From Peribolospora baueri (Eukaryota): a DNA stretch of 47,194 nt. The position numbers were made by a program, and so were the translations under genes. The DNA is taken from NCBI GenBank assembly GCA_029717555.1, contig JAMDHS010000125.1:1-47194 (forward strand), written 5' to 3'. The notes beneath the pieces were generated by a model that saw nothing but the letters and a program-made list of their open reading frames with translations, ran no database searches and was not told the DNA's origin. Below, in pieces: positions 1-47,194 of this stretch; position 1 is the stretch's first letter; every line of letters begins with the position of its first letter.

Positions 1-763
1 AGGAAGAGCGGGCGATGGAGAGCAAGGTGACCCCGAGAGTCGGACGGGGCCGCCTTTTTATGCTGTTTGCGACATTTGCGATGGACGTCTTACCCAAAGT
101 GACGTCGGTTGCGATCGGCAGCTGCTTAGCGGCCGCGGTGATCGCCAGTCGGGGCCTGGCACGTGAGTAGACGACCATGACGTCATTTCATTTGCGTCGA
201 TGATGAAAACAGACGTCGACCCGGCGTCGATGTGAGCAAGGTATGCAGATGGAACCTCCAATCTTCTGTCCTTCTCACTCACGCTTCACCCAGGCCGAAC
301 TCCCTGACGCAGTCAGGTCGGAGGGATGACGGACCCTGGCGGAAGCTGACGGTCCCTTGGCACGATCGACTGACCACATCGTCCTACCAACCTGACCGCC
401 ACACCAGGCGGGAGACGACTATCAGAATGGGTTCTCCCACAACCAACATCCATCCATCCATCCATACATACATCCATCGAACCCTCTCGTGGCCGCGTTC
501 CGTGTTCTAGAACACCGAAGCGCCGGATCGTCCGCCGTGCCCTTTTTTATTTCTTTTCCCTCATCTTTCCCCTTTGGCCCCTTGGCCTTTCGCCCTCTCC
601 GGTCGGTGCGCTCCGGCTCGCTCGCCCCGTCGTCCCTGTCCTGTCCTATCCTGTCCCGATCGTGATCGGGTTCGGTTCGGCACGCCTCGAAGAAGACGGA
701 CCCGTCATCGTCGTCGTCGTCGTGGCCGTTCCAATGCTGGTCCAGCTCGAAACGGATCCCGAG

Positions 764-1277
764 CTAGCTAGCTGCTCCAGCGGCGACCTCGTCATGACCG
801 CCGTCGTGAGCGGACATCTTGTTCAGCGACTTGGCCACGGACGCTTCGGCGTCCAGAAGAGCACAGAACACGGCCAACCGTATTGTTGAGACGAGGTGAC
901 GACAATTCCGTGAGATCCAAGGCCTGAGCCGAGCCGACGTCAGAGCAGAGTCATGGCTAGAGTCATCATGACTCGTGGTTCTCTTCGCTCGCCTCGCAGT
1001 CGTACTCTCGACTCTCATGCTGAACGTGGCACGGAATAAGCTATTGCTCCTGACACCCTCGAAGTAACTGAGGAGATGTCAGGCATGAACGAGTATGATG
1101 TCGTTCGAGTCCTGTACGAAGACCGGGACGTTGGACCTGCTGGCCAGTACCTTCCTTGTTGCCCAACACCCTAGCGTCGTTCGGGAGCTTCACTTGCATC
1201 CACGCGTAGCCGCCGTGATGCTGGACATTGGCTATCGAGACCGTAATCGGTTCCGAGTTGCCTAGTCCACTATTCTC
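764..1277 (-). pseudogene. 3' part of a decayed, unidentified gene interrupted by the kinase/Nudix segment
   Basis: Minus-strand frames read ENSGLGNSEPITVSIANVQHHGGYAWMQVKLPNDARVLGNK / SNVPVFVQDSNDII / LSYFEGVRSNSLFRATFS. The last frame runs directly into ORF 764..1018. Frameshifts are needed to join the pieces, and no family was recognised. Confidence 0.4.
1064..1277. repeat. Direct repeat copy 1 (~210 bp; partner at 4141..4350)
   Basis: GTAACTGAGGA...CCTAGTCCACTATTCTC aligns by eye to 4141..4350 with about 12 substitutions and 3 small indels (roughly 90% identity). Confidence 0.95.
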
Positions 1278-1485
1278 ACAAATCGCCCGGTGCGTTCGTT
1301 GACAGACAATCCGTCGCAGCTAGCCGCTTCTCTTGATGGCTCCGTCATTTCCGATACGCACACGGCCGCAGCCCCGGTTCTACCCTTGCCCTAACCCTAA
1401 CGTGATCATTCTTTCTTATGGCACGACTCGCTAGTCTACACACCGACAAGCCCCGTCTCTGGGACGATCCCGGCCGCATACGGAA

Positions 1486-2848
1486 CTAGATGCCAAAGCG
1501 AGACACGACGCGATAGACCTCGTCGCAGGTATCCTGGTACGATCCTGTATTGTCGACGACGAGGTCGGCAATGTCGTGGATCTTGTCCGCTCCGCGCGAG
1601 GTCTTGATCTCGTCTTTGGAGGCATCAAATGACTTGCCATCGGCCTCGGTGCGGGTCCGACGCAGCTCAAGGGGCGTGTCGAGGTAAACGACCAGGAGCT
1701 TGGCCGATGGGGATTGAAAGTCGTTTGAGGGCCGGCCGACGGCCGTGCACCCCAGCTTGCCGGGAACGCCATGGCCGATCAGCTCGCGTAAACGGCAAGT
1801 GAGCTTGTAGCAGTGCAAGCTCTCGAGCGTGATGACCTGGACCCACCGATGCCAGCGCGAGAAGCGGTCAAGTTCGTGCACGAGTTCCAAGGCCTGCTCA
1901 TTCTCGGACAGCTCGTAGATGTTGCATTCCAGCCGCGCGCCGGCTAACTCAAGCAGGTAGCCGATCTTGAGACGAAAGGCGCCTCCAGCCGTGGCGACAA
2001 AGGCCCTCGAAACAGTCTCCGTGGCCACCGTCGACTTCCCGCATTTCGAGAGGCCGCCAAAGGTCGGGCAGCAGCGCAGGTTGTGGAGTAAGGGTTTCCA
2101 AGAGTGGCCGGCACCGCACACACGCTGAATGGCCTCGGTGACTTTCGAGAGCGTCTCAATGAACGTTTCGCCATCCCCGCGCAGAATAACCTCTGTGTAG
2201 CGCCCAGCGATGACCTGCGCGTTCGAGAGCATCATCAAACAGCTTTTGATACCGGCGATTAATGGGAGGCACTGGTTCATACCGTCCCTCCTCCTCCAGG
2301 GACCACTCCACTGCATCTTTGATACGCCCAGCTCGGCGCAAAAGAAGACAGATGTGCTCGGCAGGAAAAGCTGTGCCCATGTCGGCGAGAATGCCGCCGA
2401 GTCGTTGCTCTGCCTCGCTCAAGTCAATCGAGTGGCGGAGGCCGATACGTGCCACACAGGCTGCCTCAAACATAAGGGAGGAGCGGTCGAGGATACTGCC
2501 GGGCAGCGACAAAGTTTGACCTCTGACCTCGATAGGTTTGGGGCGACTTTCTACCGTATTGAAAGCTTTAGCGGCTTCGTGGCGAGCCTGGCAGGCTCGC
2601 AGGGTTGTCTGAACGAACACTTCATCGCTCGCTCCACCCGTTAGAAATTCTCCTCCTTCGGCCTCGTCACCAAACCACCAAAGGGCGAGGGAGCCGTCAT
2701 TGATTATCCCATTCATCTCCTCATCGTAGAGATGGATGCCGCCGAAATGAGTCAGAGGCCATGAACGGGGAAAGAGGCTGAGGACAGTTTTCTTGTCAAT
2801 GTTGTCGGGGCTGGAAAGGGAGATAGTGAGGCGAGGGTGGTCAGACAT
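1486..2848 (-). pseudogene. Tandem (two-domain) NMP/thymidylate-kinase-like P-loop protein, split by a single frameshift near 2218
   Basis: ORF 2156..2980 from ATG 2848 has a degenerate P-loop (ISLSSPDNIDKKT) and an ILDRS motif like the thymidylate kinase DR motif. ORF 1486..2316 has an intact Walker A (GLSKCGKST), plus VVYLDTPLELRRTR and ADLVVDN. Removing one base from GAA CGC G CAG (2224-2215) gives one intronless ORF of ~453 aa. Confidence 0.7.
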
Positions 2849-3200
2849 GTCCGTGAAATGGATGTTTGGCTTCTTTGACGACGTCTGAAGGAGAGGGGAA
2901 GATGAAAGAGGCAGAGCCGGAGTTGATGTGGATGGGTGGCGCTTGCGTGGAAGAGTATCAAAAGGAGTGGGCTTGGGCAAAGATTGAGCAGCGAGTTACC
3001 TTGCCCTTCATATACGTGCCAGCAGCGACGGGAAGGACAAAGGTCGACTGTCAATCTATAATTGTGGGTCCCTTACCGCTATCGGTCAGAGCTGGTATTG
3101 TACAGCAATAGATAATCCTTTACGTACTCGATTACGACGGGTGTCGTCACTACAGTCAAGGCTCCAGGGCACGCCGAGCTCGCTCTTGTTCTTCAAGAAC

Positions 3201-3749
3201 TCACTCATACGTATCCTTGACGAGCTGGGTGGCCCTTCGAACCACCTCCTTGTCTTCCGGATACGTGACCTTGCCGAGCGCCTCATCGATCCCGAAGAAG
3301 TGTGCTTCAAAATCTTCATTTGCCATCTGCGTGCCCTCCTGGTGCTCGTGGCCTTCGACCTTTGCAACGAACCACCAGATCATCTTGACGTTGCGCTCCG
3401 CGATATGGCGGAGTGTGATCGCGAACGGTTCCGTAGCGTTCTCCACCGTCTCAGCAACGTCGCCGGTGACTGCATTAGCCGGGTGGGCACGCGTGTCCAT
3501 GCGGACGGGGAGGACGGAGGCATGGTATCCGGTCTCTTCGAACGTCTCGCGAAGCGCGGCCTCCAGGAGCGGCTCAGATAGATCCTTACGGCCTTTAGGG
3601 AGGTGCCACTCGTCCTTGACACGTTGGTGAAGGAGGCAAACTTGGATCTGCTTCTCTTGCGTGTTGCAGGGGCGAGGAAACTTGAAGAGTACGCAACCAG
3701 CGGAGATGACGAACTGCTCCGAGAAGTAGAGAGAGACGGGATGGACCAT
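3201..3749 (-). CDS. Nudix hydrolase, intronless, 182 aa
   Basis: Complete Nudix box GRKDLSEPLLEAALRETFEETGY (G-x5-E-x7-RE-U-x-EE-x-G-U), preceded by SAGCVLF and WHLPKG; intact ATG-to-stop. Confidence 0.92.
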   Translation of the reverse strand: MVHPVSLYFSEQFVISAGCVLFKFPRPCNTQEKQIQVCLLHQRVKDEWHLPKGRKDLSEPLLEAALRETFEETGYHASVLPVRMDTRAHPANAVTGDVAETVENATEPFAITLRHIAERNVKMIWWFVAKVEGHEHQEGTQMANEDFEAHFFGIDEALGKVTYPEDKEVVRRATQLVKDTYE

Positions 3750-4140
3750 CTTGTGAGGCTTTTGGAGACAACGTGAGAAGTGACAAGGATATGCGAGGAA
3801 GGTTGCATGTTCTTCGAGAGTGGCCGACAGAAGAAATGATAATAAATATTGCTTTTACTTATAAAATGCTAAATTTATGTTTATAGAAACTAAAATAAAT
3901 TTGTGTGCGGAGGCGCAAGAAGAAACTTTTTCCGGTCGCAGCGGAGAGACAATAGGAAGAAATCAGCCACTTCATCGACTTCCTCAAAGCCAGAGTTGTG
4001 AAATACCATGAAACCGTCACGCAGGTGGCGCTGGTTTCCGTCGGTGAGGAAGCCGAAGAACTACCCGGGCTGCACCTCGCGAACGCCCGCAATGTCCGTC
4101 ACAAGGTGGTCACCCTGCTTGCTGGCGTCGGCGGCGTGAG

Positions 4141-4350
4141 GTAACTGAGGAGGATGTCAGGCACGAGTATGATGTCGTTCGAGTCCTGTACGAAGACCGG
4201 GACGTTGGACCTGCTGGCCAATACCTTCCTTGTTGCCCGACACCCTAGCGTCGTTCGGGAGCTTGGCTTGCATCCACGCGTAGCCGTCTTGATGCTGGAC
4301 ATTGGGTGTCGAGACCGTAGTCGGTACCGAGTGCCTAGCCCACTACTCTC
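4141..4350. repeat. Direct repeat copy 2 (partner at 1064..1277)
   Basis: Same orientation and near-identical to 1064..1277. Confidence 0.95.
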
Positions 4351-4600
4351 GCCTGGTGCATTATATCCTTCACCATCTCGTCAAGTATGTCCCGGACGAG
4401 GACGACAACCTAGGCATTGGTCGCGTCACCGATGTCGCGATCCCTAGCAACCTCGAAGGAGAAGCTTTTCATCTCCTCGATGTTGCCCTCGGACAGCCAC
4501 GCTTCATCCTTGAGCTCCAGGGAGTTCCTGTCCACCTTCAGATACTCTCCTGTGACCTCCTTGGATCGGGGAATGAGTGCCAGACGACATAGTTGATCTA
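4141..4600 (-). pseudogene. 5' part of the decayed gene that overlaps the direct repeat
   Basis: Protein-like minus frame LALIPRSKEVTGEYLKVDRNSLELKDEAWLSEGNIEEMKSFSFEVARDRDIGDATNA*VVVLVRDILDEMVKDIMHQAR, with an in-frame TAG at 4410-4412, leads into the repeat. Confidence 0.4.
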
Positions 4601-5415
4601 ACTGGGAGTGGAATGAATTTCGTGGACCCGAGCTCACACAAGACATGACATGCCTTTGTTTCGTCCCTCCTACAAATGGATTAGTACGGGCTCGGCCATA
4701 CTTTGGCTAATCTGATGTCAGCTCTTTATCTCGCTTACGTAGCCGATCGAACCCACTTCATCGATCGATCGGTCGACGACGTCCATCCGTTCCATCCATC
4801 CTTCCCATCCTTTCGTCTTTCCTTCTCGCCAGCCCTCCACCGCCCGTCGTCCCGGACGGAACGGTTCGGCTGGCTGCCTCGCCCTTCCGGCCCTCATCGC
4901 GCCCGACTCGTCCGCTCCAGTGTATGGACCGGGCTACGGCCGAACGAATGAACGAACGAACGAAACGAACCGAACGAAACGCAAACGAAAACGGAACGAA
5001 ACGAAACGAATGCGATCGGATTACATCATGCACAACGGCACGCCCGCGGCTTAAGCGCGCCGCTCCGCTCATCGCCTCCGCGAGTGAGCCGTCGGTGCGA
5101 TCGACTTACATGCGACGGACTGCTGACGGGGGTCCAGACGAGCGAGTTGGCCCGATCAGGCTACGTTGTGTGCGTTGGACGGACGACGGACGACTTGGTG
5201 GGAAGCAAGACACGAGGGACGGACGAAATACAAGCTCGATCTCAGGAATCCGAACCTACTCCCTTTAGGGGCAAAGCAAGCTGACGAGACTCCATCGATA
5301 CGGGGAAAAGAGTACACGAGCGATCAGGAACACGGACGAGGAGATGGGTGGAAGGACGATAGAGGCGAAAGATGGGCGGCCGTGAGCTGACGGAGGCGCC
5401 GACGCGCGCGCTCGC

Positions 5416-8137
5416 TTACTGCGAGCGGGCGTTCTTGGCCAGCTGCTTGATCTTGACGATGATGGCTGAAAGGCGAGGGAGAGCATCGAATCCGTCAGGC
5501 GGGCGCGCTTCTTTTGACAAAGATAGAGGTCGAGGTGTGACCAGCCAGCGACTCACACTGCGGGTCGAGTCCTTGGTGGTAGACCTGCTCGCCGAGGCCA
5601 CCGCAGCCTGTTAGGATGGCAGAGCGTGTGAAGTGCGAACGAAAGGAGACAAAGCCGTGAGGCGAAAAAACGTCACCACCGTCCAAACGTGTTCGTTCGG
5701 TGACGAGCCAAAACCGCGCCTCAGCAAGCCGTCACCCACCCTCCCTGTTGGTCCCCATGTACCCGTACTTGGGCCTCAAGTCGCGCTGGAGGAGCCACGT
5801 GCCGAGCTTGGAACCGAGGCCGGTGCGTTGGTTGAGCGTCTCGACGACGAGGACGAAAGGAGATTGGCCGATCTTTTTGAGGGCCTGGGGGGGGAAGAAG
5901 AGATGGGAAGAAGCGGCATGAGAGACGACGGGCGGCAGGAAGGCGAGAGATGAGGAAAGGAAAGCATGCAAGGTGCGAGCGTTACTCTCGCCGCCTCACC
6001 TCTTCGTCGACGAGGTTGAGCGTGACCTTGTTGAGCAAGCCAACATCGTAGCCTTCCTTGCGAACGCGCTCGATGGCATCGAGGGAGCGGTACACGCTGT
6101 CTCCGAACGAGACCACCCATCCGTCCGTGCCGTTGCGCACCACCTCGTCCTTTCCGGGAACAAATTGGTAGTCTCCTTCGTACATCTTCGATCCGTCTTC
6201 CTTGAGGATCCAGGGAACCTTAGAACGAGTGGAGAAGACGAAGCGGAGGCCTTTGTCGAAGAAGACGCGGCGGATCACCGCCGTCATTTGGGCTGGATCA
6301 GCTGGGAAGTAGAGTGCCGTGGTGTGTCCGTCTTCGAGACCGTTGTCGGCGAACATGTTGTTGAGGCCGAAGTGGCACCTGTGACGCATGGGCGATCGAC
6401 AGCGAAAACCCAGGTCGGTCGGGAAGCCGAGGGAGCGTTCGGACGAGCCTCCAAACAAACGCTCTAAAGCAAGACCAGAAAATGTGGTTTCCACTCACGT
6501 GTTGTCGGCAATCTCGTCGATGCCAGCATGAGAAAAGTGGCAAAGGACGTTGACAAAGTTGAGACGGGCCATGGTGATCTCCGACACGCACATCTCGAGA
6601 AAGGCGGAAAAGGTGGAGAAGACGCCTGGGCGGGCGGTCGAAGAGAAAAAAAGAGGGTTGGCTGGGCTGAGCTGCCGCTCGCGTTTACCCCGTGCTGCCG
6701 TGTCCATGTCAGGCTTACCGAATTTGTCATGATCGAATCCAAAGCCAGCGGCGGCAGAGAAATTGCCACGCTCCATGACGCCGGACGAGACAAAGACCTC
6801 GGGATGCTTCTGGTGAATGACCTTGAGGCCGGTGGACCCTTCGAGGTCAGAGTCGATGACCATGACTTTGTCCTTGGCCTCCTGTTTGCCAAGCCCGTCG
6901 AGGACGGTAGAGACGGTCTCGCCAAAGACGACGCGGTTCGCGCCGACTTGCTTGGTGGACCCTTCGTAGAGGTATGGAAGCGAGGAGGGCTTGATGCTCT
7001 TGAGGATCTCGACGGCCTTGGTGTGGCCACGCTGCTCGAGGTACTTGATCGCCGTGTCGACGGGGATCACGTCGTGACCTTTGGGCGAACCTTCGAGGCC
7101 CTCGAGGCCGGGACACATGATGCGGTTGGAGATGACTGACAAGTCGCACGCACGCACGCATCGTAAGAAGAGCGGAGGTGTGAACAAGTGGAGGGGCGCT
7201 TTCCATCGAAAGCGCCCACGTCGGTCTCTCTCGCTAGAGGCGCGACTCACCAGCCGCGGGTCCCTGCGAAGAGACGCACTGGCTGATGGCGCCCCATAGG
7301 CTATCGATGTCTTCTCCATCGGCCTCGAACACCGTCAAGCCGTGTCCCTCGAGCGTTCGTTTGAGCTTGAACCCTTTGAGGTATTCGGACGGGTGACCGC
7401 TGCGGGAAAGCAAATCGAAAGCAAGGGAAAGAAATTGCATTCGTAGGTCAGACACGTAGATGATCGGTAGTGCGTGCGCGTGCGTGGGGTGCGGGGGCGG
7501 GGGGGGGGGGAAGCGGGGGAGAAACGGATACGGACGAGATGGTCACGTCGTTGTTGTCAATGAACAGCTTGACATTGAGCCCCTTGGCCACAGCGAGACG
7601 GGCCGCCTCGGCGTCATTGCCCTCCTGCTGACTGCCGTCCGAACCGAGCAAGAAGACAGCCTTGCCACGGTTAGCCATGGCGACGCCATTAACAAACGGC
7701 CACATGTGACCTAGCCTTCCCGAAGAGAATTTTACGCCGGGCGTTAGGCCGAGTTCTGGGTGGCCGGGAAGACGGGAATGGGCGGCGCGGTAGTTGAGCA
7801 GCTGCTCTGGTGGTAGATGGCCGTGGAGGGCCGAGAGGAGGTACTGCGTGGCGACGCGGTGTCCGGCCTCGTCAAAGAGGACGGGCACGTACTTGGAGGG
7901 CGATTTTGCCAAAAGGCCCATGAGAAGGGTGACTTCGGGCGCAGTGCCGTACGGCCCACCCGTATGGCCACTCAAGCCTCTGGCGGCGCCCGTGGCGGTG
8001 AAGGCGATGATGGCATCGCGAAAGACGCTGATGTTGGCGAGGATTGCCTTCTTCTGATCCTCGGCGAGCGGTCCTTGGGTCGGATCGAGCGGCACGGGCT
8101 TGTACTTGGAGAGGTCGATGGGGAATTGGGATGCCAT
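5416..8137 (-). CDS. Transketolase-family thiamine-diphosphate enzyme (divergent), ~639 aa; exons 8137-7536, 7399-7251, 7135-6719, 6625-6499, 6378-6000, 5884-5740, 5607-5557, 5465-5416
   Basis: ThDP-binding motif SDGSQQEG...DNN, plus SGHTGG, GHPE, SSGRLGH, DSDLEGSTG, GVMERGN and FSHAG. All seven introns are GT-AG and the exon total (1920 nt) is in frame. Confidence 0.9.
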
Positions 8138-8985
8138 GGTTCTGAAAAAGAGTTAAGGCGAAGCTCGTCTAGATGGACGAAAGGAAGGAAGGAGAAGGAA
8201 AGACGGCCGGGACGGTTTGGTTTGGCTCTCTTGTCTGATCACGATCGCCGGCGTCATGAGGTGATCGAGAGCGAAACGACTGTCGTCACCACGACGACGA
8301 ACGACGATCATCAGCACGGCTGGCCATCCACGATCACGTTTCCTTCTCTCGCAAACTCATCGACGTCCTTTCGGCGGGCGAAAGACGGTCGATCCAAGGT
8401 TTCTCTTGAGGCAACGACGTCATGAGAGGGAGGGTGCTGACGAGCTCCATCCGCCGGACGTTTTCTTTCTATACATATACAGGTAGATATATTTTCCGCC
8501 GCTTTCTGCGACGACTAGCGCCGGAAGATACGTCGAGCCGCTGGACCGTTCATCAAAGATTTCTGGACAAGGGTTACTTACCTATCTATCTATCAGACTC
8601 CTCGTCGTCTCGCTCTTTCACACTGACCCTCCGGTCCATTTCTCACCTGGCCTTGTCCCCAAGCGCATCTAGCGCCTCCTTCGCCGCTGACATACCATCT
8701 CATGCATGATCGATCCCCTCTTCTGGCGATCGCGGCCTGAGGGCCATCTCGGAAGAGGACGAGGATTGGTTCGCAAGGGCAGGATCGTGACGATAACGGT
8801 ACAAGATACAACCTGAGCTAGAGAGCGAGGGATGGTGGCACGATTAGGAGGGGGAGTGCAGTTGTAGACGAGATGACAGGAGGACCGATGGATTGTAGGC
8901 GTTGGGTTGGGGTGGCGACCAAGTCGTGAATGGATGGATGGGGTGACCGGTTCGTGGTGCCGTTGGCGGCGAAGAGGGGGACGCA

Positions 8986-9363
8986 TCACCATGAGTCGCC
9001 GTGGAGCCACTGTGGGCAGGAGTGAGACCGAAGGAAGCGAGGGACGACGGTCAGCGCCGACGACCAGGGGGCTCCGACGTGGGCTCCCTTGTCGAACCGA
9101 CACTTACCTCTGCCTTCTGAGCCTCGTTATCACGAGCCTGCATGAGCCCGTCGTGGGCCGTCTCGCCAGCGGGAGGGAGCTGCAGGAACGTTGGGATGGG
9201 GATGGGGATGGATGCGCATGGGACGAAGGGCATGAACGGCACCAGGTCAGTTTACGGCAGTGAGCGAGGCCTTGGAGGGCGGTGTGAGTGAACGCACAGG
9301 AGCAGCGACGGCAAAGCCGATGGCGAGGAGAGGGAGGAAGAAGAGGGAGAAGGAAAGCTTCAT
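8986..9363 (-). CDS. Small secreted peptide, 53 aa: MKLSFSLFFLPLLAIGFAVAAPLPPAGETAHDGLMQARDNEAQKAEWLHGDSW; exons 9363-9298, 9179-9108, 9009-8986
   Basis: ATG followed by a hydrophobic signal peptide ending AVAAP. Two phase-0 introns (GTGCGT..CTGAC..CAG and GTAAGT..GCTGAC..CAG), each with no AG between branch site and acceptor. TATA-like CATATA ~125 nt upstream. Confidence 0.72.
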
Positions 9364-9762
9364 GTCGAGTTTGGGCGTGGTGGGGAAGTTTTAGGATATG
9401 TGAGCGCTGGAAGAAGAGGCGAGCGAGGAGGAGAGCGCAGAAAGTAGGGGCCGGGGCAGGGAGCAAAGGGTTGACAGGGTGGCGGTATATGTAGGTGGGA
9501 GGGGGGCGAGGAACGGTAGGCGAGCTAGACTCGAAACCTGGTCAGGGCGGGGGTTGAGACAGCGGGGACAAAGATGAGGAGCCCCCCGGGACATGGCCAG
9601 GCGATGTCTGCGCATCAATGAGCGCGGAGGGATCAGTGAAGAGACAGAGCTGTGTCTGTCTCGTCTGGATGACGGAGTGACACAAAGAAACAGAAGAAAC
9701 AGAAAGATAGACAGACGCAACGCAACGGGCGGTGGTGCGACTTTTTTTCTTTTTTTTTTTTT

Positions 9763-9795
<33 letters not shown>

Positions 9796-10210
9796 TGTTG
9801 TCTTGTCTGGGCGCGCTCGACCTGGGCAGACGTGGCGCAACGCAACGCAACGCACTCCGTCCTCTCCGACCACCGCCTTTTGCCTTTGCCTCGTCCGACG
9901 GGGCGGCCGGGCCGGGCCAGGGCAGGGCTTGCTGTGCGACGCGAAGGGTTGCGCGCCGGCGAACCTGTGTATAACGCGGGACGATACGGAGATGGGAGAC
10001 GGAGACGATCGAGGGCCGACGGTGGGTAGTGAGTCGGTCGGTGCGCTGGCAAACACAGGGGAGCGAGGAGTGAGGGGCGGCCGATCGGATCGGACGGGAC
10101 CTGGCGTGGTGGTCCTTGCTGGGCTTGCCTCCTGACAGCGGCGCTTAGGACGGACGCCGGGATGGATATGGATGGATGGCCGGTAAGCGCAGCGCAGCGA
10201 CGGCGTGGCA

Positions 10211-10260
10211 CTCACTTCAGTTCACTTCACTTCACTTCACTTCACTTCACTTCACTTACT
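10211..10260. repeat. (TTCAC)n pentanucleotide microsatellite
   Basis: Visible tandem TTCAC units. Confidence 0.9.
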
Positions 10261-10898
10261 CCCCTCTCTGTCGTCGGTCGCGAGCGGAAGGAAGAGAAGG
10301 ACGCCGATGGAATGGACCGATGGACTGGCTGGACAAGACGAGACGAGATGACTCGAGACGAGATAAGATGGCGGGCTGCCGAACGCGTCCACCGCGCCGC
10401 CACGGGATCCGATCCGACCCGACCTCGTCCGGCAGACAGACGACGATGGACGGACAACCAGCGAGGCGCGAGGCGAGGCGTAGCGCAGCACGACGACGAC
10501 AACAACAACAACATCAACGAGACGAGGTTCGCCATCGCGCCGCCCTTCAGTAACGAAGACGGACGCGTGACAAGTCGTCGTCCCTCTTCTCCCGCAGACC
10601 GAACGAAGCCAACCGGTCTGGTCTGTCTGTCTGTCTGTCTCTTCACCCGTCCTCCCGTCGACGCGGACGCTGCTGGCGTGCCCCGGGATGGGGGACGGGA
10701 GGGCGATGCGATGCGATGTAATGCCATCCATCCCGCTGGGTTCGGTGGCTTGTGTTTTTCAAGCCTCGGTTCGTGCTGTTGTCGCTCACACGCGCCTCTC
10801 TTCACCGCCCACCGTCGTCCAATCAAGTGTTGCATTGCGAAACGTATGTGGACGAAAGAGGATGCAGATAGACAAATAGATAGATAGATGGCCGATCA

Positions 10899-11907
10899 TC
10901 ATGATGCCTTGTTCGAGTCGACGACGCTCTCCTCTTCTACCGTCGTGAACCGCGACTCGTCCCCCGCCTTGTTGGCGCTTGTCTTTTTCGACGACGCTGG
11001 AGCGCCACCACCGAAGAGATCTTTGCCCAGCTCCTCGACGCATCTCACGACCCGACGGCAGACCATCGACCATGCCGCACAGGAAACAGACCCTGGAGAC
11101 GAGCGAGCGAGCGAGGGACACGAGTCGCAGAGAAGACGAACGCCGTCAGTCACTTTTTCCGCCCTCCGTCCCGTGCGTTTCGTGCAATACGATAGGAAAA
11201 CCCACCGGAGGGCGCCCATGGCCAGCTGAGCCACCACGCGAGCGGGCCAAACCAGCCCGGGGGAAGCCAGAAGACGGGGGTGCGACGGTAATAGGTGCCG
11301 ATGCCGTAGGAGAGGCCGGAGGTGAGGAGCCAGAGGAAGGACTTGAACTTGATCGAGAACGAGGTGCGAAGCGTGGCCAGATCTCCGTCTGTGGATGGCG
11401 TGGCGGCGAGCAAAAAAAGGGGGGAAATTGTCGACGAGAAGAGGGCGGTTGAGCGACACTTGACCGGGTGCCCGCCCGCCAGCCATCCATCCATTCGTCA
11501 CTCACTCAGCTGCTCCAGCTCGCTGAGACCTTTATCAACCTGCCGCCTAAGCTTGGCCCACTTTGCGAACTGGTCCTGGCTCGACGTACGCATGAGCTCC
11601 TGCTTCTTCGCCAGGATGTCCGCCTTGAGCGCACGCTGCCTCCGGGTCTTGGAGGAGTGAAAGCAAGAGAGGTAGGCGGAGTACGTCTGGGGAACATAAA
11701 TCACATCGCAGGGGGAGAGGACGACGGACGGAGAGAGGGTGTGAGCAAGAGTGCGCCCCGTGCCGTGAGCGACGGGCGAGCCGAACAACGACAACGACAA
11801 CGACGACGACGACGATCGCTCACCACGTTGAGCAGCCCCTCGCTGCCCAGCCACCCGACAAGCTCGCCGAGCAAGACGAGGCCGAGGATGAGCAAGGCGA
11901 GGCTCAT
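10899..11907 (-). CDS. GET1: Guided entry of tail-anchored proteins factor 1 (GET1/WRB family), ~213 aa; exons 11907-11824, 11686-11506, 11388-11206, 11092-10899
   Basis: N-terminal TM segment; coiled coil with [48 protein letters not shown] motif. GT-AG introns keep the frame (642 nt). Confidence 0.93.
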
Positions 11908-11913
11908 CTTGAT

Positions 11914-12037
11914 GGACTGACTGACTGACTGACTGACTGACTGACTGACTGGCTGACTGGCTGACTGACTGGACTGGACTGGACTGGACTGGACTGGACT
12001 GGACTGGACTGGACTGGACTGGGCTGGGCTGGACTGG
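11914..12037. repeat. Compound (GACT)n-(GGACT)n microsatellite immediately 5' of the GET1 start codon
   Basis: Visible tandem GACT units followed by GGACT units. Confidence 0.9.
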
Positions 12038-12356
12038 CAAGGCGAGTCTATCTAGACAAAGTCTGTCAATCTCGTCTCGTCGTTCCTTCCCAACCTGCGC
12101 TTCCCCGACCAACCGGAGACCGAGCCTTCCTTCTCTTTCTCTGATCTGTTCCGTCCGCTGATCGGTCGGTCTGTCTGTCAGCCAGCGAGCGTCGACGTAT
12201 GCACATGGACGCGTCGCTAGTAACGAATGTACATGCGGACGGTTCAGTAGTATACGTTATACGTGTTCCCCCGGTACGTTCCCCTCCACTCTCCAGAGGT
12301 GATGACAACTCCTCCTGTCATTTTACGTTATTATCGTGGTGTAGCAGTCCTCCTGC

Positions 12357-12428
12357 GTGGTCATCGATTAGTGGTGAGATCGTTTCGTTGTGGCCGAAGA
12401 GACCTGGGTTCGATTCCCAGTGACCACA
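12357..12428 (+). tRNA. trnH-GUG: tRNA-His (anticodon GUG), intronless
   Basis: Acceptor stem GTGGTCA/TGACCAC, D-loop TAGTGG, anticodon loop TTGTGGC, T-arm CTGGGTTCGATTCCCAG. A T-run (Pol III terminator) starts at 12430. Confidence 0.95.
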
Positions 12429-13046
12429 CTTTTTTGCTTTTGTCGCGCCCCTTCCCCTATTTTTTATCTCTTTTATATAATACCCAAGGGTAAGTAATGA
12501 TCAATTCATCCCCCGAGCAAGCCATCTCATCGCTCTTAGGATTCCTCTCTGCGAGGTTACGCCGAGACCGGTGAATAACAACGGACGGAGGGACGGAGGG
12601 AGGGATGGGTCGCGATCGCAATAGGAATATATTCCAATCGTAAGCCAAAAAAAACTTGGGCGAACCGCCGTGCGAACCGAATGGACGAACGAGCGGCACG
12701 GCTGGTGGCCAGACGGGACACTGGGAGAGATAGAGAGAAGGAAGGGGGGGGGAAGTATGTATGTAAACGTGACCATGGGACAACGGGAAAAAAAAGGGAC
12801 AAAACAAGGAAAGGGGAAAGGAGGCGACAAAGGTCCTAAGACAGACAGACAGACAGACAGATTCCGGAGTTCGAAGGAGGCTATCGGTAGGCGTCAGGCG
12901 TCAGGCGGGCGGGCACTAGCAAAGGGGAAAAAGAGAGTGGACAGGGTAGCGAGCGGGAAAGGACGCGGAGGGAGAGAAAGGAGGAAGGGGGGGGAACTAA
13001 ACAAAAAAGAAAAAGTGTCCGCGTTCTTGTTCGAACCGATTCTGAA

Positions 13047-16000
13047 TCAGAACGGACTCGGCGCACCGGGCGGCTTTGGCGCCTGAGAAAGGTGAGAAGC
13101 GAAAAGAAATGTTTGGTGAGCAAGCCGACGGGACAGAGCGCGTCACGTCATGTCGGTGGGAGGAGGACTCGGACTCACCGCCGCTCCCGGTGGAAGCCTG
13201 CTCGCGCCTGACGAGGTGCTGCCATGTCCAAGTGTGCTGGGGGCGCCACCGCCACCGGTGTTGAACATGCCAGAGTGTCCGGCCTCGGAGCTGGACGGGG
13301 AGACGGGGGACTGGATGGACACGCCACCGCGGCTGGACCGCCTCGACTGGCGCTTGTTCCGCACCACCGTCCGGGCGCCTGGCATGGGCCCGTCGTCGGT
13401 CAGCGAGACGCCTCGGGCGAGCTGCGGGCCGTCTCGAGCGGGTCGCGCCTGGCTTGAGCTAACGAGGTGGTGAGAGCTGCTGGAAGACGCCGAGACAAGC
13501 GCCGGCGAACCGACCAAGATCTCCGGTTCGGCGCTGAATGCCTCGGCGTAGCTGAAAGGGAAAGAGAAAAGAAGAAAAGGGGCGAGGTGAGTGAGATTGG
13601 GATGCCCGAAAGGTGGTTGCGTCGACGCCGCTCGCTCGCTCGCTCACCTCGCATGCTGATCGGGCGGGCTCAGCTGAGGGTAGCTGTTCTCGGACGACAC
13701 GTGACCGTGACGAAGGTGGACGGAAGAGGACGCGGCGCCCAAGCCGTCGGACGTCCCCTCATCGCCGTCGTGCATGATCGGTTGCCTCTCGTGGGCGAAC
13801 GAGGCCCGCGCGTCGCTAGGATACTCGTACCTCGCCGAAGCAGCGACAGGGGGTGTGGCACTGTGGTCGCGCGACAAGGAGGCGGCGCTCGAGTTGGCCG
13901 TCATGCCCGTGCGCGAGTTGGGCGACAGGTCGCGCGAGCCCCCCGGCGGCGACGTCGGCGTATTCCGGGCTTGAGAAGCGTTGGGCGCGAGAGGAGCGGG
14001 AAGCTCGAGCAACGGCACCGAGTCGATACGGGACCTCGACGCGTGGCGGCCGCCGCCGCTGTGGTCGTCGTCGTAACCGGCAGGCGGAGCGGCGGCGGCG
14101 GCGAGTCCGCCTCGGGTGCCGAACTGGTCGGACGGGTTGGAGTGGTAAGTCTCCGAGGAGGAGACCATGCTGAACCGCGTGCTCTCGGCGCGGCGCGGGC
14201 TCTCGGAGCGGTGGACGACGTCGTAGGTCGAGTCGCGCGAGACCGTACCGGACTTCCACCTGCGCTCACGCTCAAACTCGGCCCATCGCTTCATGACGAT
14301 GTGACTCGAGTCAAACTCGCCCTCCTTGCCGTCGTGCGCGGCACCATCGTCGCCTTCGATCTTACGCGTCTGACCCCAGCTAAAGTCGTCAAAGTGCCAG
14401 AAGGCGTAGGTGGGGAGGACAAAGTTCTGAAGGGATAGAGAAGGGAGGTTAGCAACAGACGGAAAAATGACTGGCGGAGGGCACCGGACGGCTCACCCAG
14501 ATGGGAAGAGAAAGGAGGTAGATGAACATCCATCCGACGTAAGCGATCCTGCGCGACGTGATGACGATCAGCAATCCTGGCAGGCCGAGGATGATGGCGA
14601 GGAGGATGAGAGGGATGACGGGCGTGACGGCGGTGGGGATGATGGCGAGAATGATGAGGTAGAGGGTGAACGAGATGGCGGCGGGAAGGACGAGCGTGCC
14701 GGCGAGCTCCATGCCGACGACGAACTGCATCGAGAAGCAGAACGTGCCGCAGAGGTCGCGCACGAAGAGGAGCTCGGCGAGGTTGTGCACCGTCGAGTTG
14801 ATCCATCGTCGGCGTTGAGAGAGGAGGACGCGGAACGTGTCCGGCACGACCGTCTTGCACACCGCGCCCGGCACGAAAACCATCTTGCGCTTGGGGAACG
14901 TCTTGAGCATGAGCGTCGTCAAGTATCGGTCCTCACCGAGCAGGAGCAGGTTTTTCTTGTGCAGCGTATCCACGACGTTTTCGGAGTAGTGTTCGACGAT
15001 ATCTGGGTTCGCCAAAATGGGCACCCAATAGCCAAGCGCGCCTTTAGGAGCCTTGATACGGTACGCGCTAAAGCAGCCGGGCAAACAGGTGACACCTCCG
15101 AAGCAGGCCTCAAAGGCTTTGGTCATGTGGTGCGAGGTGTAGTACTCGAAGACTACGAGGGGTAGGTTGATGGAGGTGGGTGAACGGAAGAATAGATGTG
15201 AGCGGGTCACGCGCAAGAAAAGAAAAGAAAAGAAAGAGAAAGACAAGGAAAAAAGGTAAAAAAAGGTAAAAGAGGAAAAGAAAAAAGAGAAAAAGAGAAA
15301 AAGAAAGAAGAAAAAGAAAAGAAAAGAAAAGAAAGAGAAAGAGAAAGACAAGGAAAAAAGGTAAAAAAAGGTAAAAGAGAAAAAGGAAAAAGGACAAAAA
15401 GAGAAAAAGAGAAAGAGAAAGAAGAAAAAGAAAAGAAAAGAAAAAGAAAAAGATCCGAAAACTCACCCTGAATCATAGTAACCCAAGTCTCCGCCTTATT
15501 CGCAATCTTCGTCTCTCCACACAACCCCATAATCTCCGGGTCCTGCACCATCGCCGACGTCATCCTACTCAACGAATCTGGAAAGATCTTCGTATCCGCG
15601 TCCACCATGAGCATCACCTCGTAAACGTCTGGTGATACGCCCGTGACACGCCATATCGAATTGAAGAATTCGTATTCGAATGTCGTCATGCGTTCGTCAA
15701 ACATGACTTTTTGCAAGAAGGCCATGATCAGCACTTGTGAGTCTCGTTTGCCGCGGTTGCCTGGCTTGGCGTCGTGCGCTTCTAGAGGGTTGCCGCATTT
15801 GGCAACGAGGACCATGGGAACGCGTTGCTGTTTGCTCGGCTCGACGGTATCGTCGTCATAGTCGTAGAAGCCGGCATACACCTTGGCCATGTTGTGTCGC
15901 TTGTGCCCGTCGGCGATCGCCACGTAGCTGTGGCCCTCCACCTCCTCAGCAGGCGTGATGAGGCCCTTCATCATGCTCAAACAAATATCCGGGGTGCTCA

Positions 16001-18482
16001 TGTCGTTGCCAGCGCCCTTGACGATGCCGTCACAGATGACGAGGATCAGCTTGTGGCTGTTCGGGTAGTCCGTCGTGGCCAGCGAGTCGAGCGTCGTGCG
16101 AAGGCCCTCGAGCGACTCGGAGTAAGCGGTGACGAGGCACATGGTGTGCGCCAGCGGAAAGTTGAAAGGCTGCCAGTCCGGCGCGGGCTGGGGGACGACA
16201 CCGCGAGCGAGCGGGAAGGGACAAGCCTTACCGGTGCCGTCGGAGATGGACGATCGCCTGGACCCGTCGCTAATGTCCTTGCCCGGGTAGGCCAACGAGG
16301 TGGAGCTGCGCGAGCCGCGGAGCATGGGCGAGCCGGGCGGCGTGCGACCCTCGAGTCCGGCGGCGAGCATCGCCTTGGGATTGCCGTACACGCTGAGCGC
16401 CGCCTGACTGCGCCGATCGGGCGTGGCGAGACCGGGGGCGTAGGCGCTGACGGGGCGGAGGCCGCCGCCGGCGGCGCCACCGACCTTACCCAATCCGTGG
16501 CCGCCAAAAGTGGAGAAACGAGAAGTGGTGGGGAAGAAGGTGCTCTTCCTCGACTTGTGGAGTACGTTGGGCCGATAGCTGCCGGGGGCGGGGCGGTAGA
16601 TGTCACCGGACCACTGTTCGATCTCGGCCATGCGCTTCATGCGCTCCTCGTACGTCTCGTTCTTGTAGTTGCCTATGCGCCAGCCGATGAACCAGCCAAA
16701 GATGACGGCCATGGCGAAGCGGATGGCGACGACGCCGACGATGAAGACGAGGGAGACGTAGAGGACAATGTCGGAGGCGACGCAGCCGATCGTGTTGGTG
16801 TCGATGAAACCGACCTTGACGACGTCGTCCAGACACGCCGCGTACTTGCTCAAGCCCTTGCGCATGACGGCGGCGGTGATGTCGCGGCTCTGCCACGACG
16901 CGTTTCCGCTCTTCAGCTCGTCGAACCAGGCCGGGTACCTGACCTGGGTGGGGTCGAGCCAGTTGAGGAGGCTCAGGTCGAGCACGCTGCTCTGCCAGAC
17001 GGCGAGGTTGCGCGTGCTGTTGACGTCGCTCCATTGGAAGTAGATCTGGCTCACGTTCGTCGCCCGTCCAAAGTTGGCAAAGCTGGACTTTTGCTGTTTC
17101 GAGACGTGGCACAGCACGTTGTCGGTATAACCGGTCAGGTTAGGCTGGGTGTTGCCAGACTGGCTGAAGAGGTTGCAGGGGAAGAACCAGCTCAGATCGC
17201 CGGTGGGCGTCTTGGGGATCTGAGAGCCCTTGGCGGCGGTGATGATGCCCTTGCAGTTGCCTTGGGTGTTCTGGAACATGAAGCTGCCGTCGAGACCGCC
17301 TGTGGACCAGGGCTCAGAGTAGAGGGGGTTGCTGGCGTTGATGCCGGGGGCAGCGGGATGAATGTAGTGCGTCATGTCGTAGTTGTAACCGTGGAAGATC
17401 ATGGAGCCCGAGTTGACGGAGCCGGTGCGGTATCGAACGGGGGGGCGACCGCAGACGGACTTTGTGAAGCCGAAGGTGAGGAAACCGACGCCGGTCATGA
17501 GGACGCCGATGAGGGCCAACAGACCCATCTTTTCTCGCCAGGCGCGCTGCTGTTCTGGGGTTCGAATGCCAAAACACTTCAAGATGGGCGCAGGACAACA
17601 AAAAGTCAAGACATAGCAGTAGATCATCCACGCGTCCAACGGCCCACCGCCGTAGGCCATCCGCTCGTTCTTGCCGGAGAAAGCGGCGCCCTTGCCCTCA
17701 TCGTCCGGGCCGACGATGCTCGCGCTGGCGCTCGTTCTCTTCCTGCGCAGGCTCACGCCGCGCTTGAGAAAGTTGAGGCCCGTCTCGGCAATGTCCTCGT
17801 CGCGGGCGAGGATGCTCCTGCCCCTTCGGAGGCCCCCCCCGCCGGGGATGGCGGCGACACCGGCGGGGGCGGTCATGACGCCTTCGGGGCCCATGACGCC
17901 CATGCCGCTCACACCCCCACCGGGACCGGCGATGCCGGCGAAACCGGCTTCCGGAGGGTTGGCACCGTGTTGGGGGAGGTGGCCGGTGGTGGAGGGGAGG
18001 AAGCCACCGTGGTGCTGGTTCTCCATCTGGGCGGCGTGGTTGCGATAGTACCATTGACGGTGGGTGGGGTCGATGCGCTCCCTGTCGGGTCGGACGAGGG
18101 ACTTTTTCCTACGGAACTGGGCGCCGCCGATGCCCTGACCTGGGGCGGCGCCGGAGAAGCCGCTGGTGTCATCGAGGGTGGGGAGTTGTGCGGTGCCGAG
18201 GGCGGTGGAGGAGCTGGAGGGGTCCCAGGTGTCGGTTCGACCGGTGAGCTTGACGGTCGAGGCGGACTGTTGGTCGAAGGGCGGTCGAGTGGGCTCCTGG
18301 AAAGAGACCTGGGGAGGGATGGGGGTACGAGAGAAAGCGGCGCGGGCGGAAGAAGACGCGGGCTGGGAGGGCGGTGGTGCGTGAGAGGGCCTTGGTTGGT
18401 TGTTCATGTTGCTGTCGATGGAGAGCGGGGGCAGCGGGTGGGGTTGTCGGGGTCCGCGGTAATGGGGATTAGGAGGGTCCAT
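13047..18482 (-). CDS. CHS3: Chitin synthase class IV (yeast Chs3-type), ~1619 aa; exons 18482-15467, 15152-14497, 14426-13648, 13551-13179, 13082-13047
   Basis: [49 protein letters not shown], catalytic LGEDRYL and SQRRRW, DDFSWG. No myosin motor domain. Exon total (4860 nt) is in frame. The last two exons are less certain. Confidence 0.95.
15214..15452. repeat. A/G-rich polypurine tract with an internal ~105-bp tandem duplication, inside chitin synthase intron 1
   Basis: GAGAAAGACAAGGAAAAAAGGTAAAAAAAGGTAAAAGAG occurs at ~15236 and ~15341. Confidence 0.85.
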
Positions 18483-19867
18483 GGCGTCGGAAGCGCGGCG
18501 GGTGACAAGGTCGGGTGGGGTCAGGTGGTAGGGATCATGGGTCGATGGGGGAGGAAGGGGGGGGGCGAAAGAAGGAGCGTTGGAGACCGAAGGGGGGGGG
18601 CTACAAAAGAGCGGGTGCGTTGGTCGGGGTGGCCGTCGGAGAGGTAGCGGGCCTACGCAGACGGGGTCAAGGCTAGGTTGGTGAGAGGGAGAGAGGAGAC
18701 GACGTGCGTGAGTGATCCAACTGATCCGAGGTTGTGTCGTGTCGTCGGCGTCGGCGAGAAAGAGAACGCGATGGTACACTCTGAAGGAGCGCGTTGTACG
18801 ATGGGCGTCGTGGTGGAGACAAGAGGAGCAAGCTGGCGCGTACGCACCTTTACGTATGTGCCGTGTCCTTGGCGCGTGCCGCGTGGTATGCTATCGTATG
18901 CCGTCCTGTCTGTCCGCCCCGAGCGAGCGCGCACTGAGGCTGGTGGGTGGAGACGGTGGGGAACGGATGGATGGATGGAGGGATGGAGGGATGGATGGAA
19001 AGAAGAAACGACGAGTCGGGGCGCCTGTTTTCTTTTTTTGTCGTTTTCCGTCCTGTGCTGTGTGCTCTCTCGGCGGTGGATGGTGGTCGTCGCCGTCGCC
19101 GTCGGAGGAGGCGCGGGTCAGGGATAGGGATGGGCGACGGGTGTGGTTGGCGACGGCGGCGAGGATCGGCGTCGGCGTCGGCGTCGGCGTCGGAATCGGG
19201 TTAGTTGGTGGTGGTCGATGTGGACGATGGCGATGGCGATGGCTTCGACTTGGATTTAGACCACGCCGGATGGATGGCCGAAGACGAACGAGACAGACAG
19301 GAGACGCGGCCACCGTCAGTCAGTCCGCGCGTCGGCCAGGCTGTCCGTCGAGAGTACTCCACTGCAGTCAGTCCAGCCAGTGCCACTCCCGCCGTCCGCG
19401 TCGGGCAGGCAGGTAGGCGGGCAACGGCAGCAGCTGCGGCAACGGCTGTGACGGAGGGTTTGGCCTTCCTTAGGGGGGAGAAACAGAAACAGGCGCGCCG
19501 TTCGGATGCCCCTTTGGGGCGGGCGTGCGTCGATTCGACGGCGACAAGGACGGAGGCGAGGCGAGCGATCCCAAAACACGCGCAGCAATCATTATAATAA
19601 TCATCATAATAAAGCGGCCATAAGTAAGTATGGCGCGCCCACCGCCGCCTAACGCCGGTTTCAAATTTCATTCCTCCAGGCCCAAATAAGACGCTCGCTC
19701 GCTCGGCACGGCCACCCGGCCAGCCAGAGCTCGAGGAGAAAAAAGAATCATCATCGATTGATCGATGGCACGCACGCCGCACATCCCTCCCACGTGCACA
19801 CCCGTACACCCACACGCATACCTCCTCCGTCATCACTGAAGAAAGAACAAACGAAAGAAAGGACGCA

Positions 19868-22800
19868 TCACGACGCGCTCGAGGACGACGCCGTGCCGTC
19901 CAACGAAGCGAACACGTCGGCCCTGGCAGCGAGAAAAAGGAGGAGGGTCAGCCAGCGCTCCTCGTCTCCTTCTCACCGCCGCGAGCCACTCCCCACTCAC
20001 CAATCCACCATGTCCAACGGCCACTCGGCCAGGAACGGCCATCCCTTCCCGCTCTCATCGCCCGTCTCCATATCCATGTCCATATTCATGTCCATATTCA
20101 TGTCCATATTCATATCCATCCCCATATCCATATTCATATCCATCCACCCGCCGCCACCGCCGAACCAAGGCACCGCCGCTGACCCGGCTCGCGTCCCCTC
20201 CCTCTCCTCTTCCCTCTGTCGAATCGTCAAATAGAATCGAATAGAATAGAATCTTATCGCATCGCACCGAACAAACAGGATAACATAGCTCACCTCTCTG
20301 CCCCGTTTCCGTTTCCCCTTTCCACCACCGTCCGGCACCAGCGCGAGACGCGTCACCTCGGCGAGCGATCGGAGTACGTCGGCGTTTAGACCGGCTAGTT
20401 GCCATCTGAAGGGCGGTCGAGGTAACGAGTACGGAAGGTACAAGTACGAGGGTACAAGTACGATGGTACGAACGTACGAGTACGCAAGGAGGTCAGCCTA
20501 CGAACGAACGACGAACGAACAAACAACGAAGACGACTCACGTCCGCTCGAAGGACGACAGGATGCCCAGGCACTCGTCCACACGCCCCAGATCCCTCTCC
20601 ACGTCCTCCACCACCACCTCCTCCTCCTCCGATCTCCCACCGCCACGGCGCCGCGTCCACACGTCGATCAGCAGCACGCATCCCGCCACAAAGCCCGCGA
20701 TCACGCTCTCCAGCGGCCGGCCCCTCAACTCCTCTCCGCCCCGGCCGAGCGTCGAGACGATCTTTCGCGCAGACTCGGCGCACGTTGCCAGAGCCATCGT
20801 CGCCGCCGCCGTCCTTCCTTCTTCTTCTCCCTTCATCCCCTTCTTCTTTCGAGAAGTAAGGAATCGCCGGCGGTGGATGTAGATCTATCGACGAAGGGCG
20901 AACCAAGTCGAGCCGAGCACATGAGAACAAACAAAGAAAAAAAGTTCAGAGAAAGGACAAAAAAATATAGCCCGTCACTCACGTTGGTGACGTGATACTG
21001 CGCGTGCACGAGGCAAGCTTCGACCGACGTCTCCGTATCCCACACCTCGCCATCGTAATCGTACCTCAGCTCCGCCGGCAGCGCCGTCTCCCATGCCTTG
21101 AGCTCGCCGACGACGTCCGCCTCCGTCGCCGCCGCCGACGATCCAGAGTAAAGCGACGTCAGCGTCCGACTCGTAATCCGGAGCAGCCTGAGCCGCGCGT
21201 TGAACGACGCCATTCGGACCGACCGCCCTTTCGGCTCGAGACCCGCTGCCACCGACTCCAGGCTTTCGTCGTCCAACTCTAGCGGCAGGTCCACGTCGAA
21301 GCTATCGGGCCGTATGCAAGAGGGCGCAAATGAGCGCAAATGAGTAAACTTTGTCTTCTCCTTCTTCTTCTTCACCGACTTACTCGTCTTCTTGGATACA
21401 CATCGGCCGGCCCGTCATCGCGCTCATCGTCCTATCCAACAAATACGCCGTCCAAAACACCCTCTTCCGCATCTCGTACTCCACCACCTCCTCCCTCTCC
21501 ATCTTCTTCGCCGCCTTGCGGTGCATCCCCGCGTCCAACGCAAGCCGCATCGTCGTCCCCACCAGCACCCACGCCGACGTCGGTGTTAGCGGCGTTCCGA
21601 GCAGGAACATGATCGACATCGTGATCGCTTGCAGACGCGTAAGCGTCGCCGTCGCGTACACTGGGTGCTGGATCCTCTTCATCTCGTGCCAATATCGGAT
21701 GCCCGCACTGTGCCGGTACCTCGCCTCCGCACCGACGCATTCCGGGTACGTCAGCACGCGCCGATCGTCGACCACCTTGGACGCCACCGCGAATACGCCA
21801 AACGCGAGCGCCACCCAAGCCCGGTCCCGTCTGCTCGCCGGGTCGTGCCACTGCCGCATAAACGTCGGTCGATGGAGGAGTGGCGCAAAAGCGTTCCATT
21901 TGTCAAAGTAGGCGTCGATTAAAGTCGCTGCCAGATCCGGTTCTGGCCACGCTAACGGCTCGAATAGAGTCGCGTCCAAATCGTCTAAGAGCCCCGGAGC
22001 CACTCGAAAAAACTCGGGCCGAAGGGCGAAGAAGGGTCGTTGTGCGCGCGTCTTCGTTGGCGGCGGCGGCGGCGGAGGCGCAGGCGACGACGCCGCCGCC
22101 TCCGCCTCCGCCGTCGGGTGGCCCTGCGAAGAAAGCCGTTCGACCTCCTTGATGAGCTGGAACGTGCTCGACTTGCCCACAAAGTAGCGCTGCTCGACCC
22201 TCCTATCCTCCGGAGCGTCGTGTCTGTCGTCGTCGATCACCCGAAGCTTCTCTAGCACCCCGCCAAGGTATACAAACTCTTCGTCGTCGCTCTCCCCGTC
22301 GTCTCCCTCGCCGGCGTCATCCCTCGTCGCCGCCCCATGCAACTCAGTATTGAAGCGAAGCGCGGATCTTGAAGCTACGCCTTCGACGCTCGACCGGGCC
22401 GAGAGAAGACGCTCCAATTCCTCGACACGGCGCTCTAAGCCTTGGACGTACCTGAGGAGACGAAGAAAAAACGGCGACCGTTCAGTGAACTAAGCACGTG
22501 GTTCCACCGCCGTCACTACGCGCTCGAGATACTGACTCTTTTGAAGGAGGCCATTTTCCCGACACCGGAGGGAAATCGCAATGGCGGTTCGTCGATGCAC
22601 TCGTGGCCGGGTCGGAAGGAGGATGCGCCGTCAGCTGCGAGGCCGGATGCGGCAAGGCAGGGCAATGCTCACCAGTAACTACATGCGTTCTTGTCCGGCT
22701 GGACGCCGTCACAGCGAATCTTCTTGGTGTGGCAGACCTTTGCGAGAGAACGAAGGAGCGAACGGTGTCACGCAGCCAGCCAGCCAGCCAGCCAGCCGAT

Positions 22801-22912
22801 CCCGCGGGGGGGGAGCAGCTCCAGTGGTGGTTCGAGCGGGCACACTCACGTCGCAGGCTTTGCGAGTCTTTCTTGGCCGTCGGTCTTCGACGCCTGCCAT
22901 GCTCGTTCCCAT
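19868..22912 (-). CDS. Zn2Cys6 (Gal4-family) transcription factor with fungal-specific middle homology domain, ~767 aa; exons 22912-22850, 22737-22673, 22599-22537, 22451-21384, 21301-20983, 20884-20541, 20405-20294, 20215-20001, 19922-19868
   Basis: Spliced zinc cluster CDVC-HTKKIR-C-DGVQPDKNA-CSYC-ASTNRH-C; YVQGLERRVEELE coiled coil; PLLHRPTF, RLALDAGMHR, RKRVFWTAYLLDR..GRP, FDVDLP. Exon total (2304 nt) is in frame. Confidence 0.9.
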
Positions 22913-23042
22913 GTGGGCGGGGCTTGTCGCCGATGATGTACAAGATCTTCACGTCGCCCGCGTCGGCTTCTCCGCCGCTCCTCTATCCGCGATTATCATA
23001 TCAGATCGCAACATGCGGAGATGAGCGGGTGATCGAGTCTCT

Positions 23043-23132
23043 CGGAGGAGCTCCCGCCGAATGGTTGCTCATGTGCCACGTGCGCTGATCCTGGGGCTCG
23101 CTGTGTGCGCATCGTCGGAGGGGCATTCACCG
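23043..23132. promoter_or_regulatory. Two Gal4-type CGG-N11-CCG sites (23043-23059 and 23116-23132) in the divergent promoter
   Basis: TCGGAGGAGCTCCCGCCGAA and TCGGAGGGGCATTCACCGAA share the spacing and the TCGGAGG.GC....CCGAA context; they lie next to a Zn2Cys6 gene. Confidence 0.6.
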
Positions 23133-23193
23133 AACACGATCACTTCTAGCCACGACCGCACCCAAGGGCAGGGTGAAGGGGCCGTCGATGCTT

Positions 23194-23200
23194 TATAAAG
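23194..23200 (+). promoter_or_regulatory. TATA box of the SNG1-like gene
   Basis: TATAAAG ~110 nt upstream of ATG 23305 in GC-rich surroundings. Confidence 0.6.
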
Positions 23201-23304
23201 CAAGCAGTCACTTGTCCGCTGCTCCCCTCGATTCACATTGTGCCCGCGGCCATTGCTAACCCTTCTCTTCCTCGACGCTGTCACAGCGCTAACCGGTTTC
23301 CGTC

Positions 23305-25461
23305 ATGAATCGTACCGCGCTTATCTATGCGCGCATCGTCATCGGCGCCCTCGTCGCCACCATTCTCTGCGCTTGGGCCTTCCTCCCCATTGCGTACGGA
23401 GCCGTTTACCACTCCACCCATCTCGTCTCCCGGCTCCAAGGCTTGGTCATCAATCGCGACGCCCAAGGCGCCGTCGGCAGCGCCATCACCCAGGCTTTTC
23501 TCCGCTCGCCCTCTTCCTCTCCTCATCCCACGTTCATCCAAGGCTCGGCAAGCCTTGATGACGAGGCCATTCGTGGTCTCCTGGTCGACGAGAGCACCTG
23601 GGCCGTCGTCGAAATCGGACCCGCCGTTACACAGAGGCTTTTACAAGCTCAGCAGAGCGCCGACGCCTCGTGGAATCCCCGCCAAGCGGTCACCGTATGG
23701 GTCTCACAAGCGCGCAACTCAGCCGTCGTCGAAGATGTTCTTCTGAACTACGTGAGTCCTGCCTCCTCTTTGGCTTGTACGGTGGACTTTGCAAGCAGGA
23801 CCGCCCTTCTCAGCTGCCTCGGCTTGGGTCACTCTTTTGTCTTTGCAGATCGAGGCTGTCCTCGAAAACGTGCTACCCGCCCTTAACCAACAACTCTCCG
23901 TCTCCTATCTCCAATCCGCCACTTCTCAAAATGTCTCGGCTCTCCACCAGACACTCACCAAAGCCCCTCAGACCGTCGTCGGACCCCTGTCCTACAGTGT
24001 CAGCTATGTGACGACGTTTGATATTCCGGCGGTGCAGGTGACCGAGTTTGGTGAGCCGAGACTTCTGCAAGCGAAGTACGGCCCAGCGTGCATTATGGAG
24101 TTTCCCTGACGTCTTGGGACCTTCTTCCCGCTCCCATCCCTCTAGTCGGCCTTGTTATCCTCCTGATCTTTGCAGCAGCCCAAGTTGGTGCCGCTTACGG
24201 CGCCCGACTCCAGACTGGCCTGCTTGGTGCCGACGGCCAGGTTCCTCTCCGCGTCCTCATCTTCGTTCGCTTGGTACCTCACGTGGCGACTTCATTCGTC
24301 CTTGGTTGGGCGTTCAGTGGCATCAGCGCTGCTTTTGGGGTGAGCTCCTCTTCCGCGTTGAAAGGCGGTTGGCTCAATTGGATCGCCGGAATGCGGGCTA
24401 ACAAGATCAACTCGCCTGCTTGCCGCACAGGTCACTTTCACCGCTATGTACGTCAGAGCATGCGATTCCGCCACGGCTGAGCACGTTCCCCCCCTCTGAT
24501 ACCTCCACTCTCCCGTCGCATCAGCTACAAGGCCGGATTCGTACTCTACTTCCTCTGCGTCTGGCTCTCGCTCCTCGCAATTATATTGGCCATCGAAATG
24601 ATCATGATCATTCTCCCGGTAGCGTGAGTGCATCGCCTTGCATGGAATGGGAGAGCGATGAATTGCGCAGTGCTCCAAGCTAAGCTAACCTTCCATGTCA
24701 TTCTCGTCGCCGTTCCACAGGGCCGTCCCCTTCTTCATTGTGAGTTTCCCTGGGATGTCCTAGCTGGAATATTTTTTTTCTTACGGCACGACGTTCACTC
24801 TCGCACCGCTTCGCAGATCTTCTTCCTCATTGCCAATGTGAGCGCCCTCCTCGTTTTGCTTTTTGCACATATTCTCGGCCTTGTTTACGAATCGAATTGC
24901 TCACTCTGACTTTGAGTTTTCGTCCCTCTCTCTTAGGCTGCCGTTATCGCCCTCCCAATGGACCTGATGCCCCACTTCTACCGCTACGGTTACGGTGCGT
25001 CCCAATCGCTCGGCTCCATTCATCTATTTGCCACCGTCAATTAACCCAAGGGACCGTTCCGCTTTCATTTCAGCCATGATCTTTTACAACGGCGTTCGGA
25101 TCATCAATGCTCTCGTCTTCGGAACGGTGCGTCCGAGGACACGATACCGTTCGCGCTTCCCTCATCTCACACACTGACCGAGGGCCGGGCTCGTCGGACG
25201 TCCTTTCTCTCTTCGCCCGTTCGGGTTCGGGTTCCTTAGCGCAACCACTTGGCCGTCAATTTCGGCGTCCTCCTTGCCTGGGTGGCGCTCAGCTTCGTCC
25301 TCATCCCAATCGCTTCGTTCCTAACGTGGAGGAGGGCACAGAAGAAGGCCCCCGTGCTGGCCCAAAACCAGGCTGCGGGCGGGAAGCGCGACGAGGGGGA
25401 GTCTCATTCCGCCAGGGACGAGGAGCAGGCGCAGGTGTCGGAGCTGAAGCCGGGGGAGTGA
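23305..25461 (+). CDS. SNG1: SNG1-family (DUF3533) multi-pass membrane protein, ~443 aa; exons 23305-23751, 23849-24050, 24146-24339, 24431-24447, 24525-24623, 24721-24739, 24817-24837, 24937-24994, 25074-25126, 25240-25461
   Basis: N-terminal TM with LPIAYGA, extracellular WAVVEI...SQARN segment, and C-terminal MPHFYRYGYAMIFYN...FGTRNHLAVNFGVLLAW typical of the family. Exon total (1332 nt) is in frame. Confidence 0.85.
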
Positions 25462-26347
25462 AGCGAATCGCGCCTTCTTACGGCCTGTGGTGGTCCTGTA
25501 GATGTCGTCAGCCGTTGCGTCTATACCTAAGCACCTCCTTGTGGCATGGCAGGGCGACGGATGCGCTGTGACGGACAAGACAGGCCCACTGGAGAACTGG
25601 GAGATGGTGACACGGGTGGACAGGCGGTAAGACGGTTGACTGAGAAGAGAACGAACATCGACATTATAGCCAGACCAACCAACGGTGGGAGAAAGCTCCA
25701 GCCAATAGTACGAGAATTGCCTCACTGGCCGGTAACAACAGGGCAAAGGTGACCTGGTTGTGGTTTGATCTTGTTTTCACCGTGGTAGTGAATCAAGGAC
25801 ATCGTTCCGAGCATATATGCCCATACCGCCCAGACCAGGTGTCCGGGCCGGTCCAACGTTGGAGTCCTGCTTCAGAATATCATCTCCACTGCCACCGGCG
25901 CCCGCCAACCCCCTTCCCCATCGCACTTGCTTCGCTCACTTGTCTCCTTTCGTCCATCTACTCCAGAAGAGGGACACCACCGATGCATGCCAGGATGCCA
26001 ACTCGTTTGTTATTTGCTTATTGTACGGATTGTACCGATCGATCGATTGGGTTGCTCACTGATACAGGGTCGGATCGGGTCGGCTTGGCGTGAAAAAAAA
26101 GGGAAAGAGCAGGTCAAGGAAAAGGGGAAGAGAATAAAAAAAAAAGAGCGGGACGAAGGCGTCTGTCCTAAATCAAGCAGAGGCCGCAGGTGAATGGGGG
26201 TAGAGGAAGAAGGGAGAAAGGGGATGGATGCGAAGGGCGGGAAGGCCGAGCATGCCGAACGAAAGGACGACGCCAAACCAAGTCTATGCTGCCAGTTACC
26301 CGCCCCTCCCCCCCATCCAACGCGAAGAGCCACACCATCGACACGGT

Positions 26348-29267
26348 CTATCGTCCGCGCCCGCCCTGCGTGAGCACGAGCGTCTTCTTCTTCTTGTTCT
26401 TCTTCTTTCCTCCACCACCGGCGGGATTCGGATTCCCACTCGCAGCTGAAGCCGAAGCCGATCCCGAACCCGAGCCGTTCTTCCCACTTCCTCTATTCCA
26501 TCCTCGTCCAGCACTACCTCCGCCGTCGCCGGCCCCGTCCGCGCCCCTCAACGTGAAATCCTCTTCCAGCTCCATCCATCTCTCGTCAAAGGTCTCCCAA
26601 TCCTCAGGATCCAGCCCGGGAGGATAAGCCCTCTCCTCCGTCCGAACAGGACGGGAAGAGTTGTGCAGTGCCGAGGCGAAAGTGCGCGGGGCGGGGGTGC
26701 CCCACACCGTTCGGGGACCAGGCAGGGCGGAGCGAGGGACGGGAATATCGACGCCTCGCGCAGAGCCATCGTCTTTCGCGCCTCCGCCACTGCCACCGGT
26801 GGAGGGGAGAGACGGATGATTGTCCATGGCTGAAGACGAAGAATTCGTCGGCGAAGACCCGGTCGCCGTCGCGGCGGACGACCAAGACCAGTCCTCGGGC
26901 GTAGTCGCGATGACGTCGGCGCGTCCCAAGTCAGGATAAGAATCCAAGCCCTGCGGTGGTGGCGGCTTGACATGGAAGCCGAGAGCACCCTTCTCTTTCT
27001 CCTCCGCCTTGTCCTTGGCCCTGTCCTCTCTCCTCGCCTTATTCCTCCTTCGATCCTTACGCTGTTTGAGCGCCTGCGCATAAGGACGCAGGCCTTCCTC
27101 GCCCACCACTGGGCTCAGATCCGTCTCCACGAAGACCAAGTCGCAACCGGTGGGGAGGTGAGAGAGGTACTTGCACCGCCGACGAAGCTCCTCATTCATC
27201 GTCCCTTCATCTATGCCTTCGACGTGTACGGAGATGGAGGTGGGGAAGGAGGAGTAGGAGCCAAAGTGGGAAAGGAGGATGCGAATGTCGAGCGGATGGA
27301 GGAAAATGTTCTGCCCCGAGTCGGACTGATAGAAGTAGTATGACGCGTCCGAAGGTGGCGGGGGGTTGACGTTGCGCTTCTGGCGAGGCAGACGCCCACC
27401 GTCGCCGGGGTCTGAACCGAGGGAACGTGAGACGCCGGTACCAGCCGACGTGGACAATGGCGTGTCGGTCGGTAGATGCGTCTCGCTCGCGCCGTCAACA
27501 GGAGAAGTGACCCGGGTGGGAGTGTTGGCGAAGCTGCCGAACGCGGAAGGGCCTTGAGAACGCAGAGCGAGGAACGCTTCTGGCGCTTCTTCCGCGTCTT
27601 CTTCACCGTCGCCCTCCTTCCCGGAGCCTTCAGATCCCACTGTCGCTTGTGCGCCCGGCTCTGTCGCTAGAATGCGCTCGGCCTGTAAACGAGCCTCCCT
27701 CTTGTCCCTGTTCCTCCTCCCGCCCCTCCTGCGTCCCGAAACCGGCATGGATCGCCTTCCATCTGCGATCCTCTCCTCTGCCTCGCGCAGCTCTCTCTGC
27801 GCCGTCTCCAAGCTCAGGACAACAGCGGGCGTTTCCAATTCCCGTCGCACCTTTTCTATCTGCTCGCCCACCTTCCTCTTCGCCTCGTCTAAAAAGGCAA
27901 GGCTCGGCTCGTTCGGTCCCGCGAGCTTCCTCAGCGTCTCGTCCTCCATGGCCAGCTCCCGGAGGTCTTGTTGAAGCTCCGATATGAGGTAGGCTGGCGT
28001 GGCCAACATGAACTTTGCGAAGCGGAAGACGTCTGGGAGGAAGTGCCAAGGTGCGGCGTGCGGCGGGACAAGGTCCGAAGGCCAAATTGGCGACCGGGGA
28101 AGCGCGAGCGTGGTGATTTGGGGGCGCTGGATCAGGCAGAAGCGTAGAACCTCGGACGATGGACCATCAACAGGAGAGCCTGGATCTGAGCCCCGTCGGT
28201 GAGAATCCGCGTCTCCACAATCAGAACCTCCCTCGCCCCCCGTCGAGCATCCCATGGCATCCTCCATGCTCTTCTCCTTTCGGTGAGCCGTTTCAGCAGC
28301 GGCGACAGAGTCCCACCACTTGACGGATTTGAGGTCGCGTGCATACACCGCATCCCAGCAGATCGGACACCTACGCCACTTTGCATTATCCTCAGCAAGT
28401 GCGAGGTAGCGCAGGATGCAAGGGTAGCAAAAGACGTGACCGCACTAAAGAGATGATCGCACGGTCATCGACCAAACTGCATGAGCGCCTGCTCGCCGCT
28501 TCATCGAACGCCAACTAGAGGCAAGCACATCTCTGTCCGCTCTCACCTTGGTCATCCTCGGTGCAGTAGGCTCACTGAGACAAATGGGACACGCCGTCAG
28601 GCTGTCCTCGCCCTTTGCTTGATCGAGCCCAGAAGTGGAAGCGGAGGAGAGAGCGGGTGAAGTGGAGACGATGACCTGAAGGACGTCGGGCCAGTGGAAA
28701 AAGATGTCCGGGTCGGCAAAGTAAGCGGTGTAGTCGCCCGTCGGCTTAACGAGGAAGCGATACTGGGCGTTGACGTATCCTGGCGAAGGTCCAATAGCAT
28801 GGAACAGTGAATGCGGGTTAGCTCTTCAGTCGTGGCCGGCGGGAGCCACAAGCGAAACCGGAAGAACTCACGCTCTTTGTTGAACGGTACACGGCCAGTG
28901 GAGCGCTTGGAGCGACGGTTGTAGGCAGGCGGTCTTGTTCTGGGCGGAAGGGTAAAGCTCAAGAGCTTGAGGTCAAGTCGCGATGCGACGGTCAGTCAAA
29001 CACCCTCACCGGTCCACGCCACGCCTATTTGCTTTGTGAGGACGATGACGAGGAAGCTCAGGAGGGTAAGCTGAGAAAGGACAGGAAGGGACCCACATGG
29101 TTGAGCGACTGCTGCTGACCCTTCCTCTTCTCCCGTCCCTGCCCCGCGCCATCGGCCCCAGCCTTGCTCCCATCCTTTCCCGCCCCACCGCCACCGCCTT
29201 CACCGCCACCGCCACCGCCTCTGCCGCCGCCACCGATGGTCGCCATAGCAGAACGAACAGCGGTCAT
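26348..29267 (-). CDS. MAG2: C3HC4 RING protein, MAG2/RNF10 family, ~864 aa; exons 29267-29097, 28965-28872, 28779-28547, 28444-26348
   Basis: SLNHLLSFTLPPR, KERYVNAQYRFLV, CPICLSEP..PRMTKCGHVFCYPCIL...CPIC, YYFYQ..GQNIFLHPLDIRIL, LRRRCKYLSHLP, and C-terminal KKKKTLVL. Confidence 0.9.
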
Positions 29268-29930
29268 CTAGTGCAATAGGTCGGGACGGTCGGCAAAGAG
29301 ACGTCCGACCGCGCTGATCCAGGCGGATCGACGTGAGTTCCGGACCAATTCAAAGCCGGCGGGATCGAACGGTGGACGGGTGGGCACGGGTCCCCTGCGG
29401 GCGTGCGAACGTTGTGCGTTGCAGCCGGAGACGGTGGAGAATACGGGTTCCCGCACCGAACGGTCTTTCGCCTCGCCCTCTGAAGTGCAAGAAAAAGAGG
29501 AAGGGGATCGAGAAAGCGGTGAGGGACCTCCTTGGAGAAGGAGGTGGTGGTCGTCGACGACGAGTCAGCCTGACGCGATGGCGAGTGGGCCAATTAAAGA
29601 AGTGCCGAGCGTCGATCGTCCCGTTTTCAAATGTCATTACCGACCATTTGTATTGGCAATTCCAAGCGCCCCACGTGCTCTCCTTCGAGGTGAACGTGCC
29701 GGTGGGGCGGTTTCGGATGATAGACGAGATAGCGATACCCGCTCGCCAGGCTTGCTTGGATCGTCGAGAAGCCCAAGCCCGGTCAAGGTGCTCTAACCGA
29801 TTTCAAATGATCTAGTACACTCCCAAGGTGCAGGCACGAAACGAAGTGGGCTGTGAAAAGGTAGAATGGACACGACACGGAGAGGAGAGACCAAGCCGGC
29901 GAGGGCGTCCCCTCCATACCTAGTGATCCG

Positions 29931-32900
29931 TCAGGAATTCCATTCCCAGTCCGACTCTTCCTCCTCCTCTTCAGACCCGACCGACCCCTCCCCTTCTCCA
30001 GGCACCCGACCCAACTCCTCGTCCCTTTCCGCGAACGTCCTTTCTTTTCCCTCATCATTGTTCTCCGCCTGAACGAGCCTCTCTCGAGAAGCCAAATGGC
30101 TCGACGAGGTCCCCGAGAAGGCACGGAGACTGCTGTTGGAGGTGGTCGGAGGATCGTAGGAGGCAGCGTGAGCGCGCCATACCTCGGACGGAAGCAGCGG
30201 TCTGATGCTGGTAGCTTCGGCTGGATTGGAGCTCGCAGAAGAGGGAACGGAGGCGGCGGCCGTGGCAGCGGCATCGTAAGGATCAAGACGATCGTGACCA
30301 ACGATAGGTGGCCACGGTGGAGATGGCGAAACAGCATATCCGTCCATGCCGATGGTCCAGTTGTTGGACCCGGCCGAAGCGCCGGCGGGACGGACTTCGT
30401 ACCCCTCCGAGCCTCTCCGGATGCGCACCTGAGAGTCCGGCGCCGGGCGCCACCAGTCGTCTGCGTCCACATCTCGCTGGCTTTCCTCATCGTCTATGAA
30501 GATGTTCTCATCGGTCCAACCCCACTCCCCCCGTTCCCTTCCCTCTCTCCGTTGTTGTTCTGCGTGGGCATACAAGGGCACACACCCGTCGGCTCCCGCT
30601 AGCGTGGCGCTGTTCTCCGACGACGCGTGCGACATGTCGTCATCCGTTGAGGAACGGGAGAAGCGCCGAGCGCGTCTCTCCTCCAAAGAATCGGACGAAT
30701 CCTCCTCGTCGTTCTCTCCCTGTGGTCGGTAGTCGGGGTGATAAGGCGGGAGATCGGACCTCCTTCCGGGCTTGCGCCTCGGTGGGTCGCTCTCTTCTCC
30801 GCTTGCGCCGTCTGCCTGCTCATCCCCGCGGGTTCCTCTTCTCCTCCTCCTCGCCATCCCTCCCTCATTCGGGTCGAACATGGAAGAGCTCGTCATCTTA
30901 GCCTGACCCCGAGCCTGGCGTTTCTCCGCCTGAAGACTGGCGTTCGAAGCCTTCAGACGCGGGTTAACGCCTTCTCCACCGTACGTCCAAGGGGAAGAGG
31001 GCAGCTGGAGCTTGTGCCTTCGTCGTTGGCCGCCTCCACCGCTCGCGGAAGGGTCGTAACGATATCGAGTGGTGGGATCGCGCGGCGGCCAGGTGTACTG
31101 GATGAAACGATCTGCAAAGAGAGAACACGCGTCGATGAGGCGAGAAGAGGGAAGAGACGAGAGGACGGAGAATAGAAGAGGACAAAAAGGCAGGGACGGG
31201 ACAAAGAATGATCATGTGAGCAACAGCACTGAAGAGTGGTAATGAGCAGAGTCGAAAGAGGGGAAAAGAGAAGAGGAGGGCCAGGAGTGAGCTCGCCCCT
31301 GAAATGGAAAAGGAGGCGAAGCAGGCGTGTGTGCGAAAAAATAAGACATTGCATGTCCTCACCTTTCACAGGACACGAGCCGGGCCTTTCACGTCGAGGC
31401 GGGCTTTCAAGGATGCACCCTTGCCACTCCCACAAGCAACAGAACTCCATTCCAATGGTGGCCCGCACCTACGCCATCTCCCCGACCTTCTCCACCTCCT
31501 CCCTCCAGCTGCGCTCCCTGCTTGCCGCCAATCCCGCCATCTCCGCCCACGCCGCCGAGGCCGAAGCTGAGGCGGATGCCCCACCCGCACCGTCGAAACC
31601 ATTGCCAGGGTGCAGTAAATTCGCCGTGGAGGACGAAGCTTCCGCGGCGGGCGGTTGGCCCCCATCAGGATGGTAGGGAGGATAGGGATGGGCAAATGGC
31701 TGCGGGTGTGCTAGGTAGGGATATCCCCCGGAGATGGGCTTGGACTTCAAAGGGATATACCTTCCCGGGTGCTTGGACGCACGGGCTTTGGAGCGATGGG
31801 AGCGAGCGGAACGGGAAGAGCGAATGGAGGAAGGAGAATGGGATGCAGGACGTTCCCACTCACCGTTGGAGTCGTTCACCGGGTAGGAAAGGCCATCCCC
31901 AGGTGTTGGGGCGGGTAATGGCCAGAGGATGGGTTTGGGTCCAAAGATAGAGACGAGGTTGCGATAAAGACCAAGGTGATACGGAAATTTTACCTAAGAC
32001 GGGTGGGGGTGTAAGGACAGAAGAAGGACGAGAGCGCAGGTGAGGAGGCAGATTATGAGGCAAAATGATCGCGCTAAAAACAGCGCCGACCCTTGCACCA
32101 TCCAATCGGCTCACCTCCCTGATCCTCCCTCTCCTGACGAGCGTGGCTACCTTGTCCTTCTCCCAACTTTCGATGGTCGTGGTATTGGTGGCGAGGAGGT
32201 AGAACTGGTAGATGCTAAAGATGCCCACGGTGAGAAGAGTGGGGATGCAGCCGACGTAGTTGAAGACGATCAGCAGCATCTCGCGCGTTGAAACGTCGCG
32301 CTGACAAGACGTAGAGAGTGAGAAATGGGGTAGGTAAGCCACTGCAAGAGGAAGCTGCCGGGCAGTAACTGAAGGGGCAAGACAGAAATTGCGCTTTTGC
32401 AGTTGGACACCTACCCAATACGGCGAAGGATTTGCGGCGTCGATGACCTACATTTCGAAAAAAAAAAAAATCGAATCCCTCACGTCAATATCTCCCCGTC
32501 CGGTTTGCCGTGCATAAATTCATCCCAAGAGATCGTGAAGCGTCCGCCGACTCACTCGACTGGTAACCATGCAAAACTGATAAACGCAAGCGATATCGAC
32601 GCAGATGAGGAAGCGCACGAAGTGGGCGTAGTTGTGGTGGCCCACGCAGTTATTGACCCAGGGGCAGTGGTGGTCCATCCTCAGGATACATCTGCGAGAG
32701 GGATGCAGGCAACGAGACTGGATGTCAAACATGTTCTTCACTTCGCTTTCCCTGATCTGCCGAGACGCGCTCACCTCTTGCAAGACTTGCAGTGATGCGC
32801 CCTCGGAGGTTTATACTCGTCGCACATCTTGCAGTATCTCGGCACGCCCGTCAACCTCTTCACCTCGGTACCCTCCGCCCACCTTCTGGACCCACGCGCA

Positions 32901-33323
32901 GCGCCTCCTTCGCTGCCCATCTCACCTCCGACGGGGATGGTTGGGGGGGTCCATCCAGGAGGAACGCCTCCGGGGTCTGTGACGACGACGAGGAAGTAAT
33001 TGCGAAAGAGAAAGTAAATGATGAGGTTGAAGGGCGCAAGCAGAAAAAAAAGAGAGAGGCGGGGGCGGGTGTGGGCGAGCGAGGAGGGAGGGGTGAGGTA
33101 CCAGGGGCCGATGATAAAGAGCTGGGGCGTGAAGGCTAGGAAGGAGATGAGCAGGGTCACGAAGGTCACCCTGTCGACCGGGAGAGAGAAGTAGAGCATC
33201 AGCTGTGTGCAACTTGCTCGCTCCTTCATCTTCCGCTTTCGTTCAACTCTCTTCCGAAGCCATCAAGCATACTCACCATGCCTTGCCTGCAATGTCCCGG
33301 GTCTTCCGCGGCCGGACCACCAT
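29931..33323 (-). CDS. PFA4: DHHC palmitoyltransferase, PFA4-type, ~702 aa; exons 33323-33277, 33170-32775, 32691-32556, 32447-32415, 32300-32115, 31993-31864, 31111-29931
   Basis: DPG, [63 protein letters not shown]. Exon total (2109 nt) is in frame. Confidence 0.88.
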
Positions 33324-33770
33324 GGCTGGGTGCTGGGAACAGGAAGAAAGCCCTATCCTAGCTTCCGATGGCCCCTAGGACGAAAATAAGAGAGACTCTT
33401 CCGATGCCGTCGTCGTCGCCGTCGCCGTCGCCGTTGTCGTCGTCCTGGTTCTTCTGTCCTCAGCGCGTTGCTCCCAACCACGACATTCGAGGAACGTCCG
33501 AAGGTGGGGGCGTACAAGCGAGGTTGCACGTGACGAGGGCCTTTTTCGCCTATCCCCGTTCGACAAGGAACAGGGCGATTTTGGTTCGGCGATGGTCATG
33601 CTATCGCAACGATCATTATTTAAAAATAGATGAGTGGGACACCATAGGACATGTTGGTGGGGACGTCGATCACATTCATTTAGTCTAGACGTTGTGATCC
33701 AAACATCGTGAACGGCTTCGGGAGACAAGACGTAACGGTACGATAGAAAGCGAGGGGAGAGCTCCTCGCC

Positions 33771-33850
33771 CAGTGGAAGGTGCTGGTAGGGGCGAGAAGG
33801 CGCGAGCGGGACCTAGAGGGGCGGAGAAGCACGGAGACGCGCGGAGAAGA
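33771..33850. promoter_or_regulatory. Extended degenerate heat-shock-element-like array upstream of HSP104
   Basis: Eight consecutive decamers with G at position 6, GAA at 33776, 33796, 33826 and 33846, and C at position 3 in four units (nnCnnGAAnn register), ~175-255 nt upstream of the ATG. Confidence 0.55.
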
Positions 33851-34024
33851 CTGGAATGATCGGAGCGACGTAATTAGCTTCTCAGCTTCTCACTCAGCGC
33901 GAAGGCTCGTGGATTATATCATCTCATATGTTCGACCCCTCGGCTGCCCTCGTCGCCATAAGCACCGCCGGTCGTCTTGACCACCTCGGCCACCTCATCT
34001 ACCCACCTATCACTCTTCCATCCC

Positions 34025-37000
34025 ATGAACGCAGACTTCACCGACCGCGCTCAGGCCAGCGTCAGCGCTGCCATCCAGCTAGCTCGCGACTATGGCCACC
34101 CACAAGGTGAGCAAGGGGATGGCTGAAGGGAAACTTGCCACCTAGGTCGGTTTGGCGCTGACGTTCTCACCCATACCTTCTCCCCCATAGTACACCCTGT
34201 CCACCTTGCATCGTCACTCCTGAATGAGTCCCCTCTCGGTGCCGGAGGCTCCGAGACTCCACCACCGGGCGGATTGCACTCGCACAAGCAGCCGTCCGGA
34301 GCACAGGGATCGCTCTTCGCTCAGCTGCTCCAGAAGGCCGGCGTGGACGTGACACAGTTCGGGCGCAGCCTCCAGAAGGCGATCGTCCGCATCCCCACCC
34401 AGGACCCTCCTCCGGAAACCGTGTCCCTCTCGCCCACGCTCGCCAAGGTGCTCAGGGAGGCCGAGCGGCTTATGAAGGACCAGCACGATTCGTACATCGC
34501 CCAGGACCACCTGATCCTCGCCCTCCTCACTGACGACACTATCAAGCGCCTCCTCAAGGAGTCCGGCCTTGCCAACGAAAACGTCCTCAAGACTGCCGTT
34601 CGCGAGAGCCGAGGGACCCGCCGCGTCGACAGCAAGTCCGCCGAAGCCGGCTTCGATGCCCTCCAGAAGTACGCCACGGACCTCACCGCTCTAGCCTCTG
34701 AGGGTAAGCTCGACCCAGTGATCGGCAGAGACAACGAGATTCGCCGAGTCATCCGCGTCCTTTCCCGACGCACCAAGAACAATCCCGTGCTTATCGGCGA
34801 ACCTGGCGTTGGAAAGACGGCCGTCGTGGAGGGCCTCGCTCAGCGCATTGTCGATCGCGACGTGCCCTCGAACCTCATAGGAAAGCTCTTTTCCCTCGAC
34901 ATGGGCAGCCTCATGGCCGGCGCCAAGTATCGCGGAGAGTACGAGGAGAGGATCAAATCGGTTCTGGACGAGATCGAGAAGGCCGGTGACGAGGGTGTGA
35001 ACGTCATCCTGTTCATTGAGTGAGTAGAAATGCTTTTTTCTTGTTCGTCTGAGCCGCATTCTCACATTTACGCATTCCCTCATTTTTCCACAGTGAGATG
35101 CATCTCATCATGGCGGGCCGCGGAGGTGAATCCGGCATGGACGCTGCGAACCTTCTCAAGCCGATGCTTGCGCGCGGCAAGTTGCGCTGTATCGGTGCGA
35201 CGACGTTAGCCGAGTACCGTCAGTACATCGAAAAGGACGCCGCGTTCGAGCGTCGCTTCCAGCAGGTCCAGGTCGAGGAACCCAGCGTGCCAGACACGAT
35301 CGCCATCCTGCGTGGCCTGCGTGAGAAGTACGAGGTGCATCACGGCGTGCGCATCCTCGACGCCGCCGTCGTCCACGCTGCCCACCTCGCCAAGCGCTAC
35401 CTCACTCAACGAAGGCTCCCCGACAGCGCCATCGACCTCGTCGACGAGGCTTGCGCAGCTGTGCGCGTCGCGCGCGAGACGGCGCCGGAGGAGATTGACA
35501 ACCTGGAGAGGCAGAAGCTACAGCTCGAGGTGGCCATCCACGCGTTGGAGAGGGAAGATTCAGAGGCAGCGAGGGACCAGATCGCGGAGGCCAAGAAGAG
35601 GTTGGCGGAGATTGATGACGAGCTCAAGCCGCTCAAGACGAAGCACGAGAACCAGAGGAGGAGGGGGGAGGAGATTAATGAGGTCCGCAAGAGACTTGAT
35701 GAGCTCAAGGCCAAGGCCGACGATGCAGAGAGGAGGTGAGTTGAACACCCCTTCGGGAGCCTTGGCCTCAAGTTGCTTTCTTTCTTCTGATTGTACAGAC
35801 CCTTGCTGACATCATTTTCCTTTTATCAGGTACGACCTGGCGACCGCCGCAGACATCCGCTACTACGCTCTTCCCGATCTCAAGAAGAAGCTTGCCGATC
35901 TTGAACGACAACAGCGAGAGCAGGATGAGGCGGAAGGCGCCGCCTCGGAGGACGTCGTGGGGCCGGAGCAGATTGCGGAGATCGTCGCGAGATGGACGGG
36001 CATCCCTGCGAGCAAGCTTCAGCAGACGGAGAAGGAGAAGTTGTTGCAGATGGAGAAGATCCTGGCCCAGCGCGTCGTCGGCCAGCCTGAGGCGGTCAAG
36101 GCTGTTTCGAACGCCATCCGACTCAACCGCTCCGGCCTCGCCAATTTCAACCGGCCCATCGCGAGCTTCCTGTTCTGCGGTCCATCGGGCACGGGCAAGA
36201 CTTTGCTGACCAAGGAGCTGGCCGACTTCCTGTTCAACTCGAAGGATGCGATGATCCGGATCGACGCTTCGGAGTACTCGGAAAAGCACTCCATCGCTCG
36301 CCTCATCGGCGCTCCTCCGGGATACGTGGGTCATGACGAGGGAGGTCAGCTGACGGAGCACGTCCGTCGCAAGCCTTACACGATCATCCTGATCGACGAA
36401 ATTGAGAAGGCAGCGAGGGAGTTTGTCACCCTGTTCCTCCAGGTCCTCGACGACGGACGTCTCACGGACGGACAAGGGCGCGTGGTCAACTTCAACAACA
36501 CCGTCATCGTCATGACGTCGAACCTCGGCGCGCAGTACCTCAACGAGGCCCCTGAGATCGAGGGGGAGGTGCCACGCGAGCAGAAGGGCGCTGTCATGGG
36601 CGCCATTCAGGAGCACTTCCCTCCCGAGTTCATCAACGTGAGTGTTTTTACCTTGATGGTCTTCCCTGCAGATCGCCGTGTCTTGAGCGCGAGCCGCGAC
36701 GCTGACCTCGACCTTGTCTCCTCCATCCGTGTCCCCCTCTCCAGCGCATCGACGACATTATCATCTTCCGAAAGCTGACACGCAAAGACGTGCGCAAGAT
36801 CGTCGACATCCGTCTCTCGGAAGTGCAACAGCGTCTGTACGACAACGGAAAGGCGGTCAGGCTCGAAGTGGACGATGCGGCGAAGGACTTCCTTGGCTCC
36901 ATCGGCTACAACCCCACCTACGGTGCCCGACCCTTGCAGCGCACCATCCAGACCGAGCTGCTCAACCCGTTGGCGCGTCTCATCTTGGAGGAGCGCATCC

Positions 37001-37170
37001 GCGACGGCGAGGCCGCGCGCGTCACCTTTGAAGGCCCGCGGAACCGGCTGGTGATCCTCCCGAATCATGAGAAGGCGGAGGGGATGAATATCGATGAGGA
37101 GGACGTTGCGGATGAGGTCGGGGGCCTGGAGGGGAGGGGGGCGCCGATGGAGGATGAAGACGTCGATTGA
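34025..37170 (+). CDS. HSP104: Heat shock protein Hsp104 (ClpB-family disaggregase), ~928 aa; exons 34025-34106, 34191-35019, 35094-35735, 35830-36637, 36745-37170
   Basis: Two AAA+ modules ([13 protein letters not shown] and [12 protein letters not shown]), [31 protein letters not shown], coiled-coil middle domain, N-domain and acidic C-terminus (cytosolic type). Confidence 0.97.
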
Positions 37171-38010
37171 GGAGGGCGTGGGAAAGGCCAAGGCCGGTTT
37201 AGGTTTCTCTTCTCGTATTACATCCACGACAACGCTCTTCACAGGTAGCGCAGCGCATAGCGGCAGTTCATAACATCTTTTGGTTCCTTCGTCACCTTCA
37301 TTCACTCGTACGAGGCCCATTGTATCTTATTGAGATAGGGCCAGGTTTGAGCATCGTCATCGCAATACATGATGTAAGGTAATAATAGACCGAGCTCGTA
37401 AAGCACGGGGGCATCACGAAGGAAAAAAAGGGAGAAGTAGAAAAGCGCGATCGACATCCTCTCCTCGTCCGTGCACTCCTTGCTTCATCCTCATTTCCTT
37501 CGCCATCATGGGCGCATCGCACCGTATCCGGCTCGGCTCTGCGCGCGGAAAGAGGATCGGCGGAGGTCGCACAACCTTCGATGACAGTGGCCCTCCCTCA
37601 CTCGCTCACTCACTCACTCACTCACTTAACTCGAGCAAGAAGCCGCACGCCAGGTCACATTGACGGACCGTTCGTTGTGGACAGACCGGACCGGACCACC
37701 AGGCTCGCTCGCGTCGCGTATTTATCAAGAAATTGAATTCTATGCGACGTCGCCAACGAAGAAAATAAGTTGGAAAGCAGAGGGATATATGTACGGACAT
37801 GGCCGGACGACACGACACGACAGGGGGGGGGGGGGAAGGAAGGAAATGCTCGTCTACACCGACGTACGCTATCGCTATATAGAGATGCACTTATGATCGA
37901 TCAGGCCACCTCTCCTGCTACACAATTTTTCCTCCGCCCGCCCGCCGCTCCGCACTCTCCGCGGCCGCAGCCGACAAACGAGGGCTGGGCTGGGGCTCGT
38001 GGCACACAGC

Positions 38011-40331
38011 TCAAAGCTTGGCCTTCACCTGCGCCGTCTGAACCCTCTCGACCATCTCCCTGACATCGGTAGCCGCCTCGGCGAGGTAGTGCCTCAGAGT
38101 GGCGGTGTCTTGCTTGAGCGAGGTGATGGTGAACGTAAGGCTCCTCGCCTTGATCGCGTACGCCAAGCCGTATCCATCGGGAACGACCTCGCCGTAACCC
38201 CACGAGTCAAAGCTCTCCGACGAGATCTGCGACGTGCTCAGCTTCCAGTGGCTCGTGGTGGAGAAAGAGGAATCAGTGAAGATCGCCGGCGTCTTCTCGC
38301 CCTCACGCAGGAGCTGCTTCAGGCCGAAGAGATGGCGATCGACGCCTCGACCGTCGGCAGCCGCGGAGGCGTACTCGAGGTGGCGCTTGACAGCGGCTTG
38401 GAAAAGCTCGTATCGGCGATCGTCCTGGAGGAAGGGCGAAGTGCAAAAGAAAAGGGCAAACAGAGAAGATCGCGGTGGTCAGCAAGGAACCTGAGACTAG
38501 GCCCGGCCCGCCGCCGGCAAGTCGACAAAAAAAAACTCACGGAAGCGTTAGGGTCCTCCATGGCCTCGGCGAAAGCCTTGCTCTGCTCGCTCACGCTCCG
38601 AATCACCTCCGTCCTACCATACTTGAACTTCCTCGTCTGGGCGCTCTCGTACGTCGCCGCGGGCTTGCCAAACATCTTCTGGTGCGCCAACTGGATCACC
38701 ATCTGTGCCCAAGCGTCCGGGCTGACCTTGGCTTTTTTGATCACGTCCTTGCCGTAGCCTTCGTAGTTGAGTACGTAGAGGTCGTGCTTGGACATGATTT
38801 CTGAGAAGCGGGAGATGGAAGAGGAGATGTTCTTCTCATCGGCGGAAGTGAGGGAGAAGGTGATGGGAGTGGGCGGGGCGAGGCCAGGGCGCACGGTGTG
38901 GGGATCGCCGTGGTCAATCTTGTTGGCCGCCAAGGCGGAGAGGGCAAAGTCGTTGCAGCGCAGCGTGGGGGTGCCATCCATGCACGAATGCTCGCCGTTG
39001 TAGCCGCTCTTGCCGTTCTCGAAGACGATCAGCTGCTGCTTGTCGTAGAACCGGTTGGTCGCGTTGCCGCCCCAGAGCTGGAAGGACACGTCCTCGCGCG
39101 TGACAGGCTTGGTGTCATCCAAGGCCAGCACGATCACCGAGCTCTCGATTCGCTCCAGAGCCTTGCGGTTCCGCTCGCCGCCCGTCTTGAGGAGGGCCTC
39201 GCGGGCGTCGGCCCAGCGGTCACGGTTGTCGGAGGTGAGAGCGCCGACAGGGGCCGGAGAAGCGTTCTGCGCGGAAGGATGGGCGAGGATGCGGTTGAGC
39301 TGCCTGAAAAAGGAAAGAAAGGGCGGGGGTAAAAGGACGAGCGTCAGCCAAGCCAGCCGGTGCATAAATGGCTTTCGTCGTCGGTGCAACCACTCACTCC
39401 TCAATCTCCCTCGTAGTCAACTCCTGACCACCGGGGACGAGATCAAACTCGAAGAAGTGTCCCTTCCTCAAGACGACCAGATGGTTGTTCTCCGCAGGGT
39501 TGTACTTGACGCCGAGATCGGACGGCTTGGCGGGGACGCGGGACGAGTTGAACATCCAAGCGTACGAGGCCATGCAGAGCGGGCCGGACTTGGTCTTTTC
39601 CGGCTCGAGTTGTTGGCTGGAAGAGGGCAAGGGATGGATGGATGGATGGATGGTCGGTTGGCGTGCTCTTCGGGTGAAATGGAAAGGCGAGAACCGGATT
39701 GTTTGTTCGTCTGCTTGCCTACTTACCTCTCGACGAGCCTCCTGAAAGCGAGAAAGGCCTTGACGAGGCTGGCGGCGCGGGTGGCCTGTGACCGACGAGA
39801 CTTGTCGTCCTTGTGGGAGTAGAAGTAGCTCACATGCGGCACCACGGGGTCCCTGTAGCCCATGTAAGCCGCGTCGTTCCACCAGTCGCTCAGCCAGCTG
39901 TCCCTGCCCTCCTGGTCCCTGCGGTGCAGGAGCCTGTTCTGGAGCGCCTCGCCGATCGCCTTGTCCTCGCCGGAGAGGAGCGAGGCGACCGCCTTCTCCG
40001 CCTCGGCGTACTGAGCAGGGGTGACGAGTGGCTTTACAGTGGTCAGGTACTTGGCCGCCGTGTCCTGGAGGGCGGGGACGGGCAAATGGGGGAGACCGGC
40101 CTGGCCGGCGAGCGTCTTGCCGGAGGGGGACGCGGTGGGAGGGTAGGTGGGGGCGCGGGCGGAAGAGGCGACGGCGTCGTGAGGGGAGTAGACGAAGGGG
40201 GGAGACATGTTGCGGGCGGTGGTGGAAAAGGGACGAGAGGCGGAGCAGTCCAATGACGATGCCGATGCTTTCACTGCTGCCGTTGCTTGCGATGATGGAC
40301 GACGAGCGGCGGAGGCGAGGCGAGACAGCAT
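38011..40331 (-). CDS. CAT2: Carnitine O-acetyltransferase, mitochondrial/peroxisomal, ~666 aa; exons 40331-39727, 39616-39398, 39303-38541, 38424-38011
   Basis: LPHLPVPAL, WLSDWW, NRFYDK, catalytic EHSCMDG, TYESAQTRKFKYGRTE, LSTSQ. Arg/Ser-rich N-terminal presequence and C-terminal AKL*. Confidence 0.93.
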
Positions 40332-41131
40332 GAGGCACTCGAGAGGATAGGAGAGCGCGCCGGGACGGCAAGAAGAGGGCTGAAGAAGGCGAAGACGAAA
40401 GAAGCAAAAGCGAGTGCGAGTTAGAAGCAGTTGCGAGCGGAAGGAGGAGGGGGTGAAGGTCGGGTGGAAGAAGGAAAGAGGGTTGGAAGGAATGGCGGCC
40501 GACGCTTTTGACTGTCGTCACTTCAACGCACGCGCGTTGGGCCCCGGAGTCGGAGGCGGCCGCCAGCCGGAGACCGGACCCACGCCAAGCCGGTCGCTGC
40601 CGGGTCGGAAGGAAGGAAGGAAGAAGAGGGACTCGCTCGTTCACCATCGTCTGACTTCACCGCTCAAGCTACAGCCAGACCAGGCGTCGACCACGAACCA
40701 CGAACAACGGAGCTGCTGGCTGCGTCGCTGTGCCGCCCGCCTCTCCCCGCATCGGGTCCCCGCTCCATCTCCTCCACCTTCGCTTCCCCGACGACGTGGT
40801 GGGCGAGCGGGCGCCGATCGGACTCACTCGCCCTGATCTCCAGACTATGGCTACAGACGCCCCCGGATTCGCCCGCCCTGTCTCGCATCTCTCTCCTCGA
40901 GCCTACGCCCCCCACCCCGGGAACCTCCGCCGCTCGAACACACCCGCTGGTTCCGCTCTCGTGTCGGTGGAGACGAGCGCTCAGCGCTTGTTACTCTCCA
41001 TGACGAACGAAAAAAAAAAGAAAGCATCGAAACGTGCCTTTCTCTGGCAATGGTGCGACTGATTGACGGGTCTACTACTACGTGGCGGATTCTTGAACGA
41101 ATGTCCCGCAAACGAAAACCGGCTTCCCTCC

Positions 41132-44100
41132 TCACTCGTCCCCGAGACGCACGAGCATGGGAAGGGCGATCGAGAGCATGAGAGCGGCCAAGAAGGCGAT
41201 CACCCAGGGAGACCGCAAGACAGACAGCGTCGACCCTTCGTCCGCCCACACAGGTCGTGGCAACCCAGCGCCCTTGCCACTTTTCCCTCCTTCTCCTCCT
41301 TTGCCATCCGCGTCCTCGACCCAGAGGTCAACGACGTGTACCCGATGAGGGTCATTATCCGCGTGCACGACGTACAGCGTTTGTTTCTGAGCGACGGACG
41401 GACGGACGGATAGATGGACAGACGGACGGACGGATCAGTTCCCAGTATGACCGGTGGTGTGACAGGACAGAAGACCACCTGCTCACCTTGAGGTCTAAGC
41501 GCCACGTCCCGTCGCTGACCTCCACTTTGACCTTCTTGTTCGCGTACACCAACCTCGGCACAAAGATCTCCGTCTCCCTCGCCCGTATCTCCTCACCGCC
41601 GGGAAGAGAGAGCGGGCCGACGACGTCGGCGTCGTAGTAGATGGGCCCTCGCCGAGCGCCGCCGCCCATGGAAGACGGGGACGAGCCCTGAGTAGAGACG
41701 ACCGGGTTGACGTATCGCACTTGGAAGGAGAACGTTCGACGAGAAAACGCCGTCGACACGGGGATGCCCGCTACTTTGGCCGCATACGGACGCTGTGCGT
41801 ACCGTTCGGCGAGAGGAGACCGACGACGACGACGACACCGCACCTCGTCAGCTCATTGGCCGCTGTCGACGATGAAAGTGAAACCGAGACGAATGGACGC
41901 TAGCTCACCACCATGCTCGCCAACGTCCTACACCCCGCATACAGAGCCTTGTCCTCGTCGTCCTCCTGAGCCACAGGATTCGTCCTATCCTTGCAGCCGG
42001 GCGAGTAGAAAGAAAAGTTCTCCGCGTTCCTGCGCCACCGCATCCCCAAGCGACGTCCGCGGTCAGTCCAGTGCTTTTTTTTCCTTTTCGAGCCCAAGCC
42101 GGACCGGACATTCCGAAATCAAAAAGACCAGAGGGGAGACGCTCACCATCCATCGCCCCATTCGTCCTCGTTCTCAGCACAGTAGTTCCACAGTGTGAAG
42201 CCGACGAGGTTGCGCTCGAGTGCGCTGATGATGGCGTCCATCAGCACGTTCTGCGCTCCGTAGTCGCCCGTCCGGAACGCCTTGCACGCGTTGATGTCGA
42301 AGGGGATGCCCGTCTCGCCGATGATAATGGGCATCGTGTCGCCGCCGGCCGTACGGACGGATTGGGCGGCGTAAGCGCGAGCGATGAGCGTGCGCAGTTG
42401 GAGGAAGTAGCTGGAGGGAAGACAACGACGAAACGATTAATGAGCCTCTCAAGGACGCCTCCAAACCGAACACGCCGGCCCGACCTCCAAGCTCAGCTGA
42501 TCAAGCTCACTTCCTCTTCACGCCCTTCTCGCCCCAATACAGAGCGTTTAAAATGAACATGCCCCTCGAAAGTCCCTGCACGTTGACGCTCAGTCCGGTA
42601 AACGCCTTGTTGAAGAGCACGTTGAGGTCATAGAAGTGCGAGGCAAGCACCATGTTCTCCGGCGGTGAGGGGAAGGTGGGACAGAACTAGACAATTGAGC
42701 AAAGCGCCCGAGATGAGACAAGAGGGAAGACATATCAGAGAATCTGAAAACGTCGGGAAAAAGGATAAAAAAACAGACACACCTCGTTGGGAATAGGTTC
42801 AAAAAAGACCAGCATTTCGGGTCGACCGTTTCGCATCCTGCGCATACGCGGACGGGGATCAGCCCGGTCTTGCCCTCAGACCACACGCGGCCCGGACAAA
42901 TCGCCATGACGTGCTGACTCACCTCTCAGCGAAGCGCCTGACGAACGGCCAATAAAAGTCAGCGTACCATTCCACTCGCTTCCCCGTCCTTGGGTCCTTC
43001 TCGAAGAAGCTCTCCCTTAACACCTCGGGCCTCGCCTTCTCCTCATCCCACTCCCACGCCCCGTGCCTCCTCCACACACACCCGCCTCGCCCGCCCTTCC
43101 ACGCATTCCGCCCCTTCGGGTCCACGACGACGTGGTGGGAGATGCGCGTCGGCACGGGCCACGATTTGACGTAGTAGGGCACCTTTTGAGCGTACCCGCT
43201 TCCGAGCGCGACGGATTGGAGGAGGTTAGGATAGGTGCCGATATGAAGATCCGTGTTAAAGTTCCACGAGTGCCAGGAGTGGAGGGAGATATAGCCGCGG
43301 TGCTGTGGAAAGAAACGAAAGAAAAATCAGCCATGGGGTAGATAGGCGCATCGTTTCTCCGAGTGACCGAGCTCTCACCGGCTCATTCATGGCCTGCATA
43401 TGTGAGGTGCACGCGCAGACGACGAGATGACGTGTGCCAGCGCATAGACAAACAAAGGTTAGGATGTTTTTTGCGGCCGATCCGGAAGCTCGTGAGAGGG
43501 CGCGACTCGCACCTCGTACCCCAAGACAGCCTCGCACCCGTCCAGCCGATCAGCGAGGTAGCCGTACGCATTGATGTAAGCGTTCTGGAGGAAGTCCTGG
43601 ATGGACACTTCCTCCATCTCGCCCGTCGATGTCTTGCGGGACACAGTATCCTTCCACGCAAAGGTCGAGCCTGCCCAGAAGAGCGTCGCCATCGTCCCTG
43701 CCGCGAGCTGGAGGGAAAGGACGACAAGACCGACGAGGACAAAAGACGGAACAAGATGCCCAAGAAAGGTGAGCGCGCCGCTCGAGATCATGACACCGCA
43801 CTAGTCCCAACGTCGAAACGAATTATCAAGCTACCAGACACCGCGTCCACGAACCTTCTGATACCCGCTCGGCCACACAAAAGGGCCGGGATCGACTTCC
43901 GGGTTAAGGTTCTGGGAATGAAGATACGCTGCGCCAGTGTGTTTGAAAGCTTCGATATCAAAGCCGGCTACTTCCAAGGTCTTTTCGGTTGTAGGAAGAA
44001 GGCAAGGCAAGGCAAGGCAAGGGGCGCGTGACGAGCGCGGTGAGTGCTGTTGCTTCCAGGGACGGGAACGCTTCTACAAGGTGCCCGAACTGGATGTCCG

Positions 44101-45288
44101 CGGTAATCGGAGCAGATCCACTCATTTCAACGCCAACTTACCCACCCAGGCGCGCCACTTCCGCCTGCGAACCGACTCCAAACGTCCTGATGCGCGTTGA
44201 TGATACACCTCATCCCGTACCTCGGCAACATTTGCACAAGGGTACGGACGTAGCTCACGTACTCGTCATCGTACACCCCCGGACCGGCGTGCTCAAGTGA
44301 TTCCCACGTTACGAGAAAGCGGATCAGGGTGAGGCCGAGGGTGCGAAGACGAGAGAGGTGGGTCGGAGCCTGGTATGTAGATTGGACAAAAAGGACGGCA
44401 GGCGAGAAGGCTCATCAGCGCTGTGGAAAGGCGAGAACGTCAGCAAGGGTGGAGTGAACGCCTCCCGAACGTACCTCTTCCAAAGGGAAAGGCCGACCGA
44501 CAAAGGAGACAGTGTTGTGCTCGAAGAATCCTTCGGCGACGTGCGAGGGTTGGCCAATTGGCCTTATAGTCCCAGCCGAGCAACGAACGAGTAAAGAAAG
44601 AGGAAGAATGGAAAGCAAGAAGGAGGTCAGGAAGCAGCTCTCAACTCGGTGCTTGACACCCCAGCTGGGCGCCACCATACTATCAGCGCGCGCAGCTTTG
44701 TCGTCCATGGTGCGAGCGGAAAGACGAGAGGCTCACGGAGCTTCGCCCGTTGCCGGACATGACCTTCGTTTGAAGTATTACACCCTCAGACTCCTCTCCA
44801 TCCTCACAACTGCACACTCACAGCTTACTAGCCCCACTAACATTGGCCCCCCTCATCAACAAAACTCTGCCCCATCGATCGACGAAATGACGACCACGTA
44901 GTCTTACGTCTCCCCCGACCGCTTGCTCGGTCCAGTCACTGGCTGCGAAACCGGAATCACCCGGGGCGTAAGAGGAGGAGGTGGAGGAGTGGGACATTGG
45001 GGCAAGTACGTTGGGGGCCGAATGGTTGTCGTCCGTGGTATTGTGATGGATCCGAGCGGAAGGTATGCGAGCGAAGGAAGAAGAGGACGAGAAAGGGGGT
45101 ATAGGAGAAGAAAGGTCGGCCGAGAGAGGGGGGCCCGCTCGCTCTGATGCCTGGACTTCTACGAAAGACGAGTCAGCGCTGGCTTGAGAGATGAAGGAGG
45201 AGGAGGAGGAGGAGGAGGAGGTATAGTGTGAGGCGACTCGGCTGCCATCGTCCCCTTCCCGGGAATCTACCAGTGAAGATGCGGCCAT
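41132..45288 (-). CDS. Glycoside hydrolase family 5, endoglycoceramidase-related protein (EGCrP-type glucosylceramidase/steryl-glucosidase); multi-exon, 3' end approximate
   Basis: HFVDRWGRVLLMRGANVSG, SFVGRPFPLEE, TWESLEHAGPGVYD, acid/base MNEP, nucleophile IIGETG, TLWNY, RPYAAKVAG, TEIFVP, and a C-terminal hydrophobic segment. Not all exon boundaries were resolved. Confidence 0.85.
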
Positions 45289-45445
45289 TGATAAATTAAG
45301 TACCGTCGGTTTTGGAGGCGATGGCCAGGAACAAAGTCACGTGCCCAGGGACTGTGTATTTATTTCTATGAGAATAAGTAGACTTCCCCCTTCTTCCCAG
45401 ACCGCCTTCCTCGCCCACTCCCGTCGCCCTGACGATCCGACCGAG

Positions 45446-47125
45446 ATGACCTTGCCCTTGTCCTTGGCCGTCGTGGCAACGTTGCTCTGCGGACTGGCAT
45501 ATGCTCATGAGAATGCTTGGAGTGAGTAGGAACACTGCCGATCATGATGCCTTCCACATGCAGCTTTGGCCTTGATCTTGACGACGCCTCCACTTGCGAC
45601 GCTAGCGAAGAAGTACGGAGAATTGCCCACCCCCATGTTCGCTGGCGTGAACACCTTTGCTCATCTGTGGGTCTCTTGACGCATCATTCACTTTCTTGTA
45701 TCCGCTCGCCGCCGTTAGCAAGTCGAGCCGAAAAAGCTCCGACGGACTGATTAATGCACTCCGCTCTTTTTCAAATCTTTAAAATGTTGGCACACATCCC
45801 AGTCCATGGGCTCGATGCTTGGAGACGGAGGACCGGTTTGACATTGCTGTCATTGGCATGCCTTTTGACGGGAAGGTCAGCTACCGTCCCGGCGCGAGGT
45901 TCGGTCCTAACGCTATTAGGCAGAGTGCGTCCCTTGCCTGACTTTATCTTACTCCCTAAGGGCTCTGCAAGCGTGCTGCCCTCTCAGGAGGAAGTCTGTG
46001 GTGGCCTTCTCGCTAAAATATATTTATCTTGTATTAGGCTCTCGGAGGCAGAGTCCTCCTTTTACGTGGTCCATCTCGCACGAGTTCGACCCTTACTCGA
46101 CGGGCCTCAAACTGGTGGGCCAAAGTTTACGAGTGGCCCAGTTTATAGGCCCCGCTTGGTGACGATTTTGCACCGCTTCTTTTTTATCCACACTACAGAT
46201 GGACTGCGACGACGTGCCGACCAACCCTTACGACGTCGACCTTGCGCTCGACCAGATGGAGGTGGCATACGACACCCTCCTGTCTCGCACGCCGGCCTTC
46301 ACTTCTCGCGAAGAAAACTTTTCTGAGACACAGAAGGACATCGCGTTCGCCTTCTCGTCCGCTTCGCTGGCCAAAGATGGCCAGCCGCACCCTAAGCTCG
46401 TGACCTTGGGCGGAGATCATACGATCGTTAGAATCCTCTTCTCGCTCTCTCAAGTTACAATGTCTGGCCAACGGGTTACTTATTGTCGTTGTTGCGGTTC
46501 CCTTTGCTTTCCCCCCCCAGGTCCTTCCGATCTTGAGGAGCTTGCACAAGGTTTACGGCCCTATCACCGTCATCCACTTTGATGCCCACGTGAGCCTCCG
46601 AGTCGCACTATTCGACCCAGACCTCTCCTCTCCCGTGCGGACCCGCTGAACATTCTCATTCCCTACTCTTTTAATGTCCGCCAGCTCGACACCTGGCTTC
46701 CCGGGTCATCGCCTGGCTCAGGCCTTACAGAAGCCGCAGCGCTCACACACGGAACTTTCTTTCACCACGCCGCCGCCGAGGGTTTGATTGCCAATTCGTC
46801 CGTCCACGGCGGCATCCGCTGCAGGCTCAAAGGCTTGGAGGACATCCAGCACGACGCCGAGGTCGGTTTTCAAATCATCACCGCCGATGACCTTGACGAT
46901 CTCGGCGCTGATGGGGTCGCCGCCAAGATCAAGCAGAGGGTCGGCGACCGGCCGGTGTACCTCAGCCTCGACATCGACGTGCTCGACCCGGCCTTTGCTC
47001 CCGCGACGGGCACAATCGAGGTTGGAGGTTGGACGTCGCGGGAGATGAAGCGAGTCCTCCGAGGCCTCGTCGGCCTCAACTTTGTCGGCTTTGATATCGT
47101 TGAGCTGTCGCCTGCTTATGACCAT
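45446..47125 (+). CDS. Agmatinase-like ureohydrolase (arginase family), multi-exon, 3' end beyond the window
   Basis: [55 protein letters not shown]. Hydrophobic N-terminus [21 protein letters not shown]. The last visible exon ends at a GTGAGC donor. Confidence 0.9.
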
Positions 47126-47139
47126 GGTGAGCACGCGTC

Positions 47140-47142
<3 letters not shown>

Positions 47143-47194
<52 letters not shown>
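47143..47194. repeat. Poly-T run inside an intron at the window end
   Basis: About 52 T immediately after the intron donor; probably where the assembly breaks. Confidence 0.85.

What the first reader, a model, noticed from the sequence alone, without database searches (positions are those of the whole stretch)
764..4600. A ~2.9-kb two-gene cassette inserted into a dead gene, with a ~210-bp duplication on both sides
Seen: direct repeats at 1064-1277 and 4141-4350 (roughly 90% identical) bracket two intronless genes in a region lacking the microsatellites and introns found elsewhere in the window. The repeat is not LTR-like. On the minus strand, protein-like sequence runs into copy 2 from ~4600 and runs out of copy 1 into ORF 764..1018, so the repeat looks like the shared middle of one decayed gene. 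Inference: this geometry is what single-crossover integration of a circular DNA carrying a homologous patch would leave, or an insertion with a very long target duplication. It may record a transposase-free route for moving nucleotide-metabolism cargo into a fungal genome. Recombination between the repeats could also excise the cassette.
Basis: partly seen in the sequence, partly recalled or inferred. Interest (0 to 1): 0.8.

Follow-up and report, generated by a model that had tools for sequence, protein, structure and literature searches.

The report
Break-repair patchwork with intein fragment
A 220-base duplicate flanking two fungal genes is most likely a scar of DNA break repair that also trapped a piece of a PRP8 intein and a mitochondrial-like scrap, rather than a gene cassette that integrated from a circle into a dead gene.

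Summary
The repeat is real. Copy 1 is 1064-1293 and copy 2 is 4141-4359, with 13 substitutions and 4 indels between them and only two copies in the window. It brackets a Nudix gene and a P-loop kinase-like gene that is frameshifted in this genome.

- The only flank with homologs lies inside the bracket, abutting copy 2.
- That flank (4135->3980, minus strand) encodes the last ~50 residues of a PRP8 intein plus the first five C-extein residues (…FHN|SGFEE).
- It carries two in-frame stops, and no PRP8 gene surrounds it.
- The stretch beyond copy 1 (1063->764) has no homolog, scores non-coding, and diverges fast between two sister organisms.

Nearby lie an AT-rich, mitochondrial-like patch (3817-3918) and telomere repeats (1389-1400). 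A sister organism, about 97% identical, has the same architecture, so no empty site was found. One indel there is shared by both copies, which indicates gene conversion.

Best reading (0.45): copy 2 is a captured copy of copy 1, joined with the intein and mitochondrial-like fragments at one repaired break, and the genes were residents. Insertion of the genes with a long target duplication (0.15) and circle integration (0.05) remain possible. An outgroup genome would decide.

The parts
1064..1293 (.). Repeat copy 1 (230 nt). Relative to copy 2 it carries a 1-nt deletion and 4-nt, 1-nt and 7-nt insertions. It is probably the native (donor) copy under the best reading.
   Evidence: no flank similarity beyond it
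4141..4359 (.). Repeat copy 2 (219 nt). Its left edge lies 3-6 nt from the start of detectable intein homology. It is probably a captured copy under the best reading.
3980..4135 (-). Relic of the 3' end of a PRP8 intein. It holds splicing blocks F and G (…FFGFLTDGNQRHLRDGFMVFHN), then S G F E E of the Prp8 C-extein, with the junction between 3995 and 3994. One in-frame TAG lies at 4061-4063 inside it; an in-frame TGA lies just upstream at 4157-4159. tblastn alignments of 5 of 9 proteins start further upstream (4150-4207). It is not part of a PRP8 gene.
   Evidence: Exhaustive phmmer gave 9 hits at E<=1e-3, 7 with Prp8/Hint/homing-endonuclease Pfam families. tblastn hit here with 9 of 9. hmmsearch E 2e-16. 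hhalign 98.1%, E 1e-13. 58 bits, reached by 0 of 300 shuffles.
3817..3918 (.). AT-rich patch, the only one in the window that is not a microsatellite. It is mitochondrial-DNA-like by inference. It also supplies TATA-like words about 100 nt upstream of the Nudix start.
   Evidence: GC < 0.27. In one search the organism-B runs show very deep extra contigs from 3840 on (bin depth 236 and 720 against about 70-100), with a tRNA-3'-end-like loose end just before 3840.
3201..3749 (-). Nudix hydrolase gene, 182 aa, intact, MutT1/Ap4A-hydrolase-like.
   Evidence: Pfam E 7e-10; NCBIfam MutT1 1.6e-14; PDB 5gg5 1.5e-9; host-like codon score
1486..2848 (-). Gene for an orphan N-terminal domain (~210 aa) plus a P-loop nucleotide-kinase-like C-terminal domain (Walker A GGLSKCGKST). 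It is frameshifted at about 2218 in this genome. A second copy at ~84% identity exists elsewhere in the same organism.
   Evidence: frameshift; no relatives of the N half; dephospho-CoA-kinase / AAA_18 / DNMK-like C half; second copy, records 3 and 10
1383..1400 (+). Interstitial telomere-type repeat, CCCTTG CCCTAA CCCTAA, 90 nt from the inner edge of copy 1. On the minus strand it follows the 3' end of the P-loop gene as TTAGGG repeats.
   Evidence: the only such run in the window; about 0.006 exact 12-mers expected by chance on both strands
4410..4646 (-). 78-aa ORF upstream of copy 2. Its codon usage is coding-like, but it has no homolog and no family. Unknown, possibly dead.
764..1018 (-). 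It is not supported as coding.

Best explanation
The repeat is a by-product of end-joining repair of a chromosome break. It is not the footprint of a gene cassette.

Most likely sequence of events: the two genes and copy 1 were already in place. A break then occurred between the Nudix promoter (about 3816) and 4360. It was sealed with a chain of three or four captured DNA pieces:
- a mitochondrial-like scrap (3817-3918);
- about 60 nt of unknown origin;
- about 160-175 nt from the 3' end of a PRP8 intein, with 15 nt of extein (4135/4153->3980);
- a 219-nt copy of the nearby segment 1064-1293, which lies next to a fragile interstitial telomere repeat.

This happened before organisms A and B split. 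Since then the two copies have exchanged sequence by gene conversion.

Shown: the repeat, its sharp edges, the intein fragment abutting copy 2, the AT-rich patch, the same architecture in B, and the shared indel in B.
Inferred: the mitochondrial origin of the patch, the direction of copying (copy 1 to copy 2), and that all pieces arrived in one event.
For: (1) The intein fragment is robust and ectopic. There are 9 library hits, all bearing the PRP8-intein C-terminal motif. Pfam finds the PrP8 U6-snRNA domain plus Hint in 6 of 9, and at least one intein or Prp8 family in 7 of 9. tblastn hits this place with 9 of 9 and finds no other Prp8 or intein signal of that strength (weaker hits at 27.6-27.9 kb, E 9e-5 and 0.07, and at 5.0-5.1 kb, E 0.56). 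hmmsearch gives E 2e-16, hhalign E 1e-13, and 0 of 300 shuffles reach the score.

(2) Detectable intein homology starts at 4135. The edge of copy 2 is at 4138/4141, as expected for two fillers joined end to end.

(3) The AT-rich patch lies about 60 nt further on. In organism B it matches contigs 8-30 times deeper than nuclear ones, next to a tRNA-like end.

(4) Piece sizes (about 100, 170 and 220 nt) and the chain of 3-4 pieces fit what is measured at yeast breaks (PMC11372161, passages read):
- NUMTs of 22-492 bp;
- nuclear-genome pieces about twice as long, often from telomeric or repetitive regions;
- nearly 4000 of about 33,000 insertions built from 2-4 fragments, including mixtures of mitochondrial, Ty and nuclear DNA.

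(5) The cassette genes have host-like codon usage and GC, so nothing marks them as incomers.

(6) The depth over the repeats in organism A is not raised, so this is not a dispersed element.

(7) A 5-nt insertion at 4197 sits on the contig that both copies of organism B share. It shows exchange between the copies.
Against: No outgroup or empty site was available, so neither the direction of copying nor the resident status of the genes is shown.

The telomere repeat 90 nt from the inner edge of copy 1 is explained here only as a fragile donor site or as chance (about 2%). It would be explained more directly if copy 1 were the captured piece, or if both inner edges were junctions of one large insertion.

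The mitochondrial origin rests on depth and a 30-nt loose end in organism B only. Organism A's runs show no deep contig there.

Weak signs suggest that intein-like sequence may continue 12-70 nt into the repeat. PPQLP aligns with the invariant PTLLP, and the phmmer alignment to P0003 reaches 4207. The anchored extension scores are reached by only 2-7 of 60 shuffles for 3 of 7 proteins. If real, copy 2 would be in native context and copy 1 the copy.

One frame is open, with a single stop, across the right edge of copy 2 into ORF 4410-4646.
Confidence: 0.45

Rival explanations
1. Same kind of event in the opposite direction. Copy 1 is the captured piece, inserted together with about 95 nt of unknown DNA and telomerase-added TTAGGG repeats at a break between 1063 and 1401. 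Copy 2 is native and part of a longer, decayed intein-derived stretch. The genes are residents.
For: The telomere repeat sits 90 nt from copy 1 and is oriented as an addition onto the gene-side end. There are weak hints that intein-like sequence runs into copy 2. One frame is open across the right edge of copy 2. Both flanks of copy 1 look non-coding.
Against: Extension of the intein homology into the repeat is not significant. The N-terminal and middle intein models give nothing for pieces A-D (28-236 of 300 shuffles reach the scores). For 4 of 7 proteins the extension score is ordinary. If the intein stops at about 4135-4153, its coincidence with the repeat edge goes unexplained (about 1-2% by chance).
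Confidence: 0.2
2. The whole 2.85-kb interior was captured in one event at a staggered or replicative break, which duplicated 220 nt of target. The interior comprises unknown DNA, telomere repeats, the P-loop gene, the Nudix gene, the mitochondrial-like patch and the intein fragment.
For: Both inner edges of the repeat lie next to filler-type DNA: telomere repeats on one side, the intein and AT-rich patch on the other. One event would explain both. The P-loop gene has a second copy elsewhere. A relative of the kinase half lies next to a Nudix relative on 1 of 80 metagenome loci (L017), so the pair may travel or work together.
Against: No empty site was found. A 220-nt target duplication around a 2.85-kb insert is unusual for end joining, where 45-300 bp is preferred (PMC11372161). 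The second copy is about 16% diverged, too old to be the donor if the repeat divergence of about 6% dates the event. The outer flanks do not form a recognisable gene. The genes have host-like composition.
Confidence: 0.15
3. Campbell-type integration. A circular DNA carrying the genes and a patch homologous to the repeat recombined once with the chromosomal copy.
For: Direct repeats flanking an insert are the textbook product of this event. Homologous recombination over about 200 bp is efficient in fungi (general knowledge). Circle-based spread of a DNA segment is documented in wine yeast (PMC3053389, abstract read). The de Bruijn contigs are compatible with a circle plus an empty site.
Against: The circle would have needed its own copy of the repeat in an unrelated context, so a prior duplication is required anyway. 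There is no homology beyond the repeat on any flank pair. The outer flanks share no homolog. The yeast case cited used non-homologous junctions. The depth of the interior equals that of the flanks (about 98 against 97-102).
Confidence: 0.05
4. Relic of a free-standing, intein-derived homing element of the WHO/HO type. Such an element duplicates part of its target each time it homes.
For: An intein-derived fragment lies inside a bracket of direct repeats, which is the geometry of WHO elements at FBA1 (PMC7282813, section 10 read).
Against: Only the last ~50 intein residues are present. No endonuclease or N-terminal Hint signal was found. The five extein residues point to a copy of the PRP8 gene itself, not a free-standing gene. 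The repeat is not shown to be the 3' end of a working gene. The fragment abuts the repeat with no room for the rest of an endonuclease ORF.
Confidence: 0.03
5. Assembly artefact: a single repeat in the chromosome, with the interior wrongly threaded in.
For: No contig crosses the 58-nt identical core.
Against: Each repeat half with its private variants is tied to its flank with 0 differences. Two runs of organism A and two of organism B give the same four junction contigs at single-copy depth.
Confidence: 0.03

Closest known systems
Complex captured-fragment insertions at double-strand breaks (NUMTs mixed with nuclear-genome pieces) in Saccharomyces cerevisiae, PMC11372161
   Same: Pieces of about 100-220 nt from different sources are joined head to tail. 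An AT-rich organelle-like piece is present. A nuclear donor lies next to telomere-type repeats. No transposase or recombinase is needed.
   Different: This is a fixed, old, natural event in another fungus, inferred from sequence alone. One piece is a local copy that creates a 3-kb direct repeat, and another is a fragment of an intein. The empty site is unknown.
PRP8 intein at the site between …WEKA and SGFEES… of Prp8 (PMC1508164; PMC5784728)
   Same: The C-terminal splicing blocks (…GF.VDGNQRFLR…HN), followed by S G F E E, are about 44-56% identical to library inteins.
   Different: The piece is not inside PRP8. It has no N-extein, no N-terminal Hint blocks and no LAGLIDADG domain. It has two stops and is a dead fragment. 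Butler et al. state that no PRP8 paralogs exist in the genomes they surveyed (passage read).
Campbell-type / ends-in single-crossover integration, and eccDNA-mediated spread of the Z. bailii region in wine yeast (PMC3053389)
   Same: An insert bracketed by direct repeats, with no transposase.
   Different: No circle, no empty site and no homology beyond the repeat. The yeast case has no flanking homology at all.
WHO homing elements / HO (PMC7282813)
   Same: Intein-related sequence lies between direct repeats of neighbouring DNA.
   Different: No endonuclease gene, no zinc finger and no identifiable target gene. The extein residues betray an origin from PRP8 itself.

Membership tests
Campbell-type integration of a circle into a gene | Direct repeats of the homology patch flank the insert | tested here: met
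Campbell-type integration of a circle into a gene | The two outer flanks plus one repeat copy form one gene (common homolog) | tested here: not met
   No homolog or family was found for 4410-4646 or 767-1078. The stretch 871-1050 scores non-coding. A-B divergence there is fast and rich in indels. The only homolog-bearing piece lies on the inner side of copy 2.
Campbell-type integration of a circle into a gene | An empty site with a single repeat copy in a relative, or a circle junction | tested here: inconclusive
   The only relative found (organism B, runs X3 and X4) has both copies and the interior. The 1063->4141 'joint' is 30 nt at a contig end and reflects the likeness of the copies, not a deletion. 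Contigs cannot show rare forms.
LTR retrotransposon / TRIM / solo LTR pair | TG…CA termini, a short target duplication, PBS/PPT, gag-pol or remnants | tested here: not met
   The repeat starts GTAAC… and ends …GGTGC. The flanking pentamers differ, and no TGG primer site adjoins it (sequence read). The interior encodes Nudix and a kinase-like protein.
Dispersed high-copy element | Many copies in the genome | tested here: not met
   The summed contig depth over both copies in organism A is not above that of the neighbours (135-159 and 98-119). The same table did reveal the 84% paralog of the P-loop gene by a doubled depth.
PRP8 intein (functional) | C-terminal blocks F/G ending in HN followed by a nucleophile (S) of the extein | tested here: met
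PRP8 intein (functional) | N-terminal splicing blocks starting with Cys, preceded by the Prp8 N-extein | tested here: not met
   The N-terminal model scores -1.9 to +0.6. Scores are reached by 26-236 of 300 shuffles, and one copy-1 piece gave no alignment at all. There is no extein hit in the window.
PRP8 intein (functional) | Open reading frame embedded in frame within PRP8 | tested here: not met
   An in-frame TAG lies inside the fragment and a TGA just upstream. After SGFEE the sequence is unrelated to Prp8.
Complex fragment capture at a break (NHEJ) | Several short pieces of demonstrably different origin joined end to end | tested here: inconclusive
   The intein origin is shown and the local donor of the repeat is shown. 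The mitochondrial origin of 3817-3918 is only inferred. About 60 nt between the pieces is unassigned.
Complex fragment capture at a break (NHEJ) | A pre-insertion allele lacking the pieces | not testable with these tools
   No genome is held for this window. Only one related organism is in the runs.
WHO-like homing element | An intein-related endonuclease gene (or pseudogene) next to a duplicated 3' fragment of its target gene | tested here: not met
   No LAGLIDADG or middle-domain signal. Pfam finds none on the pieces.

The most novel reading that the evidence does not exclude
The break that seeded this patchwork was made off-target by the homing endonuclease of a PRP8 intein. The intein 3' end with 15 nt of extein was copied or trapped during its repair. 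The fragment would then be the first footprint of ectopic intein-endonuclease action in a fungal nuclear genome. It would also be a fossil of an intein that organism A's PRP8 may since have lost, because no copy at 80% identity or more shows in A's contigs.
Probability: 0.05. Interest if true: 0.75.

Novelty: new member of a known kind. Interest (0 to 1): 0.38.

Why it matters
The finding had been read as a transposase-free route for moving gene cargo into a fungal genome. The evidence points instead to an ordinary but unusually legible break-repair scar. A short local duplicate, an organelle-like scrap, telomere repeats and a fragment of a selfish protein-splicing element sit together at one locus.

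The intein piece is the unusual part. I found no report of PRP8-intein DNA outside PRP8. That statement rests on three full-text searches and on passages of PMC1508164, PMC5784728 and PMC1635734. The last of these calls ectopic intein movement 'very rare'. The fragment dates intein presence in this lineage to before the A/B split.

It is also a caution for annotation. Direct repeats around genes need an empty-site allele before they are called a cassette.

Tried and rejected
- No whole genome is held, so genome-wide copy counts rest on contig depth only.
- No RNA holder is listed among the sequencing runs, so nothing can be said about expression.
- Rfam finds no family in 1-6000 at E<=1. RNA folds of copy 2 are ordinary on both strands, z -0.37 and +0.18. 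An RNA element is therefore not supported.
- Pfam and NCBIfam find nothing on the flank pieces, except a sub-threshold Mug62 hit (E 0.21) on 767-1078.
- Word-based homolog searches found nothing for ORF 4410-4646 among longer proteins, for the N half of the P-loop gene at 273-872 aa, or for the read-through P0001 among longer proteins. These searches need shared 5-residue words, so each blank is weak evidence.
- tblastn of all pieces against the window finds no further paralogy.
- My by-eye match of MS|CVSSGPR…PRSKEVTG to the intein N-terminal block, and of DEMVKDIMHQARVVG to the LARSLGF motif, was rejected. hhalign gives nothing, and the N-terminal and middle models are within shuffles.
- The frameshift-tolerant extension of intein homology into the repeat is inconclusive. 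The real score is reached by 2, 3 and 7 of 60 shuffles for P0005, P0007 and P0003 (4, 13 and 13 of 60 real decoys), and by 13-60 of 60 shuffles for the other four proteins.
- The resemblance of SYFEGV at copy 1's outer edge to SGFEE(V) is at chance level.
- The joints 516->4944 and 729->9476 (22 nt on the shorter side) lie in low-complexity DNA and were ignored. The joint 1063->4141 in organism B is not an empty site.
- Atlas look-alikes for the N half score 0.83 or less, so there is no lead.
- Earlier findings of this scan returned nothing in 4 look-ups.
- Metagenome loci with Nudix relatives (80 loci) contain no repeat, no intein piece and no N-half relative.


Full report
OBSERVATION. The direct repeat exists. 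The repeat finder reports a 175-nt core (1084-1258 / 4158-4332, 93%). Alignments with flanks place the limits at 1064(1061)-1293 and 4141(4138)-4359. The copies differ by 13 substitutions (9 transitions, 4 transversions) and four indels of 1, 4, 1 and 7 nt. It is the only long non-tandem repeat in the window. None of the four flank pairs shows similarity beyond it (scores reached by 87-257 of 300 shuffles). No tandem array lies between 479 and 4781. GC is like the surroundings except for one AT-rich patch.

WHAT LIES BETWEEN THE COPIES. There are two minus-strand genes.
- The first is an intact 182-aa Nudix hydrolase at 3201-3749. Support: Pfam E 7e-10, NCBIfam MutT1 1.6e-14, PDB 5gg5 1.5e-9.
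- The second runs 2848->1486 and combines an orphan N-terminal half with a P-loop nucleotide-kinase-like C-terminal half.
  - The N half has no relatives, and atlas scores are 0.83 or less.
  - The C half resembles dephospho-CoA kinase (PDB 4zo4, E 0.07) and atlas clusters carrying AAA_18/DNMK/CoaE at 0.92-0.94.
  - In this genome the gene is broken. It stops after 230 residues. Leaving out the one base that organism B lacks at 2218 gives 453 residues.
Both genes score as host-like in a codon model trained on 4184 codons of nine window ORFs with family hits.

RELATIVES AND ASSEMBLY. No genome is held. Four public runs hold the stretch: X1 and X2 (organism A, probably the source, 0.97-0.98 of the words) and X3 and X4 (organism B, 0.43-0.45). 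All results below come from laying their contigs on 1-10000.
- In A, four contigs tie left flank to copy 1, copy 1 to the genes, the genes to copy 2, and copy 2 to the right flank, each with 0 differences. Every contig breaks at the 58-nt identical core, so the order is not independently proven.
- A holds a second copy of 1482-2852 at about 84% identity elsewhere (records 3 and 10, doubled depth).
- The depth over the repeats is not raised, so they are not a dispersed family.
- B has the same parts. The left flank runs to 1063 plus 30 nt of repeat; the interior covers 1162-3707 and 1314-3868; further contigs cover 3840-4170 and 4236-9736. No empty site was found.
- In B, two 'in' contigs end 30 nt into the repeat and two 'out' contigs start about 95 nt in. 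A 130-nt contig at about 1.5-fold depth lies between them and carries a 5-nt insertion at 4197 that neither A copy has. The copies are therefore identical there in B and have exchanged sequence (gene conversion) since the A/B split.
- A-B divergence is 5.6 substitutions and 4.0 gap letters per 100 nt in 514-1063, against 2.3 and 1.3 in 1162-3707.

THE FLANKS. Codon scoring shows minus-strand coding-like signal at 4441-4590 (the 78-aa ORF), in parts of the repeat, and, unexpectedly, at 3931-4140, which is inside the bracket. The stretch 871-1050 beyond copy 1 scores non-coding.

I read 4342->3893 through its two stops with X (P0001) and scored it against 1.84 billion representatives.
- Nine proteins reach E<=1e-3, the best at 1e-6.
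- Six of nine carry the PrP8 U6-snRNA-binding domain interrupted by a Hint domain, five of nine carry a homing-endonuclease domain, and seven of nine carry at least one of these.
- The other two are short fragments with the same C-terminal motif.
- All nine hit the window only at 4207-3950, E 8e-11 to 2e-7.
- A profile of the nine gives E 2e-16 for 4135->3971.
- hhalign gives 98.1% and E 1e-13.
- A model of the C-terminal part alone gives 58 bits, reached by 0 of 300 shuffles.

The window reads …FFGFLTDGNQRHLRDGFMVFHN|SGFEE. That is intein blocks F and G, the terminal HN, and the first five residues of the Prp8 C-extein. After this the sequence is unrelated to Prp8. There is no other Prp8 signal in the window. 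This is therefore an ectopic, dead fragment of a PRP8 gene that carried an intein.

The upstream pieces (4646->4338 and the repeat in all frames) and the flanks of copy 1 do not match the N-terminal or middle parts of the intein. A frameshift-tolerant anchored extension into the repeat is not significant. Detectable intein homology thus begins at 4135, or at 4153 in five of nine tblastn alignments. That is within -6 to +15 nt of the repeat edge at 4138/4141.

OTHER PATCHES. The stretch 3817-3918 is the only AT-rich stretch in the window that is not a microsatellite. In organism B's runs, contigs of very high depth match from 3840 on (bin means 236 and 720 against 70-100). They are preceded by a loose end that looks like the 3' end of a tRNA. 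The four-fold difference between two samples of one organism suggests mitochondrial DNA. This is an inference.

At 1383-1400 lies CCCTTG CCCTAA CCCTAA, the only telomere-type run in the window. It sits 90 nt from the inner edge of copy 1.

INTERPRETATION. It fails its own test, because the outer flanks share no homolog and the recognisable coding remnant is on the inner side of copy 2.

The locus looks like a patchwork left by end joining. In yeast, breaks capture 22-492-bp mitochondrial pieces and somewhat longer nuclear pieces, often from telomeric or repetitive regions. About 4000 of 33,000 insertions consist of two to four fragments of mixed origin (PMC11372161, passages read). The chain of AT-rich patch (about 100 nt), about 60 nt of unknown DNA, intein fragment (about 160-175 nt) and repeat copy 2 (219 nt) fits this in size and construction. 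It also explains why the repeat edge coincides with the intein edge. The donor, copy 1, lies next to telomere repeats.

I give this reading 0.45. I give 0.20 to the mirror image, in which copy 1 plus telomere repeats were captured and copy 2 is native. Together that puts about 0.65 on 'one copy is a captured filler and the genes were residents'.

A one-event insertion of the whole interior with a 220-nt target duplication would explain filler-type DNA at both inner edges. It is mechanistically less usual and gets 0.15. Campbell integration gets 0.05, because it needs a prior copy of the repeat in a foreign context. A WHO-like homing relic gets 0.03 (PMC7282813, section 10). Misassembly gets 0.03.

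COMPARISON WITH THE LITERATURE. I found no report of PRP8-intein DNA outside PRP8, in three full-text searches.
- Butler et al. state there are no PRP8 paralogs in the genomes they surveyed and mention ectopic endonuclease cleavage only as a hypothetical cost (PMC1508164, passages).
- Goodwin et al. call ectopic intein movement very rare (PMC1635734, passages).
- Green et al. list no such case in the passages I searched (PMC5784728).
I did not read these papers in full, nor their supplements.

VERDICT. The cassette-in-a-dead-gene reading is largely not supported. The locus is best seen as an old break-repair scar that contains a new curiosity, an ectopic PRP8-intein fragment. An outgroup genome would settle which piece moved.

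Noticed in passing
window 2218 (gene 1486-2848, minus strand): The P-loop gene is frameshifted in organism A, and the source-run contigs agree with the window. Organism B lacks the extra base. At 12 listed positions A's second copy and B's ortholog share a letter against the window, so the window copy appears to be decaying.
   Followed up: partly
elsewhere in organism A (not in the window); matches window 1482-2852: There is a second copy of the P-loop gene at about 84% identity. Its similarity ends at the limits of the coding region. Organism B's contigs show no such copy at 80% or more.
   Followed up: partly
L017:5-352 and 433-879: On one 1.2-kb soil metagenome contig, a relative of the kinase-like half (31% identity, E 4e-12) lies 80 nt upstream of a Nudix relative (46% identity) on the same strand. 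The pair may be a functional module. It was seen in 1 of 80 loci.
   Followed up: partly
window 3817-3918: The AT-rich patch carries TATA-like words about 100-130 nt upstream of the Nudix start codon. Captured DNA may now serve as that gene's promoter.
   Followed up: no
window 295-411: Organism B has 15 other letters in place of 115 nt here. It is an indel polymorphism in the fast-evolving left flank.
   Followed up: no
window 14452-18890 (minus strand): A chitin synthase gene (Chitin_synth_2, CHS4 domain) is split into two ORFs around a 240-nt AG-rich tandem array at 15215-15453. The array probably lies in an intron.
   Followed up: no
window 12357-12429: A tRNA-His (GTG) gene, the only tRNA in the window.
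   Followed up: no
window 5982-7319 (minus strand); 35810-36775 (plus); 38322-40656 (minus); 21383-22489 (minus): Neighbouring genes are a transketolase-like protein, a ClpB/Hsp104-type AAA_2 ATPase, a carnitine acyltransferase (two ORFs, probably with an intron) and a fungal-specific transcription factor.
   Followed up: no
window 47143-47194: The window ends in a run of 52 T.
   Followed up: no

Follow-up and report, generated by a model that had tools for sequence, protein, structure and literature searches.

A very probable, unannotated three-exon gene for a 53-residue protein with a predicted secretion signal in Peribolospora baueri

The window analysed here is the whole stretch of 47,194 nucleotides at positions 1 to 47,194 of contig JAMDHS010000125.1 of Peribolospora baueri (assembly GCA_029717555.1). 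The candidate locus (8986-9363, minus strand) is flanked by two genes on the same strand. The upstream neighbour is GET1 (10899..11907, minus strand; Pfam CHD5 and homologues), which encodes 213 aa in four exons separated by introns of 137, 117 and 113 nt. Its model (ATG 11907, stop 10899) is the splice combination that best matches two homologues, and it serves as our local standard for intron size and codon usage. The downstream neighbour is a transketolase-like gene (5985..8137, minus strand; Pfam Transketolase_N, _pyr and _C) whose ATG at 8137 lies 849 nt below the stop codon of the candidate. These Pfam assignments (CHD5; Transketolase_N/_pyr/_C) support the neighbours that an earlier, sequence-only reading of this DNA had named, GET1 and transketolase. 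Other Pfam-identified genes in the window are a NUDIX gene, a CHS4-domain chitin synthase, a fungal transcription factor, Hsp104/ClpB, a carnitine acyltransferase and an arginase. Three long open frames have no Pfam match at E <= 0.001 (1489-2995 and 29934-31211, minus strand; 41882-44028, plus strand) and may be lineage-specific genes.

Between GET1 and the chitin synthase gene lies a tRNA-His gene (anticodon GTG; 12357-12429, plus strand), found by both ARAGORN and Rfam (61.7 bits). It is the only Rfam match above threshold in positions 8000-12500, so the introns of the candidate are not snoRNA hosts. A (TGGAC)n microsatellite of 27.6 copies (11913-12037) begins six bases upstream of the GET1 ATG. 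The chitin synthase gene has a first intron of 314 nt (15153-15466, minus strand) that consists almost wholly of an AG/CT-rich tandem array (105-nt unit repeated 2.2 times, 15215-15453), and a second intron of 70 nt (14427-14496). Upstream of the candidate, 1535 nt separate the GET1 stop at 10899 from the candidate ATG at 9363, in agreement with the approximately 1.5 kb of non-coding DNA described earlier. This spacer holds a (CTTT)n tract (9741-9794, 13.8 copies) and a (TCACT)n tract (10212-10257, 9.2 copies), the former of which mimics plus-strand coding potential (poly-Phe) in codon-usage scans.

The candidate gene itself is read from the minus strand. Exon 1 (9298..9363) consists of the ATG (9363-9361) and a further 21 codons, 22 codons in all, and is followed by intron 1 (9180..9297, 118 nt), which has a GTGCGT donor and a CTGAC motif 67 nt before a CAG acceptor that is the first AG downstream. 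Exon 2 (9108..9179) contributes 24 codons and with them most of the predicted mature acidic peptide. Intron 2 (9010..9107, 98 nt) has a GTAAGT donor and a CTGAC motif 41 nt before its CAG acceptor, again the first AG downstream. Exon 3 (8986..9009) adds seven codons, the last of which encodes Trp, and closes with TGA (8988-8986). When joined by script, the spliced exons form a reading frame of 162 nt that encodes 53 aa with no internal stop. The start codon, both introns and the stop codon had been placed at these positions by the sequence-only reading, and all proved correct on direct check. The three exons occupy three separate stop-to-stop frames (47, 66 and 46 codons), which explains why the gene is missing from a simple list of ORFs, as had been pointed out before: no single ORF spans it. 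We conclude that this locus very probably holds an unannotated gene of three exons whose 53-residue product carries a predicted secretion signal.

Features that may delimit a transcript are recognizable on both sides. A putative core promoter and 5' leader (9364..9492, minus strand) comprise a TATA-like CATATAC (about 9492-9485) and a C/T-rich tract that continues to the ATG; the TATA-like element lies about 125 nt upstream of ATG 9363, with no ATG in between. An in-frame TAA (9393-9391) is found upstream of the start codon, and AG is absent between the two. At the other end, we considered whether splicing might bypass the TGA to give a longer protein. At the stop codon a single GT is available, that of GTGATG (8989), which departs from the GTRNGT pattern, and the DNA downstream of the TGA contains neither a strict intron-like segment (defined below) nor a strong coding stretch (best 12.5 bits, 8337-8450); because the donor misfits and no strong coding stretch follows, we see no route to such a protein. 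The weak coding-like stretch at 8337-8450 (minus strand, 38 codons from a Met, 12.5 bits) may be due to chance, a uORF or another small gene. A gene on the opposite strand was likewise rejected, as none of the top 12 coding-like stretches is a plus-strand stretch that overlaps 8986-9363.

Codon usage offers a test of the gene model that is independent of how the candidate was found. A codon table was compiled from the Pfam-supported ORFs of the window (4943 codons), with the base composition of the nearby non-coding flanks as background; the negatives were stop-free chunks of clean flanking DNA (8200-8985 and 9364-10898, both strands). The candidate has a log-likelihood of +23.3 bits in frame versus -10.3 and -22.5 bits when read in the other frames. 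Among 1634 stop-free flank chunks of 53 codons, not one matches the in-frame score, the maximum of 20.8 bits being reached by the CTTT microsatellite read as poly-Phe. Coding-type codon usage is confined to the exons. Exon 1 alone scores +13.5 bits in frame, a value equalled or beaten by 38 of 2868 non-coding chunks. For exon 2 alone the in-frame score is +9.0 bits (reached by 85 of 2756 non-coding chunks), with -4.4 and -16.9 bits in its other frames; exon 3, at +0.7 bits, is too short to score and contributes almost no coding signal. No frame of intron 1 scores above zero (-14.5, -11.3 and -13.9 bits), intron 2 scores -9.5 bits in the frame entered from exon 2, and five of the six intron frames are negative overall. 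Per codon, the candidate reaches 0.440 bits versus 0.303 bits for GET1, which is outside the training set. The GC contents of its first, second and third codon positions (0.70/0.45/0.74) compare with 0.60/0.47/0.735 in the training genes. Since a preference for C at the third position drives the score (GC3 0.74 vs GC2 0.45), it reflects more than C/T richness.

The introns were judged against a strict definition (GTRNGT donor, CTRAY 8-70 nt before the first YAG, length 45-200 nt). Segments of this kind number 32 in the real window versus 13.3 +/- 4.0 in shuffled windows, so the definition is meaningful in this genome, and both candidate introns are among the 32. For comparison, we used five homology-guided reference introns of GET1 and the chitin synthase gene (137, 117, 113, 314 and 70 nt). 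The donor sequences read GTGAGC, GTGAGT, GTGGGT, GTGAGT and GTGAGC. Four of the introns have a branch-like motif, at 55, 53, 46 and 22 nt upstream of the acceptor, and one has no strict motif. The lengths of the candidate introns (118 and 98 nt) and the 41-nt branch distance of intron 2 fall within the reference range; the 67-nt distance in intron 1 is larger than in any of the five. This branch distance aside, the codon usage and intron signals of the candidate are like those of the verified neighbouring genes.

The rival that survives best is that the locus is not a gene at all: a chance ORF in a C/T-rich promoter, leader or non-coding RNA, in which the exons merely result from a choice among many GT..AG pairs. 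The candidate was picked by eye from raw sequence, the codons of exon 1 come from a C/T-rich tract of a type also seen in fungal promoters and leaders, and the minus strand is C-rich throughout this region (plus-strand GC skew +0.26 over 9001-10000). We therefore counted how often a model of this kind arises, by enumerating, on both strands of the window, all ATG-started models that encode 35-120 aa and contain no more than two strict introns. The 480 small-ORF models obtained include three with two strict introns and four with a signal-peptide-like N-terminus, and the candidate is the sole model in the window that combines the two. Three of the four signal-peptide-like models share ATG 9363, being the proposed, one-intron and unspliced variants; retention of intron 2 gives a 64-aa product with a lower score (19.0 vs 24.2 when spliced). 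The fourth, with a codon score of -20.4, is put down to chance; it lies on the plus strand (21340-21612) and overlaps, in antisense, the region of the fungal transcription factor gene.

A signal-peptide-like two-intron model turned up in only one of 100 block-wise dinucleotide shuffles of the whole window (mean 0.01), a figure that is optimistic because the splice and signal-peptide criteria were set after the candidate was seen. When all signal-peptide-like ORFs are counted, a shuffled window yields 1.39 on average versus two independent loci observed, so the signal peptide alone is not significant, which is a point in favour of chance. Against it stand the in-frame codon score, unmatched among the non-coding chunks, the strongly negative scores of the other two frames and of both introns when read on from the exon before them, the rarity of the combined model in shuffles, and the third-position preference for C that lies behind the codon score beyond mere C/T richness.

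Chance could also claim the empty homologue searches. The queries were a 66-aa read-through ORF that holds the 24 residues of exon 2 (word search and phmmer) and those 24 residues by themselves (ESM Atlas). The word-index search returned no candidate among proteins of 36-116 aa, phmmer found no match at E <= 0.001 among 1.84 billion representatives, and the ESM Atlas gave no usable match. Within the window, tblastn and blastn of the locus recovered only the locus itself (next best tblastn E = 0.082), and the seven-residue C-terminal string was found in none of the papers searched. The homologue searches say little, however, and do not count as evidence against conservation, because only 24 exon-2 residues embedded in intron read-through were queried and because the databases lack a close relative even for GET1 and the chitin synthase: a 63-aa exon of GET1, run as a control, has a best match of 73% (68% for the best named species), and the best match of the chitin synthase is 59% (Testicularia). 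In a FastTree phylogeny of 37 chitin synthases, which gives a rough placement, the protein of the window belongs neither to the Ustilaginomycotina clade nor to the one that joins Pucciniomycotina and Agaricomycotina. The two Tremellomycetes included (the class of Cryptococcus) are not grouped with it, and it lies outside the clade that holds Naganishia and Kwoniella. Because the tree is midpoint-rooted and built from a single gene, we read it only as that of a basidiomycete with no close relative among the matches. We read the candidate as a probable lineage-specific (orphan) gene.

Taken together, these data make a chance ORF rather unlikely, and we hold with good confidence that the candidate locus is a real protein-coding gene. 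What its product may be was examined from the translated exons. The N-terminus resembles a signal peptide (codons 1-20, 9363-9304, minus strand), with a basic residue at position 2 (n-region MK), a single hydrophobic segment (residues 3-21) with a Pro within the core, and Gly at -5. For a cut after residue 20 (AVA-AP), the -3/-1 rule is satisfied by small residues in both positions. This rule and our heuristic signal-peptide test agree with the earlier proposal of a signal peptide that carries the AVA-AP motif. There is no second hydrophobic segment, as mean hydropathy is negative in every nine-residue window from residue 21 onwards. Residues 21-53 form a stretch of 33 residues with a pI of 4.57 and a net charge of about -4, in which no Cys, dibasic site or N-glycosylation sequon occurs. 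Basic residues in the whole product are confined to K2, R38 and K44, and the C-terminus is not of the HDEL/KDEL type that would point to ER retention.

We propose that the 53-residue product enters the secretory pathway by means of its N-terminal signal peptide, that signal peptidase would cut most likely after residue 20, and that the remaining 33 residues, Cys-free, strongly acidic and ending in Trp, would be released as a small soluble secreted peptide. Transcription, splicing, the cleavage site and secretion are all things that we infer from the DNA. The new N-terminus would start with three X-Pro/X-Ala dipeptides. Dipeptidyl aminopeptidases of the Ste13 type remove such dipeptides, and we speculate that the peptide may be trimmed further in this way. 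A Kex2-type cut after 'QAR', which the sequence-only reading had invoked, is not borne out: the product contains no dibasic site, and the KEX2 sites by which fungal Kex2-processed precursors are defined in PMC6339444 are KR, RR and KK.

In another rival reading the gene is real but the signal is not cleaved. Its product would then be a tiny protein that crosses the membrane once, in the secretory pathway or at the cell surface, held by a signal anchor and with a 31-residue acidic tail in the lumen or outside the cell. With residues 3-21, the hydrophobic stretch is long for the core of a signal peptide and long enough to make such an anchor possible, and positive charge is found on its N-terminal side only, the segment that follows being acidic. 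A helix-breaking Gly, small residues at -3 and -1 and a Pro in the core are, however, typical of cleaved signal peptides, and the candidate has all of them (Gly at -5, AVA-AP). We regard an uncleaved anchor as unlikely, a little more so than a chance ORF. On balance, we favour the reading that the gene yields a cleaved, secreted peptide of 33 residues, and put it forward as the probable outcome.

A secreted peptide of this kind can be compared with several known classes. With a signal peptide (by the heuristic), no further membrane segment and no ER-retention tail, the product corresponds to the operational definition of a small secreted protein. It shares with the small secreted proteins of fungi (SSPs, effector-like orphans) its small size, signal peptide and lack of both a domain and detectable homologues; it differs in being far smaller than most and in having no Cys, and the class is uninformative on function. 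KEX2-processed repeat proteins (KEPs) and the precursors of ascomycete alpha-type pheromones resemble the candidate in the succession of signal peptide, pro-like region and short C-terminal peptide, as well as in the possible X-Pro/X-Ala dipeptides of Ste13 type. The definition of KEPs in PMC6339444 calls for a signal peptide and for internal repeats with KEX2 sites (KR, RR, KK) between them. The candidate, in contrast, has no repeats (a single copy in the 33-residue mature part) and no dibasic site.

Like the lipopeptide pheromone precursors of the mfa/phb type, the candidate is a very short precursor easily missed by gene finders, and it too comes from a basidiomycete. These lipopeptide pheromone precursors of basidiomycetes are not known to have a signal peptide. 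They are processed and farnesylated at a C-terminal CAAX motif, as set out in PMC3248468, and the sexual pheromones of basidiomycetes are of the a-type only, according to PMC6339444. The candidate has a predicted signal peptide and neither Cys nor CAAX; the count of Cys in its 53 residues is zero, and the earlier description of a product with no Cys, no CAAX box and a C-terminal Trp therefore stands. Regulation by the mating-type system was also considered and rejected. A Ustilago-type pheromone response element, with up to one mismatch allowed, is not enriched in the window (11 copies versus 8.8 expected), and none of the copies lies in 8986-10898. The most fitting class for the candidate is that of the orphan small secreted peptides.

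A more specific proposal, which goes back to the sequence-only reading, is that the product is the precursor of a diffusible autocrine or quorum-sensing peptide that works like Qsp1 of Cryptococcus neoformans. It would be exported as a pro-form, cleaved extracellularly to a short Trp-terminated peptide and then sensed or re-imported. Qsp1, a quorum-sensing peptide of 11 residues, leaves the cell as a pro-peptide, is matured there by Pqp1 and is taken up through Opt1 (PMC7537855, PMC6571750). Its precursor, like the candidate, is very small and enters the secretory pathway, both come from basidiomycetes, and the active part of Qsp1 lies at the C-terminal end and finishes in Trp, the residue with which the candidate, itself devoid of Cys, also ends. 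The likeness in sequence goes no further: of the 11 C-terminal residues of the candidate, the final Trp alone coincides with Qsp1, a comparison made by eye since a length of 11 residues allows no alignment statistic. The resemblance had been described as architectural and not as demonstrated homology, and we find nothing beyond a small secreted precursor and a terminal Trp to add to that judgement.

The small precursor and its N-terminal secretion signal (by the heuristic) thus match Qsp1; sequence similarity and a Tremellomycete host do not, the host standing apart from the two Tremellomycetes on the chitin synthase tree. Neither a dibasic nor any other recognizable processing site is present, and most small secreted proteins of fungi are not known signals. 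What defines the action of Qsp1 is its maturation protease, Pqp1, together with its importer, Opt1 (PMC7537855, PMC6571750). We consider a Qsp1-like precursor improbable. The related conjecture that a deep-branching and barely sampled basidiomycete uses a Trp-terminated autocrine or cell-density signal that arose independently of Qsp1 and would mature without Kex2, through signal peptidase and stepwise dipeptidyl or extracellular proteolysis, is, in our estimation, a long shot.

Least probable, to the point where we give it hardly any weight, is that the small ORF is a uORF within the spliced 5' leader of the transketolase-like gene, part of one long transcript and at most a translational regulator: it lies on the same strand, 849 nt upstream of the transketolase-like ATG, and no terminator is recognizable from the sequence, but 15 further minus-strand ATGs and no strict intron-like segment intervene between 8985 and 8138, which favours a separate transcript, and coding-type codon bias and a signal peptide are unexpected in a regulatory uORF.

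We return to the reading that we prefer, a small gene whose product is probably a secreted peptide. Very short genes with several exons are routinely missed by fungal gene finders, and the few that have been characterized in fungi include the pheromones and the only known fungal peptide quorum signal. The present locus shows that sequence statistics alone can make a gene of 53 codons and two introns credible. If expression and secretion are confirmed, the gene would be a concrete candidate for peptide-mediated communication outside Cryptococcus; otherwise, it would be another orphan small secreted protein. Should the improbable signalling reading hold true, peptide quorum sensing would be a recurrent invention in fungi.
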